DNA of 64,000 bases, from the NCBI GenBank assembly GCA_963709325.1, contig CAVPVV010000003.1:1827889-1891888 (forward strand). Reading direction: 5' to 3'. The position numbers and the translations under genes were made by a program. Below are positions 1 through 64,000 of the stretch, in pieces. The notes below the pieces were generated by a model that saw only the letters and a program-made list of their open reading frames with translations, had not been told where the DNA came from and made no database searches. The DNA is from an uncultured Acidobacteriota bacterium (lineage in GTDB: Bacteria; Acidobacteriota; Vicinamibacteria; Vicinamibacterales; UBA2999). Within the stretch, counting starts at the first letter, position 1; each line of letters starts with the position of its first letter.

Positions 1-1469
<1,469 letters not shown>

Positions 1470-1513
1470 TATTCTAACGGACGCGTGCGGAGTTATCGGC
1501 AGGGTGCAGCGTG

Positions 1514-1548
1514 CTTCTCACTTCTCACCTCTCACCTGTCACCTCTCT
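1514..1548. repeat. Tandem heptamer array (CTTCTCA CTTCTCA CCTCTCA CCTGTCA CCTCTCT)
   Basis: Read directly. It lies in the spacer between the DUF1835 stop (1532) and the topoisomerase start (1469), overlapping the last codons of the upstream ORF. Confidence 0.85.
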
Positions 1549-2536
1549 GAAGCCGCCTGTTGTCCTCGTCCCATCGCCAGAGCGATGACGTCGAGACACC
1601 CTCTCCGGGCAGCGTCATCAGGTGCACGCCTCCCAGCCAGCGGTTGATGCCGTTCAAGGCGATGCGATCCGCTTCGCCGGCGAGCACGCGCGCGCCGGTC
1701 TCGGTGAGCGTCAACCGCGGCGCCGGGTCGTCTTCCCGCCACCACTCGGGATCGCCGAAGCTGGCGGGCGCTTCGCCGACGACGGTGACGAGCGGCTGCG
1801 GCGCGGTGATGAGCGAGCGGATGTGATACCACCAGCCGAGATCGCCCATGAAGATGGCATCCTCGACTTCGTAATTCGAGTCGCGGAACGCGGCCCTTAG
1901 CGGCAGTGGGCCATCGGCGAGCGCGTCAAGCGTTTGCCGTTCGGTCCGCGACAAGCCGCCCTGCACCGAGGGGAACTGCTGCAGGTGGCGGGACAGCGCG
2001 GAGCGCAGCGTTGGCCAGGCGCCGGGATGATCGAAGCGCAACACGCCGGCCGGGTCTGGTGAGCGGAAGGCCGCCCATGCCGCGATCGCCGCGTCCCAAG
2101 CATCTTTCGAGACGGGCCGGCGCTCGTCGAACCACCGGGACAACTGCGCGTCGGGCTGTGCCGTCAAGTAGTCGTCGGCGAGAATCGCCGAGACCGAGGC
2201 GCGACGCGCGTCGCCTACGTCGCGCAACTGGCTCAGCACCTGCAGGACGTGGAGCTGATCGTAGAGGTCGTGCTCGAACCAGAGGACGACCTCGTCATCG
2301 TCCCGGGCGCTCGTCGTGAGCTGCTCGTCACGCGCCTTCATCCCGGTCTCAATCGCTTCGACGTCGTTCCATTCGCGGCCGAGAAACTCCGCACGCTCGT
2401 GGCGCAGCTCGGCCTCCGACAACCCGGCCCGGACGGGACCTTCGTGAAGCACGTCGTCCCAGGGAACGATCCGCCCCGGCACGCCCAGATCGTGCAGGCG
2501 CGAAACCGCAATGGAACCGTTGGTGACGTGAAGCAT
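1532..2536 (-). CDS. DUF1835 domain-containing protein
   Basis: Frame of track ORF 1532..2764. The ATG at 2534-2536 gives MLHVTNGSIAVSRLHDLGVPGRIVPWDDVLHEGPV...VVLWFEHDLYDQLHVLQVL, typical of DUF1835 proteins. The 76 upstream codons are low-complexity and overlap the repeat spacer. Confidence 0.7.
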   Translation of the reverse strand: MLHVTNGSIAVSRLHDLGVPGRIVPWDDVLHEGPVRAGLSEAELRHERAEFLGREWNDVEAIETGMKARDEQLTTSARDDDEVVLWFEHDLYDQLHVLQVLSQLRDVGDARRASVSAILADDYLTAQPDAQLSRWFDERRPVSKDAWDAAIAAWAAFRSPDPAGVLRFDHPGAWPTLRSALSRHLQQFPSVQGGLSRTERQTLDALADGPLPLRAAFRDSNYEVEDAIFMGDLGWWYHIRSLITAPQPLVTVVGEAPASFGDPEWWREDDPAPRLTLTETGARVLAGEADRIALNGINRWLGGVHLMTLPGEGVSTSSLWRWDEDNRRLQRGDR

Positions 2537-2547
2537 GGTGATGAGAT

Positions 2548-2603
2548 CGGGAGTTGGAACCGGGAGTCGGTCGGGAGTCGGGGTGACCTGGGTTCGGTGA
2601 CGG
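2548..2603. repeat. Degenerate tandem heptamer array (CGGGAGT / GGGAGTC type)
   Basis: cgggagt tggaacc gggagtc ggtcggg agtcggg gtgacct gggttcg gtgacgg, in the spacer between the stop at 2607 and the start at 2536. Confidence 0.75.
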
Positions 2604-2606
2604 TCC

Positions 2607-2924
2607 TCAGCGCGGATAGACGGTCTCGACGTAACCGTGCCGCTCCGTCCACTGCACGCGGCGCAGCATATCGTGTTGGCCACGCGAATTGACGAACACG
2701 AGGATTTCCCCGAACCGACCGCGCTCGGAGTCGCGGATGGCGCGGGCGATGGCGAGCGCCTCATCAGGGTGTCCCGCCTCCACCTCTACGACCAGCGCGC
2801 GATGCGCCGCGATCCGATGCGTGACCCGCCACCGGGGCGGCGGCGCTGGCCCCAGCGACACCGTTACCGCGATCAGCGTCGCGGTGACGACGGCTGCCGC
2901 AAAGAACGCCAGGACCCGCAGCAC
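2607..2924 (-). CDS. Hypothetical small membrane-anchored protein
   Basis: 105-aa ORF with an N-terminal hydrophobic segment (MLRVLAFFAAAVVTATLIAVTVSL) followed by a soluble domain. I recognise no family. Confidence 0.5.
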   Translation of the reverse strand: MLRVLAFFAAAVVTATLIAVTVSLGPAPPPRWRVTHRIAAHRALVVEVEAGHPDEALAIARAIRDSERGRFGEILVFVNSRGQHDMLRRVQWTERHGYVETVYPR

Positions 2925-3008
2925 CGCGGTACGATAACACCGCCCGCGGCGCGCCGTTCGGCTCCCGCTGCCAACTTCCGCGTCCCGGCTCCAGACTCCC
3001 GCCGCGAG

Positions 3009-4622
3009 CTACTCCCGCTTCCGCCGCGTCGCCGTCCGCTTCGCGGCGGTCTTCCGTGTACCCCCCGCCGCCTTCCGCGGCGCGCGGGTCCGGGGCTTCC
3101 GGGCCTTTACGATCGACTCGAGAATCGCCGATTCGTTCGACTCGGGCTGCTGCTCCGGATCTTCGATCTCCGTCGCCGGCGACGGGCGCGTCCCGACTTC
3201 GCCGACCTTCAGCCGGGTGACGTCGACTGCGCCGCCCTGGATGCGATTGCCGATGTCATCGTCCGGGAACTCGGCTGAAACGATTATCGCGGACGGGATC
3301 TGGTCGTGCACCTCCGGGCCCTCGCCGGTCTCGTCAACCACCCCCGGCACGGCCTGTCCGCCGTTGAGCAACGACCAGCCGTGCGGCACCGGACCGCGCG
3401 TCGAAGCGTCGGAACCTGCGAACACGCGCAGGCCGCCCTGCCGATCCCGCTCGAGCTTCAGCAACCCGTCCTTCTGGCACGCGCGCATGAGCTCGGCAAT
3501 CGAGCCGTAACGGCGCTCGTCGAAGCTGGGAACCGCGGCGCGCAGGAACTGCTTGAACTGGCGCGGGTACATCGGCCAGCGCGGCGGCGTCACGGCCTCG
3601 GCCAGCACGCGCCGCACGAGCAGCACACCTTCGCCGAGCGATGCGGCGTCCGCCGGCTCACGCCGCCCGTGACCGTGCTCGTCGCGCCTTGGGGCATAAC
3701 CAGGGGCGATCGCCGTCCCCTGATCCGCCGACGCATGATCTACCGGCGCGGCGACGACTTCGCCTTCGACGAGCGGCGCTGAATCGGCGGCCTCGCCCGC
3801 TTCCGGGGCGACGGCCGGGATGTCGGCCGCAACGACCGCCGAAACGACCGCGCCTGGTTCGCCTTCGATCAGTTCGACGAGGGTGCTGCGGCCCTGGTGC
3901 TTGAGCGTGACGAGCCCGTGCGCTGCCAGCTTGTCGGCGAAATCCCGGAAGCTCGACGAGCCGTAATCGCGCTCCGAGAACGACGAATCGAGCTGCAGCA
4001 GCGTGCTCTTGAGCAGCCCGAGCTGCGGGGTCACCTCGCGATCGGCGAGCACCTTGAGGGCGCGCTTGACCAGCGGCACGGAGACGTCGATCGGCTGCGA
4101 GCCGGCGGCGACGCGCGGCCGTTCGCCCTTGTCCACCCGCGGGGCGCGGGGATGGGGCACGACGTTCTCGTAGGCGATGAACTCGGTGCAGTTCTTCTGC
4201 ATCACCTGGCTGGTGAACGAGCGGCCGCCGACGACGAACACTTTGCGGTCGTACTGCTTGAGCTTCTCGACGAGCGTGATGAAGTCGCTGTCGCCGCCGA
4301 CGATGACGAAGGCGTTGATGTGGGCGTGGGTGAAGGCCATCTCGAGAGCGTCGAGGGCGAGGTTGATGTCGGCGCCGTTCTTGTCGCCGCCGGGCGTCAT
4401 GACCCGCTGGACGAGCCGGACCGCGTGATTCGACATCGCGCGGCCGTAGTCCCCGGAACGCTTCCAGTCGCCGTAGGCGATCTTCGTCACGATTTCGCCG
4501 CGTTCCTTGATCGCCTCGAGCACCGCCCCGATGTCGAACGGCAGGCCGAGCGTCGTCTTCACGCCGATCTCGACGTTGTCGAAATCGATGAAGACGGCAA
4601 TCTTCAGTTTTTGATCAGACAT
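3009..4622 (-). CDS. NYN-domain (LabA-like) protein with OST-HTH/LOTUS-like region and a basic C-terminal tail
   Basis: MSDQKLKIAVFIDFDNVEIG...GDWKR...GADINLALDALE...VIVGGDSDFITLVEKLK is the NYN/LabA signature. The central regions resemble OST-HTH. The C-terminus is Lys/Arg-rich (KARKPRTRAPRKAAGGTRKTAAKRTATRRKRE). Confidence 0.85.
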   Translation of the reverse strand: MSDQKLKIAVFIDFDNVEIGVKTTLGLPFDIGAVLEAIKERGEIVTKIAYGDWKRSGDYGRAMSNHAVRLVQRVMTPGGDKNGADINLALDALEMAFTHAHINAFVIVGGDSDFITLVEKLKQYDRKVFVVGGRSFTSQVMQKNCTEFIAYENVVPHPRAPRVDKGERPRVAAGSQPIDVSVPLVKRALKVLADREVTPQLGLLKSTLLQLDSSFSERDYGSSSFRDFADKLAAHGLVTLKHQGRSTLVELIEGEPGAVVSAVVAADIPAVAPEAGEAADSAPLVEGEVVAAPVDHASADQGTAIAPGYAPRRDEHGHGRREPADAASLGEGVLLVRRVLAEAVTPPRWPMYPRQFKQFLRAAVPSFDERRYGSIAELMRACQKDGLLKLERDRQGGLRVFAGSDASTRGPVPHGWSLLNGGQAVPGVVDETGEGPEVHDQIPSAIIVSAEFPDDDIGNRIQGGAVDVTRLKVGEVGTRPSPATEIEDPEQQPESNESAILESIVKARKPRTRAPRKAAGGTRKTAAKRTATRRKRE

Positions 4623-4627
4623 TCGTT

Positions 4628-4669
4628 TTCCTGATTCCTGATTCCCGGTTTCCGGTTCCCAATTTCTAG
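4628..4669. repeat. Tandem heptamer array (TTCCTGA x2, TTCCCGG, TTTCCGG, TTCCCAA, TTTCTAG)
   Basis: Read directly. It fills the spacer between the MBOAT-remnant stop (4666) and the NYN start (4622). Confidence 0.85.
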
Positions 4670-5411
4670 AATTGGAAGTAGATGAAGTCGAGGGAGACGC
4701 GGCTCCTGAGCACCAGGATGAGCGTCACCATCACTCCCGCCGCCGCTGCCTGCAGCAGCGTCCGGCTGATGCTGGAAGGCCCCATGCCGTCCAGCGCGCC
4801 TCCGCGGCCGCCACCAGCCGCCAGCGCCGCTCGCGTCCAAGTGCCCAGAGATCGTCCAGGAACAACGGCACGCCCCCGGTGGCGGCCAGGACGAGCAGGT
4901 AGATGCCTACCTGCCGCTCCATCACCGTGCTCTCCGAGGGGGAGAGCACGAGCCACCGCCGCAGAAAGTCGGGGTTGGTCTCCCGGAAGAAGAGCCAGCC
5001 GACAATCGCCGCGGTGACGGTGAGGGCGATCTGAACGAAGGCGAGCGGACCAGGCCAGCGCTCGGGCAGCTTCAGCAGCGTCCCGACGGTCCGCGTGGCG
5101 ACTACTAGTGTGCCATGGTAGAGGCCCCAAAGCACGTAATTCCAGCTGGCGCCGTGCCACAGCCCCGAAACCAGGAAGGTGGCCAGGAGGTTGGCCTCGC
5201 GCTGCAGCGCCTCCACCCGGTTCCCGCCCAGCGGAATGTAGACGAAGTCGCGAAACCAGGTCGAAAGCGAGATGTGCCAGCGGCGCCAGAAGACGGTCGG
5301 GCTGTGCGCGATGTAGGGATGGTTGAAGTTGAGCACCAGCTCGAAGCCGAACCAGCGCGCCGTCCCGCGGGCGATGTCGGAATAGGCCGAAAAATCGGCG
5401 TAGATCTGCAA
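4666..5411 (-). pseudogene. MBOAT family (AlgI/DltB-like) O-acyltransferase, C-terminal remnant with a frameshift
   Basis: LQIYADFSAYSDIARGTARWFGFELVLNFNHPYIAHSPTVFWRRWHISLSTWFRDFVYIPLGGNR...GLWHGASWNYVLWG (frame of 4731..5645). The family-typical ending ...SLDFIYFQF* is in the frame of 4666..5478, so there is a frameshift at about 4800-4860. Homology stops at about 5411, and there is no N-terminal half or start codon. Confidence 0.75.
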
Positions 5412-5465
5412 CTGACGCCGCCGAGCCGGCACGGACGTTGCACAATGGACGGAATGAGGTGCCGC

Positions 5466-6068
5466 ATGCGAATCGCACGTCTTCAGAAGTGGTCGGCCGT
5501 TCTCGCCGTCGCCGCGGCCGCGACTGCGGCCTATGCCCAGGAGCCGTCGTCGCAGAAGCTCTTCGAGTCCGGCAAGTACGCTGAAGTCGCTGGACGGGGG
5601 GGTTCGGGTTCGCCCGAGGACCGCTATCTTGCCGCGCTCGCGCACCTGAAGGCCGGCAATGGCGACGCCGCGACCGGCGAGATGAGCCAGCTGCGCGACA
5701 GCGGACCTGACGATGCCTGGAAGCAGATCGGCGCGTCAGGCGCGGCCATGCTGCAGCACAACGACGGCGAGGCCGTCGAGGCCGGCAAGCGCGCCACGGC
5801 AGCGGGTGGCGACAACCCCTACGCGCACTACCAGCTCGGTCTTGCCGCCGCCGGCGCCAACGACTTCGCGCTGTCGGCGCAGGAGTTCGAGCGCGCCGCT
5901 GAACTGAAGCCGGACTTCGCCTACGCGCACTACTACGCCGGGCAGGCGTTCCACAAGCAGCGCAACATGGGGAAGGCTGCGGAGCACTACCGGCGCTTCC
6001 TGGACCTGGCGCCGGACTCGCCAGACCGTGCGGCTATTCAATCTATCCTGAGGACTCTTCGCGGGTAG
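5466..6068 (+). CDS. Secreted TPR-repeat protein
   Basis: Frame of 5115..6068. MRIARLQKWSAVLAVAAAATAAYAQ is a signal peptide. TPR-like helices follow (AHYQLGLAAAGANDFALSAQEFERAAELKPDFAYAHYYAGQAFHKQRNMGKAAEHYRRFLDLAP). Alternative in-frame ATGs lie at 5445 and 5454. Confidence 0.75.
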   Translation: MRIARLQKWSAVLAVAAAATAAYAQEPSSQKLFESGKYAEVAGRGGSGSPEDRYLAALAHLKAGNGDAATGEMSQLRDSGPDDAWKQIGASGAAMLQHNDGEAVEAGKRATAAGGDNPYAHYQLGLAAAGANDFALSAQEFERAAELKPDFAYAHYYAGQAFHKQRNMGKAAEHYRRFLDLAPDSPDRAAIQSILRTLRG

Positions 6069-6352
6069 TCCTAGCGGCCTTCCCAGGCGTCGCGCACGGT
6101 GCGAGCTACGAGGCATGGGCGCGGGTTCCCCCTCCCGCGAGTTCAGCCGGACAGTCCTCGCAGTGATGTTAAGAACGGAGCGCACAAAAAGGGCGTGCGC
6201 CGTCTTACCGGCGCCTCCTGTCTCGGCCGGCCTCGAGGTCGGGGACCGCGCCGCCACGCCTCATGGGCTCGCACGCAGCGCTCGTCGATCCGAGCGCCGT
6301 CCAACCGGCGACCTCGTGTGCCGGTCCGTCTGTCGTGGGCCCTCCGGCCCTG

Positions 6353-7825
6353 TTACCAGGCTCCCGCCCCGATCTCCAAGACAAACCGGAACTGATCGAC
6401 GCGCGAAAACCCCAGCGCCTGCAGGCCGGCTCGCAGTCCACCGAAGCTGTAGCCGAAGACGAAGGGCCGCATTCTGGCCGGCAGCTTGGCGCGAAAGCGA
6501 AAGCCGGTTTCCACGACGAGCTTCCAGTTCGGCGGAACGATCACGTCTACGTCCACCGGCCCGTGGTCGGTCTCAATGGTGCGGGTCTCCCGAGTCGTCA
6601 CGTACTGCCGTCGTCCGCCGCCCGAGACGTAGTAGTCGGCCCACCGCGACGCGGAAGGCGTGAACAGCAGCTCGCCCGTCGCGTCCCGCGGACTAACGGT
6701 CACGCGTGGAACGACCCAGCCCTCGCGCATGTCGAGACCCTTGAAGATGAGGGCGGCCCCGAGTGTTCGCTCCGTCACGCGCAAGCTCACCGACAACCAC
6801 GAATCGGGGAGGTTCAACTCGGACAGCGCCCGCTTCAGGCTCCCCGCCTGATACTGCGCCGGCAATTCGTCGCGGCCGAAGCGATGGTCCTCCATCATGT
6901 GGAGGAGGCGGGATGGCTGCGGCGAGATCGTCTCGCAGGCAGCGACGGTGTTCGCCGGACGAAGTTCGTACCGGCCGAGCGAGGGCTCCCCGTCGTGATA
7001 CGAGCGTTGCCGGTCGGTCACCTGGAGAAGCGGTGAATCAGGAGGGCGAAGCCGCATTGCGGCGACGCGCGGCTTGGTCATCTCAGAGGCATAGGCCGAG
7101 GACAGCAGTACTCCCTGGCCAAGCGAGTCGCGGACGCCCCAGGCGTCGTTGAGACGCTCAGTTACGTCGTAGCCCCGCATGTACGCCCCGTCGGCGTTGC
7201 GGTCGGGTGCGGTGCTGTGCTTGCCCTCTTCGACAAAGAGCGTGACCGGATACTTGATGTCCGGCCGCACTTTTAGTGTGTTCGAATACCAGCGGCTGCC
7301 GTGCGCGAGCCCCTCCACCGAGGCGAGCCGCACGCGGCGGCAGCCCGGGTCGCCTTCGAGCCAGACCTCGAACTCCGCGGTCTCGAGATCGTGAGGATGG
7401 CCACCCACGCCGAAGTCTTCCGAGTAATAGAAGTAATACTTGAGGATGAAAGACTCGACCTTATCGGCAAAGGCCGGATCGCCCTCCTCTGGCCGGGACA
7501 CCGGCGTGTCACCGTGATACGTGAGCTCGGTCACCTGGTAATAGACGACCGGGTGATCGGCGGCCGTGTCGCACGGATGCGCGCTGGGAATCGGCGGACG
7601 CCCCTCGGCCAGCAACGGCTCGTCGGCCGAGAACCAGAGCATGGGCGCCAGCAGCCCGGCGATCTCTCGCAGGCTGAGAGGCTCGCTTCCTTGCCAGATG
7701 ACGCCGGGTGTCGTGACTGCCGTCGCCGGCCCGCACGCGTTTGGGGACTGCGCGCGCGCGGGTGCCGGCGTCAGGCATGCGAGCGCGGCCAGTAGAGCAG
7801 CTACCCGGCGTTGCCAATCACTCAC
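6353..7825 (-). CDS. Hypothetical secreted protein, possibly outer-membrane
   Basis: Distal part of track ORF 6353..8662. GTG at 7823-7825 is preceded by GGAG. VSDWQRRVAALLAALACLTPAPARAQS is signal-like. The C-terminus is rich in beta-strand-like segments and ends ...FVLEIGAGAW. I recognise no family. Confidence 0.65.
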   Translation of the reverse strand: MSDWQRRVAALLAALACLTPAPARAQSPNACGPATAVTTPGVIWQGSEPLSLREIAGLLAPMLWFSADEPLLAEGRPPIPSAHPCDTAADHPVVYYQVTELTYHGDTPVSRPEEGDPAFADKVESFILKYYFYYSEDFGVGGHPHDLETAEFEVWLEGDPGCRRVRLASVEGLAHGSRWYSNTLKVRPDIKYPVTLFVEEGKHSTAPDRNADGAYMRGYDVTERLNDAWGVRDSLGQGVLLSSAYASEMTKPRVAAMRLRPPDSPLLQVTDRQRSYHDGEPSLGRYELRPANTVAACETISPQPSRLLHMMEDHRFGRDELPAQYQAGSLKRALSELNLPDSWLSVSLRVTERTLGAALIFKGLDMREGWVVPRVTVSPRDATGELLFTPSASRWADYYVSGGGRRQYVTTRETRTIETDHGPVDVDVIVPPNWKLVVETGFRFRAKLPARMRPFVFGYSFGGLRAGLQALGFSRVDQFRFVLEIGAGAW

Positions 7826-7975
7826 GACGTCTCCTGATCCGCCGACGCGTTTGGGAATGCGGGATGACCACTCGCTGGGAGCGCGCTCATGATCCCGAAC
7901 CTGCGATGCAGGGCATCGTAATGCCGAGGCGGCGAAGCCGATTCGCGGCCAGGTCACGGCCAAGGTTATGCCGAA

Positions 7976-8226
7976 GACCTGGGCACGCCGCTGGGCATCT
8001 TCGGGATGAGCTGGCTCGCGGTGGAAGGTGGTTGGGGCTCGCTCCCCGAGAAGGTGACCTGGCAGCACCTCTTCGGCGCGGCTAGTCTTGCCGGAATCGG
8101 ATTCACCATGTCGCTCTTCATCAGCGACCTGGCGTTCGCCGACGACCTGCTGATCCCACCGGTAAAGTCGGTATTCTGACTGGGTCAATAGCATCCGGGG
8201 TTCTGGGGTTCGCGGTGTTGGCGCGG
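7976..8226 (+). pseudogene. nhaA: Na+/H+ antiporter NhaA, C-terminal remnant (about 85 aa) with a frameshift
   Basis: DLGTPLGIFGMSWLAV..GSLPEKVTWQHLFGAASLAGIGFTMSLFISDLAF matches the last NhaA helices. There is a stop at 8177-8179. The continuation KVGILTGSIASGVLGFAVLAR is in another frame from 8164. No upstream NhaA sequence is present. Confidence 0.7.
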
Positions 8227-8267
8227 TCACTTCCCCGCTTGACAGTGACGAGACCGGCGTGTCCTGG

Positions 8268-9296
8268 TCAGTGTTCCGGCTCCGCCTCGATCTCGCGGTG
8301 CTCGTCGGCCAGTCTGCGCTTGCCGGCGTGTGTGAGCCAGGCGTCCTCCACGAACGGGTAAACGGCGGCAAGCGGCAACGAGACCAGCGCGCCGAGTACG
8401 CCGCCAAGCTCGGCCCCGACCAGGAACACGCCGACCACCGCGAGATCCGAGAGCTGCAGCTCGTGGCCGTAGACCTTGGGCGTAATGTAGTAGTTCTCGA
8501 TTGTGTTGTAGAGCACGTACAACCCGGCGACGGCGAACGCGACGGCCGGCGATACCAGCGCCCCGAGCAGCACCGCGGGAGCGGCGGAGAGAAAGAAGCC
8601 GACAATCGGCACCAGGTCGAACACCCCGGCGAGCACCGCGAGCAGCAGCGCCGCCGGCACACCGAGCAGCGCGAGCATCAGCCACGTGTAAAGAAACGCG
8701 AACATCGAGGTGATCACGTTGCCGCGCACGAACGCGACGATCACCTGCTGACTGCCGGCGGCCACCTCCTCCACCGCTGCTCGATGTTGCGCCGGCACGA
8801 ACGCCATCAGCCACTTGTAGGTGCGGCGTCCGTCGATCAGGAGGTACGTGGCTACGACAAGGGCGACGACCAGCGCCGCCAGCCCGCTGATCAGCATTCT
8901 GCCGAGCTGCGACAGCTGCGAACCGAGGCCTTCGTAGCCGGACAGCTGGCTGGCGATCTCCGGCGGCAGCCGGGCGACGATCGCGTCCTGGGTTTCCCCG
9001 ATTCGCGAGGTGAGCAGGCGCGATTCCTCCGACAACGATGCGCCCGACAGGTAGATCAAGGCAGCGAGCGCGGCCGCACCGAGCAGGATGATGGCCGGGG
9101 CCGTGAATCCGCGCCGGAGCCGCCGCTCTTCCAGCCACCGCACCACCGGATCCAGCGCCACCGCGAGGAACGCGCCGACGAGGAAGACCAATGCCCACTG
9201 CCAGAGGCGGAGCCACAGCCACACGGCGGTGACGACCGCCAACCCCCGCAGAAAAGTCCCGGTGGTGATCTCGACGCGACGACTGTCGCGGCTCAT
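8268..9296 (-). CDS. AI-2E family transporter (PerM/UPF0118)
   Basis: 342-aa polytopic ORF with ...FVRGNVITSMFAFLYTWLMLALLGVPAALLLAVLAGVFDLVPIVGFFLSAAP...LYNTIENYYITPKVYG, characteristic of AI-2E/UPF0118. Confidence 0.9.
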   Translation of the reverse strand: MSRDSRRVEITTGTFLRGLAVVTAVWLWLRLWQWALVFLVGAFLAVALDPVVRWLEERRLRRGFTAPAIILLGAAALAALIYLSGASLSEESRLLTSRIGETQDAIVARLPPEIASQLSGYEGLGSQLSQLGRMLISGLAALVVALVVATYLLIDGRRTYKWLMAFVPAQHRAAVEEVAAGSQQVIVAFVRGNVITSMFAFLYTWLMLALLGVPAALLLAVLAGVFDLVPIVGFFLSAAPAVLLGALVSPAVAFAVAGLYVLYNTIENYYITPKVYGHELQLSDLAVVGVFLVGAELGGVLGALVSLPLAAVYPFVEDAWLTHAGKRRLADEHREIEAEPEH

Positions 9297-9365
9297 TCGT
9301 GCGGATCAGGGAGCAAAGCGCGTTCCAGCCCGAACCTGCGCCCCATTCGCACCCGTCGGACCTGA

Positions 9366-12300
9366 TTAGAAGATGTGCCCTAACCCGAAGTAGAAGCGCC
9401 CGCTCCCCAGTTGGTTCGGTTGGCGCCCGGAGTTGGGGATGGTCGAGCCGGGGATGCCGAAATCAAGCCGCAGGAGGCCGATCGGCGAGCTCAGGCGCAG
9501 GCCGGCGCCGTAACCGAACTTCAGCTCGCCCCAGGAGAACGGGTAGGTTGGCCCGAACGTGTTTCCGATGTCGACAAACCCGACGCCGCGAACCCAGCCT
9601 CTCACCGGGAACCGCACTTCCTGGTTGAGGACGAGGAGCGACGTGCCTCCGGCGATGATCCCGCCGGGCGACCGCGGGCCCAGCGAGTTCTCCCCGTAAC
9701 CGCGGACCGAGGTCCCGCCGCCCGCCTCGAAGAGATCGACATCGGGCAGGCCAGTGAAATCGCCGCCGATGAAACGCCCGGCGAGAACAACCGGGCCGAG
9801 GGTCCGGAATGCGAACTGCTGGAGCAGGACGCGGCCGTAGTTCGAGTCGCCGCCCAGCCAACTCGCGGCGCGTTCGTAGGAGACCGAGGTGAACGTGCCC
9901 GAGGTCGGGCTCACCGGATCGGCGCGCCGATCCCAGAGCAGCGCCGTCCGCAGCTTGCCCACGTTGGTGACGAGATCGAGCGGGAACGGATCGAACGGAT
10001 CCGGTTCCGGATCGAAGTCGTGCAGGTGCTCGTAGCGGTAGCCGTAGGTGAGCTCGAGACCTCGCCGCCGCCGGTAGCGCTGCTCGAAGGTCAGGACCTG
10101 CTTGTCCTCCTTGTACAGCAGCAGCTGGTCCAGGCGGACGTTCTCGCTCGAGTTCGAGAAGAACACACCGGAGCGGAGGGGCAGCCCGAAGAAGCTGGCA
10201 GTCTGCAGGAACGCCTGCGACCGCTGCAGGTCACGAGCGAAGAGTCCGGCGGCGCCGCCGGTGATCGCCCGCCCGAACAAGTTCTGGTTGCGAATCTCGG
10301 CGATGCCGCCGAGGGTGATGTCGGTTGTATCGCTCGCGCCGCCGTCGCCGTGCTCGCGATCCGCCTGCAGCCCGTAGCGGAAGCGCCACGGCGGATACTC
10401 CTCCACCGAAACCCGCGCCTGCACCTGCTGGACGCCGTCGACCGGATCGCCGAGCGGCACCGGCTGGATGTCCACCGAACGGAACACGTTGGTGTCGTAC
10501 AGCCGCTTGCGGGCCAGCGACCACTCCTCGAGGTTGACCGGCTGGCCGATCCGCAGGTGCAGCGCCCGGCGGACAACGCCCTGGCGTGTCCGGGTCGCGC
10601 CGACGGTCTGCACGTCCTGCAACACCTGCTGCAGCCCTTCCGTCACCGTGATGCTGACGCCCACTTGTCCTGCGTCGTTTGCCGTTGCCGCGGTCGCGCC
10701 GACCTGAACGCTGTTGTAGCCGAGACGTCGATAGAAACGATCGACGCGGTCGCGTGCCGCCTCGACCAGCGACAGGGTGTAAGGCCCGCCCTGCGCGATC
10801 CCTGCAGCGCGCTCGGCCGCGGTTCGATGGCCGTCCGACACGCCGGACCACTGGATCTCGCCAATCGTCGAGCGGGTGCCTTCGTCGATCCTGATCGGCA
10901 GCACCGCCCGCCCGTTTTCGACGATTGGGGCATCGACCGTCACCTGCGCGTTCAGGAAGCCCTGCTGCCGATAGAAGGCCCGCAAGCTACCGGCCAGCGC
11001 TTCGTGGTCCATCCAGCCGTAATCGGACATGTTCCACTGCACGATCATCGTGTCGAGCTCGTTGCGGCTGACACCAGAGTTACCGATGAAGCGGAGCTCA
11101 CGACCGCCGAGCGCCGCGCCCGGCACAACCGTCAGATGCAGCGTCTTGAACTCGCTGCTCGACTCCATCGTCCCGTTCACGCTGGCGCTGACGAACCCCT
11201 GGGACAGCAGCTCGCCCTGGACGCGCGCTTCGGCGTCCTGGACAATGAAGCGGTCGAACACGCCGCGCGCCCACGACTGCTCGATCTCCTTGATGACGGT
11301 GTCGCGGACCGCGAAGCCATCGATGACGACTCGCGTCGCGGGACCGGGCGAGACGGTGTACACGACGTTGATGGCGCCCTCGCCGGCCTGATCGCGGCGA
11401 CCGCGAACCCGAGCCTCCACGTGGCCGCCCTCGACGTAGCGCTTGGTCAGTCCGTCGAGGTCCTGCTGCCATTTGTAGTAGTCGAATGGCTCGCCGGGCT
11501 TGAGCTTCAAATCCTTGCGGACCTGCTCGGCCGTGAACGGCGCATACGATCCCTCGAGCAACACCTCTTTCACGTTCAGGACCACGCGCTCGGCAGCGAC
11601 CCTCCGGGCCGCATTCCCTCCGAAGGTGATCTGGTGCCGAACGCCGAGTCCCTGCGTGCCGTCGTCGCGCGAGATGCCGCGAATCTCGAGATTGGTGAGC
11701 GGATAGTAGCTCACGAGGATCGTGGTCTTGCCGCTCTCGGCCAGGTTCTGAGACAGCGTGAACTCGACTTGCTCGCTGAGGCGCTTGGAAAGCGTGAGCC
11801 GCGTCACCGGGTCCTGGTCCTGCAGGAGGGCGCCGGGGTCCTCGCGGAACTCGTCGGTGACGACGTCGCCGCGATCGATGCGCAGCGCGTCGAGGCCGAT
11901 CTGCCGGCCGGTCGCGCCGAGTAGATCTGACGAGAGCAGGGTGAGCGCGTTGGCACCGGTGGCGCTGCCGCCGAGCAGCGCCATCGCGATTTCCTCCTGC
12001 GAGACCTCCGGCCGATCCGGCGCCGTCAGGTCGAACTCGAACCGATCCGGCGTGCCGCTCACCGAGAGCGTCACGGTACCGATGTTGCCGACGCGCGTCT
12101 CGGCCTGGATGTTGAGATCCGGCTGGATCTTCGTGAGATCGGTGAACGAAATATTGCCGGCGGTGAGGGTGAACGTACGGCCGGCCGCGTAGATACGGCC
12201 GCCCTCCTGAAGCGTGGCCTGGCCCGACATGCCCGGACGAGCCGCGGTTCCCACAATCCGCACCTGGGCGGCACCCTCGAAGCGGCCGTAGTTGTTGTCG

Positions 12301-13586
12301 ACGCGGACGTCTTCCACCGTCGTGACCGTGACGTTCAGCCGCAGGTTCTCGAGCGCCGACGGCTCGGCGGCGGCGCCGCGAACCGTGGTCCCGGCGTTGG
12401 CCCTGGCCAGAGCCGCCAGGCTGATCGGCGAGGTGTAAGAACTCCGCTGCACCCGGACGTCGCCGCGGAGAATCGGCGGCGTCTCGCCCACGTCGTAGGT
12501 GAGCAGCGCGTCGATCTCGCTGCGAAGCCCGCGCGGGTACTCCACCGCCATCCCGAGCACCTGGACGTAGACCTCGCCGTCGACGATCTCGGTGCCGTGC
12601 AGGACGAAGCCGCCGTCGATCGTCAGGTTCCCGCCGTTTGCCGATCCGCTCAGGCCACGCAGCTCGATGCGGTTTGCCGAGAGCGCGATCGGGCCAGACA
12701 GGTCCGACAGGACAATGCGCGGTGAGGTCAGGGCCACCTCGGCGTCGGCCAGCGTCACCGTGCCGGACAGATCCGGGTTGCTGGTCGTGCCGCCAACCCG
12801 CAGGTTGACGTCGGCGGTGCCATCGACACCGAGGCTGGGCACGAATGCCGACAGCACGCGCAGCACGGCCACGCCTTCGACCGTGAGGTTGAGCGCGGGA
12901 GGGCCGGAAGACACGTCCACCGATCCGCCGAGCGCCAGCTCGCTCCCCACCGCCTCCCACACCACGTCGTCCATGGTGATGAGCCCGCTGTTGACGGAAA
13001 TGGTTGTCGGTCGCGTCTGCTTCACCTCGACGCCGGCCGAATCGAAGGTCGCCGAGTCCAGCTCGAAGCGGCCGACCGCGCGCATCGGGTCGAGCTCCGG
13101 GATCTTCGCGTCGCCCTTGCCGGTGAACGTCCCTCCAGCCTTGGCGGCATCGACGCGGCCGCTGATCGAATGGAGCGTCAGCGACTCCCCCCTCACGCCG
13201 GCGCTGGCGTTGAGATTCGTGAAGGCCACGCTGCTGCCGGCTTCGACGTAGCCGTTGGTGATGTCGAACGAGGCGATGAGGTCCTCACGCCGGTTGGTGC
13301 CGTAGAGCGTCGCCTCGAGCCATCCGCGCGTGGTGACGTTGGCTTGGAGCCCGAACGCGCGCGCCGCGGTGACGACGTCCGAGACTTCGCCGTGGAAGTA
13401 GCCCGAGAACACGGTGTTGTCACGGCCGGCCCAGGTGCCCTCGGCGTTGAGCGTGCCGCTGCCGATTGTCGCGGTGAGATCCTTCACGGTGACCTCGCCG
13501 GGTTGCCATGACACCGATGCCGGCGAGCTCAAGTTGACGGGCACACCGGCCAGCTCTGTCTGCACCTGATGCAGATTGGCGAGCAC
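9366..13586 (-). CDS. TamB-like C-terminal (DUF490) region fused in frame to a POTRA + Omp85 (BamA/TamA-like) beta-barrel
   Basis: Residues 1-657 are TamB/DUF490-like and end ...LEIRGISRDDGTQGLGVRHQITFGG (last Gly codon 11616-11618). After 10 linker residues come POTRA-like repeats and a barrel with GGGTSVRGYGENSLGP, ending ...GRFYFGLGHIF. There is no stop and no signal peptide at the junction. Confidence 0.85.
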   Translation of the reverse strand: MLANLHQVQTELAGVPVNLSSPASVSWQPGEVTVKDLTATIGSGTLNAEGTWAGRDNTVFSGYFHGEVSDVVTAARAFGLQANVTTRGWLEATLYGTNRREDLIASFDITNGYVEAGSSVAFTNLNASAGVRGESLTLHSISGRVDAAKAGGTFTGKGDAKIPELDPMRAVGRFELDSATFDSAGVEVKQTRPTTISVNSGLITMDDVVWEAVGSELALGGSVDVSSGPPALNLTVEGVAVLRVLSAFVPSLGVDGTADVNLRVGGTTSNPDLSGTVTLADAEVALTSPRIVLSDLSGPIALSANRIELRGLSGSANGGNLTIDGGFVLHGTEIVDGEVYVQVLGMAVEYPRGLRSEIDALLTYDVGETPPILRGDVRVQRSSYTSPISLAALARANAGTTVRGAAAEPSALENLRLNVTVTTVEDVRVDNNYGRFEGAAQVRIVGTAARPGMSGQATLQEGGRIYAAGRTFTLTAGNISFTDLTKIQPDLNIQAETRVGNIGTVTLSVSGTPDRFEFDLTAPDRPEVSQEEIAMALLGGSATGANALTLLSSDLLGATGRQIGLDALRIDRGDVVTDEFREDPGALLQDQDPVTRLTLSKRLSEQVEFTLSQNLAESGKTTILVSYYPLTNLEIRGISRDDGTQGLGVRHQITFGGNAARRVAAERVVLNVKEVLLEGSYAPFTAEQVRKDLKLKPGEPFDYYKWQQDLDGLTKRYVEGGHVEARVRGRRDQAGEGAINVVYTVSPGPATRVVIDGFAVRDTVIKEIEQSWARGVFDRFIVQDAEARVQGELLSQGFVSASVNGTMESSSEFKTLHLTVVPGAALGGRELRFIGNSGVSRNELDTMIVQWNMSDYGWMDHEALAGSLRAFYRQQGFLNAQVTVDAPIVENGRAVLPIRIDEGTRSTIGEIQWSGVSDGHRTAAERAAGIAQGGPYTLSLVEAARDRVDRFYRRLGYNSVQVGATAATANDAGQVGVSITVTEGLQQVLQDVQTVGATRTRQGVVRRALHLRIGQPVNLEEWSLARKRLYDTNVFRSVDIQPVPLGDPVDGVQQVQARVSVEEYPPWRFRYGLQADREHGDGGASDTTDITLGGIAEIRNQNLFGRAITGGAAGLFARDLQRSQAFLQTASFFGLPLRSGVFFSNSSENVRLDQLLLYKEDKQVLTFEQRYRRRRGLELTYGYRYEHLHDFDPEPDPFDPFPLDLVTNVGKLRTALLWDRRADPVSPTSGTFTSVSYERAASWLGGDSNYGRVLLQQFAFRTLGPVVLAGRFIGGDFTGLPDVDLFEAGGGTSVRGYGENSLGPRSPGGIIAGGTSLLVLNQEVRFPVRGWVRGVGFVDIGNTFGPTYPFSWGELKFGYGAGLRLSSPIGLLRLDFGIPGSTIPNSGRQPNQLGSGRFYFGLGHIF

Positions 13587-15990
13587 AGTGGGGGGGGCTT
13601 TGCCCTGGATCGCACCGTTCAGCGGCGGCGTCGAGGCTGACTTGTCCAGAGATCTGGGTCGGGAGCGCGTTCAGAAGCGGCGCGATCCGCGTCAGGTCGA
13701 GCCGGTCGACGACCGCGGCGGCCCGGTAATCGTAGGGAGCGGCGGTCGCAATGGTGCCGTTCGCGGAAATCCCGAGCGCGGCGGTCTGCAGGCTGAACCT
13801 CGCGATTTGCCCAAGCAGTTCCACGTTCAGCTTGCCGCCGCCGGTGATCTCGGGCGCGTCGCCCTGCCAGAGATTGAACGTGAACGCGCCGTTCCCCATC
13901 GGCTTGTCGAAGGTGCCGGTGCCGGCAAAGCTGCCTTCGAGCGACACGCGCGTCTCGTCGTCGTCAATCACGGTCCTGCGCCAGGCCAGGTTGGCAGCGT
14001 CGAGACGCGCGTCGTACGAGCGGTCCAGGCCGAAACGGCCGCTGACCGTCACCTGCCCCTCGTCCTTGTGCAGCACGAGTTGCGGGACGAACAGGGCACG
14101 CTCCTTGAAGGTGACCGTTCCTTCCAGCCCCGTGTAGGCATCGCCGGCGAACTCGAGCGCCGGGCTCGACACCGTCGTGGTGATCACGGGATCGCTCAGC
14201 GTCCCTTCGAGCCTGGCGTGAGCATCCAGCGTGCCCTCCGCCTGCCACTGCTCGGGCACCTGGGTCTGGAGCACTCGAATGTCGGGGACGGTCGCATCCA
14301 GAGCTCCGCCAAGCGTGCGGTGTGTGAGGTCGATGGAAACGTGCCCCTCTGCGCCGGTGCCCTCGCGGTGCACCGACAGCGGCGACACCTCGATGGCGGC
14401 ACGGCTCGCTTCGACGGTGGCATCGACAGAAGAAATCCCGACGCCTGGCACGTCGAACGCGGGCGCATGCGCCACGACGGTGGCTCGCGGGTCGGCGAAG
14501 GTGCCATCGAGCACCGCCTCGGCGTCAATCGCACCCGAGGAGTCGCGGACTGCGTCCGGGATGCGGATGCCGAACGGCGCGAGCGCGGTGTCGGCCGCGG
14601 CCAGGCTGGCGATTGTGACCGTCGCCGGCCCGCGCACGGTCGATCGCGATGCGGTCTCGGCGTTGAGTTGTCCTTCGGCCTTGCCGTTCACGGTGATTCC
14701 GCTGGATCGAAGGTTGTGCACCAGCGTCCACGCGGCACCGCTGATCGCCGCCGTGACTGTGCCGGCCAGCGGCGTGGCGCCGCGTTCCACGATCGGCGCG
14801 AGATCGGTCTTGACCGACAGCGACCGGCGCGGACCGGTCGCGAATCGGCCGTCGCCATCGAGCCGGGCGCCAATCGGCTGAACGGCGAGGTTGGCGGACC
14901 GCATCATCGCGCGCGCATCGACGCCGCGCCACGTCGCCGTCACGGTGACCGGCGCGTCGCCGAACGGGACGTCGACCGCGGCGTTCACCTCGCCGCCGCT
15001 CTTCGGCGAGGCGATGACCCGGTTCACGAGCAGCCGGGAGCGATCCAGCATCAGCTCACCGCTGGCGGTCAGCTGTTCCTCGGTCCCGACGGTGAGGGCC
15101 GGCGCGTCGAAGCGGGTGACGATCTCGATCGCGTTGAGCGCCCCGTTGATGGTCCCGCGAACGTGCGTGGTGCCCGCCACCGGAATCGGCGGCGGCGCCC
15201 AGGTGGCGGCGCGGGCCACGTCCACCTGCCCGTCGAACCCGAGCTCGAGTGACATTGCGTCGAGCACGCGATTGAGGCGGCCCGACAGGTTGAGGCTGCC
15301 CATGCCCGTAACCACTGGCATGTCCTCGAGCGCGACGTTCCGGCCGTCGAAGGCGACCCGCGTCTCGAGCGGCTCGACCCGCAGCGTTCGATCCCGCCAC
15401 TGCACGTCGATGCCGCCGCGGACCGCAAACGGACCCGTGGCGCCGGTGAGCTCGCCAACGAGGCCGCGGGCGAGCGCCGAGTCGATGCCGCTGGCGACAA
15501 TGCGGAGCGGCATCGAACGGTCGTCGTACAGAAACGCGAAGTCGGTGAGATGCAGGCCGCGCAGCGCCAGCGATCGCGGCGGTTCAGGCGGCGGCCCGCC
15601 GCTGCCGCCGGGAAGGTTGCTATCGCCGGCTTCGTCGATCGCGATCGTGAAGCGCCCGCCCTCCACCGCCACGTCGTCAAGGACAAGGCGGCCGGTGTAG
15701 GTCTCGAGCGGCACGTTGACGTGAACGCGCGCGGCGGTGAAGAAGGGGCGATCGGCGTCGTCGCGTGCCGCGAGGCGGACATTGATGAGCGTGACGCCGC
15801 CGGACAGCAGATTGTAGGTCAGGTTGTCGGCGGAAAGGGTCAGGCTGAAACGCGATTCGAGCGTGCTGATCACCCAGGCAAGAGCCCGGGCGCGCACCGG
15901 CGGCGTATGCAGGATCGCGACGAGCAGCACCACCAGGGTCGCCACGGCGGCGGCCCCGATGGCCAGTCCCCGTCGGAGGCGTGACCCCAT
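13587..15990 (-). CDS. TamB/AsmA-like protein, N-terminal membrane-anchored part. It is the same gene as 9366..13586, split by a frame change at a G8/C8 tract.
   Basis: MGSRLRRGLAIGAAAVATLVVLLVAILHTPP is the anchor, followed by long beta-rich repeats. Track ORF 13420..15990 loses sense after ...QISGQVSLDAAAE.., exactly where the frame of 9366..13586 becomes meaningful (..TVLANLHQVQTELAGVPVNL). Confidence 0.8.
13590..13597. repeat. G8 (coding-strand C8) homopolymer at the TamB frame junction
   Basis: gagcacagtg gggggggctt. Removing one base joins ...DPGQSPP to TVLANLHQVQ... in one frame. Confidence 0.8.
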
Positions 15991-16084
15991 TTATGAATTC
16001 TACCGGGCACCCGGATGGTTCCGGCCTCGGCCATTCCCGTTCGAACGCCTCCTCTGCTAGCATCCGCAGGTGGAGGATCTGTTC

Positions 16085-16630
16085 ATGCGTGTGAAAGCTC
16101 TGCTCAACGTGGGGCTCGCGGCGGTCCTTGGCGTGCTGTCCAGCGCAACTGGACGAGCCCAGGCTCCTGCAGTCGAGCTCAAGGTGGGAGACGCCGCTCC
16201 GGCGTTCTCGCTGCCGGCGTCGGATGGCAAGACCCACAGCCTTGCCGATTCCAGAGGCAAGACCGTCATCCTGGCCTGGTTCCCCAAGGCCTTCACTGGT
16301 GGTTGAACCGCCGAGTGCAAGTCGCTCCGTGAGAGCGGCGCCCTGATTCGGCAGTACAACGTCGACTACTACATGGTGAGCGTGGACACGCTCGAGGACA
16401 ACACCAAGTTCGCGCAGACCCACGAAGCCGACTACCCGATCATGAGCGATGTCACCAAGGCCGTCGCCAAAGCCTACGGCGTTCTCGGCCCCGGCGACCT
16501 CGCCCGGCGCTGGACGTTCTACATCGGTCCTGACGGCAAGATCCTCCACATCGATAGAGCCGTCTCGCCCTCGACTTCGGGCCCGGACATGGTGAAGCAG
16601 CTCGGAGAGCTGAACGTCCCGAAGAAGTAG
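16085..16630 (+). CDS. Exported peroxiredoxin (Bcp/AhpC-TSA family), candidate selenoprotein with in-frame UGA at 16304-16306
   Basis: Track ORFs 16070..16306 and 16373..16630 are in the same frame with no other stop between them. Read-through gives ...GKTVILAWFPKAFTGG[TGA]TAECKSLRESG..., which places TGA where the family has the peroxidatic Cys (FPKxFTxGCT). GGAGG lies 8 nt before the ATG at 16085. The signal peptide is MRVKALLNVGLAAVLGVLSSATGRAQA. Confidence 0.75.
16321..16339 (+). promoter_or_regulatory. Candidate bacterial SECIS hairpin
   Basis: GUCGCUC-CGUGA-GAGCGGC forms 7 bp including one G-U pair. The loop contains G and U, and the stem starts 14 nt after the UGA. Confidence 0.4.
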
Positions 16631-16632
16631 CC

Positions 16633-16780
16633 GGGAAACACGAAGGGCACGAAGTTCACGAAGAAGTGCAGGGCATGGACGAGGCAGACAGCTGCTTCGC
16701 CCTTGCCCTTGTTGCTCTCTGTCGGGACCGCAGTATTCCCTTCGTGCTCTCCGTGTCCTTCGTGCCCTTCGTGTTGTCCC
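16633..16780. repeat. Long imperfect inverted repeat built from CACGAAG / CTTCGTG units
   Basis: AACACGAAGGGCACGAAG (16637-16654) is the perfect reverse complement of 16758-16775. Further CACGAAG / CTTCGTG copies lie inside the arms. It spans the prx-to-hydrolase spacer. Confidence 0.85.
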
Positions 16781-16795
16781 TGACGCGTTCTTGAC

Positions 16796-18841
16796 GTGGG
16801 TAACGCCGACAGCTATCGTCCGGGCGTGAATCGTCTTGCGCTCCTCACCTTCACAGTAATTACCGGCGTGCTCGTGCGCGGGGCGGCTTTGGCACCGCCC
16901 GACCTCGCCCCCGGCGTTCGCGTCGAGAAGAACCAGCCGGCGAGGATGCGCGACGGTGCAGTGCTGCGGGCCGACGTCTATCGCCCGGCCGCGCCGGGCA
17001 GTTATCCGGTGCTCCTCCAGCGCACGCCCTACTCGAAGAACGACGAGGAGGCGCCGCAGCGCTTCAGCGCGATCGCTGCGAAGGGGTTTATCGTTGCCGT
17101 CCAGGACACGCGCGGCCGGTACATGTCCGACGGTGTCGCGGTCCCGCACGACGAAGCACAGGACGGCTACGACTCGGTCGAGTGGGCGGCAAAGCTCCCT
17201 GGATCGAACGGACGCGTCGGAATGTTCGGCGGCAGTTATCTGGCCACCACGCAGCTCGAGGCGGCGACGACGCAGCCGCCGTCGCTGAAGGCGCTGTTCC
17301 CGGCCTCGTCGTACGCGCGGCGCCACGACATGGTGTTCCAGGGCGGCGCGTTCTATCTGAGTGATGGGCTCTCGTGGAACCTGGGGCAGGCCGTCGACGT
17401 ACGCCGCCGCGTGCTCACGCCGGCAGTGAATCGGGACGGCCCGATCGGCCTGGACGCCGAGCAACGCCAGACGCTGCGCAACACGTGGTACTGGCACCTG
17501 CCGCTCAAGTCGATGAACGAGTTGGACCTGCGGCGGTTCGCCCCAGGCTACTTTCAAATGCTCGATCACCCGGGCTTCGACGGCTTCTGGGACCCCGCCG
17601 ACATCCAGAAGCGGCACGACAAGTTTCTGGTTCCCGCCTTTCACCTCACCGGCTGGTACGACACGCTCCTCACCGGCACGCTCAAGAACTTCACCGGGCT
17701 CCGCGCCCGCGCCGCGAACGAAACGGCGCGCAAGTACCAGCGGCTGGTGATCGGGCCGTGGACGCACGCCCGGCCGACGCTCAAGAGCACGGCAATCGGC
17801 GAGGTGTCCTACGGTCCGAACGCCGGGTTCGATTCCGAAGGCGCGATGGTGCGCTGGTTCGAGTACTGGCTGAAGGACGGCGACCGCGCGGTCCTCGACA
17901 CCGCTCCGGTCCGCCTCTTCGTGATGGGCGCCAACGAGTGGCGGAACGAGCAGGAGTGGCCGCTGTCGCGTGCGAAACAGACTCCTTATTACCTCTCGAG
18001 CGGCGGCCGAGCCAACACCGCGGCCGGCGATGGCCTGCTGAGCATCAGCCCGCCGGGCGCGAGCTCCAGGCCCGACACCTACACCTACGACCCGAACGAT
18101 CCCGTGCCGACCGGCGCCAGCGGCGGCTACTCGCGCAACCCCGCGGATCAGCGCGGCATCGAGCAGCGCCCCGACGTGCTCGTCTACACTACCGCCCCAC
18201 TGTCCGAGGACATCGAGGTTACCGGGCCGCTGGCGGTGACGATATGGATTCAGTCGAGCGCGAAGGACACCGACTTTACCGGGAAGCTGGTTGACGTCTT
18301 CCCGGACGGCACGGCACGGCCGCTGGCCGATGGCATCCTGCGGGCGCGGTATCGAAGCGGTCCGGCGACGCCGACCCTGCTGACACCTGGATCGCCGACC
18401 GAGATCACGATCGATCTCGGCGCCACGTCGAACCTGTTCAAAGCGGGTCATCGCGTCAGGCTCGAGGTTTCGAGCAGCAACTTCCCCCGCTTCGACCGCA
18501 ACCCGAATACCGGTGGCGTGTTCGGCGAAGACCGCGACGTGCAGCCGGCGGAACAGGCGATCCTGCACGACGCGGCGCATCCGTCGCGGCTGATTCTCCC
18601 GGTGATTCCGCGCCAGGGCGGAGCTCGAACGGCGGCTTCGCCGGGCGCGATCGACGGCGCGGTCGGGACATCGGGTACGCAAGCCGCTCAGCCTGCGGCA
18701 AACAGTTCATTCCTCGTCGTCAACGCTCGGCTGATCGACGGGACGGGTTCAGCCGGGGCGCCAGGCGGCGGTTCGCGTGGCAAACGGGCGCATCACCGAG
18801 GTCGGTGCGCTCACGCCGGCGCAGAACGAACAGGTGATTGA
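16796..18841 (+). CDS. CocE/NonD family (S15, X-Pro dipeptidyl-peptidase-like) hydrolase. The ORF continues without a stop into the N-terminus of the next enzyme.
   Basis: A likely GTG start at 16826 gives the signal-like NRLALLTFTVITGVLVRGAALA. Family matches include RDGAVLRADVYRP...YPVLLQRTPYSK...DTRGRYMSDG...GMFGGSYLATTQ. The hydrolase domain ends at about 18613 (..LILPVIPR). A 30-aa Ala/Gly/Thr/Gln linker follows, then SSFLVVNARLIDGTGSAGAPGG. Confidence 0.85.
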   Translation: MGNADSYRPGVNRLALLTFTVITGVLVRGAALAPPDLAPGVRVEKNQPARMRDGAVLRADVYRPAAPGSYPVLLQRTPYSKNDEEAPQRFSAIAAKGFIVAVQDTRGRYMSDGVAVPHDEAQDGYDSVEWAAKLPGSNGRVGMFGGSYLATTQLEAATTQPPSLKALFPASSYARRHDMVFQGGAFYLSDGLSWNLGQAVDVRRRVLTPAVNRDGPIGLDAEQRQTLRNTWYWHLPLKSMNELDLRRFAPGYFQMLDHPGFDGFWDPADIQKRHDKFLVPAFHLTGWYDTLLTGTLKNFTGLRARAANETARKYQRLVIGPWTHARPTLKSTAIGEVSYGPNAGFDSEGAMVRWFEYWLKDGDRAVLDTAPVRLFVMGANEWRNEQEWPLSRAKQTPYYLSSGGRANTAAGDGLLSISPPGASSRPDTYTYDPNDPVPTGASGGYSRNPADQRGIEQRPDVLVYTTAPLSEDIEVTGPLAVTIWIQSSAKDTDFTGKLVDVFPDGTARPLADGILRARYRSGPATPTLLTPGSPTEITIDLGATSNLFKAGHRVRLEVSSSNFPRFDRNPNTGGVFGEDRDVQPAEQAILHDAAHPSRLILPVIPRQGGARTAASPGAIDGAVGTSGTQAAQPAANSSFLVVNARLIDGTGSAGAPGGGSRGKRAHHRGRCAHAGAERTGD

Positions 18842-20117
18842 CGCCGGTGGGCTCGTCCTCGCACCGGGCTTCATCGACGCCCACAACCACTCGACCGACG
18901 GACTGCTCACCGAGCCGCTCGCCGCGAGCCAGGTGTCGCAGGGCATCACCACGGTGTTCGTCGGGCAGGACGGCAGCTCGCCGTGGCCGATTGCCGATTA
19001 CCTCGGAAAGCTGCGCGCCGCACCGGCGGCGCTGAACGTGATCACCGGCGTCGGGCACGCGACCGTGCGCCAGATGGTCATGGGCGAGGACTACAAGCGG
19101 GTCGCGAGCCCCGACGAGATCGCGAAGATGGAAGCGCTCGTCGACCAGGGCATGCGCGAGGGCGCGATCGCGCTGTCGAGCGGCCTGGAATACGAGATCG
19201 GCAGCTATTCGAACACCGACGAACTGGTGGCGCTGGCCCGCGTCGCCGCGAAGCACAACGGCATCTACATCTCGCACACTAGGGACGAAGCGGACAAATC
19301 GTTCGATTCGATCCGCGAGTTGATTGCGATCGCCGAGCGCGCGAAGATTCCGGCGCAGAACACCCACATCAAGCTGGGGACGATCGGCGTGTGGCACAAG
19401 GCGGACGAGGCCATTCGGCTGCTGGATCAGGCCCGCGCGCGGGGTCTCGACGTCACCGCCGACGTCTACCCGTACAACGCGTGGTCTTCGACCATCACGG
19501 TGCTGATCCCGAGCAAGCGCTACGACGATCCCGAAGCGGTGACCCAGGGGCTCAACGACGTGGGCGGCGCCGGGAATATCCTGATCACCCGGCACGCCGC
19601 GCACCCGGACTACGAGTTCAAGACGCTCGCCGACGTCGCGAAGACCCAGAACATCACGCCGGTGGAGGCGTTCATCCAGATCGTCAAGGACGGGGGCGCC
19701 TCGGTGGTCTGCACCTCGATGGTCGACGACGACATCCGTGCGTTCGTGCGATGGCCGCACGCCATGTTCTCGAGCGACGGCGGCATCGGCATGCGCCACC
19801 CGCGCGGCGCCGGCTCGTTCCCGCGTGTGCTCGGCCTGTTCGTGCGCGAGCGGAAGTGGCTGACCCTGGAAGAGGCGATCCGCAAGATGACGTCGCTGAC
19901 GGCAGCTCGGCTCTCGCTGCCTGACCGCGGCACGGTGAAACCTGGAATGTGGGCCGACCTGGTGCTCTTCGATCCGGTGACGATCATCGATCGCAGCACC
20001 TTCAGCGACCCGTTCGTGCTCTCGACCGGCGTCAGGAAGGTCTGGGTGAACGGCGGCCTGGTGTGGGATGAGGATCACACGGCCGGAGGGCGGCCCGGGA
20101 GAGTGTTGGGGAGATAG
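18777..20117 (+). CDS. N-acyl-D-amino-acid deacylase (D-aminoacylase) family amidohydrolase. Its true N-terminus lies in the upstream ORF frame, with a frameshift at about 18765-18772.
   Basis: VANGRITEVG...VIDAGGLVLAPGFIDAHNHS...GITTVFVGQDG...SGLEY...ISHTRDE...HIKL...TADVYPY...FSSDGG. The preceding beta-strand LVVNARLIDGTG is encoded from 18704 in the CocE frame. Confidence 0.85.
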   Translation: MANGRITEVGALTPAQNEQVIDAGGLVLAPGFIDAHNHSTDGLLTEPLAASQVSQGITTVFVGQDGSSPWPIADYLGKLRAAPAALNVITGVGHATVRQMVMGEDYKRVASPDEIAKMEALVDQGMREGAIALSSGLEYEIGSYSNTDELVALARVAAKHNGIYISHTRDEADKSFDSIRELIAIAERAKIPAQNTHIKLGTIGVWHKADEAIRLLDQARARGLDVTADVYPYNAWSSTITVLIPSKRYDDPEAVTQGLNDVGGAGNILITRHAAHPDYEFKTLADVAKTQNITPVEAFIQIVKDGGASVVCTSMVDDDIRAFVRWPHAMFSSDGGIGMRHPRGAGSFPRVLGLFVRERKWLTLEEAIRKMTSLTAARLSLPDRGTVKPGMWADLVLFDPVTIIDRSTFSDPFVLSTGVRKVWVNGGLVWDEDHTAGGRPGRVLGR

Positions 20118-20146
20118 CGCCAGCGAGTCTGGCAGCTGGAGGTGGT

Positions 20147-21529
20147 ATGCGGACAGTGCGTCTCTCGGCGGTCGTCCTAATCGCAGCACTCTCCGGCGCG
20201 GCGACGTTGGCGCAAGGGGCGCGGGCGGGCGTCATGGTGTTCGAGGGCGCGCGGATTATCGACGGCAATGGCGGGCCGCCGATCACCAACGGCGCACTGG
20301 TCGTGCAGGACGGGCGCCTCGTTGCGGTCGGCGCACGCGAGGCCGTGCAGGTGCCGGCGGGCGCGACCCGGGTGGACGTCAGCGGCAAGACGATCATGCC
20401 GGCGATGATCAACGCCCACGTCCACATGGGCTACGAGGGCTACACCACGTGGGGCGCTCGCAACCACACGCCCGAGAACCTGCTCGATCACCTGCAGCGT
20501 GAAGCGTTTTACGGCGTCGCGGCCGCGACCTCGGTCGGCAGCAGTCCGACGGAGATGTCTCTCCAGTTCCAGAAGGATCAGCAGGCCGGCAAGTTTCCAC
20601 CCGTGGCCCGCTACCTGTTCATGCCGGGCATGGCCCCGCCCAACGGCGGCCCCGATCACATCCTCCGCGTCGCCACCAACGAGCTCCACGTCGTCAACGA
20701 GGTGACCACGCCGGCGGAGGCGCGGGCAGCAGTCCAGCGGATGGACAAGCAGGGCATCCGTCACGTCAAGCTGTGGTTCGACGATCGCGGCAACAGCTAT
20801 CCGAAGCTGTCGCCCGAGGTGATGCAGGCAATCATCGACGAAGCGCACGCCCTTAAGATGACGGTCCACGCCCACGCCATCCAGATCGCCGACCAGAAGG
20901 CGGTGGTGGCCGCCGGCGCCGACGTCCTCGTTCACATGGTCCAGCGCCAGCCGCTCGACCAGGAATTCCTCACCCTGCTTCGCGAGAAGCGGCCGTATTG
21001 GGCGACCGTCATCTCGCTCGGCGACCCGGTCGAGGTGTGCAACAAGGATCCGTTCTTCGAGGAGGCGATGCCGCCGTCGGTCGTCGCCAAGATCAGGGCG
21101 ACGATGGATCGGGCGTCGCTGGTTCCAAGCTGCGGCCCGCTGCCGTCGACTGCCTCGGACCGGGAGCGGCAGATGGCGATCAACTTCCCGAAGATGATCG
21201 AGGCGGGCGTGAAGTTGGTACTCGCCACCGACACCGGCATCCATCCGGGACACACGTTCGGATCCGGCGAGCACGTGGAGCTCGCGCGGTGGGTGCAGCT
21301 CGGGCTGCCGACGAGCGAGGCGATCGTGGCCGCGACGAAGACGCCGGCCGAGCTGATGGGGCTCACCGACCTCGGCACGCTGGCGCCGGGCAAGCGCGCC
21401 AGCTTCATCGTGCTGGATGGGAACCCGCTGGAGAACATCCGCAGCACGCGGAAGATCTCCGACGTCTACCTGGATGGCGTCAAGTTCGACCGCGAGGCCG
21501 TCCGCGCGAAGTGGAAGGCGCTGAAGTAG
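20147..21529 (+). CDS. Exported amidohydrolase family protein
   Basis: Signal peptide MRTVRLSAVVLIAALSGAATLAQG. Family matches include FEGARIIDGNG...TIMPAMINAHVHMG...VHAHA...LVLATDTG... Confidence 0.9.
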   Translation: MRTVRLSAVVLIAALSGAATLAQGARAGVMVFEGARIIDGNGGPPITNGALVVQDGRLVAVGAREAVQVPAGATRVDVSGKTIMPAMINAHVHMGYEGYTTWGARNHTPENLLDHLQREAFYGVAAATSVGSSPTEMSLQFQKDQQAGKFPPVARYLFMPGMAPPNGGPDHILRVATNELHVVNEVTTPAEARAAVQRMDKQGIRHVKLWFDDRGNSYPKLSPEVMQAIIDEAHALKMTVHAHAIQIADQKAVVAAGADVLVHMVQRQPLDQEFLTLLREKRPYWATVISLGDPVEVCNKDPFFEEAMPPSVVAKIRATMDRASLVPSCGPLPSTASDRERQMAINFPKMIEAGVKLVLATDTGIHPGHTFGSGEHVELARWVQLGLPTSEAIVAATKTPAELMGLTDLGTLAPGKRASFIVLDGNPLENIRSTRKISDVYLDGVKFDREAVRAKWKALK

Positions 21530-21562
21530 CGACGCCAGCCGGAGGCAGCTGGAGCCGCGCCG

Positions 21563-22747
21563 CTACTTGACCGCGGCAAGCACGCGATCGAGCGCGTCGT
21601 AAGGGGCGAACTCCGGCGACTCGTAGATGTTCCACCCGGTGAACACCGCGATCAGGTCGTACTCGGGCACGACGATCAGGCGCTGGCCGCCGTAGCCGAG
21701 CGCGGCGTAGGCGTGCTTGCCAGCGGTGCCGTAGGGCAGCACCCACCACTGGTAGCCGTACTTCCGCGAGCGATCGACGCCGGGGCGCGTGTCCACCTTC
21801 GGGCTCGTTGACGCCTCCACCCAGCCCTGAGGCAGGAGCCGCTTGCCCTCCCACATGCCGTCGTGCAGGTACAGATACCCGAGCTTTGCCAGGTCACGAG
21901 ACCCGATGTACAGCCCGCCCTCGGTGTCGGCGAGCCCCTTCGGCGTCGTCTTCCAGTAGGTGTCGGTGATCCCGAGCGGCCCGAACAGGTGCTCGGCGGC
22001 GTACTCGTGCGCCTGCTTGCCGGTCCCCTTCTTGATCAAGTACGAGAGCAGTTCGGTGGCGCCGCTGTTGTAGACGAACTTCGTTCCCGGCGCGTCGGCC
22101 AGCGGCTGGTCGAGCACGTACTGAATCCAGTCTTCGCTGTGCTCCATGTTCGCGCAGCTGTTCGCCGGGTCTGTATAGGTGACCGTGCTCTCGTCCCACC
22201 TGATCCCCGTCGTCATCGTCAGCACGTTCTCGAGCGTCATGTCGGCCCGGCGGGGGTCCGCGTCTGGAATCTTGAACCCCTCGAACATCGGCATCGCCTT
22301 CGTCTGCACCGCCGGGAGCTCGCCGCGTCCAATCGCGATGCCGACCAGCGCCGACGTGAAACTCTTGCTCACCGACTGCATCGTGTGCAGCTTCCCGTGC
22401 TTGTAGAAGGGATGCCAGTCCGGATCGTAGTAGTTGTACGGGCCGCGGACCGGGTCACGTCCCTCGAACAGCTTGTCGAAGTCGTGGCTGTACGACTTGT
22501 CGAACACCACCTTGCCGTGGCGAATGACCAGCATGCTCGTGATCTGCCCGCGCTTGCCCGACGCGAACTCCGCGTCGAGCGCGTTGAGCGTGGGACCGTC
22601 CAGACCCTCGGCGTCGGGCGTCGACGAAGGCCAGCCTTTCGTCGGCCACGTCATCGTGGAACCGGTGCCGGATGCAGGCGCCGCGGCGGGTGACGGGGAG
22701 CAGGCCGCGAGCGACAACGCCAGCGAGCAAACCAGAAGAGAGCGCAT
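21563..22747 (-). CDS. Serine hydrolase of the beta-lactamase / class-C PBP-like family, lipoprotein
   Basis: MRSLLVCSLALSLAAC is a lipobox. SxxK motif in HTMQSVSKSFTSALVG. Confidence 0.9.
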   Translation of the reverse strand: MRSLLVCSLALSLAACSPSPAAAPASGTGSTMTWPTKGWPSSTPDAEGLDGPTLNALDAEFASGKRGQITSMLVIRHGKVVFDKSYSHDFDKLFEGRDPVRGPYNYYDPDWHPFYKHGKLHTMQSVSKSFTSALVGIAIGRGELPAVQTKAMPMFEGFKIPDADPRRADMTLENVLTMTTGIRWDESTVTYTDPANSCANMEHSEDWIQYVLDQPLADAPGTKFVYNSGATELLSYLIKKGTGKQAHEYAAEHLFGPLGITDTYWKTTPKGLADTEGGLYIGSRDLAKLGYLYLHDGMWEGKRLLPQGWVEASTSPKVDTRPGVDRSRKYGYQWWVLPYGTAGKHAYAALGYGGQRLIVVPEYDLIAVFTGWNIYESPEFAPYDALDRVLAAVK

Positions 22748-22771
22748 CCGCCAGATGATAGCGGAAACGGA

Positions 22772-25141
22772 TCACTCGTCACGGAGCAGCGTGGCGAGGT
22801 TGACGCGCGTCGCGTGACGCGCCGGGCTGGTGCCTGCGAGGAGCGCCGCACCGCCAATCGCCGCCGCGACGGCCAGGGCGCGCGGCCAATCGAGGAGATT
22901 GGCGCCGTACACGAGATTGCGGCCGGCCACTGACACGAGCGGCAGCGACAGAAGACCCAGCGCCAGGCCGATTGCCGTCACCGACCCGACTTCACTGCCG
23001 ACGCTGCGCCACAGCCGGCCCGGGGTAGCGCCCACCGCCTGACGGACCGCCCACTCCCGACGACGACGGATCACGACAAGCACCATCCGCGCGTAAAGGC
23101 CGGCGAGTGTCAGCAGCAAGGACGCACCGCCAAACAGCCCGATCGCCTGAGCGTGCAGCCGCGGCGAGCGGGTCCAGGCCACCTGCAGATCGGCCAGCGG
23201 CCGCGGCGGACCGCTCGCAATCGCATCGTCCAGACGCCCGAGCTCTTCGCGAACGGCGCCCAGCGCCGCCGCCGCATCCAGGGTCGGCTCCACCAGCAGG
23301 GTCATGAACGGCCAAGGCGCCTGGAGATAGGGCAGATACAACACCGCCTCGGCCCGGGGATCGGTCGAGATCGGCTGCCGGACATCGCCGACGACGCCGA
23401 TGACGGTGACGGGGTTGGCGAGACCGGCGATTTGGAGGCGCACGCCAATCGGATCATCGCTGCCCCAGTAACGGTGAGCCAGGGCCTGGCTCAGGATGCA
23501 GACGTCCGGAGCGCCGGGCCCGTCACGATCGTCGAACAAGCGGCCGTGCAGCAGCGGGATGCCGAGGGCACGAAACGCGGCCGCATCCACCGCCGCGGGC
23601 GACGCGCTCTGCGCGTCCGAGACCGTGGTCCGCCCCTCGATGGTGAACCGAAGGTTGCCGAGCGCCGCGGTCGGCGGCACGTAGCTCGAGGCCGATACCG
23701 TCCGGACCTCAGGCCTGCTGCGGATGACGGAGAGCAGCCGCGTGAAGAAGTCACGCTGCGAGGCTTCGGTCGCATAGCGCGTTTCGGGCAGGACGATCTC
23801 GAGCGCCTGCCGGTCCGCCGAATCCGGGCGAGTGAGCTCCGTCAGCGCGCGCACGTTTCGCGAAAGCGCGATCGCCACCGTGCCAACCACCAGGGCGAGC
23901 GCGATCTGGCTGGCCAGAGCAACGCGCGATCCGCGACGCCGGCTCGATCGCGTGTCGGTTACCAGGCGCGAAGCGAAGAGCACGCTCCGAAATGCCGGCC
24001 CGGCTGCCGCGATACCCACGAAAGCGGCGAACAGGATCACTCCTGCGGCGGCGGCGCGAAGGTCGAGACGCGGTGCGAAGTCGAACAAGCTGTCGGGACC
24101 AGAGACGATCGCCGACACGATCCGCAGGCACGCCATCGCGACAGGGATCGCGCCGGCCAGTCCGACCACCGCCCAGAGCGCCGTTTCGATGAGCAGCCCG
24201 CGCATGACCTGTACCCGCGAGCCGCCGACGGCCATGCGCGTCACCAATTCCTGCCGTCGTCCCGACCACCACGCCGAGACGAGGGCTCCGACGTTCAGGC
24301 ACGCCACGGCGAACGTCAGGACAACGATGGCGCTGAGCGAGGCGGTCGCAGCGCCTGACAACTCGAGCAGGCTGTCGCGGAGCGGCACGGCCGCGGCGTG
24401 CCAGTCGCGTGTGGTGTCCGGATGCTCGTTCGCGAGCCGTCGGTACTCCGCCTCGAGCTCAGCGCTCGCCTCGGCGGCGGTGAGATTGTCACGGAGCCGG
24501 CCGATGGCGCCGACGAGATGGAACTGACGGTTGGCGCGCTCGTCCGCAGTCATGATCCACGGGATCCAGATTTCGAACTGACCGATCGCTGACGCGGCCG
24601 CGGGCATCACGCCCAGCACCGAGTATGGAACGCCGTCGATGCGCAGCATCGAACCGACCGCGCCGCGGTCCGCGCCCATCCGGCTCCGCCACAATCGCTC
24701 ACTTACCACCGCCACGCGTCCATCGCCCTCGAAGTCCGCGTCGAGAATCGCGCGCCCGGCGAGCGGCGCCACGGTCCACACGTCGAAGAACCGGGGCAGG
24801 ACCTTGGCCGTCTTCACCCGCACGGCGCCGTCGGCGCCGCTCACGTTCACGTCGATCCAGAAGCTTCCGCTCACCGCGCTGAAGGCGTGGACGGACCGCG
24901 ACCAGTCGAGGAAGTTTGCCGGTGTTACCGCCATCCGGCCGCGCTCGGGATGGCGCTCGATGATGGTGACGATCCGGTCGGCCGACACGAGCGGGAGCGA
25001 CCGCAGGTACAACGCGTCCAGCATCGACCACATCGCGAGCGCGAACCCCAGACCGGTCGCCGCCAGCAGCATCACCAGCAGCGGAATCAGTGGGGCGCGC
25101 CGCGCGGCTCGGGCCGCGGCCAGCAACTCGGTACGGACCAT
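22772..25141 (-). CDS. ADOP-type duplicated FtsX/MacB-like ABC transporter permease, with no adjacent ATPase
   Basis: Frame of 22772..25273. Two MacB-like periplasmic-domain/FtsX halves are present (..VVSERLWRSRMGADRGAVGSMLRIDGVPYSVLGVMP.. and ..ILSQALAHRYWGSDDPIGVRLQI..VTVIGVVGDVRQ..). The start is uncertain (M45 at 25141, or upstream up to 25273). Confidence 0.85.
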   Translation of the reverse strand: MVRTELLAAARAARRAPLIPLLVMLLAATGLGFALAMWSMLDALYLRSLPLVSADRIVTIIERHPERGRMAVTPANFLDWSRSVHAFSAVSGSFWIDVNVSGADGAVRVKTAKVLPRFFDVWTVAPLAGRAILDADFEGDGRVAVVSERLWRSRMGADRGAVGSMLRIDGVPYSVLGVMPAAASAIGQFEIWIPWIMTADERANRQFHLVGAIGRLRDNLTAAEASAELEAEYRRLANEHPDTTRDWHAAAVPLRDSLLELSGAATASLSAIVVLTFAVACLNVGALVSAWWSGRRQELVTRMAVGGSRVQVMRGLLIETALWAVVGLAGAIPVAMACLRIVSAIVSGPDSLFDFAPRLDLRAAAAGVILFAAFVGIAAAGPAFRSVLFASRLVTDTRSSRRRGSRVALASQIALALVVGTVAIALSRNVRALTELTRPDSADRQALEIVLPETRYATEASQRDFFTRLLSVIRSRPEVRTVSASSYVPPTAALGNLRFTIEGRTTVSDAQSASPAAVDAAAFRALGIPLLHGRLFDDRDGPGAPDVCILSQALAHRYWGSDDPIGVRLQIAGLANPVTVIGVVGDVRQPISTDPRAEAVLYLPYLQAPWPFMTLLVEPTLDAAAALGAVREELGRLDDAIASGPPRPLADLQVAWTRSPRLHAQAIGLFGGASLLLTLAGLYARMVLVVIRRRREWAVRQAVGATPGRLWRSVGSEVGSVTAIGLALGLLSLPLVSVAGRNLVYGANLLDWPRALAVAAAIGGAALLAGTSPARHATRVNLATLLRDE

Positions 25142-25290
25142 TCTCGCCAAGGCTATCTCACTCCTCGCGCCTGGCGAGGCTCCGCCGCGGACCGGCCAGC
25201 TGCCGAGCGGGTTGCGGCTCCGCCCGACCAGGCTCAGTGTCGTCTTGCCGCGCATCCGCGCGGCGTGCGGCACTGCTATGATGCGCGGCT

Positions 25291-26448
25291 ATGGCTCTCA
25301 CCCGGCGCGAACTCGTTCGGGTCCTCGGCGCGACGGCCGGCGTGGCATGCGCCGCAGACATCCCGGTGTTTGCCGTCAGCCCGCCGCCCGGCACCACCGA
25401 GGATCGGACCGTGATCCTCGGCGGGGACGGCGTGGGCCTGACGCCCCGCGCCTACGCTTCGCTCCTGGACCAGCTGGCGGCGAAAGCCGATGTCAAGGAG
25501 GACAATTACCTCCTCGGCGGCGAGGTCGAGCGCTTCGAGCAGCACTGGGCACAGCTGCTCGGCAAGGAGACCGCCGTCTTCATGCCGTCGGGCACGCTCG
25601 CCAATCACCTCGCGCTGCGGACGCTGGCGGGAACGAAGCGGCGGGTCATCGTGCCCGAGATGAGCCACGTCTACAACGACACCGGCGACGCGTGCCAGAC
25701 GCTGTCGGGGCTGACGCTGATGCCGCTTGCGCCGGGTACGGCAACCTTCACCCGCGCGGACGTCGAGGCGGTGCTCGCGAGAACGGCGGGCGGCCGGGTC
25801 GCCACCGACGTCGGGGCGATCCTGATCGAAAGCCCGATTCGGCGGCTGTCCGGTCAGCTGTTCGACTGGGACGAAGCGCAGCGAATCTGCCAGTTGGCGC
25901 GCGAACGCGGGATCGGCACGCACCTCGATGGCGCGCGAATGTTCATCGCATCGGCTTACACCGGCATCTCGCCGGCGGCGTATGCCGCGCCCTTCGATAC
26001 CGTCTACGTCTCGCTCTGGAAGTACTTCAACAGCGGCATCGGCGCGATCCTCGCCGGACCGAAGCAGCTGCTCGACGGCATGTTCCACGTCCGCCGCATG
26101 TTCGGCGGCAACCTCGCCGTCGGCTGGCAGGCCGCGCTCGTCGCCCGCCACTACATGGATGGTTTCACCGACCGCCTCGCGACCGCGGTCCCCGTGTCGG
26201 AGGACTTCTACAACCGCATCGCGCACCATCCCAAGGTCACGGTCAAGCGCATCCCGAGCGGGACCAACGTCGCACAGCTGATGCTCAAGGACGTTGACGG
26301 GGCGGCACTGGTGCGCCGGATGGCGGAGCGCGGCATTCGAGTGCCTGGTGTCAGCGCCTCCGGCAGCGTGACCGTCGGCGTCAACGAAACGTGGAACCGG
26401 ACGACCGGGGCGGAGCTGGCGCGCGCCTTCGAGCAGGCGCTCGGATGA
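25291..26448 (+). CDS. Threonine-aldolase-like PLP enzyme (beta-eliminating lyase fold) with a Tat-type signal
   Basis: MALTRRELVRVLGATAGVACAA. Also ...FMPSGTLANHLALRT...HLDGARMF...DTVYVSLWKYFN (probable PLP Lys). Confidence 0.8.
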   Translation: MALTRRELVRVLGATAGVACAADIPVFAVSPPPGTTEDRTVILGGDGVGLTPRAYASLLDQLAAKADVKEDNYLLGGEVERFEQHWAQLLGKETAVFMPSGTLANHLALRTLAGTKRRVIVPEMSHVYNDTGDACQTLSGLTLMPLAPGTATFTRADVEAVLARTAGGRVATDVGAILIESPIRRLSGQLFDWDEAQRICQLARERGIGTHLDGARMFIASAYTGISPAAYAAPFDTVYVSLWKYFNSGIGAILAGPKQLLDGMFHVRRMFGGNLAVGWQAALVARHYMDGFTDRLATAVPVSEDFYNRIAHHPKVTVKRIPSGTNVAQLMLKDVDGAALVRRMAERGIRVPGVSASGSVTVGVNETWNRTTGAELARAFEQALG

Positions 26449-26936
26449 TCGGAACGGATCGGACGCGCGGCTCGGCAGCGACGCCATCGGCGCAGGTTTC
26501 ACGCTTCATGGCCCGCTACGACGCCGACATCATCAGCGTCGCGATCGACGCTCGCGCCCGGCTCCGACGCCGGATGCCCGGGGCACACGAGCTCGTCTAC
26601 GACAACTACAACGCGCTGGTCATCGGGTTCGGGCCGACCGAGAGAGCGTCCGATGCGGTGATCTCGCTCGCGCTCTATCCGCGGTGGGTCACGCTGTTCT
26701 TCCTCTTCGGCGCTACGTTGCCGGATCCGCTCGGCCTTCTGAAAGGCTCCGGCAAACAGGTCCGATCGATCCGCCTCGAGACCGCGTCGATTGTGGACAC
26801 GCCGGGTGTCGGCGCGCTCCTCGACGCCGCGCTGGCGGAGGCGGATCCGCCGATGCCGTCACACGGCCGCGGCCGGGCGATCATCAAGTCCGTGTCGGCC
26901 AGGCAGCGCGCGCGGCGGCCGAAGGCGCGCCGATGA
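26445..26936 (+). CDS. DUF1801 (YdhG-like) domain protein
   Basis: The ATG at 26445 overlaps the upstream TGA (ATGA). ...YDNYNALVIGFGPTERASDAVISLALYPRWVTLFF is typical of DUF1801. Confidence 0.7.
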   Translation: MIGTDRTRGSAATPSAQVSRFMARYDADIISVAIDARARLRRRMPGAHELVYDNYNALVIGFGPTERASDAVISLALYPRWVTLFFLFGATLPDPLGLLKGSGKQVRSIRLETASIVDTPGVGALLDAALAEADPPMPSHGRGRAIIKSVSARQRARRPKARR

Positions 26937-27592
26937 CCCGACGGCGAGCCATCGTCACAGCAGCGATCGTGACGGCGCTCGGGCCTGGGCCGGCGAGCGC
27001 CGCGCCGCGACTCGCAGGCGCCGATGTTCGCGTCGTGTTCGAGTCGCCAGTCGCGTGCAGCGTCGAGCTCGGCGTGACCATCGTCGATGCGGCGCAGGTG
27101 GAGCACCGCGTGGAGATTGCCGACGGCGGACGCGTCGATCTCATCGACGTCACCGGCGCGATGCCGGCGGGCCCGCCGACTGACATCGGACGCACGCGCG
27201 CGCTCACGCTGCGGCCGGAAGGCGCGAGCTACACGCTCCGCTACCAGGTGCAGCTACCGCAGGCCCGCTCCGGCCGATGTCCGTTGTGGATTCCCACCGT
27301 CGCTGCCGGCGTGACCGCGGCGTCGGTCCGGGTAACCACCCGGCTTCCAAAAGGCGCGCGCGCCGCCGGCACGATGCCGACCTTCCGCTGGAACGGCGAC
27401 GAGGGCACCGCGACGATCGGACACCTGCCCGCGTTCGTGCGGGTACCGTATGCGATGCCCGGCGAACCGGCGCCGTGGAACATCGCCGCGATCATGGACA
27501 CGGCCTCGATTGTCACTCTTGTCGGCTCGACGCTGGTGTGGGCGCGCTACCGGCGCAGGCGCGCGACGCGGATTGGAGAGGGTGGTGCCTGA
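26933..27592 (+). CDS. Hypothetical exported protein with a C-terminal membrane anchor
   Basis: The ATG at 26933 overlaps the upstream TGA (ATGA). The N-terminus is MTRRRAIVTAAIVTALGPGPASAAP. The C-terminal TM segment is IAAIMDTASIVTLVGSTLVWARYRRRR. I recognise no family. Confidence 0.65.
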   Translation: MTRRRAIVTAAIVTALGPGPASAAPRLAGADVRVVFESPVACSVELGVTIVDAAQVEHRVEIADGGRVDLIDVTGAMPAGPPTDIGRTRALTLRPEGASYTLRYQVQLPQARSGRCPLWIPTVAAGVTAASVRVTTRLPKGARAAGTMPTFRWNGDEGTATIGHLPAFVRVPYAMPGEPAPWNIAAIMDTASIVTLVGSTLVWARYRRRRATRIGEGGA

Positions 27593-27719
27593 GTCTCCGG
27601 GCTTCGGCTGGACGTTCTACGGGTTCTTCGTCGCCGCGGCCGCCTGGATGGGGCTGTACTTCCTCTGGGCGTGGCGGGCCGCCGCCGCGGACCGGACGAG
27701 GAGCCGCGATGATCGCTGA
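27582..27719 (+). CDS. Small hydrophobic protein preceding the symporter
   Basis: GTG at 27582/27585 in the frame of track ORF 27450..27719. VVPESPGFGWTFYGFFVAAAAWMGLYFLWAWR.. has one TM segment. It overlaps both neighbouring genes by 11 nt. Confidence 0.5.
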   Translation: MVPESPGFGWTFYGFFVAAAAWMGLYFLWAWRAAAADRTRSRDDR

Positions 27720-29151
27720 CCAGAACGTCCTCATCTGGGTCACGCTCATCTACTTCGCCATCGTCATCGGCGTGTCGCTCTGGGGATATCGGCGCGCGAC
27801 CTCGGAAGTCGAGTTCCTCGCCGCAGGACGCACCATCGGCCCCTGGGTCGGCGGTGCGGTGCTCGCCGCCACCCAGATCAGCGCCGGCACGTTCGTCGGC
27901 ACGCTGGGCCGTTCCTACCTCACCGGCGTGAGCTGGATGTGGGTCTGGTTCGGGGTGTGGTCCGGATGGGTCACCTCCGCCGTGTTCGTCGCGCCGAAGC
28001 TGCGCCGCTTCGGCGCCCTGACCGTCGCCGATTACGTGGGCACCCGGTTCGCGAGCGAGGGCGCCCGCACGCTGGCCGCCGCCCTGATCATCGTCTGCTA
28101 TTCGATCCTGCTGACCGCGCAGTTCCAGGCGATTGGCGAGATCGCCTCGGCGGTGTTCGGCCTGCCGCCGCTCGTGGCGATGACGGCGCTGCTGGCCAGT
28201 ACCGGGTTCTACACCGCGCTCGGCGGGGTCAGGGCCAGCTCGTACATCGAATTCATCCAGACGCTGATCATGGTGCTGGCGCTGGTGTGCGCGGTCCCGG
28301 TGGTGTTCGTGCACGTCGGCGGCTTCACGCCGCTCGGCGAGTACATCGGGTCGATCGACGCGCGCATCACAGGACAGTGGTTCTCCTGGCGCGAGCTCCT
28401 CGCCTTCAGCCTGGCGTTCGGCCTCGGCATCGCCGCGGCGCCCTACGAGATGACCCGCTACTACTCGATGCGGGACGTGGCCACGGTCCGCTACGCCATC
28501 GGCGTCTCGATGGTCCTGCAGCTGATCATCGGCGCCTGCGTGGCGACTCTCGGGATGGGGATGCGCGGGGTGTTTCCGTTCCTCCCGTCGCCCGACCAGG
28601 CCTCCAGCATCATGGCTTCGACGGTCATGCCACCGCTGCTCGGCTCGCTGTTCGTGGTGGCGATGCTCTCGGCGATCATGTCCACCGTCAATTCGATCCT
28701 GCTCGTCACCGGCGGCGCCTTCGCTCACGATCTCTACAAGCGCCTCGTGAACCCGGAAGCATCGGAGCGGCGGCTGGTGTGGGTGAACCGGCTGTCGATC
28801 GTAATCCTGGGCATCATCCCCTTCTGGTTCGCGCAGCAGCGACTCGGCGACGTCCAGACCATCGTTATCGAGCAGGCGAAATTCATCGCCAGCTTCTTCT
28901 TCGTACCAGTGGTGCTTGGCCTGAACTGGCGTCGCGGCACCCGAGAAGGCGCGATCTGGAGCATGGCAATGGGGTTCCTCGCGTGCCTGGTCTGGACCTT
29001 TACCCTCCAGCACAGCTTTTCAGGACACGGGATCGATTCGGTGGAAGTTGGCGTGATCGCGAGCGCGGTCACGTTCATCATCGTCAGCCGGCTGACGCCG
29101 CCGACGCCGGAGAAGAACCTCGCGATCTTTTTCGACGGGGAGAGGACCTGA
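27709..29151 (+). CDS. Sodium:solute symporter (SSS) family transporter
   Basis: Frame of 27277..29151, ATG at 27709. MIADQNVLIWVTLIYFAIVIGVSLWGYRR...FLAAGRTIGPWVGGAVLAATQISAGTFVG... It is polytopic throughout. Confidence 0.9.
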   Translation: MIADQNVLIWVTLIYFAIVIGVSLWGYRRATSEVEFLAAGRTIGPWVGGAVLAATQISAGTFVGTLGRSYLTGVSWMWVWFGVWSGWVTSAVFVAPKLRRFGALTVADYVGTRFASEGARTLAAALIIVCYSILLTAQFQAIGEIASAVFGLPPLVAMTALLASTGFYTALGGVRASSYIEFIQTLIMVLALVCAVPVVFVHVGGFTPLGEYIGSIDARITGQWFSWRELLAFSLAFGLGIAAAPYEMTRYYSMRDVATVRYAIGVSMVLQLIIGACVATLGMGMRGVFPFLPSPDQASSIMASTVMPPLLGSLFVVAMLSAIMSTVNSILLVTGGAFAHDLYKRLVNPEASERRLVWVNRLSIVILGIIPFWFAQQRLGDVQTIVIEQAKFIASFFFVPVVLGLNWRRGTREGAIWSMAMGFLACLVWTFTLQHSFSGHGIDSVEVGVIASAVTFIIVSRLTPPTPEKNLAIFFDGERT

Positions 29152-29216
29152 GGTTCTCGGGGTTCCCGAGGTTCGCGAGGCTCTCGGGGTTCGCTCTTGA
29201 GGTCTCGGGTGTTGGG
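29150..29216. repeat. Degenerate tandem array with about 9-nt period (TCGGGGTTC / CCGAGGTTC / GCGAGGCTC)
   Basis: gaggttc tcggggttc ccgaggttc gcgaggctc tcggggttc gctcttgaggtc tcgggtgtt, in the spacer between the SSS stop and the M28 start. Confidence 0.75.
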
Positions 29217-29224
29217 AGTAGACG

Positions 29225-31009
29225 ATGAAGCTGTTCAAGGACGAAGTGCTCGAGCGGACCGCGCGTGAGGCGGTCCGGCTCGATGAATCACAGGCACTGC
29301 TGGACACGTTCGAGAAGCTGGTGCGCGAGTCGGGCACGCCCGACGAGGAGACGGCCGGGCGCTACATCGCCGATCGGCTGACGGCGCTCGGCGTGCCGTT
29401 CACGCTCCACGAGCCCGAGATCTTCCTGAGCAACCCGGTCCGGGCCGAGCTCGGCGTGACGCCGTCAGGAGGCGCGCTCCGCGAGCTCCACGCGCGGCCG
29501 CCGGCGATGGCGCGCTCCACCGGCGACGCCGCCGTCGAAGCCGAGGTCTGCTACGTCCCGTCGAAGTACACCGGCGGAACCTCGTCGCTGTTCGACCTGC
29601 CCGACGCGGCTCGCGGCGGCGGCGCCGACGATCCGGTCCGCGGCAAGATCGTGCTCACCGAGGGCTTCTCGATGCCGGCCTCGGTCGGCGCCTTCGAACG
29701 GCGCGGCGCGATCGGCGAGATCTTCATTCACCCCGGGAAGAACGTCCACGAAGGGATCTGCACGTCGATCTGGGGCGCACCGACCGCGGAGTCGATCGGG
29801 CGAAAGCCGGCCGTGCCGGTGGCCTGCATCAACCACGCCGATGGCGAGGCGCTGATCGCCGACATCCAGCACGGCCCGGTCCGCGCCTCGATCAAGACCT
29901 GGATGCGCGAAGGCTGGATGAAGTGCCTGCTGCCGGTGGTCGAGATCCGCGGCCGCCAGGATCCGGACGAGTTCCTGCTGGTCCACGGCCATTACGACTC
30001 GTGGTACGAAGGCATTGGCGACAACGCCACGGGGGACGCGGCACTGCTGGAGCTGGCCCGGGTGCTGTGGACGCTGCGCGATCGACTCAAGCGAACGGTC
30101 CGGATCGCGTGGTGGCCCGGTCATTCCACCGGCCGCTATGCGGGATCGACGTGGTACGCCGACACCTTTGCCGACGAGATCGACGAGCACTGCATCGCGC
30201 AGCTCGACATCGACTCACCCGGGTGCGCCGACGCCACGGTCTACGAAGAAGTGATGTGGATGGCGGAAGCCGACGCGCTCTGCCGCTCCTCGATCCAGGA
30301 CGCGCTCGGCCTCGCCGCGCAGCGGGTCCGCCCGCTCCGGGCCGGCGACTACTCGTTCAACCAGATCGGGCCGACCGGTCTCTACATGCTGCTGTCGAAC
30401 ATCCCGGCCGAAGAGCGCAAGCGCCGCGGCTACTATGCGGTCGGCGGCTGCGGCGGCAACATCGCCTGGCACACGCCCGACGATCTGATGGCGGTGGCGG
30501 ACCTCGAGATCCTGCGCCGGGACCTGTGCGTCTACCTCACCACCATCGTACGCATCGTCAACGCGCCGCTGCACCCGTTCGACTACACCGAGGCGCTGGC
30601 CGAGATGGGCGTTGCGCTCGCGAAGTACCAGGATGCGGCCGCCGGCGAGGCCGACCTCTCGTCGGTGAGCGCCGCGCTCACCAGCGTCGCCGAGGCAATG
30701 CGGGCGTGGCGGGCCGAGGTGGACGCCCGCGTGGCCGCGGCGCCCAATGACGACGAGCTGAGACGGCGGACCAACGCGGCGCTGCGGCGAATCGCGCGGC
30801 TCCTCGTGCCGCTCAATTACGCAAAGGGCGAGCGGTTCGACCACGATCCCGCGCTCAAGTTCGGCATCCTGCCCAGGCTCGAGCCGGTAGCCAGCCTGCC
30901 GTCGATACCGGCGGAACTGAGGCGGTTTGCGAAGGTTGGCCTGGCGCGGGAGATGAACAAGGTGCGCGCGACCCTGCGGGCGGTGCAGCGCGAGGTGGGA
31001 AGGCCGTAG
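29225..31009 (+). CDS. M28 family metallopeptidase with PA domain
   Basis: GGGAG lies 6 nt upstream of the ATG. ...LLVHGHYDSWYEGIGDNATGDAALLELARV...WWPGHSTGRYAGSTWY... are the M28 metal-ligand blocks. Confidence 0.85.
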   Translation: MKLFKDEVLERTAREAVRLDESQALLDTFEKLVRESGTPDEETAGRYIADRLTALGVPFTLHEPEIFLSNPVRAELGVTPSGGALRELHARPPAMARSTGDAAVEAEVCYVPSKYTGGTSSLFDLPDAARGGGADDPVRGKIVLTEGFSMPASVGAFERRGAIGEIFIHPGKNVHEGICTSIWGAPTAESIGRKPAVPVACINHADGEALIADIQHGPVRASIKTWMREGWMKCLLPVVEIRGRQDPDEFLLVHGHYDSWYEGIGDNATGDAALLELARVLWTLRDRLKRTVRIAWWPGHSTGRYAGSTWYADTFADEIDEHCIAQLDIDSPGCADATVYEEVMWMAEADALCRSSIQDALGLAAQRVRPLRAGDYSFNQIGPTGLYMLLSNIPAEERKRRGYYAVGGCGGNIAWHTPDDLMAVADLEILRRDLCVYLTTIVRIVNAPLHPFDYTEALAEMGVALAKYQDAAAGEADLSSVSAALTSVAEAMRAWRAEVDARVAAAPNDDELRRRTNAALRRIARLLVPLNYAKGERFDHDPALKFGILPRLEPVASLPSIPAELRRFAKVGLAREMNKVRATLRAVQREVGRP

Positions 31010-31016
31010 AAAGGAG

Positions 31017-31051
31017 AAGGCCGGCGCCGCCGCAGTGGCGGGGCCGGCCTT
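31017..31051. terminator. GC-rich hairpin between convergent genes (candidate bidirectional terminator)
   Basis: AAGGCCGGC-g-CCGCC-GCAGT-GGCGG-g-GCCGGCCTT: 9 bp + 5 bp with one mismatch. A weak T-run appears only on the minus-strand side (CTCCTTTCT). Confidence 0.5.
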
Positions 31052-31067
31052 CGTCGAACTGCGCCGA

Positions 31068-32246
31068 TCAACCGCGCGCGGCGGTAGCCGACGTCGAGCG
31101 CTTCGGGAAGATCTCCTTGAACGCCTTCATGAACCTGTCCATCTCCTCCTCGCGCCCGATCGAGACACGAAGGTGGTTGACCATCGGCGGGAACGGACGG
31201 CCGACGAGGACGTTCTTCTGGCGGAACTCCTCGATCACCGGCTGCACCGTGCGCTCGTGGAGGCTGACCATGAAGAAATTCGTCTGCGACGGGATGACCG
31301 GGTAGCCCCACTCGTCGAGCTCCCGCGAGGTCTTGTTGCGGAGCGCGATCACCTTGCCCCGGATCTCGGCCTGGCCGGCAGCGTCATTGAGCGAGGCCGC
31401 GCCGCCCCACTTGACCAGCGCGTTGATGCTGTTCATCGCGAACGGCCGCATCTTGTTGATGATCTCGGGCGTCGAGACGGCGTAGCCGAGCCGCATTCCC
31501 GCCAGCGCGGCGATCTTCGAGAACGTCCGCGCGATGATCACCGGCCGCCCGTCCAGCACATACGGAACCGAGGTCGCGTAGGACGGATCGTCTACGAAGT
31601 GGTGGTAGGCCTCGTCAATCAGGATTGGCATGTCCTTGGGGATGCCCTCGACGACCTGCTTGATCTCCTTGGCCGGCACCACGACGCCGGTCGGGTTGTT
31701 CGGATTGCACAGGTAGAAGAACCCGACGTCCTTGGCGTTCTTGTTGGCCGCGTCGATCATCGCCGGGATGTCCTGGCGGAAATCCTTGAGGAGCGGGATC
31801 TTGATCCCCTCGGCCTTGATGCTGGTGGCGTGCTGGTAGACGGTGCCGTAGGTTGGATCCGCGCCGACTACCTTCTTGCCGCCGAGGAGGAACGCCGTGC
31901 CGACGACGTCGAGAATCTCGCCGGAGCCGGCGCCGAGCAGGATGTTCTCGGGCTTCACTTTGTGGTGATCGGCGATGGCCTGGACGATGTTGCCATCGGG
32001 GTAGCCATAGCGGTTGGCGTACTTCCACGCGTGGTTCATCGCCTTCATGACCGCATCGGGCGGACCCCAGTTGTTCTCGTTGCTGGCCAGCTTCGCGTAA
32101 GCGTCGTACTCGGCCTCGGTGCCGCCGAACTGCATGGTCCTGACCTGGGCGAACAGCGGCAGCGACGGCCGCAGCCCGAGGACGCCCATCGCGGCAGCGA
32201 CCCCTCCAAAAAACCGACGACGAGAAAGCGACTGCCTGACGTCCAT
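31068..32246 (-). CDS. Class I/II (histidinol-phosphate-aminotransferase-like) PLP aminotransferase with a canonical Tat signal
   Basis: ATG at 32244-32246 is preceded by GGAGG. MDVRQSLSRRRFFGGVAAAMGVLGL.. Also ...LASNENNWGPP...NPNNPTG...TFSKIAALAGMRLGY. Confidence 0.85.
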   Translation of the reverse strand: MDVRQSLSRRRFFGGVAAAMGVLGLRPSLPLFAQVRTMQFGGTEAEYDAYAKLASNENNWGPPDAVMKAMNHAWKYANRYGYPDGNIVQAIADHHKVKPENILLGAGSGEILDVVGTAFLLGGKKVVGADPTYGTVYQHATSIKAEGIKIPLLKDFRQDIPAMIDAANKNAKDVGFFYLCNPNNPTGVVVPAKEIKQVVEGIPKDMPILIDEAYHHFVDDPSYATSVPYVLDGRPVIIARTFSKIAALAGMRLGYAVSTPEIINKMRPFAMNSINALVKWGGAASLNDAAGQAEIRGKVIALRNKTSRELDEWGYPVIPSQTNFFMVSLHERTVQPVIEEFRQKNVLVGRPFPPMVNHLRVSIGREEEMDRFMKAFKEIFPKRSTSATAARG

Positions 32247-32283
32247 GAAGCCTCCAATATTGGGGAAAAGCGCTCCGCCGATT

Positions 32284-33747
32284 CTAGCGCAGGGCGCGCT
32301 TCCGGCGGTACAATCGCATCGGCCTGCTGCAGGGCCGTTTCCCACCCGGCGGGCCGCTCGGCCACCGCCCAACCCGTGGAAAACAACAGTGACAGCCGCT
32401 CGACTCGTTAAAAGCGATGAGGCCCTCGGTCAGGCGCCCGGCCACCGCATCGGCTTCGGCCGCCGAGGTCGCCGGCAGCAGCGTGACGAACTCGTCCCCG
32501 CCGATCCGAAACACGCGGTCGCCGCCGCGGAAGAAGTGGCGAAGGAACGAGGCCATGGACTTGAGCAGGGCGTCGCCGGCGGCGTGCCCCTGCCCGTCGT
32601 TGATCGCCTTGAGGCCGTCGACGTCGAACGCGAAGATGGCGACCGGGAACTCTCGGCTGGCCTTCAGCCGCGCGCTCTCGTCCTCGAAGTGACGCCGGTT
32701 GGAGAGCCCGGTGAGCTCGTCGGAGTAGCTCTGTTGGCGGAGCTGCTCCTCGAGCTGCTTCCGGGTGGTGATGTCGCGCAGCATCAGGAGGGCGCCGACG
32801 TCGCGCCCGTGCCGATCCGACAGGGCCCGCCGCTCCGCGTCGTACCATCGCGTCGCCCCGCCGACCAGCCACGGCTGCTCGGTGCGCTGGAGCTTGCCGC
32901 TCGAGAGGCCGTTCCAACCCAGCGCTCCGGCAACCGCGCTGGTCCACCGCCGCCCGAGAATCGGGCGGTCGGCTTCGGCGAGCACGGCCTCCGCCGCCCC
33001 GTTCGCGTCGACGATTACGCCGGCCTCGTTCAACACGACGACGGGATCCGGCATCGATTCGAAGAGCATGTCGCGCGCGACCGGCCGCGGATCGAGCAGA
33101 CGGTAGCGCAGCACCGCCCAGCCGAGGAACGTCGCCGTCAACCCGAACGCCGGGAGCGTCGGGTTGAGCGGCATTCACGCGGCCACTGAGGGCCACGCCT
33201 TGGCGAACTCGTTCAGGATGTTCGCGCCCAGCGGCAGGAGCGTCCCCACCGCCAGCAGCACGCTCTGGAACCGGTGCGTGCGGAACCAGTCTCGCACCAG
33301 GAGCCCGACCGCGCCGAGCGTGTAGGCATACGACAGCGCGAGGTGGAACGGAAACACCGGTCCGTTGAGGCCGACCAGCTCGTGGCGAAAGATGACCTCG
33401 CGAAAGAACAGGCGGTGAGCGTCGTTGGTGAGCAGCAGCGGCCCGAGCACTATCGGCCAGACGTACACAACCCGCCACGCCGCCGCGCGAGGCGGGTGCC
33501 CCACGTAATTGAGCGTAAACAGAAACCAGCTCGCGGTGATCAGGCCGATGCCGGGAAACTTCGCCGCGAACCAGAAGCGGGAGTGGGCCGGGTCCAACTG
33601 CTCGCCCAGATAGCAGAAGAGCCACCACGAGGTGGCCACCTCCATCGCGAAGAAATGGACGAACCCCCGGTTCCTCCGGTGCGGCCATGCGAGCACCGCC
33701 AATACCGCGGAAGCGCCGCCAATTACCGCGAGCAGCAGCAGGTACAT
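32284..33747 (-). pseudogene. 7TM-receptor / PAS / GGDEF diguanylate cyclase, interrupted by an in-frame TGA and two frameshifts near the 3' end
   Basis: ORFs 33175..33747 and 32284..33174 are contiguous in one frame, separated only by TGA (33175-33177) inside the last TM region (..AKAWPSVAA*MPLNPTLPAFGLTATFLGWAVLRYRLLD). The motif RIGGDEF is present. The tail LSLLFSTGWAVAERPAGWETALQQADA is in another frame, with a return to ..LYRRKRALR*. Confidence 0.75.
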
Positions 33748-33783
33748 CGACCTCTCGTGTGGCAGCGGATCAGTGCGTTTCCA

Positions 33784-33818
33784 CCTTCTGCCTTGTGCCT
33801 TCTGCCTTCTGCCTTATC
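33784..33818. repeat. Tandem heptamer array (CCTTCTG CCTTGTG CCTTCTG CCTTCTG CCTTATC)
   Basis: Read directly, in the spacer between the mscL stop and the GGDEF-gene start. Confidence 0.85.
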
Positions 33819-34179
33819 ACTTCCTCTTCAATTCATCCCGGATCTCCGCCAGGAGCTGCTCCGAGGGCGTCGGGCCCGCCGCCGGCGGGGGCGGCAGGTA
33901 ATGTGCCGCGAACGTATTGAACGGCACGACGATGAAGTAATAGACGGCCGCGGCCTTGAGCAGGAACGCGATGATCGCGTTGATGAAGTTGCCGATGTTA
34001 ACGGCCCCGACCTTCCAGGCCGAGAAATCGGGCTGCCCGACGACGGCCCCAATCGCGGGAGTGAAGACATCCTTGACCAGCGAATCGACGACCGCACCGA
34101 AAGCCGCGCCGATGATGACACCGACCGCGAGGTCGAGCACGTTACCGCGGGCGATGAATTGACGGAATCCGGAGAACAT
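33817..34179 (-). CDS. mscL: Large-conductance mechanosensitive channel MscL
   Basis: MFSGFRQFIARGNVLDLAVGVIIGAAFGAVVDSLVKDVFTPAIG... 120 aa. ATG at 34177-34179 with GGAGGGG upstream. Confidence 0.95.
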   Translation of the reverse strand: MFSGFRQFIARGNVLDLAVGVIIGAAFGAVVDSLVKDVFTPAIGAVVGQPDFSAWKVGAVNIGNFINAIIAFLLKAAAVYYFIVVPFNTFAAHYLPPPPAAGPTPSEQLLAEIRDELKRK

Positions 34180-34259
34180 GGCACCCCTCCCCTTTCGGCG
34201 CATTCTGCCACGGCCCGGGTGCCCCTTCGGCGCCTGAGTCCTCTCGCCGCTCGCCGTCG

Positions 34260-35354
34260 TTATCCCAGGACCCGCAACGCGATAACCAGCGCGGCAACCG
34301 CGCCGATCAGGTGCAGCCACAACGTCGATCGCCGCTGCGCGAACAGCGCCCCGCATGCGGCCAGCCCGCAGGCAGCGGCGATGAGCGGCCAATAGACATC
34401 GGTCAGGGTCGCATCTTTCACCTGCGGCGGTGACGCCCGGCGGCCGGCGTCGATGATGCGGTTGGCGATGTCGCGATCGGCCTCGCGATCGAGCTCGAAG
34501 TACTGCCCGCCGCCTTCGCTGGCCAGCCGCTGCAGGCCCCGCCGATCGAGGTGAGAGGTCAGCGGCGGCGGCTCGGTCTCGTCGGCAATCGGCACGTTGG
34601 GCATGCGGCCGCCGGCGAGGGTTCCGACGCCGACCACGAAGAGCGGCACGTGCTCGGTGCGGATCCGGTCCACGGCGCGGGCCACCTCGCCGCTCCACGT
34701 CTCACCGTCGGAGACGAGTACGAAGATCGGCGCGTTGGATGACGAGCCGTGCAGTTCGCGGTCCTTCTGGAGCACGCGCAGCCCCCATGCCAGCCCCTGC
34801 TCGACGTTGGTGTCCCACGTCGTCTCGTCTTCGAGCCGGAAGGGCGACCGCGCGCCGAGCCGGTCGAGGAAGAAGAAGACGGTGTTCGGGTCGCGGGTGA
34901 GCCGAACCTGCGGTGTCGCGACCCGCGCGAACACCGTCAGGGCCATGCGGTCATCGTCCCAGCGCAGCGCGTCGCCGAACCGCCGCAGGAACTCGGTGGA
35001 GCGCGACCAGCGGGTCCCGCCCGGCACGTCGGCCACGGACATCGACGCCGAGCCGTCCTGGAGAACGACGATGTCGAGGCCGATGCGGCCGAGGCCCGGA
35101 GTGACGGCTCGCGGGCGGGCCAGCGCGAGGACCAGGCCCGCGCACGCGATCGCCAGCAGGAGCCAGAGCGGCAAATCGCCGAAGAGACTCCAGCGCTCGC
35201 GGATCGGCGAGACGCGGCAGCTCCGAAGCCGACCCAGTTCCGCCAGGCGGCGTAGCGTCCGCCACGCCCACAGCGTCAGCAGCGCGGCCGGCACGACGAG
35301 CAGCCACAAATACGCTGGCGCGGCGAACGAAACGGACGCGGGATCGGGCAGCAC
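34260..35354 (-). CDS. VWA domain membrane protein (BatB-like)
   Basis: N-terminal TM segments, MIDAS motif VVLQDGSASMSVAD, and a C-terminal TM segment. It is the last gene of the MoxR operon. Confidence 0.85.
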   Translation of the reverse strand: MLPDPASVSFAAPAYLWLLVVPAALLTLWAWRTLRRLAELGRLRSCRVSPIRERWSLFGDLPLWLLLAIACAGLVLALARPRAVTPGLGRIGLDIVVLQDGSASMSVADVPGGTRWSRSTEFLRRFGDALRWDDDRMALTVFARVATPQVRLTRDPNTVFFFLDRLGARSPFRLEDETTWDTNVEQGLAWGLRVLQKDRELHGSSSNAPIFVLVSDGETWSGEVARAVDRIRTEHVPLFVVGVGTLAGGRMPNVPIADETEPPPLTSHLDRRGLQRLASEGGGQYFELDREADRDIANRIIDAGRRASPPQVKDATLTDVYWPLIAAACGLAACGALFAQRRSTLWLHLIGAVAALVIALRVLG

Positions 35355-35364
35355 TTCGATGACC

Positions 35365-36057
35365 TCAGCCCTTGCGCCGGAGCTTGCCTCCTTGAGCCTC
35401 TCCCGGCGGCGCCTCTTCCTGACCCGACTCGCGAGGAATCAGGATCTCGAACTCCTCGACCTTGACGTCCGCCGGCGGCCCGCCGGGAACGCCGTGAATG
35501 GTCGGTCCGCGCGGCAGGTCCGTCGTTGGCGGCCGCCCTGCTCGAGGCACGACGTCGTTCTTGACCCCTGGAGCCGGTTTCATCCGTTCGAGATAGCTGC
35601 GCAGGCGGGCGACGTACTCGTAGTTGAACGCAGCGTCGGCGTGATGCGGCGAGGCCTTGAGGACGTTTGCGTAGGCCTGGAGCACGGGATCGAGCCGCCG
35701 CGCGCCTTCGGGGCCGATGGCGCCTTCGTCTCGCGCGACCCGGTATGCGGCGTTGGCGGCGACAAAGATCACGTCCGGATCGGTGCTGCCACTCTCGTGC
35801 TTTACCAGATCGTCATAGCGCCCGAGCCAGTACTCGACGAGCGCGTGGCGACGGCCGGCCTGCGCGACGTCGCCGAGCGTCCTGGCCAGCGCACCGTCGG
35901 GCGGCGCCGCGGTGGCGGCGTCGTCGTAACGAAGCGTCACGAGCTGCTGCCAGGCACCGGCCTCGGTCCACACCAGCGCCGCCTCACTCCGCGCGAGGGC
36001 CGCGGCGCCGAACGAAAGCAGCGCCAGCAGGACCCGTACCCAAATCGTCATTCGCAT
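35365..36057 (-). CDS. Secreted TPR-like protein (BatC-like)
   Basis: Frame of 35365..36207. The ATG at 36055-36057 gives MRMTIWVRVLLALLSFGAAALARSEA. Helical repeats follow (..HADAAFNYEYVARLRSY..). The family assignment is tentative. Confidence 0.6.
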   Translation of the reverse strand: MRMTIWVRVLLALLSFGAAALARSEAALVWTEAGAWQQLVTLRYDDAATAAPPDGALARTLGDVAQAGRRHALVEYWLGRYDDLVKHESGSTDPDVIFVAANAAYRVARDEGAIGPEGARRLDPVLQAYANVLKASPHHADAAFNYEYVARLRSYLERMKPAPGVKNDVVPRAGRPPTTDLPRGPTIHGVPGGPPADVKVEEFEILIPRESGQEEAPPGEAQGGKLRRKG

Positions 36058-36064
36058 GGATTCC

Positions 36065-37156
36065 TCATGGAACCGTCGAGAACGCCGGCACGGCCAACCG
36101 CAGGGCGGCGGCGGTCGCCCAGAGCGCCAGCGCCACGAGCGCGAAGCTCGCGAAACGGGGTTGCTGCGTCGAGTAGTGCCGCACCCTGATCTCGCCCACC
36201 GACTCACGATCGATGTCCGCCAGCGCCTTCAGCAGGCTCCCCTCGTCGCGTGCGACGTAGAAGCGGCCGCCGGCCTTCTCCACGACTTCGCGCCAGAGCC
36301 GGTCGGGAATGCCTTCGTTGAAACCCCTGTGATAGTTGGTCCGCACGAAGTACAGCGGGATCCTGTTGTCCGTTGCCGCCTTCAGCACGTCCTCGAGTGG
36401 CCGGCCGTTGACGTAGGCGTTGGTGTCCTCGCCATCGGTGAAGATCACCATCACGTTGCCGGCGGCGTCGAGGAAGTCGAAGGCCTTGAAGATGCCGATG
36501 CTCTGCTCGACGGCGCTGCCGATCACCGTGCCTGGATCGGGGAACCGCGAGAACTCCGCCGGGTCGCCGATGAGCGCCATGCTGAGCAGCAGGTTGTCGT
36601 AATCGCTCGTGAACGGCGTGATCACGTAGGCGCGATTGCCGAATTCGATCAGCGCGATCAGATCCCGATAGCGTCCATTCCGGCGGAGCTCGACGAACCG
36701 CGTTGCCGCGGCGATCGTGGTGAAGAACGCCTGTTGCGTGCCCGCATTGAGCGTCGGCGCATTGAAGTCGGACCTCATGCTGTCCGAGGCGTCGATCATC
36801 AGCGCGATGCGGCGACCGGGATAGGACACCTCCGACGAGACCAGTGACGCGTGCGGATCGGCGAGCGCGACGAGCGCACACGGCAGGCCGATTGCGAAGA
36901 GGGTCGCAGGCACGTCACGCAGCCACGACCAGCGCGCCGCAGGCATCGTCCCCACGAGCGCCGGCAGCACGATTCGCCCTCGCCCGGCCCGGCGAGGCAG
37001 GACCAGACGAAGAACGAGCCGCAGAACGACGGCCGCGGCGAAGCCGATCGCGGCGAGCCGCGCGATGTCTCGATACCAGAACGTGAGGCCGGACACCTCC
37101 AGGGTGGTCCAGTCCGACGCGATCGCTGCGACAAGGGCGCGCACCGCTTCGGTCAC
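36065..37156 (-). CDS. VWA domain membrane protein (BatA-like)
   Basis: GTG at 37154-37156 overlaps the upstream TGA (GTGA). MIDAS motif LMIDASDSMRSD, and ..VMVIFTDGEDT.. Confidence 0.85.
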   Translation of the reverse strand: MTEAVRALVAAIASDWTTLEVSGLTFWYRDIARLAAIGFAAAVVLRLVLRLVLPRRAGRGRIVLPALVGTMPAARWSWLRDVPATLFAIGLPCALVALADPHASLVSSEVSYPGRRIALMIDASDSMRSDFNAPTLNAGTQQAFFTTIAAATRFVELRRNGRYRDLIALIEFGNRAYVITPFTSDYDNLLLSMALIGDPAEFSRFPDPGTVIGSAVEQSIGIFKAFDFLDAAGNVMVIFTDGEDTNAYVNGRPLEDVLKAATDNRIPLYFVRTNYHRGFNEGIPDRLWREVVEKAGGRFYVARDEGSLLKALADIDRESVGEIRVRHYSTQQPRFASFALVALALWATAAALRLAVPAFSTVP

Positions 37157-38412
37157 GATTGCGCGTCTCCTTCTCGCCACGCTCGCTGAGCAGACGGCCT
37201 GGCACGCCAATCCCAGAGGCGTTCGCGCGCGAGCCGCGCCGCTTCGGCGCGGCTCGCCTCGACCGCCCCGCCGAGCGCATCGGCATCCGGCCGAGCCTCG
37301 CCGGAGGCATATCGCGTTGTCGTGAAGACCGTGAGCGCCGACTGCAGAGACTCGAGCCCGGACCGTTTCTGGATTGGCGCGTCAGCGGGAAGCGTGGCAA
37401 TGACTCGCGCGACGTCGGCCGCGGTGGTCGCGCTGGTCACAGCCACACCGGCGCGGCCCGGAATCAGCGATCGCACCGCCAGCCGGCCATCGGCAGGGGC
37501 GGCGCCTGGAGCCAGCGCCTGCTCGCTGACCGGCCGGCCGATGGCTCGGGCCGCGATCACGCGAAGCGCCGCGTGCGCCGCGCTGACGAGCTCGGGCGAC
37601 CACCCACCTGCCGCTTCAGAAGACACGCGCGACAGCGCGTCGGCGGCGGCACCGAGGACGCGCCGATCGGATGCGCGCGGTTGGCCGCGGACTTCGATCC
37701 CACGCGCCCGGGCGACGGCGGCGACCGCCGCGGAAATGGCCAGCACGATGCCCAGTCCGGCGAGCGCGAGCGCGCCGATCTCGAACAGCCGGGCCCGGAA
37801 CTGCAACGCTTCGATCCGCTCGAGCCCGACGTCCGCGCCGTCGCGGATGTCAACGCCGTCCTCGGGCACGAGCGAGAGCACGTGCACCGGCAACCCGGGC
37901 ATCACGTAAGCGAAATCGCGACCGGTCAGCGTCGAGTCTTCCGAGACGCGGCTTTGCACTCGGTAAGTGAACGTCAGGTTCGGAAGCGAGACGTCGTTCC
38001 CGATCGAATCCGCGTCGAGCAGTCGAACGCTGTAGCGGTACTGGAAGAAACGACGCTGACCCGCTCGGGTGTCGCCTGGATGATCGCCGCCGAGCACTTC
38101 GAAGGGCTTCAGCTGAACCGCGGCGACCGTCAGGCGCGATTCGTCCGGCACGACTTGGACCGTGTCGGTCTCAAGCACCGCGCAGGTCAGCCGGACGTCG
38201 AACGGTGCGCCGATCGTCACGGCCCCGGTGCTGGTGCGCCACCAGCAGCGGATTGGCGCGACCTCGACGGCGGCACGGTTCGCAGGGCGCGATGGCCCAG
38301 GCCTCTGCGCTGGTTGGCGGCCCTGCGCGGCAGCCATCGACGGCACGGCCAGCGCGATCGCAATCAGCAATCGCGAGGCGGCGCGCACACAATTCCGACG
38401 TGTCCGCTTCAT
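37153..38412 (-). CDS. BatD-like membrane protein
   Basis: ATG at 38410-38412 with GGGAG upstream. Signal peptide MKRTRRNCVRAASRLLIAIALAVPSMAAAQ, a beta-rich ectodomain, one central TM segment (LFEIGALALAGLGIVLAISAAVAAVA) and an Ala-rich tail. The family call rests on architecture and context. Confidence 0.6.
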   Translation of the reverse strand: MKRTRRNCVRAASRLLIAIALAVPSMAAAQGRQPAQRPGPSRPANRAAVEVAPIRCWWRTSTGAVTIGAPFDVRLTCAVLETDTVQVVPDESRLTVAAVQLKPFEVLGGDHPGDTRAGQRRFFQYRYSVRLLDADSIGNDVSLPNLTFTYRVQSRVSEDSTLTGRDFAYVMPGLPVHVLSLVPEDGVDIRDGADVGLERIEALQFRARLFEIGALALAGLGIVLAISAAVAAVARARGIEVRGQPRASDRRVLGAAADALSRVSSEAAGGWSPELVSAAHAALRVIAARAIGRPVSEQALAPGAAPADGRLAVRSLIPGRAGVAVTSATTAADVARVIATLPADAPIQKRSGLESLQSALTVFTTTRYASGEARPDADALGGAVEASRAEAARLARERLWDWRARPSAQRAWREGDAQS

Positions 38413-38416
38413 CTCC

Positions 38417-39364
38417 CTACCGTGCCGGCTTTCGCAGCCGCCGCTCCGCCACGAATTCGCTGAGCGCCAGGTCATCTTTCTGCGCATCAAGCCCGACTCG
38501 GACGACGTCGAGGTCAGCTTCTCGAGCCGATCGCTCCACGCGCGCCTGCCACTCGCGGACGCGTTCACCCATTGTCGCGAAGGTCTGCCTCGAAACGGTT
38601 CGCCTGCTGCCGGTCTCGGCGTCCTCCACCTCAATCCATCCCGACGACACTTGAGGCATGTCGAAGGCGAAGGCGCTGTCGATCAGGACGATGAACACAT
38701 CGTGAGTGGCGTTCAGGAGCGCGAGGTCGCGAACGACGTCGAACGCGTCGGCGAACAGGAAATCGGAGACGAACGGCACGAGCGAGGTCGTCCGGAACGA
38801 CCCGGCGAGCGTCGTGCTGACGCTGCCGCCGTGCATCACCGGCTCGAGCCCGCGGCGCGAGAGGTATGCGTCCAGGCAGTGGACGACGTGATTGCGGCCG
38901 GCCCGCGGCGCGACACCGGCCAGGTGCGTGAAGTCGCGCTCGAACGTGATCAGTCCGAAGCGGTCCTGGAAGAACGAGGCCGAGAGGCCGATGACCGCCA
39001 GCGCACGCGCGACCGCGGCGGCGATAGCCGTCACATCGCCCCGCCCCTCGCCCGACACCACCCCGCAGCGCGTCGACAGCGACAGGTCCGCAACCGCCAT
39101 CACGGTGACGGTACTCGGCTGGTCGAACTCGCGCACGACCAGCGGAGAGAAATTCGTCAGGGTGGACTGCGGCCAGTCGATCGCCGACAACCGGTCGCCG
39201 GAATGCCAGTCGCGGAGGCCGACGAAGTCGAAGCCGGCGCCCTCGGCGCGGCTGCGGTGCTCGCCCGCCGTCCGTTCCTGCAGGCGGCGCGCCACGATCA
39301 GCTCGATCTTCGTGATCTCGTCGAGATCGACCAGCGACGCCGGTTCAGCGGATCGCCACCTCAT
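38417..39364 (-). CDS. DUF58 domain protein
   Basis: The ATG at 39362-39364 overlaps the MoxR TGA (ATGA). ..FDFVGLRDWHSGDRLSAIDWPQS.. is the DUF58 signature. Confidence 0.85.
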   Translation of the reverse strand: MRWRSAEPASLVDLDEITKIELIVARRLQERTAGEHRSRAEGAGFDFVGLRDWHSGDRLSAIDWPQSTLTNFSPLVVREFDQPSTVTVMAVADLSLSTRCGVVSGEGRGDVTAIAAAVARALAVIGLSASFFQDRFGLITFERDFTHLAGVAPRAGRNHVVHCLDAYLSRRGLEPVMHGGSVSTTLAGSFRTTSLVPFVSDFLFADAFDVVRDLALLNATHDVFIVLIDSAFAFDMPQVSSGWIEVEDAETGSRRTVSRQTFATMGERVREWQARVERSAREADLDVVRVGLDAQKDDLALSEFVAERRLRKPAR

Positions 39365-40404
39365 GGGATCGGCACCTGCTCGACCACGTCGCGAATGACG
39401 TCGTCGGTGGTGAGCCCGTGACTGGCCGCGTGGGGCCCGAGCCAGATGCGGTGCCCGAGTACGTAGGGAGCCAGCGCCTGGATGTCCTCGGGATACACTT
39501 CGGCCCGCTCGCTTTGGAGCAGCGCCCACACTTTTGCGAGCCGGCTCCAGACGATGATCGCACGCGGCGAGGCACCGAGATCCACGCCGCGCTCGACCAG
39601 TTCTGAAGGAGAACGATGCCGCCAGTCGGTGTCCGGATTGTAGGGACGGGTCGCGGCCACGAGGCGCTGAATGTAGCGGGCGAGGCTCGCGTGCAGGAAC
39701 ACGCCGCCGCTGATCGTCGCGCGCAGCTCGATGATCCGCTGCTTGGAGAGAACCGGCCGGAGCCGGACGCGCTTGAAATCGAAGGCGACCAGCTTCTCTT
39801 CTTCCTCCGGCGGCAGGTAGCCGATGTTGATCATCGCGGCGAAGCGATCTGTGGCGGCTTCCGACAGCGGAAACGTGCCCTGCCCGAGCTCGACCGGGTT
39901 CATCGTCGCCATCGCAAAGCTGAAGGCGGGAAGATCGTAGGTCTCCTTGCCGACGGTGATCGAGCGATCCTGCAGCCCTTCGAGGAAGGCGCTCTGCGAC
40001 TTCAGGGGGATGCGGTTGATCTCGTCGAGAAGGATGACTTCGGCCGAGGCCATCGGGCCGAACTCGGTGACGAGTTGACCGGTGGCCGGGTTGATCATCT
40101 GGAACCCTACGACTTCGGTGGGCTGGAGGTCGGCGCGGCCCTGGATGCGCGCGAAGCGGGCGTCGCTGATCGCGGCGAGGATGACCCCGAAGAACGTCTT
40201 GCCGACGCCAGGCACACCGCGGAGGAGCAGGTTGCCGGCGTTCACCTGCCGCTCGGGCCGCTTCTCGTCGTACGTGGTCGGGATCTCGGCGAGGAGAACG
40301 ATGTTGGCGAGCGCCTTGGCGGCTTCGTAGCCGACCAGCGCGCGGCTGCCCTCGGCGATCACGGCGCGATGGAAATCGAGGGCCTCCTGCAGATCCGGGT
40401 GCAT
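39361..40404 (-). CDS. MoxR-family AAA+ ATPase
   Basis: Walker A LLRGVPGVGKT, Walker B VILLDEINR, and ..ATMNPVELGQGTFPLSEAATDRF.. ATG at 40402-40404. Confidence 0.9.
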   Translation of the reverse strand: MHPDLQEALDFHRAVIAEGSRALVGYEAAKALANIVLLAEIPTTYDEKRPERQVNAGNLLLRGVPGVGKTFFGVILAAISDARFARIQGRADLQPTEVVGFQMINPATGQLVTEFGPMASAEVILLDEINRIPLKSQSAFLEGLQDRSITVGKETYDLPAFSFAMATMNPVELGQGTFPLSEAATDRFAAMINIGYLPPEEEEKLVAFDFKRVRLRPVLSKQRIIELRATISGGVFLHASLARYIQRLVAATRPYNPDTDWRHRSPSELVERGVDLGASPRAIIVWSRLAKVWALLQSERAEVYPEDIQALAPYVLGHRIWLGPHAASHGLTTDDVIRDVVEQVPIP

Positions 40405-40459
40405 GTTGCGCGCCCCACGATACACGATTGCCAATATACTCGGCGATGGAGGCAGCACC

Positions 40460-41084
40460 ATGGCGACACCGTCTTGGCACGTCCGCGGGCAGTACTACGA
40501 GACCTGCAATTGCGACTTCGTGTGCCCGTGCGTACCGTGGCAGCTGTCCATCCAGCCGACGAAGGGTTCGTGCATCTTCGCGATGGCGTTCCAGATCGAG
40601 GAGGGTCGCTACGGCAGTGTCGGCCTCGACGGCCTCGGCTTCATCATCGTCGGGTTGACCCCGGCTGAGATGGGCAAAGGGAATTGGTCAGTCGGCGTCG
40701 TCGTGGACGAGCGCGCGACCGGAGAGCAGAGGGATGCGATCGCGGGTATTGCCAGTGGCGCCCGCCGGCGGCCCGATGGCAGCTCTCTCCGGTCTCGTCA
40801 GCACGCTGCTCGGCATTGAATCCTCGGCGATCGAGTTCACGCGATCCGGCCCGTCCTGGTCGGTGAAGGCCGCGCCGCGTGTGCAGATGTCGGCGGCAGG
40901 TGCAGTCGGCCTCAACCCTGCTGCTGCGCCGCTGCAGTTGACTCACACCGGCCATCCCGCGGCCGACACGTTCTCGCTGGCCCGCGCGACCGACAGCCAC
41001 GTCTCGGTGTTCGGCGTCTCCTGGAACGACACCAGCGGCCGGAACAACGGCCAATACGCGCCGTTCTCCTGGCAGAACGCGTAA
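40460..41084 (+). CDS. DUF1326 domain protein (frameshift at about 40758-40770)
   Basis: GGAGG upstream. MATPSWHVRGQYYETCNCDFVCPCV...GNWSVGVVVDERATGEQRDAIAGIASG, then continues in the frame of 40734..41084 (GGPMAALSGLVSTLLGIESSAIEF...). Confidence 0.75.
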
Positions 41085-41093
41085 GTCCGCGCG

Positions 41094-41885
41094 TCAGCGC
41101 ACCAGGATCCACATCGCGAACACGAGGAGCGCGACGCCGGAGAGCGCAGGGGTTCTCTCGCCGAACGGCGCGAACTTCTCAACCAGCACCCAGACTGTGA
41201 GCGCGACGATCACGACCAGGTTCATCACGCCTCCGGCAAAGAGCAGCAACATCATCGCCCAGCAGCAGCCGAGGCAATGAAGGCCGTGGCCGGCCCCGAT
41301 CCGGATCGCGGCCTGCGCATTCCCGGATCCCCAGTGCTGCAGCAAGTACCAGAGCGGCGACCGGCACACGCGCAGGCAAGCGGTCTTGAGCGGCGTCAGC
41401 TGATAGAACCCCGCGCCGGTCAGGACGATCGCGGCTGCCAGGGGCATGGCCGGCTCCATCATCGGGGTCAGGATGAGCCCCGCCGAGAGGAAACGCTGCA
41501 CTGCCGTGGCGCCGATGCTGAAGAGCGCCCACACCAGGACATAGCCCGCGGCCAGGGCATAGATGCGGCGGCCGGTGTGTTCGACGCCGCGGCTCCGCAG
41601 CGCGCCCGCATAAAGCAGGATCAACGGCGCCGCCGACGGCAGCATCATCGCCGTCATCATCACCGCCCACATCGCCCAGAGCAGCAGGAGGTGCGGCGCG
41701 TCCCACGTGGCGGTCATCATCCACGCCGATGGACCGAGCATGCTGCCGTACATGTCGCGGGCCAGCAGCACGATCCACGCCCAGCAGGCGAGCGGTATGA
41801 AGACGATGAGCGATGTGGTGACCCACCGTTCGCGGGCGACGGCAAGCTCGATCAGCGTGCGTGAAGTGCCCGGGGGATCCGGCAT
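41094..41885 (-). CDS. DUF2182 predicted metal-binding membrane protein
   Basis: 263-aa polytopic ORF with ..WAVMMTAMMLPSAAP.. and ..GLHCLGCCWAMMLLLF.. It is the usual genomic partner of DUF1326. Confidence 0.85.
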   Translation of the reverse strand: MPDPPGTSRTLIELAVARERWVTTSLIVFIPLACWAWIVLLARDMYGSMLGPSAWMMTATWDAPHLLLLWAMWAVMMTAMMLPSAAPLILLYAGALRSRGVEHTGRRIYALAAGYVLVWALFSIGATAVQRFLSAGLILTPMMEPAMPLAAAIVLTGAGFYQLTPLKTACLRVCRSPLWYLLQHWGSGNAQAAIRIGAGHGLHCLGCCWAMMLLLFAGGVMNLVVIVALTVWVLVEKFAPFGERTPALSGVALLVFAMWILVR

Positions 41886-41911
41886 CTGAAGTCGCCGCCG
41901 TTGTGCGTCGC

Positions 41912-43081
41912 CTAGGTGGTCGCCTTCATCGATGCGAACAATTCGCTGTGGCGCCGGAGGATGCGCTCCCGCTCCTGGTCGTTCGGCTCCATCGTCCAGA
42001 TGTTGCCCTCTGAGGTGCCGCCGAGGACGATGCCGTCGCGGCGCGGCATCATGTAAAGGAAGCCGCCCGGGCTCTCGAGGTCGATTTTCAGCCCGCCGGT
42101 CGTCGAGTAGTCCACGCCCTCCTGCGGCGCCAGGACGTGCAGCTGCCCCTTCAGCGGCATGATCTCGGTGTCGCCCATCAGATCCTTCGAGCCGAGGCCG
42201 GTGCAGTTGACGATGGCCGGCTCCTCGAGGGTGGCAAGCTGGTCCTTCGAGGCGAAGCGGCGGATCTCGAGGCGTCCGCCGAAGATCATGAAGTCCCGCA
42301 GGAGTGCGTCGAGTGCAACGTTGGGCTCAAAGCGCATCTCACGCCGGTGAACCACGTAGGTCGATCCGAAGTTGTGCTCGCCGGGCCCGAGCACCGTTCG
42401 CTCGCCTTGTACGGATTCGGGCAGGATCGAGATGCCGCCACCCCGCGGTTCGGCGTTCTCGGTCGGCGAGTAGTTGTCCACCCACGACACGCCCATGTTG
42501 GGTTGTGCGAGCAGCTGCCACTGCCGGTAGGAGATCTGGACGGCCTCACGGAACTGCGCTTCCCACTCCGGCGTGCGCTGGCTGAAGTCGAGCAGGCCCG
42601 AGGTCGGCGTGAACGCGGCTTCGGCCATGTTGGAGGTGGTGTCCGGGGGGACGGCGGCGGTGTAGATCGTCGTCCGGATGCCGCGCTTCTGCAGTAGCCG
42701 CGCGCAGGTGATGCCGACGATGCCGCAGCCGAGGACGGCGGCACGCTGATGGCCAGCCTCGCGGACCATGTCGGCGGCCATCGTGCCGGTGCCCCATGAG
42801 AGCGACCAGCCGGCCCCGCCGTGGCCGTAGTTGTGGACGAGGAGCTTCTCACCGAGCTTCTCGGGCCGCAGCATGAAGCCGTGCGGCCGGTGGGGGCGAA
42901 GGCCGACGGTGGTGCGGATGATCAGCTCCGGGGCGACGCGGAGCGGCGTGACCCGGATGCGCCGGCGAGCGGTGTTGCCGGTTGCGGCGGACGCGGGCCG
43001 AGGCGTTCGAGTTGCGCAGCCGCCGAATGCCAAGCCGATGGTCCCAAGCGTGCCGGTCTTGAGCAGGTGCCGTCTGTTCAT
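41912..43081 (-). CDS. D-amino-acid-oxidase-like FAD oxidoreductase with a Tat signal and a circularly permuted segment order
   Basis: MNRRHLLKTGTLGTIGLAF.. The block TVGLRPHRP..LLVHNYGHGGAGWSLSWG is normally C-terminal in DAAO, but here it precedes the dinucleotide motif AAVLGCGIVGITCARLL. Confidence 0.8.
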   Translation of the reverse strand: MNRRHLLKTGTLGTIGLAFGGCATRTPRPASAATGNTARRRIRVTPLRVAPELIIRTTVGLRPHRPHGFMLRPEKLGEKLLVHNYGHGGAGWSLSWGTGTMAADMVREAGHQRAAVLGCGIVGITCARLLQKRGIRTTIYTAAVPPDTTSNMAEAAFTPTSGLLDFSQRTPEWEAQFREAVQISYRQWQLLAQPNMGVSWVDNYSPTENAEPRGGGISILPESVQGERTVLGPGEHNFGSTYVVHRREMRFEPNVALDALLRDFMIFGGRLEIRRFASKDQLATLEEPAIVNCTGLGSKDLMGDTEIMPLKGQLHVLAPQEGVDYSTTGGLKIDLESPGGFLYMMPRRDGIVLGGTSEGNIWTMEPNDQERERILRRHSELFASMKATT

Positions 43082-43123
43082 GCAGGAAGTCCGCGGAGAT
43101 CATCTGCGCAGCGCATCGGCGCG

Positions 43124-44029
43124 TCAAGCGAGTGAGGAGCGAGCGAGCCATCGCAGGGCGCCGTCGCGGCTCTCGATGACGGCAAAGAAGCCGTGGCGCC
43201 GTTCGTCGTTCATCAGTGCGTCGAAGCGACTGCTGAAGCGAACACGGCCAGGCGGACACACGACGCAGAGCCGTATCCCGTAATTGCGGAGTCGCTGCAG
43301 GATGTCGCCGGCGTGGCCGGAGCTGACGTCGAAAAACCCGTCGGTCATGTTCGACGCAGAGAGCACCACGTTTCGCGTGTGATGGGAGAAGCACGCCTCG
43401 ATGATTCGGTTGGCGTCGCCGGGCATGGATAGCAGGCGCTGGTCCGGGACGCCCTCCAGGAACGCAACCCCGGCCTCCTCTACGCGCGTCAATCCCGGAG
43501 TCGCCGTCGCAGCCGCAGGTTCTGCAGCGCGCGCGAACCACCGCTCGTCGGCGAGGACGACCGACTCTTCGACCTGTCGATCCGGAATCGTCCAGTAGCG
43601 GCCGAGCAGCGTCACTTTCTCCTCCGGCGTAACGAGCCGGAAGCCATGCCGCTCGTAGAAGCGGATTGCCCAGGCTGCCGACGTCCAGGTGCCAATCAGG
43701 ATCGGGCGATCGGTGAGCGCGCGCAGGTGCGCAAGGAGCGCGGTGCCGAGCCCGCGGCCCTGCGCTCCGGTCCGGGTGTAGGCATGACGGATCAGGGCCA
43801 CGTCCTTCACCGGCTGGATACCCATGACCGCGTCAATCCGATCGGCTTCGACGGCGGCCCAGAAGCCCACACCCGCGTCCATCTCCGACTCCAGCTCCTC
43901 GAGCGGCATGTACGGGTCGTGCCAGCGGTCGGCGGGGATCACGCCCCGATAGGCTTCGGCGGCGTCGTTGATGACCGCGAAGATCCCGCCGACATCAGCG
44001 GTCGAGCATCGCCGGATCACCATGTTCAT
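43124..44029 (-). CDS. GNAT N-acetyltransferase fused to a DUF4180-like domain
   Basis: N-terminal half has ..IRHAYTRTGAQGRGLGTALLAHL..FYERHGF (GNAT motif A). C-terminal half has ..NRIIEACFSHHTRNVVLSASNMTDGFFDVSSGHAGDILQRLRNYGIRLCVV.. (DUF4180-like). Confidence 0.75.
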   Translation of the reverse strand: MNMVIRRCSTADVGGIFAVINDAAEAYRGVIPADRWHDPYMPLEELESEMDAGVGFWAAVEADRIDAVMGIQPVKDVALIRHAYTRTGAQGRGLGTALLAHLRALTDRPILIGTWTSAAWAIRFYERHGFRLVTPEEKVTLLGRYWTIPDRQVEESVVLADERWFARAAEPAAATATPGLTRVEEAGVAFLEGVPDQRLLSMPGDANRIIEACFSHHTRNVVLSASNMTDGFFDVSSGHAGDILQRLRNYGIRLCVVCPPGRVRFSSRFDALMNDERRHGFFAVIESRDGALRWLARSSLA

Positions 44030-44037
44030 CCATTGAG

Positions 44038-44065
44038 CCTTCGTGCTCTTCGCGTCCTTCGTGTT
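44038..44065. repeat. CCTTCGTG-family repeat copy
   Basis: ccttcgtgctcttcgcgtccttcgtg matches 16739-16764 at 24 of 26 positions. Confidence 0.8.
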
Positions 44066-46541
44066 ACTCGTTCTCCGGCAGCACCGGGAGCGGCACCTCG
44101 CCCGGGATCACCCGCGTGAACCCGCCACGCTGCATCAGCTCGCGCCCCTTGCCGCCGCGGCCGGTCACCTCGTACTTGGCGGTGCTGATCGTCTGCTCGC
44201 CGCCGCGCGAGGTCTCCACCGTCATCAGGTCGCGATCGCCGGTCGACGCAATTGCGCCGATCACCCGGTCGTCGTCCTGCACCTTGATGAGGATCACGCC
44301 GCGGCCCGGCCCGGACAGGAAGTTGACCTCCTCGACCGAGCAGAGGATGGCGCGCGCGTCTTTGGTCGCGGCGATGATCGTTTCCTCGCCGGTCACGCAG
44401 GCCACGGCAACCACTTCCTGGCCCTCCGGCACGCGAGCGTAGCGGCGCCCGGCCCGGGTGCTCGGTTCGACGAAACCCGCCAGCGAGAAACGGAGGCTGT
44501 AGCCATCGCTCGTCACTGCCATCGCGTGCACCGGGGGCGCCTCGGCTTCGGCATCTGCGTTCTTCCCGTTCCGCGCTCCGTTCTCTTCCTCTCCTTCCGG
44601 CACGTGTCCGATGTCCCCGCGCACTCTCGCGTCGAGGCTGAGCGCGGCGATCACCCGCTCGCCGTCCTTGAACTTGAACAGCTTCTGGACCGGCTCGCCA
44701 TATCCGGTCGACGCCGGCACATCGACGAACCGAGCGGTGTATGCCGATCCGAAGTTCGAGAAGAACACCACGGTGGCGCGGGTCGAGCCGGCCATCGCGG
44801 CAAGGACGCTGTCCCCTTCGCGAAGCCGGGTCGTGGCCAGGTCCTTCACCTCTTTCTGCCGCTTCACCCACCCGTCCCGCGACACGATCACGACGTTGTC
44901 CTCGTCGACGATGAAGGCGTCGGCGGAGTACTCGACCTCCTCGGTCTCCTCGATGCGGGTGCGTCGCGGGTCGATCTTCGGATCGCCGTACTTCTTCTGG
45001 ATCTCCTGCAGCTCATCGCGAACCAGCGTCCAGCGGCTGTTCTCGTCCTTGAGCAGCGCGTTGATCTGCCGGGCCCGCTTGCGCTTTTCGGACAGCTCCT
45101 GCTGGATGACGAGGATCTCCAGGCGGGCCAGCCGATAGAGTTTCAGTTCGAGGATCGCGTCGGTCTGCTCGGCGTCGAGCGAGAACCGCTTGATGATCTT
45201 CTCGGCGGCGTCGGCTTTGCCGTCGCTCTTGCGGATGATCTTGATGATCTCGTCGAGCGCGTCGAAGACCTTCTCGAATCCCTCGAGGATGTGGATCCGC
45301 TTCTGCAGCTGGCCGAGCTCGTGCTCGAGCCGCGACGTGACCACATCGAGGCGGAAGTGCAGGAAGTGCCAGAGCATCTGCTTGAGATCGAGCCGCTCGG
45401 GGCGTCCGACCTCCGCGTTTTCCGTCGGCACCAGGCAGGTCAGGTTCACCGCGAACGAGGTCTGGAGCGAGGTGTGCTTGAAGAGGTACGCCATGACCAG
45501 GTTCTCGTCGGCGCTTCCCTTCAGCTCCAACTCGATCCGCACATCGTCGGTGGACAAGTCCTTGACGTCCACCAGGTGCGGCATCTTGCGGCTGAGCACC
45601 ACCTCGCCGATCTGCTCGACGAGCTGCGCCTTGTTGACGCCGTACGGCACGCTCGTGACGTAGACGGTCTTGGCGCTCCGTGACGTCGGGCCCAGTTCCC
45701 AGGTGCTGCGAATCCGCACCGACCCGGAGCCGGTCTGGTAAATCTCTTTCAGCTCGGACGGCGAGTTGAGGATGTGACCGCCGGTCGGAAAGTCCGGCCC
45801 CTTCACCCAGCGACACAGCTGCACCGACGAAAGATCGGGATCGTCCAGCAGCTTGATCAGCGCATTGCAGATCTCGTGGAGGTTGTGCGGCGGGATATTG
45901 GTGGCCATCCCGACCGCGATCCCGGTGGCGCCGTTGACCAGCAGGTTCGGGATGCGCGACGGGAGCACCACCGGCTCCTGCTTGGTCCCGTCGTAGCTCG
46001 GGCGGAAGGGGACCGTTTCCCGCTCGATCTCCAGCAGCACTTCGTCGGAGAGCCTGGCCAGCCGGCATTCGGTGTAGCGCATCGCCGCGGCGGCGTCGCC
46101 GTCGAGCGATCCGAAGTTGCCGGAGCCGTCGATCAGCGGGTAGCGCAGCGAGAAGGGCTGCGCCATGCGGACCAGGGTCTCGTAGATCGCCGAATCGCCG
46201 TGCGGGTGGTAGTTGCCCATCACGTCGCCGACCACCTTGGCGCACTTGCGGTGCTTGGCGTCGGCGGTGAGGTTCTGCTGCCACATCGTGTAAAGGATGC
46301 GGCGCTGCACCGGCTTGAGCCCGTCACGCACATCGGGGAGCGCGCGTGAGGTGATCACCGACAGCGCGTAATTCAGGTAGCGCGACTGTGCAGCCTCGTG
46401 GAGCGACACGGCCGATCCGTCGCCCGGCGGCACGGGAGGACCGTCACCGCCTCGCGGCGGCGCGGGCGGCGGTGGCGCGGTTGGTTCGATCGGGCTGTCG
46501 TTGTCGTCGAAGAGCGAGGGTTCGGCCGGGCGCTTTGCCAT
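44064..46541 (-). CDS. Type IIA topoisomerase A subunit (GyrA/ParC family), intact
   Basis: ..[75 protein letters not shown].. 825 aa. Confidence 0.9.
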
Positions 46542-46543
46542 CA

Positions 46544-46620
46544 GAACAGGAGAGAGGAGACAGGAGACAGGAGATAGACAGGAACCAGGAACCAGGAATC
46601 AGGAATCAGGAATCAGAATA
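46544..46620. repeat. Tandem heptamer array (GGAGAGA/GGAGACA, then AGGAACC x2, AGGAATC x3)
   Basis: Read directly, in the spacer between the MBL stop (46647) and the topoisomerase start (46541). Confidence 0.85.
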
Positions 46621-46646
46621 GCGGAATTCCGACCAGCGGCGGCGGC

Positions 46647-47648
46647 TTAACGGACGCGGAGCTTGCCGGCCTTCGCGCACTCCTCGGCGACCGTCAGATA
46701 GCGCGCGACCGCCTCGGGGCCAACGACGTAGGGGTGCGGATCGCCGGGCTTGCGCGTGGCCATGGCCGGCAGCTTCGCCTTGGAGCCGTCGTAGTTCGTG
46801 TGGTTAGACAGAATCACGTCGGCTCGCGCTGCGGCGGCGAGACTGCGGAAGTTCTGCGCCGAGGCGATATAGCGATCGAACCAGAAGCTGTCGGGCCGCT
46901 CCGGCGTGATGTAGCCGGCGCGGTTCCTGACCCAGTTGAACGCGGTGCCGCCCCAGTAGGCGGCGGTGTGCGCACGCCCCCCATCGCGAACCGGAATCAG
47001 CGTGGAGATAGTGCCGAGCGTGTGACCGGGCGTGAAGTGCAGCGTCAGCGTGGTGTCGCCGAGCGTGAGCTTCTGGCCGTCCGTGGCCACCACGTCGCGC
47101 TTCGGCTTGCGCCACGTCCCACCGGTCTTCGACAGCAGATCCCAGTCCGCCTCCGAGATCACCACGCGGGCGTCGAACCGATCCTGCAGGAACGCAGCGC
47201 CGCCGACGTGATCGTAGTGCGCGTGACTGACGAGGACGTACTTGATCGTCGCCGGATCGAGACCGAGGGTGCGCAGGCCGCCCACCACCTGCGGTTCCAC
47301 GGAGTAATCGAAGATCGGATCGATGATGATGATGCCCTCGGAGGTGGTCACCGCCCACGCCGAGTACTCCTGCTCGCCGACGAAGTAGAGGTTGTCGAAA
47401 ACCTTGACCGGTTTGGCTTGCCAGCTCTCACGCGGCGGCGGGCCCGCCTGCCGCGCCGGCGCTGCTGGCGCGGGCTGGACCGCAGCAGGCGCCTCGCACA
47501 ACCCGAAGAGCGCGGTGAAGTCCTTCCCCGCTGCCGCCCGCGCGGCCGCGACATGGCTTTCAACCGAGTCCTGCTCCGACCCCGCCAGCGGCGCGGCGGC
47601 AAGCATTGCCGACACGCCGAGCGCCGACCAGATCCTCGAGCGGCTCAT
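46647..47648 (-). CDS. Subclass B3-type metallo-beta-lactamase-fold hydrolase, exported
   Basis: Signal peptide MSRSRIWSALGVSAMLAAAPLAG. B3-type ligand set VSHAHYDHVGG (HxHxDH), HFTPGHTLG, and LSNHTNYD. Confidence 0.8.
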   Translation of the reverse strand: MSRSRIWSALGVSAMLAAAPLAGSEQDSVESHVAAARAAAGKDFTALFGLCEAPAAVQPAPAAPARQAGPPPRESWQAKPVKVFDNLYFVGEQEYSAWAVTTSEGIIIIDPIFDYSVEPQVVGGLRTLGLDPATIKYVLVSHAHYDHVGGAAFLQDRFDARVVISEADWDLLSKTGGTWRKPKRDVVATDGQKLTLGDTTLTLHFTPGHTLGTISTLIPVRDGGRAHTAAYWGGTAFNWVRNRAGYITPERPDSFWFDRYIASAQNFRSLAAAARADVILSNHTNYDGSKAKLPAMATRKPGDPHPYVVGPEAVARYLTVAEECAKAGKLRVR

Positions 47649-47677
47649 AAGGCGGATTATAGGCGCCGCCGCGCGCC

Positions 47678-47743
47678 AGGAGTCAGGAGTCAGGAGTCAG
47701 GAGGTAGGAACTAGGAACCGGGAACCAGGAACCAGGAACTAGG
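47678..47743. repeat. Tandem heptamer array (AGGAGTC x3, AGGAGGT, AGGAACT, AGGAACC, GGGAACC, AGGAACC, AGGAACT, AGG)
   Basis: Read directly. It abuts the left end of the IS remnant. Confidence 0.85.
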
Positions 47744-48398
47744 GGTGTTGTACCAGGACATGAGTCACGGCGCCTGGCGGCAGTAGAGTTTACGCCGTTC
47801 GACCGGCGCCATGCGGCCCAGGCTGAGATGCGGTCGCTCATGGTTGTGGTACCAGACGAATGCCTCGACGGCGCGGCTGCGGGCGGCAAACGTGCAGAGC
47901 GGCCGCTACGGCCGCAGGACCAGGTGACGAATGCCCAACGCGGCGCAGACATCCTGGAACCGCGTCAACCGGTCTGCATCGCGCGCGTGGCGCATCGTGA
48001 AGGCGAACGCGTTATCGGTGAGGACGGCTTCGATGGGATACGGGAGCGTGGCCGCGACCTGCTCGAGGAACGCGGCCGCCGCCGCACGGGTCTGCTCGGT
48101 CCGAATCGCGACCACGGCCTCGCGGCTGAAGTCGTCGACGGCGGCGAACACGAGGTCATGCCGCGCATTGCGCAGCGCCGGCAGCTACTTCAGGTCGAGA
48201 TGGAGCAGCTCGCCGGGCCGCTGCTTTTCGTAGCGCCGCGGCGTGGGCCGCGCCGGTCGCGGCAGCTGATTGACGCGGCGTCGCGCCTGGATGCGCTGCA
48301 CCGTGCTCCGGCCAGAGGCCCACGGCGTGCGCGATGCGGGCCGCACTCAGCCGTTGGGCAGGCAACCGCAGTGACACTGATGTCCTGGTACCGCTCAC
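47743..48398 (-). mobile_element. Decayed IS481-family-like insertion sequence (about 656 bp) with terminal inverted repeats and a fragmented transposase
   Basis: Inverted repeats GGTGTTGTACCAGGACATGAGTCAC (47744-47768) and GTGACACTGATGTCCTGGTACCGCTCACC (48371-48399) share a 12/12 core, GTACCAGGACAT. Minus-strand fragments: ..STVQRIQARRRVNQLPRPARPTPRRYEKQRPGELLHLDLK*, ..FAAVDDFSREAVV..AVLTDNAFAF..LGIRHLVLRP*, and ..FVWYHNHERPHLSLG.. (rve-type integrase core with stops and deletions). CTAG flanks both ends (47739-47742 and 48399-48402). Confidence 0.75.
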
Positions 48399-48399
48399 C

Positions 48400-48531
48400 T
48401 AGTTCCTAGTTTTTAGTTCCTGGTTCCTAGTTCCTGGTTCCTAGTTCCTGGTTCCTAGTTCCTGATTCCTAGTTCCTGATTCCTATCTTCTGTCTCCTCT
48501 TTCCTCTCTCCTCTCTCCTATTTCCTGCCTC
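48400..48531. repeat. Longest tandem heptamer array (about 19 units: TAGTTCC/TGGTTCC/TGATTCC, then TCTCTCC-type)
   Basis: Read directly. Its orientation is inverted relative to the arrays at 47678-47743 and 46544-46620. It ends 3 nt before the M64 stop codon. Confidence 0.9.
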
Positions 48532-48534
48532 GTG

Positions 48535-50485
48535 TCACGGAACCGTAACCGTTGCCGGTACGCTTGGCGTACTAGAGCCGCACGCGTTCGTCGCCGCGAC
48601 GCGCAGCTCGTAAGTCCCCGGCCCAGCAACCGCGCTGAGGATCCGTCCGGTAACCGGGAAGCTGCCGGTGTAACTGCCGGCCACCGACAGCACGAAGCCG
48701 GAGGGTGCGCTTCCGCTCGGCGGCAGGTTCCAGGTCACCGTCACCCGGTTCCCATCTCGGGCCGTGGTCAGGTTGACCGGCGTTTGCGGCGGCGTGCACG
48801 TGCCGGGGAACGCCAGCGTCACCGGAGTGGACGGCAGGCTCGTCCCCGCTCCGTTCACGGCTCGCACGCTGAACGTGTAGGTACCCGGCGGGACGCTCAC
48901 ATAGCTGAAACTCTCCGTCGCCGGCAGCGTCACCGACGTGCTGATCGATCCGCTCACGTCGAGGACGATTCCGCTCGGCGCTCCGCCACCGGCGTTCTGC
49001 CAGGCGAGCGACAGTCGTGGAACCAGCGGCGCCGCCGAGCAGGTTCGTCGGAGTACCAGGAGGCTGTGGCACGTTGACGTAGATACGAATCTCGTTCGAG
49101 GCCCCGGAACGCGCCGCGGCGTTCAGCGCGTGGATGCGCACGTAGAAGGCCCCGGTCGGCGCGGTGAACGTGAACGATGGCGCCGCGCTGCCGGTGGAGA
49201 TGCTGGCCAGCACCTGGCCGGGCGACACGCCGCCCTCGAGCACGTAGCCGGTCGGCGCGAACGCCGTCGGTGGCGTCCAGCTCAAGGTCACCGTATTGCC
49301 GGCAATCGATGACGCGGTCAGGAACGTCGGCACCGCGGTGACGCCGTTCTGCACGGTCACATCCCACGCGCGGCTTTCCGACAGCAGCGCCGTCGGATCG
49401 CTCCTGACCAGGCCGGTCGTGTCCTGGATCGACACCTCGACGTGATGAGTGCCGAGCGGCAGGATGTCCGAGCTGAACCTCGTGCCGGTGGTAGTGAGAA
49501 CGCCATTGACGAACCAGCGCACAAGGAGCGCATGGGTTCTCGGCGACGGGACGGCAACCTCGAACAGGTTTGGCACCCCGAGCACGACGGTCGCGGCGCT
49601 CGTGGATGGGCTCACCCCGTCGATCGGCGACACGAAGTTGTAGATGCGCCGCACGTGCTGCTCGGTGTTGATCTGCTCGAAGGGACGGCCCAGCGATCGC
49701 ATCTTCGAGTCGTAGGTCGGACGGTAAGCGCCCGACGCGCAGTAGACCGCGCCATCGTACAGCCCCGGCATTCCGTTCACCGCGCCGCCGGTCGGCACCG
49801 GCGTCCCGGGATCGATCCAGTGGCGCCACTTGATGAACTCGCGCCTCGTTTCACGGGTCGCGTTCGCGTTGGTCGGCTCGGTCGTCACGCACGGCGGCGG
49901 CGAATAGTTGTACTCGTCGGCCAGCTGCGCAAACGTGTGGCCGTTTTCGTGCAGCACCAGCTCGGTGGCCTGGGCATGGAGCGATGCGACGGCGACCGCG
50001 CCGCCCGAGCCGCCGTATTCCGCGTCGTTGACGATGACCAGCACGAGGTCCCGGGCGTCGGCAGGAATCGCGCTCCTGGTCAGCACCGCGTTGACGTTGG
50101 CCGTCGAGACGCAGATGAGACGCTGGATATTCGAGCAGTTGTAGGTGGCGTTCAGCGCCGTATCCACGTAGGCGCCGCGCTCGGGGTGATCCGCGCCCGA
50201 CTGCGCGCTGACCACGTCCACTCGATGCACGTTGAAATAGGCCGCGTACTCCAGATACGGCTCCTGGGCGAAGAGCCGCTGCACCTGCACCTCGATCTGC
50301 GCCGCGTACGCCCCGGAGGCGATCTGATCGGCAGTGAAGCCGTCGCCGAGGATCACCAGGTCCACCCGGTTCGCGCTCGGCCCGCCGCTGCGGATGGTCG
50401 TCACCGGCTCGGCCATCGCGAGCGCGGCAGACCAGGCCCAGCACAGGGCAATCAGCGGGCCCGTCACTCGTCTCCGCGCGGTCAT
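48535..50485 (-). CDS. M64-family (IgA-peptidase-like) zinc metallopeptidase with C-terminal FN3-like repeats (frameshift at about 49020-49040)
   Basis: The ATG at 50483-50485 overlaps the upstream TGA. Signal peptide [25 protein letters not shown]. Also ..VLVIVNDAEYGGSGG..LVLHENGHTFAQLADEY.. The FN3-like modules continue in the frame of 48535..48957 (..SLAWQNAGGGAPSGIVLDVSGSISTSVTLPA..). Confidence 0.8.
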
Positions 50486-51042
50486 CGCACTGTCACCTGG
50501 ATCAGGCCAAGGCTCCGGAGCAGGAACTGTCCGCCGTCCGAGTAGGTCTCGTAGACGTGGAGCGCCGTGGTCGCGGAATCGGGCACCACGACCAGGAGCT
50601 CGACCTCCGGCCGATAGAGCAGCTCGCCGGAGAGTTCGCCCGTCGGTCCGGGCAGCTCGGCGCGCAGGAGCCGCGGATCGCGCTGCTTCTGCCAGCTGGT
50701 CTCGCGCCCGTTCGCGTCGGTCGCGACGATCACCAGATCGTGTTCGGCAAGCTGCGGGTCGCGCTCGCGCTGAAACGGACCGCGGATGTCGCTCCTCCCC
50801 ACCACTTCGAAACTGTTGACCGGCGTCACCGCGGCGGCGGGAACCGGTTCGCCGGTGGCGCTTGTCGCGGCAACCCACCGGACATGAAGCTCGGGAACGG
50901 TCTGATTCGAAACGAGCGAGGCGACAGGTGGAACCGCAGACACGACCTCGGCGGCGAACCGGTCACGCTGGGCCAGGACGGGGCCGCTGAGGGCCAACAA
51001 CACCGCCCACACGACTAGGGACTGGCAAAGGATCGTACCCAT
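50482..51042 (-). CDS. Hypothetical secreted protein, translationally coupled to the M64 peptidase
   Basis: Frame of 50482..51228. ATG at 51040-51042. Signal-like [26 protein letters not shown] recognise no family. Confidence 0.6.
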
Positions 51043-51169
51043 CGCGACAGGTCCTCTTGCTGGAGTAGCAGTTCGCCGGTGGTGGCGAGCGCGGGCGAGT
51101 ATACGCCAGCTACGGCACAGCTTCGACTGGCCGCATGATGGGCGGCTCCTCGGCGGTAGACTTCGGGCC

Positions 51170-52540
51170 ATGAGCGAGACCGTCAAATACCTGCTCGACG
51201 AATCGCGCATTCCGAGGGCCTGGTACAACCTGATGGCCGACCTGCCATCGCCGCCGCCACCGGTGCTGCACCCCGGGACGCTGAAGCCGGTCGGTCCCGA
51301 CGACCTCGCGCCGCTTTTCCCGATGTCGCTGATCCTTCAGGAGGTGTCCGCCGCGCGGGAGATCGAGATTCCCGGCCCGGTCCGCGACGTCTACAAGCAG
51401 TGGCGCCCGACGCCGTTGTTCCGAGCCCGTCGCCTGGAACGGGCGCTGCAGACACCCGCCCGCATCTATTACAAGTACGAAGGGGTCAGCCCCTCCGGCA
51501 GCCACAAGCCGAACACCGCGGTAGCCCAGGCGTTCTTCAATCGCGAGGCGGGCGTCCGCAAGATCACGACCGAGACCGGTGCCGGACAGTGGGGCTCGTC
51601 GCTGTCCTTCGCCGGCGCGCTCTTCGGCATCGACGTCCAGGTCTTCATGGTGCGCGTGTCGTACGAGCAGAAGCCGTATCGGCGCCTGATGATGGAGACC
51701 TTCGGCGCGCGGTGCATTCCGAGCCCGTCGATGGAAACCAACTACGGCCGCTCGGTTCTCGCGCACACGCCGGACAGCCCGGGCAGCCTCGGCATCGCGA
51801 TCTCCGAAGCGGTGGAAGTCGCCGCCACCCACGACGACACGAAGTACGCGCTCGGCTCTGTGCTCAATCACGTGCTGCTGCACCAGACCGTGATCGGCCA
51901 GGAGGCGATCGCGCAGCTCGAAATGGCCGGCGACTACCCCGACATCGTCGTCGGCTGCACCGGCGGCGGATCGAACTTCTCTGGCATCGCGTTCCCGTTC
52001 ATCGGCGCCCAGCTGCGCGGCGGGAAGAAGGTGCGGGCGATCGCGGTGGAGCCGGCGGCGTGTCCGAGCCTGACGCGCGGCCGTTATGCCTACGACTTCG
52101 GCGACACCGGGAAGATGACGCCGCTCGCCAAGATGCACACGCTGGGATCGGCGTTCGTGCCGCCCGGGTTCCACGCCGGGGGGTTGCGGTACCACGGCAT
52201 GGCCCCGCTCGTATCGCACGTCAAGGAACTGGGCCTGATCGAGGCGCGCGCCGAGCACCAGACGCAGTGCTTCGAGGCCGGCGTGCTCTTCGCGCGGGCC
52301 GAGGGGATCGTTCCGGCGCCGGAGGCGAATCATGCCGTGAAGGGGGCGATCGACGAAGCCGTGAAGTGCCGCGAGGAGGGCGCGTCGAAAGTGATCCTCT
52401 TCAACCTGTGCGGGCACGGCCACTTCGACATGTCGGCGTACCAGGATTACTTCGCCGGCAAGCTCGAGGACCGCAGCTACGACGAAGGCGAGCTGGCGAT
52501 GGCGCTGGCCGGCCTGCCGGCCGTGCCGCCAGCCGGCTAG
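51170..52540 (+). CDS. TrpB-like PLP enzyme (tryptophan synthase beta chain, TrpB2 type)
   Basis: ..[46 protein letters not shown].. 456 aa. Confidence 0.9.
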
Positions 52541-52555
52541 GACGGCAACGTTCCG

Positions 52556-52576
52556 TCTTGTGCCTTCTGCCTTTTG
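52556..52576. repeat. CCTTCTG-family heptamers (TCTTGTG CCTTCTG CCTTTTG)
   Basis: 52557-52573 is identical over 17 nt to 33792-33808. Confidence 0.8.
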
Positions 52577-52591
52577 CCGTATCGTTTCCGC

Positions 52592-54124
52592 ATGCACACT
52601 CTCACAAGGCGCGGATTCGGTCGGGTTGTCGCTGGCAGCGCGGCCGGCGCCACGCTGGCCCGGCGAGCCGGCGCGCAGTCGCGGACGGCGGCGCCGCTGC
52701 CATCCGACGTCACGACCTTCACGCTCACCGAAGCCGCCAACGCCGTCCGCACGAAGCGGGTCAGCCCCACCGAGCTGGTGAAGGCGTGCCTCTCCCGCGT
52801 CGATGTCTATAACCCGAAGCTGAACGCCTTCATCACCGTCACTCGCGACCTCGCCCTGAAGCAGGCCGCGGCACTCGAAGCCGAGCTCGCCGCCGGCAAG
52901 ACTCGCGGACCGCTCCACGGCGTGCCGATCGCGCTCAAGGACAACATCGACACCGCGGGGGTGCGGACCACCGCCGCCAGCGCCGTCTTCGACGATCGGG
53001 TGCCAACCGAGGACGCCGAGGTTGCGCGGCGCCTCGCCGCGGCCGGCGCCATCCTCCTCGGCAAGCTGAATCTCCACGAGTTCGCCAACGGCGGCACGTC
53101 CGCCACCAGCTACTACGGCCCGGTGCGCAACCCATGGGCGCTCGATCGGAATCCGGGCGGCTCTTCTGGCGGGTCAGCCGCGGCCGTGTCCGCCGGCCTC
53201 TGTTACGCAGCGCTCGGCACCGACACCGGCGGATCGATCCGCACCCCGTCCTCGTACTGCAGCGTCGTCGGGCTGAAGCCGACCTACGGCCTGGTCTCGA
53301 TCCGCGGCATCATCCCGCTGGTCGTCTCGCTCGATCACTGCGGCCCGATTACGCGATCGGTGGCCGACGCCGCGCTCATGCTGCAGGTGCTGGCCGGCTA
53401 CGACCGGCTCGACATCGCCAGCGTGGAACACCCGGCGGAGAACTACGTCCAGGCGATGGCCGCGCCGGTCAAGACGCTGCGCGTCGGCATCGCCCGCGTG
53501 CCGTTCTTCGACCTCGTGGACGCCGACGTGGCCAAGGCCGTTGATGCCGCGATCGGCGTCATCACCAGGCTGACCGCGAACACCACCGACGTCGTGCTGC
53601 CGACGACGCGGGAGGTCAATCTCGGCGGGGAGATGTACGCCTGGCACGAGGCGCTGTTCGCGCAGATGAGCGGTCGCTACCAGATTCCCACGCGCCGCAA
53701 CCTGCAGGGCGGGGCCAACGCCAAGGCGTCGGAGTACATCCGCGGGCGCTGGGCGCTCGAACTGGTGCGCCGGACCATCGATGACAGCTTCAAGGACGTC
53801 GACGTCGTGGTGCTGCCGACCCGCCGCCACACGCCACGGACGGTGGATGCGGCCCTGGAACGCGAGGAAACCGACAAGCCGCGCAACCCTGAGCTCGAGA
53901 ACACCGGCCAGTTCAACAGCTACGGCATTCCCGCGGTCTCGGTGCCGTGCGGGTTTACCGACGCAGGGCTCCCTGTCGGCCTGATGATCGCCGGGCCACG
54001 GTTCTCCGAGGGTCGCGTGCTGGCGCTCGCGAGGGCATTCGAACAGGCCACCGACTGGCACTCGCGGCGGCCGCCGCTGGCGCCGGATACGCCGGTTCCG
54101 CCGCTCAAGCGCCTCGAGCCCTAG
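52592..54124 (+). CDS. Amidase-signature enzyme with a Tat-like signal
   Basis: MHTLTRRGFGRVVAGSAAGATLA. Also ..IALKDNIDTAG.. and ..PGGSSGGSAAAVSAGL.. (Ser-cisSer-Lys signature). The TTG at 52574 in the track is less likely than the ATG at 52592. Confidence 0.9.
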   Translation: MHTLTRRGFGRVVAGSAAGATLARRAGAQSRTAAPLPSDVTTFTLTEAANAVRTKRVSPTELVKACLSRVDVYNPKLNAFITVTRDLALKQAAALEAELAAGKTRGPLHGVPIALKDNIDTAGVRTTAASAVFDDRVPTEDAEVARRLAAAGAILLGKLNLHEFANGGTSATSYYGPVRNPWALDRNPGGSSGGSAAAVSAGLCYAALGTDTGGSIRTPSSYCSVVGLKPTYGLVSIRGIIPLVVSLDHCGPITRSVADAALMLQVLAGYDRLDIASVEHPAENYVQAMAAPVKTLRVGIARVPFFDLVDADVAKAVDAAIGVITRLTANTTDVVLPTTREVNLGGEMYAWHEALFAQMSGRYQIPTRRNLQGGANAKASEYIRGRWALELVRRTIDDSFKDVDVVVLPTRRHTPRTVDAALEREETDKPRNPELENTGQFNSYGIPAVSVPCGFTDAGLPVGLMIAGPRFSEGRVLALARAFEQATDWHSRRPPLAPDTPVPPLKRLEP

Positions 54125-54252
54125 GTCGACGAGCGGCCTCTTCGTGCGGCTCGTCAGCCCGGCGGCTCCGCTGCGCGAGCCGATACCCACGCCCCGTGCA
54201 AGTCTGCGCATGGGTGCGCCAGGGATTGAGCCGGTGACCGGCTCAGGGTCGA

Positions 54253-57021
54253 GTGACATCAGCCGATATTCGGGATGTGCCAGTCCAGCTGATCTCGCCG
54301 GCCCGCCCGCGATGGCATGGCACGCTGCTGGCCGCATTGCTGGTCTACGTGGTCACGGTCAGCGCGATCATGCTGTCGGGCGCCGGCGGCAGCAACACAC
54401 AGCACTACGTCGGGCTGCTGGCCGACGGACCGGCCTGCTTCGCGGCGGTGATCCTCGCGGGAGCGACGGCCCGTCGGCTCCGGAAGGGCGCGCTCAAGAC
54501 CGCCTGGTGGTGCGTCACCGCCGCGCTCGCGCTCTATCTGGTCGGCACGATCATCGCGACCGTGTCGTGGCTGGTCGAGCGCGACCCCTTTCCGGGCCCG
54601 GCCGACATCTTCTTCCTGGCCTTCTACCCGGCGTTCTTCGCGGCGGTCCTGTTCTTCGTCCGGGCCCGCGCGATGCGCATCCCGTGGGCCCGCCTGGCGC
54701 TCGACGTCGTCATCCTGGCCGTCGGCTTCGGCGCTTCGTTCTGGTTCCTGGTCATCCGGCCTGCCGAAGTGCAGGCAGACGTCGAGTTCCTGAAGGAGGC
54801 GCTCAGCCAGGCCTACGTCGCGCTGAACTGCGTCCTCCTGCTGGCGCTCGGGCTGCTGCTGCTGACCGGCCCCGACCGGGCCGGCGCCCGCCGCGTCCCG
54901 CTCCTGCTGCTGTTCGGCGGCGCGATCATGTTCCTGGGCGATATCGTCTGGGCGCTCGCGAAGGTTGGCGGCGGCTACCTGCCGGGCGGTCTCCAGGACG
55001 TGATGTACGTGGCGTGGTACGTGCCGCTTGGCATCGCCGCGCGCGAGCAGCTGCGGCATCCGTCACCGCCGGTCGTCTCGGAGGCCGACGCCGTGCCGTC
55101 GATGGTGCACGGGCTGCCCTACGTGCTGGTGCTGGTCGCGTTCCTCGTCCTCGTCTACGTGGCGCGCGACGAAGTCGGCGGCACGATGGCGGTCATGACG
55201 ATCGTCGCGTTCGTCCTGACGCTGCTGGTGATGGTCCGCCAGGGCACCATGCTGCGTGACGACGCACGAACCCGTGAGCGGCGGGCAACCGAACGGGTCG
55301 AGGCGCGGTACGCCTCGCTGATTGCCAACGCGTCGGACGTGATTCTCATCGTCGGTGAAGACGGCGCGGTGCGTTTCGCGTCGCCGGCCTTCGAACGAAC
55401 ATTCGGCCTCAAGCCGGATGCCGTGTCAGGCCAGAGTCTCTTCGATTTGTGGAGCGGCGACGACGGCGACATGCTGCGCGGCTTTCTCGACAGGGTTTCG
55501 GCGACACCGACCGGAGCTGTCGGTCCGATCGAGCTGCGCCTGGAGCAACACGGCCGCCGATATACGCTGGAAGCCGTCGGTAGCAACCTGACAACGGATC
55601 CGGCGGTAATGGGGCTGGCGCTGAACCTGCGCGACATCAGCGAGCGGAAGGCGCTCGAAGAGCGGCTGCGGGAGCAGGCCTATCGCGATCCGTTGACCGG
55701 TCTGGCCAATCGCAACCTGTTCCGCGATCGCGTCGGCCACGCGATCTCGCTGGCTCGCCGCGAGCGGCGCAGCGTCGCGGTGATGTTCCTGGATCTCGAC
55801 AACTTCAAGAACGTCAACGACACGCTCGGCCACGACGCCGGGGATCGGCTGCTCCAGGCTGTTGCCAACCGGCTGGTAAGCGCGATGCGCACCACCGACA
55901 CCGTCGCGCGGCTGGCGGGCGACGAGTTCGCGGTGCTGCTCGAGGGCGTGGACACGGTCGCCGACCTGGATCGACCGGCCGCGGCGCTGGTCTCGACGCT
56001 GAGCAGTCCGGTCGTACTCGGGGATGCGGAGTCGCAGATCTCGACGAGCATCGGCGTCGCGCTGTGGGCGCCGGGCACGGCCGCCGACGAGCTGCTCAGC
56101 AACGCTGACATCGCGATGTATCAGGCCAAGGCCGCCGGCAAGGGTCGCTATGTCGTGTTCGAGCCACGGATGCAGGAGGCGCTGCTGGAGCGCCTGCGGC
56201 TCGAGGCCGACATCGTTCGGGCGCTCGCCAACGACGAGTTGTTCCTCGAATACCAGCCGGTCGTCACGCTCGACACTCACCGCCTGCTCGGCGCGGAGGC
56301 GCTCCTCAGGTGGCGGCATCCAGCCCGCGACCTGCTGACGCCGAAGGACTTCATCCAGGTCGCCGAAGAGTCGGGGCACGTCATCGAGCTTGGCCGCTGG
56401 GTCCTCCAACGGGCGTGCGCCGACTGGAAGCGGTGGCGCGACGAGATGGGTGCCGGCGCGGGGATACACGTCGCCGTGAACGTGTCGGGCCGGCACCTGC
56501 AGCAGGGCGACCTGGTGAGCGACGTCGCGCACGCGCTCAAGGAGTCCGGCCTCGATCCCGGTTGCCTGGTGCTCGAACTGACCGAGAGCACCATCATGCA
56601 GAACACGGCGGTCAATCTCGAGCGGCTTCACGAACTGAAGGCTCTTGGCGTCCGCCTTGCGATTGACGACTTCGGCATCGGCTACTCGTCGCTGTCCTAT
56701 CTGCACAGGTTCCCGATCGACATCCTCAAGATCGACCGCTCGTTCGTCAGCCGGCTGGTCACCGAGGGCGACGGTCCGGAGCTGGCGCGAGCGGTTGTGA
56801 TGCTCGGGCAGACACTCGGTATCGAAACGGTTGCCGAAGGCATCGAGTCGGACAAGCAGGCGGCCGCGCTGCTGGCGCTCGGGTGCAGCGCGGGACAGGG
56901 CTTCCTCTACGCCCGACCCGGGGCCCTCGATCAGATCGCGCCACCCAATATCTTCGGCGTCTCGCGCCCGGCGCTTCGCGGCCGGCCCAGCCTCATCCCG
57001 CTGGACGCAACCGCGGGCTGA
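54253..57021 (+). CDS. Membrane sensor with PAS, GGDEF (AGDEF variant) and EAL domains
   Basis: About 9 N-terminal TM segments. PAS (..LIANASDVILIVGEDGAVRFASPAFERTFG..). ..RLAGDEFAVLLEG.. and ..GAEALLRWRHP..LELTES..DDFGIGYSSLSYL.. The start codon is uncertain. Confidence 0.9.
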   Translation: MTSADIRDVPVQLISPARPRWHGTLLAALLVYVVTVSAIMLSGAGGSNTQHYVGLLADGPACFAAVILAGATARRLRKGALKTAWWCVTAALALYLVGTIIATVSWLVERDPFPGPADIFFLAFYPAFFAAVLFFVRARAMRIPWARLALDVVILAVGFGASFWFLVIRPAEVQADVEFLKEALSQAYVALNCVLLLALGLLLLTGPDRAGARRVPLLLLFGGAIMFLGDIVWALAKVGGGYLPGGLQDVMYVAWYVPLGIAAREQLRHPSPPVVSEADAVPSMVHGLPYVLVLVAFLVLVYVARDEVGGTMAVMTIVAFVLTLLVMVRQGTMLRDDARTRERRATERVEARYASLIANASDVILIVGEDGAVRFASPAFERTFGLKPDAVSGQSLFDLWSGDDGDMLRGFLDRVSATPTGAVGPIELRLEQHGRRYTLEAVGSNLTTDPAVMGLALNLRDISERKALEERLREQAYRDPLTGLANRNLFRDRVGHAISLARRERRSVAVMFLDLDNFKNVNDTLGHDAGDRLLQAVANRLVSAMRTTDTVARLAGDEFAVLLEGVDTVADLDRPAAALVSTLSSPVVLGDAESQISTSIGVALWAPGTAADELLSNADIAMYQAKAAGKGRYVVFEPRMQEALLERLRLEADIVRALANDELFLEYQPVVTLDTHRLLGAEALLRWRHPARDLLTPKDFIQVAEESGHVIELGRWVLQRACADWKRWRDEMGAGAGIHVAVNVSGRHLQQGDLVSDVAHALKESGLDPGCLVLELTESTIMQNTAVNLERLHELKALGVRLAIDDFGIGYSSLSYLHRFPIDILKIDRSFVSRLVTEGDGPELARAVVMLGQTLGIETVAEGIESDKQAAALLALGCSAGQGFLYARPGALDQIAPPNIFGVSRPALRGRPSLIPLDATAG

Positions 57022-57041
57022 CGCCGAGCGGCGCGTAGCTG

Positions 57042-58049
57042 ATGGCTGCTCTCGCCTATCGCTGTCATTCCGAAAACGGCCGCGTCATCGCTCGCCTCGA
57101 GGCTGCGGCGTCTCCTGCTGCATCGGACCTCGAGCCCGGCGACGTCGCGGTGCGCGTCGCCTGGTCGGACATCAACTTCAAGGACGCGCTGGCGGTGACC
57201 GGCGCCGGCAAGGTCATGCGGCGCCTGCCGCTGACGGCCGGAATCGATCTCGCGGGCGTCGTGACCGCGTCGGCCGACGAACGATACCGGGCCGGTGATC
57301 CGGTGATCGTGGTTGGGTGCGGCCTAGGCGAGGAGCACGACGGCGGCTACAGCGACTTCGCCGTCGTCCGCGGCGACTGGATCGTGCCGCTGCCGCCTGA
57401 GCTCACCTTACGTGAGGCGATGGCGATTGGGACTGCGGGCTTCACCGCTGCCCTGGCGATCGACCACATGGAGCACAACGGCCAGCGCCCGGCGGCAGGG
57501 CCGGTTGTCGTCACCGGCGCCACCGGGGGTGTCGGCAGCATCGCAGTCATGCTGCTGGCACGGCGCGGATATCGGGTGGCCGCGCTCACTGGCAAGCCGC
57601 ACGCGTCCGACTACCTGCGCGGCCTGGGGGCGGCCGAGATCGTTCCCGCCGGCGACGTTCCGTCCAACCTGCGGCCGCTCGAGACCGCGCGGTGGGCGGG
57701 CGCGATCGACAACGTCGGCGGCGGGTCGCTGGCATGGTTGTGCGCGACTACGCAGCCGCTCGGCAACATTGCGAGCGTGGGGCTGGCCGGCGGTCACGCA
57801 TTGGCGACGACGGTGATGCCCTTCATCCTCCGCGGCGTGAACCTCCTCGGCGTCAACTCGACGTATTGCCCGGTCGAGCGGCGGGATCGGGCGTGGGCCC
57901 GGCTGGCCGCCGATCTCGGCGGCGGATCGCTCGAGAAGGTCGTCCAACGTACCGTGGACCTCGCGGATCTGCCCGGCGCCTTCGACGGCTACACAACGCG
58001 GCAGGTGATCGGACGGACCTTGGTGCGCGTCTCCGGCGCGCTTCGCTGA
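57042..58049 (+). CDS. YhdH/AcuI-type MDR-family NADPH-dependent oxidoreductase
   Basis: ..VRVAWSDINFKDALAVTGAGKVMRRLPLTAGIDLAG..VVVTGATGGVGSIAVMLLARRGYRV.. Confidence 0.85.
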   Translation: MAALAYRCHSENGRVIARLEAAASPAASDLEPGDVAVRVAWSDINFKDALAVTGAGKVMRRLPLTAGIDLAGVVTASADERYRAGDPVIVVGCGLGEEHDGGYSDFAVVRGDWIVPLPPELTLREAMAIGTAGFTAALAIDHMEHNGQRPAAGPVVVTGATGGVGSIAVMLLARRGYRVAALTGKPHASDYLRGLGAAEIVPAGDVPSNLRPLETARWAGAIDNVGGGSLAWLCATTQPLGNIASVGLAGGHALATTVMPFILRGVNLLGVNSTYCPVERRDRAWARLAADLGGGSLEKVVQRTVDLADLPGAFDGYTTRQVIGRTLVRVSGALR

Positions 58050-58059
58050 TTGCTCCGCA

Positions 58060-59415
58060 TCACGCGCGTGCGAAGGGCCACTCCTTCCTGTGTCGCGCCC
58101 ACGCCAGGAAGCACAGGATCCCTGCCGCCAGAGCAACCAGGCCGAACAGGATCACCGACAAATCGGTGGTCGCCAGCACGAAGACCCAGCCGGCGAAGGC
58201 GACCGCGGCGGGAACGGGGTAGAGCCACATCCGGTACGGCCGTGGCATCTCCGGGCGGGCCCGGCGCAGCAGGATCAAGCCGACGATCTGGCCGATGAAC
58301 TGCACCAGGATTCGAATCGCGATCAGCGCGTCGATGACGACTCCGAGCGAGGCGGCGCTGGCCACGATCGAGAGCACGCCGAGGCACACCAGCGACACGT
58401 GCGGGAAGCCGCCGGTCGGGTGGACGGCGCCGAATACCTTGAAGAAGTAGCCCTCACGGGCCGCCGCGAACGGAATGCGCGAGTAGCCGAGGAGGAGCGC
58501 GAACACCGACGCGAACGCCGTCCACAGAATCAGGACCGTGAACCCGCGCGCGATGGCGCTCCCGTAAATGCGCTCCATGAACACCGACACGACGAACGCC
58601 GACTGCGGATGGTCGCCGGCCGGGACGAACTCGCGCCACGAGACGACGCCGATGATCGACAGGTTGATGGCGAAGTAGATGGCGGCCACCGCAATGGTGC
58701 TGATGATGATCGAACGCGGGATGACGCGGCCGGGGTTCGCCACCTCGTCGCCGATGTAGCAGACGTTGTAGTAGCCCAGGTAGTCGTAGATACCGATTCG
58801 CGTCGCGGCCCCGAGACCGAGCAGGAAGGCGGGTGACGCGCTCACGGCTGTAGGAGGCAGGTCGAAGGCAACCGCGGAGCTGAAGTGCATGGCGCCGGTC
58901 GCGATCACCACCAGGGTCGCAGCAATGGTACCAACCCACAACGCGATAGTGATCGTCGCGATCGACGTGATACGGCGGTACAGGAGCGCGATGTTCAGCA
59001 GTCCGACGATGGCAATCACGACCATCACGCTCGCTGGCGTCAGGTCCGCCCACACGTAACGGAGATAGTTGGCGAAGCCGATGTAGCCGGAGGCGATCTC
59101 GAGCGGGCCGCTGATCAGGAACTGCCAGACGAACAGGAACGCCATCAGGCGGCCGAACGTGTCGGGGCCGAAAGCGTCGCGGAGGTAACCAAACGATCCG
59201 CCGGAGCGTGGCATCGCCGCGCCGAGCTCGCTCCACACCATGCCGTCGGCGAGCACGATCAGGAGCGCGGCGCCCCACCCGAGCAAGGCGTGCGGACCGC
59301 CCAGGGCGGTCATCAGGAGCGGGATGGTGATGAACGGCCCGACCCCGATCATGTTGATCATGTTCAGGGCCGTGGCCTGGAACAGGCCGAAGCGACGGGA
59401 CTCGGAACCAGACAT
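58060..59415 (-). CDS. APC-superfamily amino acid permease
   Basis: 451-aa polytopic ORF. ..ALNMINMIGVGPFITIPLLMTALGGPHALLGW..WSELGAAMPRSGGSFGYL.. Confidence 0.9.
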   Translation of the reverse strand: MSGSESRRFGLFQATALNMINMIGVGPFITIPLLMTALGGPHALLGWGAALLIVLADGMVWSELGAAMPRSGGSFGYLRDAFGPDTFGRLMAFLFVWQFLISGPLEIASGYIGFANYLRYVWADLTPASVMVVIAIVGLLNIALLYRRITSIATITIALWVGTIAATLVVIATGAMHFSSAVAFDLPPTAVSASPAFLLGLGAATRIGIYDYLGYYNVCYIGDEVANPGRVIPRSIIISTIAVAAIYFAINLSIIGVVSWREFVPAGDHPQSAFVVSVFMERIYGSAIARGFTVLILWTAFASVFALLLGYSRIPFAAAREGYFFKVFGAVHPTGGFPHVSLVCLGVLSIVASAASLGVVIDALIAIRILVQFIGQIVGLILLRRARPEMPRPYRMWLYPVPAAVAFAGWVFVLATTDLSVILFGLVALAAGILCFLAWARHRKEWPFARA

Positions 59416-59455
59416 CGGGCGCGTCGAGGCTACACGAAGGCGCGCCCGGCCGCGA

Positions 59456-60838
59456 TCATTCTTCCGGCAGCATCTTGCCCGGATTCATCAGATCGTCGGG
59501 ATCGAGCGCCCGCTTGATCGCCCGCATCACCGTCAACGCCTCCCCGTGCTCCGCCTTCAGATATTTCATTTTTCCGAGACCGACGCCGTGTTCGCCGGTG
59601 CAGGTGCCGCCCATCCTGAGCGCCCGCTCGACCAGCCGCTGGCTGAACGCCGACACCCGCCGCATCTCCTCCGCGTTGCCCGGATCGAGCATGAGAATCA
59701 GGTGGAAATTGCCGTCGCCGGCGTGGCCGACGAGCGGAGCGGCAATCGCCGACGCACGGGCGTCGTCCTGCGTCTCGAGAATGCACGGCGCAAGCTGCGA
59801 GATTGGGACACAGACGTCGGTCGTCATCGCGCCGGTGCCCGGCCGCGACGCAACGGTCGCGTAGTAGGCATCGTGCCGCGCCTGCCATAACCGCGCCCGA
59901 TCTTCCGGAGTGGACGCCCACTGAAATCCGAGCGCGCCGTGCTCCCGGGCGATCTCCTCGACCAGCCGCGCCTGGTCGTCCACCACCGCCTGGCTCGTCC
60001 CGTGGAACTCGAAGAACAGCGTCGGGGCCTCAGGGTAACTGGTCCTGGAGTAGCGGTTGACGAAGGCGAGCTGGGTCTCGTCGATCACTTCCATGCGCGC
60101 CACCTGAATTCCGAGCTGCACCGTCTGGATGACGGTGTTGACCGCGCCATCCATCGAGGCGAACGGACACACCGCGGCGGCGAGCGCCTCGGGACGCCCG
60201 TAGAGGCGTAGCGTGACCTCGGTGATGACGCCGAGCGTGCCTTCCGAGCCGACGAACAGGCGGGTGAGGTCGTACCCCGAGGCCGACTTCCGGGCCCGGC
60301 TTCCCGTCCGGATCACCCGCCCGTCCGCGAGGACGACCGTGAGGCCGAGGACGTTGTCGCGCATCGTGCCGTAGCGCACGGCGGTGGTCCCCGAGGCCCG
60401 GGTGGCCGCCATCCCGCCAATCGTCGCGTCGGCGCCCGGATCGATCGGGAACATGAGGCCGGTGTTTTTCAGGTGATGGTCCAGCGTTTTGCGGGTGATG
60501 CCCGCTTCGACCGTGACGTCCAGGTCTTCCGGGCTCAGCCGCAGCACGCGGGTCATTCGGGTGAGATCGATGGTTATTCCGCCGCGCACCGCGTTGACGT
60601 GACCCTCCATCGAGCTGCCCATGCCGAACGGGACGATCGGCACACGCTCCGCCGCGCAGGCGCGAACGATCGAGGCCACCTCATCGGTGGACGTCGGAAA
60701 CACCACCGCATCCGGCCTGGCTGGGGCATGCCAGGACTCAGCGTGACTATGGTGCTCTCGCACCGCTTCGGTGGTCGAAATCCGGTCGCCAAAGGCGCCG
60801 CGCAGCGTGGACAAAAGGGACTCAGTCACCTCTGGCAT
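59456..60838 (-). CDS. FAD-linked oxidase (GlcD / D-lactate dehydrogenase family)
   Basis: Frame of 59456..61726, ATG at 60836-60838. ..VVFPTSTDEVASIVRACAAERVPIVPFGMGSSMEGH..ASGYDLTRLFVGSEGTLGVITE..GTCTGEHGVGLGK.. Confidence 0.9.
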   Translation of the reverse strand: MPEVTESLLSTLRGAFGDRISTTEAVREHHSHAESWHAPARPDAVVFPTSTDEVASIVRACAAERVPIVPFGMGSSMEGHVNAVRGGITIDLTRMTRVLRLSPEDLDVTVEAGITRKTLDHHLKNTGLMFPIDPGADATIGGMAATRASGTTAVRYGTMRDNVLGLTVVLADGRVIRTGSRARKSASGYDLTRLFVGSEGTLGVITEVTLRLYGRPEALAAAVCPFASMDGAVNTVIQTVQLGIQVARMEVIDETQLAFVNRYSRTSYPEAPTLFFEFHGTSQAVVDDQARLVEEIAREHGALGFQWASTPEDRARLWQARHDAYYATVASRPGTGAMTTDVCVPISQLAPCILETQDDARASAIAAPLVGHAGDGNFHLILMLDPGNAEEMRRVSAFSQRLVERALRMGGTCTGEHGVGLGKMKYLKAEHGEALTVMRAIKRALDPDDLMNPGKMLPEE

Positions 60839-60916
60839 GGTAGCCTGTTTGTTTACCTCCAGAATGAATCCTGCTCTGCTCGATCGCGGTGGACTGCGCC
60901 CGAAGCCGTGGGGGTC

Positions 60917-62527
60917 ATGATCAGCCGCGCCATCTACCTGGCCGCGTCGCTCATCGTCCTCACGGTCGTGCTCGCTGTTTTCGCTGCTCATTTCGAAGCG
61001 GCGGGGATCGTCCGCGCGGTTGACACCCCCCCGTTCCACGCGATCGATCTGCCAGGCCCCGGGGCATCGTTCGAGGCCATGGAGGCGCACCTCCACCGGC
61101 CCTCCGGCAGCCAGTGGCTGCGCGAGATCGTGCCCAACCAGGGCGGTGCGCTGTGGATCGGCGCGATCGTGCTCGCGGTGGCCGCGATCGACACCCGCCG
61201 CTGGACGGCCCGAAATACTGATCTGGTCCTGATTCAGCTGGCTGGCTGGCTCCTCTTCGGTAGCCTCGACATCTTCTCGCAGACCGATGCTCCAGCGTTC
61301 CTCGGGTGGGTTCGTTTCGTCTTCGAGCTCGTTGGCCTCGTGACCGCGATCGTCTGGGCCCGTACGTTCGCGCTGCAGTGGCGGCCCTACTCCGGGCCGT
61401 GGATGCCGGCGATGGGAACACGGGCGCTGGCCGGCCTCGCCGCGGTGCTGGTCGCCTTGAACCTGGCCGTTATCTTCGTGGACGTGCCGGACGATTCCAG
61501 CTTCTTCGCGAACCTGGGCGGTCAGCGGATGCGGGAGCGCGCGCGGTTGCCGTATGGCGATCCGATGCTGACCGGCACACCCGGCGCGGCCTACCCGCCG
61601 CTGCTCTACGTCCTGCACGCCGGCGTGCAGTCGGCGATTGGCGCGCCGCTGCCCGCCGTCGCCGAGGAGCAGCCCGCGCTCGGGGCCCGATCCACGTATC
61701 CCGAGCCGCCGCGGGTAGCGACGCAACTGGTGATCGCGCTGTCACACCTGCTCGGCATCGGGGCCCTATGGGTGCTCGGCTATCGAACGATCGGCGAGTC
61801 GGGCGCGTGGGCGCTGGTCTCGCTGTACGCCGGATCCAGTTACCTGCTCGATGTCGCCGGCTCGTCTGCCAGCGTTGGCGGCCTCACGTTCGTCTCGCAC
61901 ATTGTCCCGGCGTCGGCCACGTTGCTCGCGTTCGCGCTGCTGAACCGTCCGGCCGTCAGCGGAGCGCTGCTCGCCGCCTCTGTAGGGCTTGGCTTCTACC
62001 CGGTGTTCTTCTACCCGATCTGGGCGGCCTGGCAGTGGCGGCGGGGCATCGGCCCGGCCGCCCGGTTTACGATCGCTTTCGGGATCGTGTGCGCAGTAAT
62101 CGGCGCGTGGGTCGTGGCGTGGTCGCAGCCGGCTCCGGGGATGAGCCTGATCGGTACGATCGTCCGCGACACCTTGGGCCACCATTCGGATCCGAAGGGA
62201 TACGGTCTCAGCGTCTACGGACTCTGGGGACAGCAGACCGGCCTGCTTGGCTGGCTGGGGCATCCGACCATCGGCACGGCGACGTGGTCGTCGCCGTTCT
62301 TCGTGCTGTTCGGGTTGACGCTGCTCGTCGGGGCCCGGCTGGCGCTCCGCGCCGACATCGCGCGGCTCGCGCTGCTGACGGCGGGCGCGGCGATTGGCGC
62401 CAACCTCTGGAAAATTCACGCGACGGCAACCTACGTCGCGTGGTACTACCCGCTTCTGCTGCTGGGACTGCTCGCGCTCTCCTCCGCATCCAGGCCCGAA
62501 GCGGCAAGGGAGTCTGCAACGGTATGA
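60917..62527 (+). CDS. Polytopic membrane protein, GT-C / DUF2029-like putative glycosyltransferase
   Basis: Frame of 60473..62527, ATG at 60917. More than 12 predicted TM segments. The family call is tentative, based on architecture and context only. Confidence 0.6.
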   Translation: MISRAIYLAASLIVLTVVLAVFAAHFEAAGIVRAVDTPPFHAIDLPGPGASFEAMEAHLHRPSGSQWLREIVPNQGGALWIGAIVLAVAAIDTRRWTARNTDLVLIQLAGWLLFGSLDIFSQTDAPAFLGWVRFVFELVGLVTAIVWARTFALQWRPYSGPWMPAMGTRALAGLAAVLVALNLAVIFVDVPDDSSFFANLGGQRMRERARLPYGDPMLTGTPGAAYPPLLYVLHAGVQSAIGAPLPAVAEEQPALGARSTYPEPPRVATQLVIALSHLLGIGALWVLGYRTIGESGAWALVSLYAGSSYLLDVAGSSASVGGLTFVSHIVPASATLLAFALLNRPAVSGALLAASVGLGFYPVFFYPIWAAWQWRRGIGPAARFTIAFGIVCAVIGAWVVAWSQPAPGMSLIGTIVRDTLGHHSDPKGYGLSVYGLWGQQTGLLGWLGHPTIGTATWSSPFFVLFGLTLLVGARLALRADIARLALLTAGAAIGANLWKIHATATYVAWYYPLLLLGLLALSSASRPEAARESATV

Positions 62528-64000
62528 GCGATCAGAAGAGAGTCCACGTCATCGGCGCGGGGCCGGCGGGTTTGACGGCGGCGTACGCGCTCGGACGACG
62601 CGGAATCGCTTCGTCGGTGTACGAAGCCGACTCCATCGTCGGCGGCATCGCGCGAACCGTGGAGTACAAGGGCTTCCGGTTCGACATCGGGGGACATCGC
62701 TTCTTCAGCAAGGTCCGGGCGGTCCGCGACATCTGGCACGACCTGCTCGGCTCGCAGTTCATCACCCGGCCGCGCCTGTCACGGATCTACTTCGACGGGC
62801 TGTTCTTCGATTACCCGCTGAAGGCCAGCAACGCGCTGCGCCAGCTTGGCCCGATCAAGGCCGCAAAGATCGGCATGAGCTACGCGTGGGCGCAGCTGCG
62901 TCCGATCCGGCCCGAGGTGAGCTTCGAGGATTGGGTGGTCAACCGCTTCGGCCGGGAGCTGTTCGACACGTTCTTCAAGGCCTACACCGAGAAGGTGTGG
63001 GGCATTCCCTGCTCCACGATCAGCGCCCAGTGGGCGGCGCAGCGCATCAAGGGCCTGTCGTTGTGGGTCGCGGCGCGCGAGATGCTGCTGGCGCCGTTCC
63101 GGCGCGGCGCGACAAAGGTCCGCAGCCTGATCGAGCAGTTCGAGTACCCGCGGCTCGGGCCGGGCCAGCTGTGGGAAGCCTGCGCCGAACGCGTCCACCT
63201 CACCGGCGGCGAAGTGCGCCTTCGCACGCCGGTCGTCGGCGTCGCACCACCGCGACGGCCGGATCGAAGCGATCGACATCGTCGACAATGGCGTCCCGCG
63301 CCGCGTGCCGGTCGAGGCGCTGATCTCGACGATGCCGATGCGGACGCTGGTGCGGGCGATGATTCCGCCGGCCGCCGGAGCGGATCCGGCAGATGGCGGA
63401 GCAGCTGTCGTATCGCGACTTCCTGACCGTGGCGCTGGTCATCGACCAGCAGGAGACGTTCCCGGACAACTGGATCTACGTGCACGACAAGAAGGTGAAG
63501 CTCGGGCGCATCCAGAACTTCAAGAACTGGAGCCCGGACATGGTGCCGTCACCGGAAAAGACCTGCCTCGGGCTCGAGTATTTCTGCTTCGAAGGCGATG
63601 GGCTGTGGTCGATGAGCGATGCGGAGCTGATCGCGCTCGGGACGCGCGAAGTGGGCGCGATCGGGCTGGTCGATCCGGCGAAGGTGATCGACGGCGCCGT
63701 CGTCCGGGTGCCAAAGGCCTATCCCGTCTACGACGGCAAGCACATCGAGGCCCTGGAAGTGCTTCGCGAGTACCTTGCCGGGTTCAGCAACCTGCAGCTG
63801 GCGGGCCGCAACGGGCTCCACAAGTACAACAACCAGGACCACGCGATGATCACCGGCATCCTCGCGGCGGAGGCGCTGCTCGGACGCAAGGTGGACCCCT
63901 GGACGGTGAACGTCGAAGACGAGTATCTGGAGGAAGGCGACATGTTCGGGATGGCGTCCGACCTCGACGAGCTGCTCACCACTCAGCCGCCGGTCCCGGC
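62524..64000 (+). CDS. FAD/NAD(P)-binding oxidoreductase (UDP-galactopyranose-mutase / amine-oxidase-like). It has two frameshifts (about 63245 and about 63375) and is truncated by the window end.
   Basis: The ATG at 62524 overlaps the upstream TGA (ATGA). MSDQKRVHVIGAGPAGLTAAYAL..VGGIARTVEYKGFRFDIGGHRFF.. It continues as HHRDGRIEAIDIVDNGVPRRVPVEALISTMP in a second frame, and as ..IRQMAEQLSYRDFLTVALVIDQ..GRNGLHKYNNQDHAM.. in a third. Confidence 0.75.

Follow-up and report, generated by a model that had tools for sequence, protein, structure and literature searches.

To our knowledge, TamB and its BamA-like barrel partner are separate proteins in all bacteria studied so far. In chloroplasts, the C-terminus of TIC236 binds TOC75 directly. 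TIC236, which has its anchor in the inner envelope membrane, is a homologue of TamB and is allied with the outer-membrane Omp85 homologue TOC75 (10.1101/2021.04.25.441383). Cryo-EM of the E. coli proteins has the last TamB strand pair with strand 1 of TamA in a hybrid barrel (PMC12800296), a state that a second cryo-EM study argues to be stable and to be the functional one in vivo (PMC13119328); in one cryo-EM study half of the particles are undocked, and whether TamB and Omp85 associate stably or transiently is still debated. In models of the Borrelia burgdorferi proteins, the C-terminal strands of TamB complete the barrel of BamA (PMC13382580; PMC11361582). [quoted passage not shown]

Here we describe an Acidobacteriota soil-bacterium gene that unites a periplasm-spanning TamB and a BamA-like barrel partner in one protein of ~2,200 residues. 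It lies in a 64,000-nucleotide stretch of DNA, analysed as a whole and referred to below as the window. From sequence comparison and structural modelling, we consider it probable, at about 80%, that this conserved gene of Acidobacteriota encodes a single-chain, covalently tethered TAM. In a preliminary description of the DNA such a fusion was not known to have been described; we found no description of a TamB-Omp85 fusion architecture in the searchable literature; the databases hold automatic names only for the fused family.

Gene layout and the two halves of the protein

The N-terminal anchor that the preliminary description read as MGSRLRRGLAIGAAAVATLVVLLVAIL is present and begins at the ATG at 15990; in the A1 alignment, H28 does not vary and P30 hardly does. 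The PF04357 match covers ORF residues 312-652 and model positions 3-378 of 381, at a score far over the cut-off of 22.4 bits, and weak DUF748, YhdP and TamB matches are found in the TamB-like region. Modelled with AF2 (pLDDT 85), the final 657 residues of this region are almost wholly strand, with a predicted beta-taco followed by helices (530-563) and six terminal strands (567-651), and the model's best Foldseek matches in the PDB are the E. coli TamB structures 9xdc_B (E 7e-12), 9xdd_B (TM 0.61) and 5vtg (TM 0.69, 2.4 A rmsd). Profile alignment by hhalign finds a weak match to E. coli TamB (probability 13%), which ends before the six terminal strands. The NCBIfam TamB equivalog NF047952 scores 22-23 bits against a cut-off of 825, and the protein is not the proteobacterial TamB equivalog. 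Its DUF490 is internal, the conserved Phe being followed by GG, the linker and 749 further residues.

Table 1. Features of the TamB-Omp85 fusion gene, in window coordinates
Feature	Position	Strand	Basis or remark
TamB-Omp85 fusion gene, entire	9366..15990	-	2,207 aa after removing extra base; two frames as assembled
N-terminal signal-anchor helix LAIGAAAVATLVVLLVAIL, residues 9-27, then conserved HTP motif	15910..15966	-	hydropathy
TamB-like periplasmic region: long beta-rich beta-taco, helices, strands 1-5 of the six terminal strands	11655..15909	-	
TamB/DUF490 Pfam domain, complete to its C-terminal end	11631..12653	-	PF04357, 91.1 bits
Final TamB strand QGLGVRHQITF, beta-signal-like, ending in conserved Phe, now internal	11622..11654	-	
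Linker GGNAARRVAAERVVL, non-hydrophobic, less conserved, without stop or start signal	11577..11621	-	
Five POTRA domains	10398..11576	-	PF07244, 114 bits
16-strand Omp85 barrel, ...FGLGHIF C-terminus	9369..10388	-	PF01103, 122 bits over full model 1-325
VRGY loop-6 motif of Omp85 barrel	9696-9707	-	
TAA stop of fusion gene	9366-9368	-	
Extra base (G on minus strand), frame-shifting	13623..13623	-	alignment to L001
Out-of-frame tail of upstream frame (...ERCDPGQSPPHCARQ...*), not real protein sequence	13420..13622	-	

Both signatures previously ascribed to the barrel, GGGTSVRGYGENSLGP with its VRGY-type loop motif and the ...FGLGHIF end, are found in the window, and profile HMMs from Pfam and NCBIfam give the anticipated domain order, with DUF490 before the junction and Omp85 beyond it. 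In the AF2 model of the junction and barrel (pLDDT 82), fragment residues 372-764 form five beta-alpha-alpha-beta-beta units, and the predicted barrel has 16 strands; Foldseek aligns ~800-840 columns to full-length BamA chains (E 2e-41), and phmmer aligns the POTRA region to residues 103-423 of E. coli BamA. Against the BamA equivalog TIGR03303 the window protein scores 208 bits, proteins of a second fused type score 274-285 and P0198 scores 139; the cut-off is 297 bits, which stand-alone Vicinamibacteria BamA passes with 315-322. Assignment to TamA was rejected on the basis of five POTRA domains rather than three and of 70 bits for NF047950 against a cut-off of 625.

The junction and its relatives across Acidobacteriota

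The preliminary description had the TamB C-terminus run straight into the Omp85 part, and the minus-strand frame is open from 13670 to its TAA, with no stop in between; the junction reads ...GISRDDGTQGLGVRHQITFGG, with the last Gly codon at 11616-11618, followed by NAARRVAAER. After ...GVRHQITF-GG, about 15 non-hydrophobic residues lead in frame into the POTRA domains and the barrel. None of 109 family sequences has a hydrophobic stretch resembling a signal peptide at the junction, which bears out the earlier reading: the highest 15-residue Kyte-Doolittle mean between -5 and +60 of the junction averages 0.98 and reaches 1.61 at most, and the peak hydropathy of residues 1-45, which include the N-terminal anchor, averages 2.76 across the family. 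By the same measure, no cleavable signal peptide of the Omp85 part's own was found at the junction in these sequences. R1451, H1452 and G1457 are invariant among the 109 and F1456 is 94% conserved. The Arg/Ala/Pro-rich linker is the stretch conserved least and modelled least confidently; its sequences are wholly different between clades, and F-G(-G) is all that both fused types conserve. In the structure prediction of the junction, the last TamB strand (fragment residues 346-356) gives way to a low-confidence linker with pLDDT < 50 at residues 362-368. On docking of the last TamB strand to strand 1 of the barrel, coupling analysis yields weak signals, for the pairs 350-770 and 354-770, which share residue 770 and rank 99 and 144 of 101,936.

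The uninterrupted junction recurs in related genomes, including the 95%-identical locus L001, with orthologues fused rather than split. Single-frame alignments span it in 183 of 190 loci from species-representative genomes, gathered in three scans (77 of 79, 77 of 80 and 29 of 31), and no stop, split or signal peptide was found at the junction among the 190. Fused loci occur in Vicinamibacteria, in Bryobacterales/Solibacteraceae and in one Aminicenantes-labelled MAG. More than 100 homologues of 2,175-2,219 aa combine PF04357, PF07244 and PF01103, to which a search with P0198 added more, and 412 cluster representatives (50% identity) were retrieved at E <= 1e-30, the best 150 of which all span the junction. 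Two fused paralogues, 27% identical, are found together in several MAGs. These gene comparisons show the TamB-Omp85 fusion to be kept by purifying selection across at least two Acidobacteriota classes and indicate that it is duplicated after fusing.

Vicinamibacteria also hold an unfused tamB-bamA operon, L232 (proteins P0355/P0353), in which TamB ends in RVRHAF-stop with a TGATG overlap with the BamA start, and BamA carries the signal peptide MRVGRAVVLTALLTAPPAALA before QS. This operon shares with the fusion its bacterial class, gene order and BamA-type barrel partner, and its TamB end (...DVRVRHAF) matches the fused ...GVRHQITF; the hydrophobic N-terminal anchor of the fusion is likewise conserved with stand-alone TamB. 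It differs in having two genes and a barrel with a classical signal peptide, and its 972-aa BamA has an N-terminus ~170 residues longer than the fused Omp85 part. Being only ~25% identical to either fused type, L232 is a paralogue, not an orthologue. Its TamB stop and BamA signal peptide are features that the fusion has lost. Stand-alone BamA is found at class level, and the fusion in other loci of the class.

The frameshift at 13623 and alternative readings

The claim that 9366-15990 encodes one chain holds for the junction, which is in frame, and fails for the single ORF, since the assembled gene consists of two overlapping frames: an upstream frame of 856 aa (15990..13420), including its out-of-frame tail, and a downstream frame of 1,406 aa (13586..9366). 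The split results from one extra base at 13623, the sole indel inside the gene in the alignment to L001, which reads GACGCCGCC-CTGAAC where the window has GACGCCGCCGCTGAAC. The true reading past the break continues as LNGAIQGKAPPTVLANL... in the other frame, at a point where relatives read SLDAALNGAVQGDAPPAVLANL. The L001 locus, 94.8% identical to the window gene at the nucleotide level, lacks the extra base and holds an intact 2,207-aa ORF, and the window product with the base removed is likewise 2,207 aa long and 96% identical to the L001 protein. Read mapping had been proposed for 13580-13600; the C8 run there (13590-13597) is in frame, and the break lies at 13623 instead. On the frameshift in the window copy the preliminary description is silent.

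Could the gene nevertheless be something other than a working fusion? That assembly or sequencing falsely joined two adjacent genes at the junction is a reading to which we give a negligible chance: the class does contain a split tamB-bamA pair whose stop and start overlap, and the idea is otherwise a general possibility only, but the in-frame junction, with a conserved RH-x-x-x-F-G motif and no signal peptide, is common to 183 independent loci that come from many studies and assemblers, and all of the best 150 cluster representatives span it. The artefact is effectively refuted by independent assemblies, which also bear out the earlier proposal of one encoded polypeptide that unites a TamB-type protein with its Omp85 partner and whose barrel has no separate export route. 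A weightier alternative, unlikely but deserving attention, is that the insertion at 13623 is real and the gene in this genome a pseudogene or expressed in two pieces, with only an 856-aa anchored stub exported and a signal-less 1,406-aa remainder. The window frames are truly broken, the break site is a GCCGCCGC repeat with no long homopolymer, and there are few other indels between the window and L001, so that the assembly is not generally error-ridden. Against this, dN/dS relative to L001 is equally low upstream and downstream of the break (0.148, 0.096 and 0.132 in three gene sections), the 95%-identical relative is intact, and other broken copies lie mostly in MFD-series MAGs at scattered positions, which gives them the look of assembly error; the large 'contig_N' contigs of these MAGs are, we presume, typical of long-read assembly. 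The simplest account of the extra base is an error in assembly or sequencing, or else a mutation of very recent date.

Two further readings accept the gene as real and differ over its product. A periplasmic protease might cut the linker after export and release separate TamB and Omp85 proteins at 1:1, for which the poor conservation, low model confidence and Arg/Ala/Pro-rich composition of the linker would speak; yet the two fused types have no conserved cleavage motif in common, and the split paralogue relies on a normal signal peptide instead, so that separate export was available and not kept. We consider such a precursor rather improbable. A type Vd-like autotransporter similar to PlpD, in which the TamB-like region would be a surface-bound passenger of a POTRA-Omp85 unit with no periplasmic bridge, we regard as highly improbable. 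PlpD, too, has an N-terminal domain, POTRA and an Omp85 barrel in this order on a single chain (PMC4104836; PMC11116518), but the fusion has at its N-terminus a hydrophobic anchor of 19 residues that is conserved with stand-alone TamB, the POTRA domains number five, not one, and the upstream half matches TamB structures, including their Omp85-docking end. A type Vd classification was rejected accordingly, the protein having a signal anchor in place of a cleavable signal peptide, a TamB-like region in place of a passenger enzyme and five POTRA domains in place of a single one.

Proposed mechanism and comparison with known systems

A single-chain, covalently tethered TAM would be held in the inner membrane by its uncleaved N-terminal signal-anchor helix, cross the periplasm with ~1,430 residues of TamB-type beta-taco ending in a complete DUF490, and continue through Phe-Gly-Gly and the ~15-residue linker into a BamA-like Omp85, composed of five POTRA domains and, in the outer membrane, a predicted 16-strand barrel. 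Sec would export the whole chain from the N-terminal anchor, and a separate BAM would insert the C-terminal barrel. By analogy with E. coli TamB-TamA, we infer that the retained beta-signal-like strand ...GVRHQITF may dock in cis on strand 1 of its own barrel. In that arrangement two neighbouring strands would be joined by the POTRA arm as a closed loop, and the fusion could act as a permanently tethered conduit for lipid, and possibly protein, between the membranes.

Because the fusion is under purifying selection and was duplicated after fusing, permanent 1:1 tethering appears compatible with function, and the fusion sets the TamB C-terminus and the POTRA1 N-terminus as neighbouring ends. 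It also offers structural work a single-gene target for a whole trans-envelope bridge and would constitute an overlooked layer in the proposed acidobacterial evolution of TAM (Heinz 2015). More tentatively, and at less than even odds, we suggest that the TamB strand may sit permanently on strand 1 of its own barrel. With the lateral gate constitutively occupied, the Omp85 part could not cycle as an insertase and would serve a bridge-like lipid transporter as outer-membrane dock and lipid exit only, and two such fused systems would coexist with a split tamB-bamA pair in one cell. If true, such a single-chain hybrid barrel would be natural evidence for a stable hybrid barrel as the TAM working state.

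Among described systems, PlpD/type Vd proteins and Omp85-WD40 fusions (Heinz and Lithgow 2014) also carry an extra N-terminal domain on an Omp85 chain (PMC4104836), but what they add is a patatin passenger or a BamB-like propeller rather than a partner bridge, with no inner-membrane anchor at the opposite end. TIC236-TOC75 differs from the fusion in comprising separate proteins and in its role in protein import. The hybrid BAM-TAM of Borrelia burgdorferi likewise pairs TamB with a five-POTRA BamA instead of TamA (PMC13382580; PMC11361582), although the two are separate genes and proteins and its BamA is the sole, essential one. With E. coli TAM (TamA and TamB) the fusion shares the N-terminal signal anchor, the beta-taco bridge, a DUF490 in which helices are followed by six terminal strands, the last of them beta-signal-like and with an aromatic end, a 16-strand Omp85 partner with POTRA domains and a 1:1 stoichiometry. 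It departs from E. coli TAM, where tamA precedes tamB and TamA has three POTRA domains, in its TamB-to-Omp85 order, in its five POTRA domains and in sequence scores far under the TamA and TamB equivalog cut-offs; and where E. coli makes two polypeptides, with a signal peptide on the barrel, the acidobacterial gene encodes one chain whose barrel has none.

Reading frames and the fused junction

From 15990 down to 9366 on the minus strand, the TamB-Omp85 gene is spread over two long overlapping frames. The first opens with MGSRLRRGLAIGAAAVATLVVLLVAIL; its closing stretch (...ERCDPGQSPPHCARQ...), rich in arginine and cysteine, does not match the relatives and seems to be read out of frame. Profile searches of the second frame place PF04357 first, followed by PF07244 and PF01103, and the junction itself reads ...GISRDDGTQGLGVRHQITF-GG-NAARRVAAERVVL-NVKEVLLEG..., without a stop. 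The last Gly codon of the TamB part was found at 11616-11618, as the preliminary description had proposed; the VRGY loop motif lies at 9696-9707 and the FGLGHIF end at the terminus. With the NCBIfam BamA and TamA models, the window protein scores 208 bits (cut-off 297) and 70 bits (cut-off 625), respectively.

Frames and domains of the fusion gene, its unfused counterpart and paired fused paralogues
Feature	Position	Strand	Details
First frame	15990..13420	minus	856 aa, ATG start
Second frame	13586..9366	minus	1,406 aa; upstream open as far as 13670
TamB/DUF490, PF04357	residues 312-652 of second frame	minus	91 bits, model positions 3-378 of 381
POTRA repeats, PF07244	second frame, between TamB/DUF490 and Omp85	minus	114 bits
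Omp85 barrel, PF01103, full	residues 1102-1406 of second frame	minus	122 bits
Split tamB-bamA operon	L232:2346-9370 (ENA ERZ27251535 k141_1990695); L230 also		Vicinamibacteria
MAGs with both full-length fused paralogues	L044+L210, L053+L221, L045+L141/L209, L038+L170, L056+L151/L220		~27% identical, collinear

The same description had envisaged a single chain of 2,200 residues, which is not one frame in the window but becomes continuous once the two frames are joined. A tblastn search with the closest full-length homologue as query locates the frame switch near 13600-13620, and comparison with L001, a locus from a Vicinamibacterales MAG that is 94.8% identical across 7.1 kb and carries an intact 2,207-aa ORF, reveals exactly one indel inside the gene: an extra minus-strand G at 13623, within GACGCCGCCGCTGAAC. 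With this base deleted, the window product is 2,207 aa long and 96% identical to that of L001. The dN/dS ratios against L001 are low both before the break (0.148) and in the rest of the TamB part (0.096) and the Omp85 part (0.132), and purifying selection has therefore acted on both sides of 13623. We read the insertion as an error of assembly or else a mutation of very recent origin; were the extra base real, the gene would possibly be a pseudogene in this one strain. Programmed frameshifting was rejected, as there is no slippery site at 13623 and the base is absent from the close relative L001.

A C8 homopolymer at 13590-13597, 26 nt downstream of 13623, is in frame in the window, while L001 reads GAGCCCCCG there; this run is likely to be a trap for read-level checks. 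Broken gene copies are concentrated in MFD-series MAGs, the source of all ten loci with scattered internal frame breaks (L010, L036, L051, L053, L057, L059, L060, L066, L069 and L075). The large 'contig_N' contigs of these MAGs appear typical of long-read assembly, and the scattered breaks fit indel errors better than decay.

Four lines of evidence indicate, at the level of sequence, that the TamB-Omp85 fusion is real. A database search retrieved over 100 proteins, each about 2,175-2,219 aa long, at 100% query coverage and 77% down to 41% identity, all of them carrying PF04357, PF07244 and PF01103, with automatic names such as 'TamB domain-containing protein [Vicinamibacterales bacterium]' at NCBI and 'BamA/...TamB' at JGI. 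When a junction-centred query of 500 residues was searched against 1.84 billion cluster representatives, 412 were matched at E <= 1e-30, and the best 150 of these 412 all align straight over the junction, at identities down to 28%. Three scans of species-representative genomes yielded 190 distinct loci, 183 of which cross the junction in a single-frame alignment (77/79, 77/80 and 29/31 per scan); most of the other seven end at contig ends or are frameshifted elsewhere in the gene, and a split at the junction was found in none of the 190. The presence of the same junction in independent assemblies excludes an artefactual join of adjacent genes. In an alignment of 109 relatives, R1451, H1452 and G1457 never vary and F1456 shows 94% conservation, with the linker conserved less; none of these relatives has a signal-peptide-like hydrophobic stretch after the junction, which, together with the absence of a stop in the window, agrees with the earlier observation that the junction holds neither stop codon nor signal peptide.

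Distribution, unfused counterpart and gene neighbourhood

The window-type fusion is found in Vicinamibacterales, MAGs labelled Luteitalea among them. A second fused type, ~27% identical to the first, occurs in MAGs labelled Bryobacterales, Bryobacteraceae, Solibacter, Solibacteraceae and Sulfopaludibacter, as well as in one Aminicenantes-labelled MAG and in Vicinamibacterales; the Bryobacterales- and Solibacter-labelled hosts we take to belong to the class Terriglobia. Several MAGs hold both types on different contigs of similar GC content, and the two align collinearly end to end (26.9% identity over 2,354 columns for the paired copies L044, of 2,287 aa, and L210, of 2,313 aa). This co-occurrence in the same MAGs and the end-to-end collinearity suggest that the fusion preceded the duplication. 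Bin mixing is a less likely explanation for finding both types together in short-read bins; if both paralogues do belong to one genome, it would harbor two TAM-like systems of the single-chain kind, in addition to any split pair.

The fusion was looked for in cultured isolates, and every named match proved to be a MAG (Luteitalea sp., Solibacter sp., Bryobacter sp.). It is encoded on complete chromosomes as well (OY970174.1, OZ244172.1, OY761556.1). Some fusion loci come from MAGs labelled Bifidobacteriaceae (L006, L008, L011, L024, L031, L073), Acidimicrobiia (L023, L032, L050, L055, L059) or cyanobacteria (L053, L070). Because the TamB-Omp85 gene is diderm-specific and these copies are 38-57% identical to those of Vicinamibacterales, the labels are probably wrong for those MAGs.

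The nearest stand-alone relatives of the fusion are merely 24-33% identical to it. Two BamA-like proteins, P0355 (315 bits) and P0353 (322 bits), pass the BamA equivalog cut-off; P0355, of 972 aa, is one of these nearest relatives, its cluster has an NCBI member from Vicinamibacterales, and a Vicinamibacteria MAG encodes a copy with 72% identity to it. On the L232 contig (GC 0.69), the BamA gene directly follows a separate 1,368-aa TamB gene that ends ...NEDRTYALDVRVRHAF-stop; the TamB stop and BamA start overlap by one base (TGATG), and the BamA N-terminus is a classical signal peptide, MRVGRAVVLTALLTAPPAALA|QS. Loss of the stop codon and signal peptide from an L232-type arrangement would yield the fusion, and the comparison shows the conserved Phe of the fused ...RHQITF-GG as the former C-terminal residue of TamB. 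The 972-aa split BamA-like protein differs from the fused Omp85 part in an N-terminus that is ~170 residues longer, and may be the acidobacterial BamA with seven POTRA domains described in Heinz 2015. Neither the window nor the flanking regions of 159 loci contain a second gene for Omp85 or TamB.

Neither neighbor of the fusion gene has a link to envelope biogenesis. The gene 70 nt downstream, in the same orientation, encodes an AI-2E family transporter, and the divergent gene upstream an S15 X-Pro dipeptidyl peptidase. Synteny is kept among close relatives only, the transporter and the peptidase recurring in just 1-3 loci, so that genomic context gives no functional clue. A promoter and terminator scan of 9100-16900 returned no more than expected by chance and nothing at the junction. 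Elsewhere in the window, a run of hydrolase and transporter genes at 16796-25288 (the S15 peptidase, two amidohydrolases, a beta-lactamase-family protein and a MacB/FtsX-type permease) is syntenic in the closest relatives only (L001, L002 and L012). Within 5736-8267 (~2.5 kb) no ORF passes the codon-position GC filter, and a 769-aa minus-strand ORF (6353..8662) that lacks a Pfam hit overlaps the AI-2E transporter gene. The product of the minus-strand gene at 3009-4724 is 571 aa long and has an NYN ribonuclease domain, along with a weak match to OST-HTH/LOTUS; an MBOAT acyltransferase gene (4731-5735) lies next to it.

Predicted fold and possible docking in cis

An AlphaFold2 (AF2) model covering the last 1,107 residues (pLDDT 82, pTM 0.68) begins with beta-taco strands and 3-4 short helices; six strands follow, the last of them ending at the Phe, and a linker modeled with low confidence leads into five POTRA units and then 16 barrel strands. 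Foldseek aligns this model to full-length BamA chains over about 800-840 columns (E 2e-41). The TamB half modeled alone (pLDDT 85) finds its best PDB matches in E. coli TamB, both in the TamAB cryo-EM structures (9xdc_B, E 7e-12; 9xdd_B, TM 0.61) and in the beta-taco crystal structure 5vtg (TM 0.69, 2.4 A). TamB was found by fold search only: a phmmer search of the PDB sequences matched BamA and TamA and no TamB chain, and when the family was aligned to E. coli TamB with hhalign, the probability was 13% and the alignment, although collinear (E. coli residues 864-1195), ended before the terminal strands.

The six TamB strands are predicted with about equal confidence with or without the barrel present, which makes this comparison uninformative on their packing. 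We also performed mean-field DCA of these strands against the barrel (284 sequences, Meff 174), in which the control partly worked, adjacent strands accounting for 13/25 strand-strand pairs in the top 50; couplings that link strand 1 of the barrel to the final TamB strand rank 99 and 144 of 101,936, too weak to claim docking.

In E. coli, the last strand of TamB pairs with strand 1 of TamA to form a hybrid barrel, and for DUF490 a role in docking to Omp85 has been proposed, by which a bridge-like lipid transporter would be held at the outer membrane (PMC12800296; PMC13119328). For the fusion protein, the domain order, its retention across relatives and the structural matches are demonstrated, and the simplest and most likely reading is a covalently tethered TAM. 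We infer that Sec would export the whole chain while the anchor remains in the inner membrane, that a separate BAM would insert the C-terminal barrel, that the TamB end would dock in cis onto its own barrel, and that the protein would serve in lipid transfer; if docking occurs as in E. coli, the five-POTRA arm would form a closed loop between two neighboring strands. Cleavage of the linker after export, which would release the two halves from each other, appears improbable given that no cleavage motif is conserved. A PlpD-like passenger arrangement was also considered and discarded as a misfit with the anchor, the five POTRA domains and the TamB docking end.

The fusion sequences are already public under automatic names, and we found no description of a TamB-Omp85/BamA fusion architecture in the full-text literature accessible without subscription, including the two Heinz papers, the TAM review of 2024 and the structures reported in 2026. 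The fusion is of real interest to specialists in outer-membrane biogenesis because it bears on the debate over stable versus transient docking and prompts simple fusion experiments. Compared with the E. coli TAM, the fused proteins retain the entire docking end, including the beta-signal-like strand, but continue into POTRA1.

Follow-up and report, generated by a model that had tools for sequence, protein, structure and literature searches.

What are the short tandem repeats that fill spacers between genes in this stretch of an acidobacterial genome, and do they act on the genes beside them? The window, by which we mean the whole 64,000-nucleotide stretch analyzed here, comes from a Vicinamibacterales bacterium (Acidobacteriota), and its closest relatives are Vicinamibacterales MAGs. 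A first-pass annotation had described the repeats as arrays that are AT-richer than their surroundings, with a period of 7 nt and once of about 9 nt, confined to spacers between co-directional genes. Lags (p) from 3 to 15 were scored with a strict self-match test requiring at least 18 matches out of 21 at lag p. At lag 7, the test detected seven arrays in the window, all seven intergenic, and it found none at any other lag except the multiple 14; Markov simulations of the window yielded no arrays under the same test. Together with the period-7 calls made by TRF, this difference of seven versus none confirms that the arrays exist. Applied to 996 kb (~1 Mb) of sequence from 80 relatives, the strict test returned 47 arrays at period 7, 13 each at periods 8 and 9, and approximately none at other lags, and period 7 is dominant regardless of unit sequence. 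The window arrays are AT-richer than their surroundings, as the annotation had it, most having a GC content of 0.45 to 0.59 compared with 0.67 for the window. The features concerned are the following, unstranded unless a strand is given.

1514–1548: solo heptamer array, TCTCACC ×4.6 on the plus strand and GGTGAGA on the transcribed minus strand (TRF 1516–1547; strict test), in the spacer that leads from a 338-aa gene (stop at 1532) to a parE-like gene (start at ~1460).
2548–2603: spacer at the left junction of an inverted segment, three GGGAGT(C/T) motifs spaced 11–13 nt apart, lying ~10 nt ahead of where the 338-aa gene starts (~2537, minus strand) and C-rich on the sense strand of that gene.
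2607–2924, minus strand: conserved 105-aa Vicinamibacterales gene with an N-terminal hydrophobic stretch, no Pfam family and 52 homologues; the gene appears to lack a leader, and TATCGT lies 6 nt ahead of its GTG start.
2962–3001: spacer at the right junction of the inverted segment, with CTCCCG/GACTCCCG motifs that complement those of the left junction.
4628–4669: solo array, TTCCTGA ×2.6 decaying to TTCCCGG/TTTCCGG (TRF 4628–4645; strict test), filling the spacer between two minus-strand genes, from the MBOAT stop to the NYN start; the sense strand reads AGGAATC and so on and places AGGA 8 nt ahead of the ATG.
16633–16780: inverted pair of 9-mer arrays without cargo, G-rich arm first, consisting of (A)CACGAAG(G) ×3, a loop of ~75–83 nt and CCTTCGTG(N) ×4, between the AhpC stop (16630) and an S15 peptidase start (16796).
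29150–29216: solo 9-mer array, GAGGTTCTC ×4.8, beginning at an SSF transporter stop codon upstream of an M28 peptidase gene and G-rich on the sense strand.
33784–33818: solo heptamer array, CCTTCTG ×4.6 on the plus strand and GCAGAAGG on the sense minus strand (TRF 33784–33815; strict test), beginning at the MscL stop codon upstream of a HisKA_7TM gene.
44038–44065: solo array, CCTTCGTG(N) ×3, between a topoisomerase stop and a GNAT gene start (minus strand).
46544–46620: compound heptamer array, ACAGGAG ×4.1 then CAGGAAT ×5.4 on the plus strand (TRF 46546–46574 and 46579–46616), C/T-rich on the minus sense strand (TTCCTGA, TCTCCTG) and ending 2 nt before the topoisomerase ATG.
47677–47743: G-rich arm of an inverted pair, CAGGAGT ×3.9 then AGGAACC ×5.4 (TRF 47677–47703 and 47706–47743), ~18 nt upstream of a TATAAT, 7 nt past which lies the ATG (47648, minus strand) of a metallo-beta-lactamase (MBL)-fold gene whose product had no match in an exact-protein look-up.
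47744–48399, minus strand: decayed IS481-family element with an rve integrase core, forming the loop of the inverted pair.
48398–48531: C-rich arm of the inverted pair, a CCTAGTT/CCTGGTT 14-mer amounting to 12.6 heptamer copies (48398–48485) followed by TCCTCTC ×5.6 (TRF 48481–48526), ~41 nt past the stop codon (48572) of a minus-strand M64 peptidase gene, on whose sense strand it reads AGGAACY.
52556–52578: short solo array, CTTCTGC ×3.1 (TRF 52557–52578), between the stop of a PALP-enzyme gene (52540) and an amidase start.

Period 7 stands, but a period of about 9 nt occurs at three sites rather than once (16633–16780, 29150–29216 and 44038–44065), and several annotated arrays turned out to be something else. 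The spacer at 2548–2603 is not a period-7 array, holding instead the three spaced motifs listed above; TRF finds no tandem array at 2962–3001, for which a weak one had been proposed; 16633–16780 is not one array but an inverted pair, with arms at 16637–16664 and 16748–16775 that are 89% complementary; and 47678–47743 and 48400–48531, given as separate arrays, are the two arms of a single inverted pair around an IS remnant. Two claims of sequence sharing between distant loci were borne out, 33792–33808 being identical to 52557–52573 (17/17) and 16739–16764 matching 44038–44063 at 24 of 26 positions. An assembly artefact is ruled out by arrays of like kind in both short-read and long-read assemblies of relatives and by the great depth at which array words occur in independent soil metagenomes. 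A CRISPR array was also rejected, the units being 7–9 nt and contiguous with no spacers, where repeats of 25–40 nt are expected, and Rfam gave no match at the gathering threshold anywhere in the window.

Bacterial heptanucleotide arrays go back in the literature to 1990, with the STRR (Mazel et al. 1990, as cited in PMC4692102). The cyanobacterial STRR are reportedly tandem intergenic heptanucleotides with several unit families per genome, and the analogy that the annotation drew with them is apt: the arrays here are tandem heptamers, intergenic, and of several families per genome. They differ in that the host phylum is not cyanobacterial and that the STRR1–3 units (CCCCAGT, TTGGTCA and CAACAGT) are missing from the TRF consensus units of the window, CCCCAGT occurring only in relative L045. 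The arrays belong to a known class, the long heptanucleotide simple-sequence repeats (LSSR): they have a tandem unit of 5–11 nt, a period-7 excess, and length variation between close relatives. As later papers report it, the survey of Mrázek 2007 found that no class of long SSR is commoner in bacteria than the heptanucleotides (cited in PMC4692102 and PMC4679880) and that 5–11-nt repeats are abundant in Burkholderia, Actinobacteria and Xanthomonas (Mrázek 2007 per MacGregor 2015, PMC4679880). Like the LSSR of Mrázek, Guo and Shah 2007, as described in those two papers (PMC4679880, PMC4692102), the arrays are made of short head-to-tail units, run far beyond chance length, are dominated by period 7 whatever the unit, lie only in non-coding DNA and are phylogenetically scattered, AGGAAYC arrays being found across many phyla in agreement with the published predominance of heptanucleotides. 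Unlike in that description, the arrays here form G-arm-first inverted pairs and undergo wholesale family replacement. As far as the literature was searched, we found no coverage of Vicinamibacterales by the Mrázek survey.

The annotation knew of no equivalent in high-GC soil bacteria, yet equivalents in high-GC bacteria are on record. In Xanthomonas, heptamer arrays of GGGAATC form inverted pairs and, with respect to ORFs, obey the strand rule found here as well (Rehm et al. 2015, PMC4692102), and MacGregor 2015 (PMC4679880), citing Mrázek 2007, likewise refers to repeats of this kind. The arrays in the window and its relatives resemble the Xanthomonas and Nostoc GGGAATC and GGGGA(T/C)T repeats (PMC4692102), Xanthomonas being a high-GC host, in their intergenic position 0–50 bp from ORFs, their inverted pairs, a coding strand that is C-rich upstream and G-rich downstream, and a conserved location combined with highly variable length and sequence. 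Some units are related as well (AGGAATC, GGGAACC and GGGAGTC in the window, GGGGATC and GGGATCC in relatives), but there are several unrelated families per genome here, most without the G3 tracts needed for a G-quadruplex. The arrays here also coincide with IS insertion and inversion, whereas Rehm et al. found repeat regions to be more conserved than controls (PMC4692102).

The composition of the units bears on the suggestion, made for GGGNATC repeats, that such arrays adopt non-B DNA structures (G-quadruplex, i-motif or H-DNA) affecting transcription or replication. Most window units contain only GG (AGGAAYC, CAGGAGT, GCAGAAGG), G3 being confined to the three GGGAGT(C/T) motifs at 2548–2603, and many units in relatives lack G-runs altogether (AGTTTAA, CTACCGG, GACGACT). 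Even with the strong purine/pyrimidine strand asymmetry of several arrays (48486–48527 is 93% pyrimidine) and the G3–G4 tracts of some relatives' units (GGGGATC, GGGATCC, TCAGGGG), we regard a non-B DNA role as highly improbable.

Placement relative to genes was examined across the clade. Arrays occupy 28 of 279 co-directional spacers (10%), 15 of 115 convergent spacers (13%) and 11 of 106 divergent spacers (10%; chi-square P = 0.67), so that about one intergenic spacer in ten is filled by arrays in Vicinamibacterales and the claimed restriction to co-directional spacers fails. TRF did agree with the annotation that the divergent and convergent spacers it listed in the window carry no arrays, but these are only six spacers, too few for any claim on distribution to be drawn from the window, and clade-wide both classes are occupied. 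The annotation was also right that the arrays do not keep one orientation toward the gene that follows, yet a rule exists: arrays are G-rich on the sense strand after stops (28/39) and C-rich before starts (22 of 29, a class inflated by ~10 orthologous spacers; Fisher P = 2e-4). In a unit-level test, 20 of 62 C-strand units contained stop codons compared with 8.6 expected.

These regularities would suit cis-acting RNA elements in 5′ or 3′ UTRs, either tandem sites for a protein that binds single-stranded RNA (ribosomal protein S1, cold-shock proteins with a ~7-nt footprint, or CsrA), or mimics of SD or anti-SD sequences that tune translation and insulate cistrons. The arrays lie 0–50 nt from starts or stops and share their strand rule with Xanthomonas (PMC4692102), and the C-strand excess of stop codons fits such a role. 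Comparable are the direct repeats with the unit TAACTGA in Beggiatoaceae, Cyanobacteria and Bacteroidetes (MacGregor 2015, PMC4679880), whose unit contains a stop codon, so that a stop falls in all three frames; there, as here, heptamers end a few nucleotides before starts without a Shine-Dalgarno sequence, and strains differ by indels in 7-nt steps. In many species, the array upstream of the topoisomerase gene stops 2–11 nt short of the start codon, leaving no room for an SD, as with the TAACTGA repeats (PMC4679880). The TAACTGA repeats differ from the arrays here in their unit, and only some of the arrays here face starts; many come after stops, turned the other way, or belong to inverted pairs. 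SD cores on G-strand units of the window are enriched (z = 5.3), but relatives show no such excess (z = 0.3), and the enrichment was dropped as a general property. A CsrA sponge built on repeated AGGA was rejected because units of relatives lack GGA. More broadly, units differ so widely between and within genomes that no single protein-binding motif can be involved, and unrelated families replace arrays in close relatives while the flanking genes stay unchanged. A weaker point against RNA elements is that array words are not conspicuous in soil metatranscriptome contigs, which are sparse over 43800–48800, with deep coverage only of conserved parts of the topoisomerase gene that probably derive from other taxa. 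On balance, a function as cis-acting RNA elements appears doubtful.

Turnover of the arrays is rapid. Against relative L001, which is 94% identical to the window, one array shows unit changes and an indel, one has a different length (the counterpart of 52556–52578, longer in L001 with the family unchanged), one has been swapped for another family (the spacer of 44038–44065 holds CCCCAAG in L001), and one differs by an IS-bearing indel. Orthologous spacers thus do change in copy number or length, as the annotation had proposed to check; between genomes with 94%-identical flanks, units are substituted, small indels arise and whole arrays are replaced. The spacer between the topoisomerase and AhpC genes contains different array families in L018 and L006, many relatives carry an array with a YCCTGAY-like core at the position equivalent to 46544–46620, and array variants also occur among metagenome contigs.

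Two loci connect the arrays with larger rearrangements. Between the arms at 47678–48531, which are complementary over up to 89 nt at 76–82% in many registers, lies the IS481 remnant, an rve core with in-frame stops and a missing N-terminal domain (Pfam rve, E = 3.4e-13; NCBIfam IS481, E = 1.5e-37), with terminal inverted repeats GGTACCAGGACA (48391–48380) and TGTCCTGGTAC (~47765–47755). The remnant is not present in the 94%-identical relative L001 or in one soil-metagenome contig, and in the loop of the pair it is a presence/absence polymorphism. At the second locus, a gene segment of ~400 bp (~2617–2948) is flipped relative to six relatives, according to blastn orientation and synteny, while both flanks keep their orientation; it is flanked by the two array-bearing spacers at 2548–2603 and 2962–3001. 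Proteins P0001 and P0002, 97% and 85% identical in the closest relatives, lie there on contigs too short to give the polarity of the inversion. The 105-aa ORF within the segment was considered as mobile cargo and rejected, being a syntenic core gene. The annotation's idea that arrays are hotspots for recombination and IS insertion gains direct support from the IS481 remnant and the inversion, while recombination between the arrays themselves is a step we infer, because inverted matches between the two junctions are now short (18 nt, 83%).

Inverted pairs are not peculiar to the window. Among ~100 arrays scored in the clade there were 16 inverted pairs, accounting for approximately one third of arrays, and almost no separated direct pairs; the G-rich arm came first in 15 of the 16 (P = 5e-4). 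What the pairs of the window enclose is an IS remnant, a conserved gene of ordinary kind, or nothing at all. The family of 16633–16780, whose 28-nt arms are 89% complementary, forms inverted pairs in L005, L018, L029 and L035; its predicted RNA fold has a free energy of −85.6 kcal/mol (z = −7.6). When it was compared with a MITE (terminal inverted repeats and a target-site duplication, no coding capacity), this short-loop pair showed inverted arms, and no empty site was found for it. Folding predictions give stems of −60 to −100 kcal/mol, and inverted pairs can, on this modeling, fold into long hairpins that tolerate register shifts.

The REP, BIME and REPIN sequences of proteobacteria are dispersed extragenic repeats that form inverted hairpin doublets and may host IS insertions; the REP unit is a single imperfect palindrome, and its spread depends on RAYT transposases. 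The arrays here are similarly short, extragenic and located between genes, with inverted doublets, hairpins and a hosted IS, but unlike REP and REPIN, with a palindrome of about 20–40 nt, their units are non-palindromic 7–9-mers in tandem, and no RAYT gene stood out among the Pfam hits from the 64-kb window and the short loci of relatives. By analogy with REP/BIME in enterobacteria, inverted pairs might be selected terminators, insulators or mRNA-stabilizing hairpins that replace U-tract terminators in this high-GC genome. Consensus scans around the arrays detected no σ70-type promoter, no terminator excess and no canonical intrinsic terminators; the last result, the stability of the predicted stems, the presence of pairs in 8 of 22 convergent spacers examined and the fact that the same convergent spacer always has some pair, of differing families, would all suit such a role. 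Yet divergent spacers have pairs and arrays too, hairpins in co-directional spacers show no asymmetry in stability between sense and antisense strands (n = 10, P = 0.38), most window arrays are solo and cannot form hairpins, and relatives with empty sites live without any array. Selection as terminators or stabilizing hairpins consequently seems to us rather unlikely.

In relatives, inverted arrays bracket two kinds of small ORF, encoding GxxExxY and four-helix-bundle proteins. All 11 IVP (four-helix-bundle) genes are bracketed by inverted heptamer arrays, and an exact inverted flank match of at least 14 nt was found at 24 of 47 PDDEXK_3 loci compared with 2 of 130 control small genes (P = 1e-14); a looser criterion, four or more inverted 8-mers in common between the flanks, gave a background of 44%. 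The arms of GxxExxY loci are tandem CAC(A/G)GAG(N) 8-mers kept across phyla, and the period seems to track the cargo, being 7 for IVP and mostly 8 for GxxExxY. The arm–ORF–arm unit is a discrete insertion, since relatives have empty sites without any array, although no obvious target-site duplication accompanies the cargo element with empty sites. Intervening sequences of 23S rRNA with an S23p/four-helix-bundle ORF, for example in Coxiella (PMC4990558), are comparable in that the PF05635 and TIGR04256 ORFs of relatives lie inside a loop that long inverted repeats close off and behave as discrete insertions, but the elements here are intergenic, their stems are tandem 7–9-mers, and the window has no such ORF.

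It is possible, though unlikely, that the arrays in general are arms or relics of small hairpin insertion elements whose autonomous copies carry a GxxExxY PD-(D/E)XK ORF or a four-helix-bundle (Avd-like, "23S rRNA IVS protein") ORF; the units would then be binding sites for the cargo protein or form an RNase III stem, and the window arrays would be non-autonomous derivatives. Besides the bracketing, the insertions and the apparent link of period to cargo, two resemblances speak for this: TCAGGAA(A/C) arm units in Opitutaceae and Limisphaerales are the main family of the window, and the CACGAAGG pair of the window resembles the GxxExxY arms. Neither cargo family is encoded in the window, however, according to tblastn and HMM searches, and most window families were not found as cargo arms. 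Among AGGAAYC arrays across phyla, 74 of 87 are solo, a GxxExxY gene lies near only 1 of 118 loci and there is no G-first bias, so the model of cargo and pairs does not generalize. We give little credence to the broader proposition that the arrays are arms of a widespread, undescribed class of hairpin insertions, with the solo or cargo-less ones being non-autonomous or relics; if true, that class would account for the heptanucleotide (STRR-type) excess in many phyla.

Our best reading, which we consider somewhat probable, is that the arrays are fast-evolving, recombinogenic, hairpin-forming non-coding repeat DNA built of 7–9-nt units. Copy number would change by slipped-strand mispairing, and either recombination or the insertion of hairpin elements would supply new arrays, the latter suggested by the discrete insertion of arm–small ORF–arm units in relatives. 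Inverted arrays may serve as substrates for inversion and targets for insertion, and pairs that are transcribed would form long stems between cistrons. Effects on neighboring genes, such as 3′-end hairpins or unstructured C-rich leaders with stops in all frames, are putative and would be secondary. Slippage alone is an insufficient account: identical unit families at distant loci, the strand rule (partly inflated by orthologous spacers), the stop-codon excess on C strands and the way in which a given spacer stays occupied, though by different families, point to selection or active dispersal.

What is new here is the turnover at 94% identity, the G-arm-first inverted pairs, the IS481 polymorphism, the bounded inversion, and the small ORFs bracketed by arrays. 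For annotation, the arrays mark hypervariable spacers and probably cause soil-metagenome assemblies to break or to be misjoined. The strand rule shared with Xanthomonas, the G-arm-first bias, the association with inversion and IS elements, and the two bracketed small-ORF families are leads, and they come from an abundant, poorly cultured soil clade, the Vicinamibacterales, that is rich in heptanucleotide arrays.

Tandem Repeats Finder located the following arrays in the window:

1516-1547, period-7 array
4628-4645, period-7 array
16639-16663, units of about 9 nt
16738-16773, units of about 9 nt
29150-29192, units of about 9 nt
33784-33815, period-7 array
46546-46616, period-7 array
47677-47743, period-7 array
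48398-48526, period-7 array
52557-52578, period-7 array

Nearly all of the spacers in which the first-pass annotation had placed period-7 arrays were recovered; 2548-2603 holds three GGGAGT(C/T) motifs spaced 11-13 nt apart, and at 2962-3001, a supposed weak array, no tandem array exists. Units of about 9 nt occur at three sites rather than one, 16633-16780 is an inverted pair (two same-family arrays in opposite orientation) rather than a simple array, and 47678-47743 and 48400-48531 together form another. These corrections are minor; the reported identities between distant loci (33792-33808 and 52557-52573, 17/17; 16739-16764 and 44038-44063, 24/26) and the AT-richness of the arrays (GC mostly 0.45-0.59 vs. 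0.67 for the window) were confirmed. Self-matching was tested strictly, with 18 or more of 21 positions required to agree at lag p. Lag 7 gave seven arrays, each in an intergenic spacer; of the other lags from 3 to 15 only 14 gave any, and Markov simulations gave none.

Heptanucleotide repeats are described as the commonest long simple-sequence repeats in most bacterial genomes, their 7-nt step being explained by polymerase slippage (Mrázek 2007, as cited in PMC4679880 and PMC4692102). High-GC Xanthomonas carries intergenic GGGAATC arrays 0-50 bp from ORFs. These arrays lie on the noncoding strand when they precede the ORF and on the coding strand when they follow it, frequently form inverted pairs, and keep their place while varying in length and sequence (Rehm et al., PMC4692102); the initial statement that high-GC soil bacteria have no known equivalent was therefore wrong. 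TAACTGA arrays end just 5′ of start codons without a Shine-Dalgarno (SD) sequence and carry stops in each of the three frames, and S1, Csp, or Csr binding has been proposed for them (MacGregor, PMC4679880). We found no description of such arrays in Acidobacteriota in the literature searched.

Applied to 80 related loci (996 kb, GC 61-72%), the strict test detected 47 arrays at period 7, 13 at period 8, and 13 at period 9, with almost none at other periods, and at least one array in 29 loci. These assemblies differ in project, assembler, and read technology, and in four soil/rhizosphere metagenomes word depth was hundreds to thousands in array bins vs. ~2-10 in flanking genes. Assembly artefact, the alternative raised in the first-pass annotation, is thus ruled out by independent assemblies and deep metagenome words. 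Identical heptamer words return at many loci and in many genomes, and AGGAAYC in four copies occurs in >118 genome contigs from many phyla. Bins 46552-46635, 47644-47727, and 48400-48483 had depths of ~24 to 3900 in soil DNA metagenomes (neighbouring genes ~2-10) and near zero in soil metatranscriptome contigs; this is a hint that array DNA is plentiful and stable array RNA is not. One relative (L045, 588-649) has a TCAGGGG array followed by one of CCCCAGT, the cyanobacterial STRR1 unit. Another (L073, 897-1136) has a very long GACGACT array of ~34 copies with a 21-nt super-period, overlapping an ORF of the rough gene caller; the repeat may be coding, or the spacer miscalled. A Vicinamibacterales MAG carries a topoisomerase subunit A gene with 98% identity to that of the window (44064-46541). 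Loci L004, L008, L010, L016, L018, L019, and L022 are titled Bifidobacteriaceae, Cyanobacteriota, or Acidimicrobiia; their topoisomerase genes are 78-86% identical to the Vicinamibacterales one, and they are probably mis-binned or mislabelled MAGs.

Arrays are replaced between close relatives. The closest locus, L001, aligns colinearly with the window, the DNA being 94% identical. Ahead of the topoisomerase start the two carry orthologous arrays, distinguished by a small indel and by substitutions in the units; their arrays between the PALP and amidase genes belong to one family and differ in length. After the topoisomerase stop, CACGAAGG in the window stands against an unrelated CCCCAAG array in L001, and window 47665-48536 corresponds to 54 bp with another unit, AGGCTTC. 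The array right before the topoisomerase start is present in species down to ~73% protein identity while its YCCTGAY-like core drifts, and in the convergent topoisomerase/AhpC spacer the CACGAAG pair of L018 has an unrelated pair as its counterpart in L006. Positions are therefore kept, and sequences turned over or replaced. MBL-fold and M64 peptidase genes (46647-50878) lie between the topoisomerase and PALP-enzyme genes in the window and L001, and array 46544-46620 is the topoisomerase-side boundary of this block; upstream of the topoisomerase gene, alignment with L002, L003, L004, and L009 resumes at the PALP gene, so the block is an insertion or deletion.

Separated same-family arrays are almost always inverted (16 pairs), "direct" pairs being mostly single arrays broken by a few bases, and the G-rich arm comes first in 15/16 (P = 5e-4). 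The two 28-nt arms of the 16633-16780 pair are 89% complementary, with a folding energy of -85.6 kcal/mol (z = -7.6). Four other genomes contain G-first pairs of this CACGAAG family, in two or more different contexts. Folds of the sense strand are no more stable than those of the antisense strand, nor less, giving no evidence for RNA over DNA as the selected form. Nearby, an AhpC/TSA peroxiredoxin is split into ORFs 16070-16306 and 16373-16630 (+), which match the N-terminal and C-terminal halves, respectively, of the Pfam model. It adds a second case of a seeming frameshift or gap to that of the parE/gyrB-like gene (121-1460, minus strand), which matches its orthologue in three frames (1460-1362, 1360-758, 939-121), hence two frameshifts; either the gene is a pseudogene or the window sequence contains indel errors.

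By association, the arrays are linked to IS insertion and to inversion. The 656 bp between arms 47677-47743 and 48398-48531 are a degenerate element of the IS481 family: they match the rve core (E = 3e-13) and the IS481 model (E = 1.5e-37), contain in-frame stops, and have terminal inverted repeats. L001 and one metagenome contig lack this element. The 105-aa ORF at 2607-2924 is a gene conserved across Vicinamibacterales, in sequence and in synteny; in six relatives of about four independent lineages, 2617-2948 aligns inverted and 1400-2540 and 3009-4700 in the same orientation. The breakpoints lie in two spacers with GGGAGTC and GACTCCC motifs, whose counterparts in relatives also hold arrays, including the CCCGACT family. 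Because the surviving inverted match at the junctions is short, we infer recombination between arrays rather than demonstrate it.

A mobile-element origin is a rival reading, favored by loci in which inverted arms enclose a gene. The relative L014 has two long-loop pairs with a gene in the loop: a GxxExxY PD-(D/E)XK gene (PF13366, E = 4e-39; TIGR04256) in one, and in the other a four-helix-bundle gene (PF05635, TIGR02436), each with a GC content below that of the genome. Where relatives lack these genes, the spacers are plain and short and hold no arrays, which makes arm-ORF-arm a discrete insertion. At 24/47 GxxExxY loci from many phyla, the two flanks share an exact inverted match of 14 nt or more, vs. 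2/130 control genes (P = 1e-14), with arms of tandem CAC(A/G)GAG(N) 8-mers or, in Opitutaceae and Limisphaerales, TCAGGAA(A/C) units. Inverted AGTT(A/T)AA heptamer arrays flank each of the 11 four-helix-bundle genes examined, and in several cases a hexamer pair is nested inside. In both groups of loci (GxxExxY, L199-L252; four-helix-bundle, L253-L257 and L265-L270) the upstream arm is invariably the purine-rich one. No description of this bracketing was found in the literature searched. Neither gene occurs in the window; across phyla 74/87 AGGAAYC arrays are solo, and a GxxExxY gene lies near such an array at 1/118 loci. The arm-cargo-arm pattern cannot be extended to arrays in general.

Regulatory roles are a second rival. 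Restriction to co-directional spacers holds in the window only, whose six other spacers are too few for a distribution claim: with classes from third-position-GC gene calls, which are rough, above all for start codons, clade-wide occupancy was 28/279 co-directional, 15/115 convergent, and 11/106 divergent (chi-square P = 0.67). On the sense strand, 28/39 arrays whose nearest gene end is a stop are G-rich, and 22/29 whose nearest gene end is a start are C-rich (Fisher P = 2e-4), the start side being inflated because ~10 cases are one orthologous spacer upstream of the topoisomerase gene. Stop codons occur in 20/62 C-strand units vs. 8.6 expected (P = 3e-4, unit-level test). SD-like cores are enriched only in the window's unit families, with no enrichment in relatives' arrays. 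Several genes seem to lack a leader, their start codon being preceded at 6-7 nt by a -10-like hexamer: TATAAT at the MBL-fold gene (47648-47668, minus strand; conserved in L001), TATCGT at the 105-aa gene (2924-2936; conserved in four relatives), and TAGAAT in L014 (~10880).

The arrays are a real local case of a known repeat class, here extended to a new clade. They are best supported as fast-evolving, recombinogenic, often hairpin-forming repeat DNA, which would turn over by slippage.
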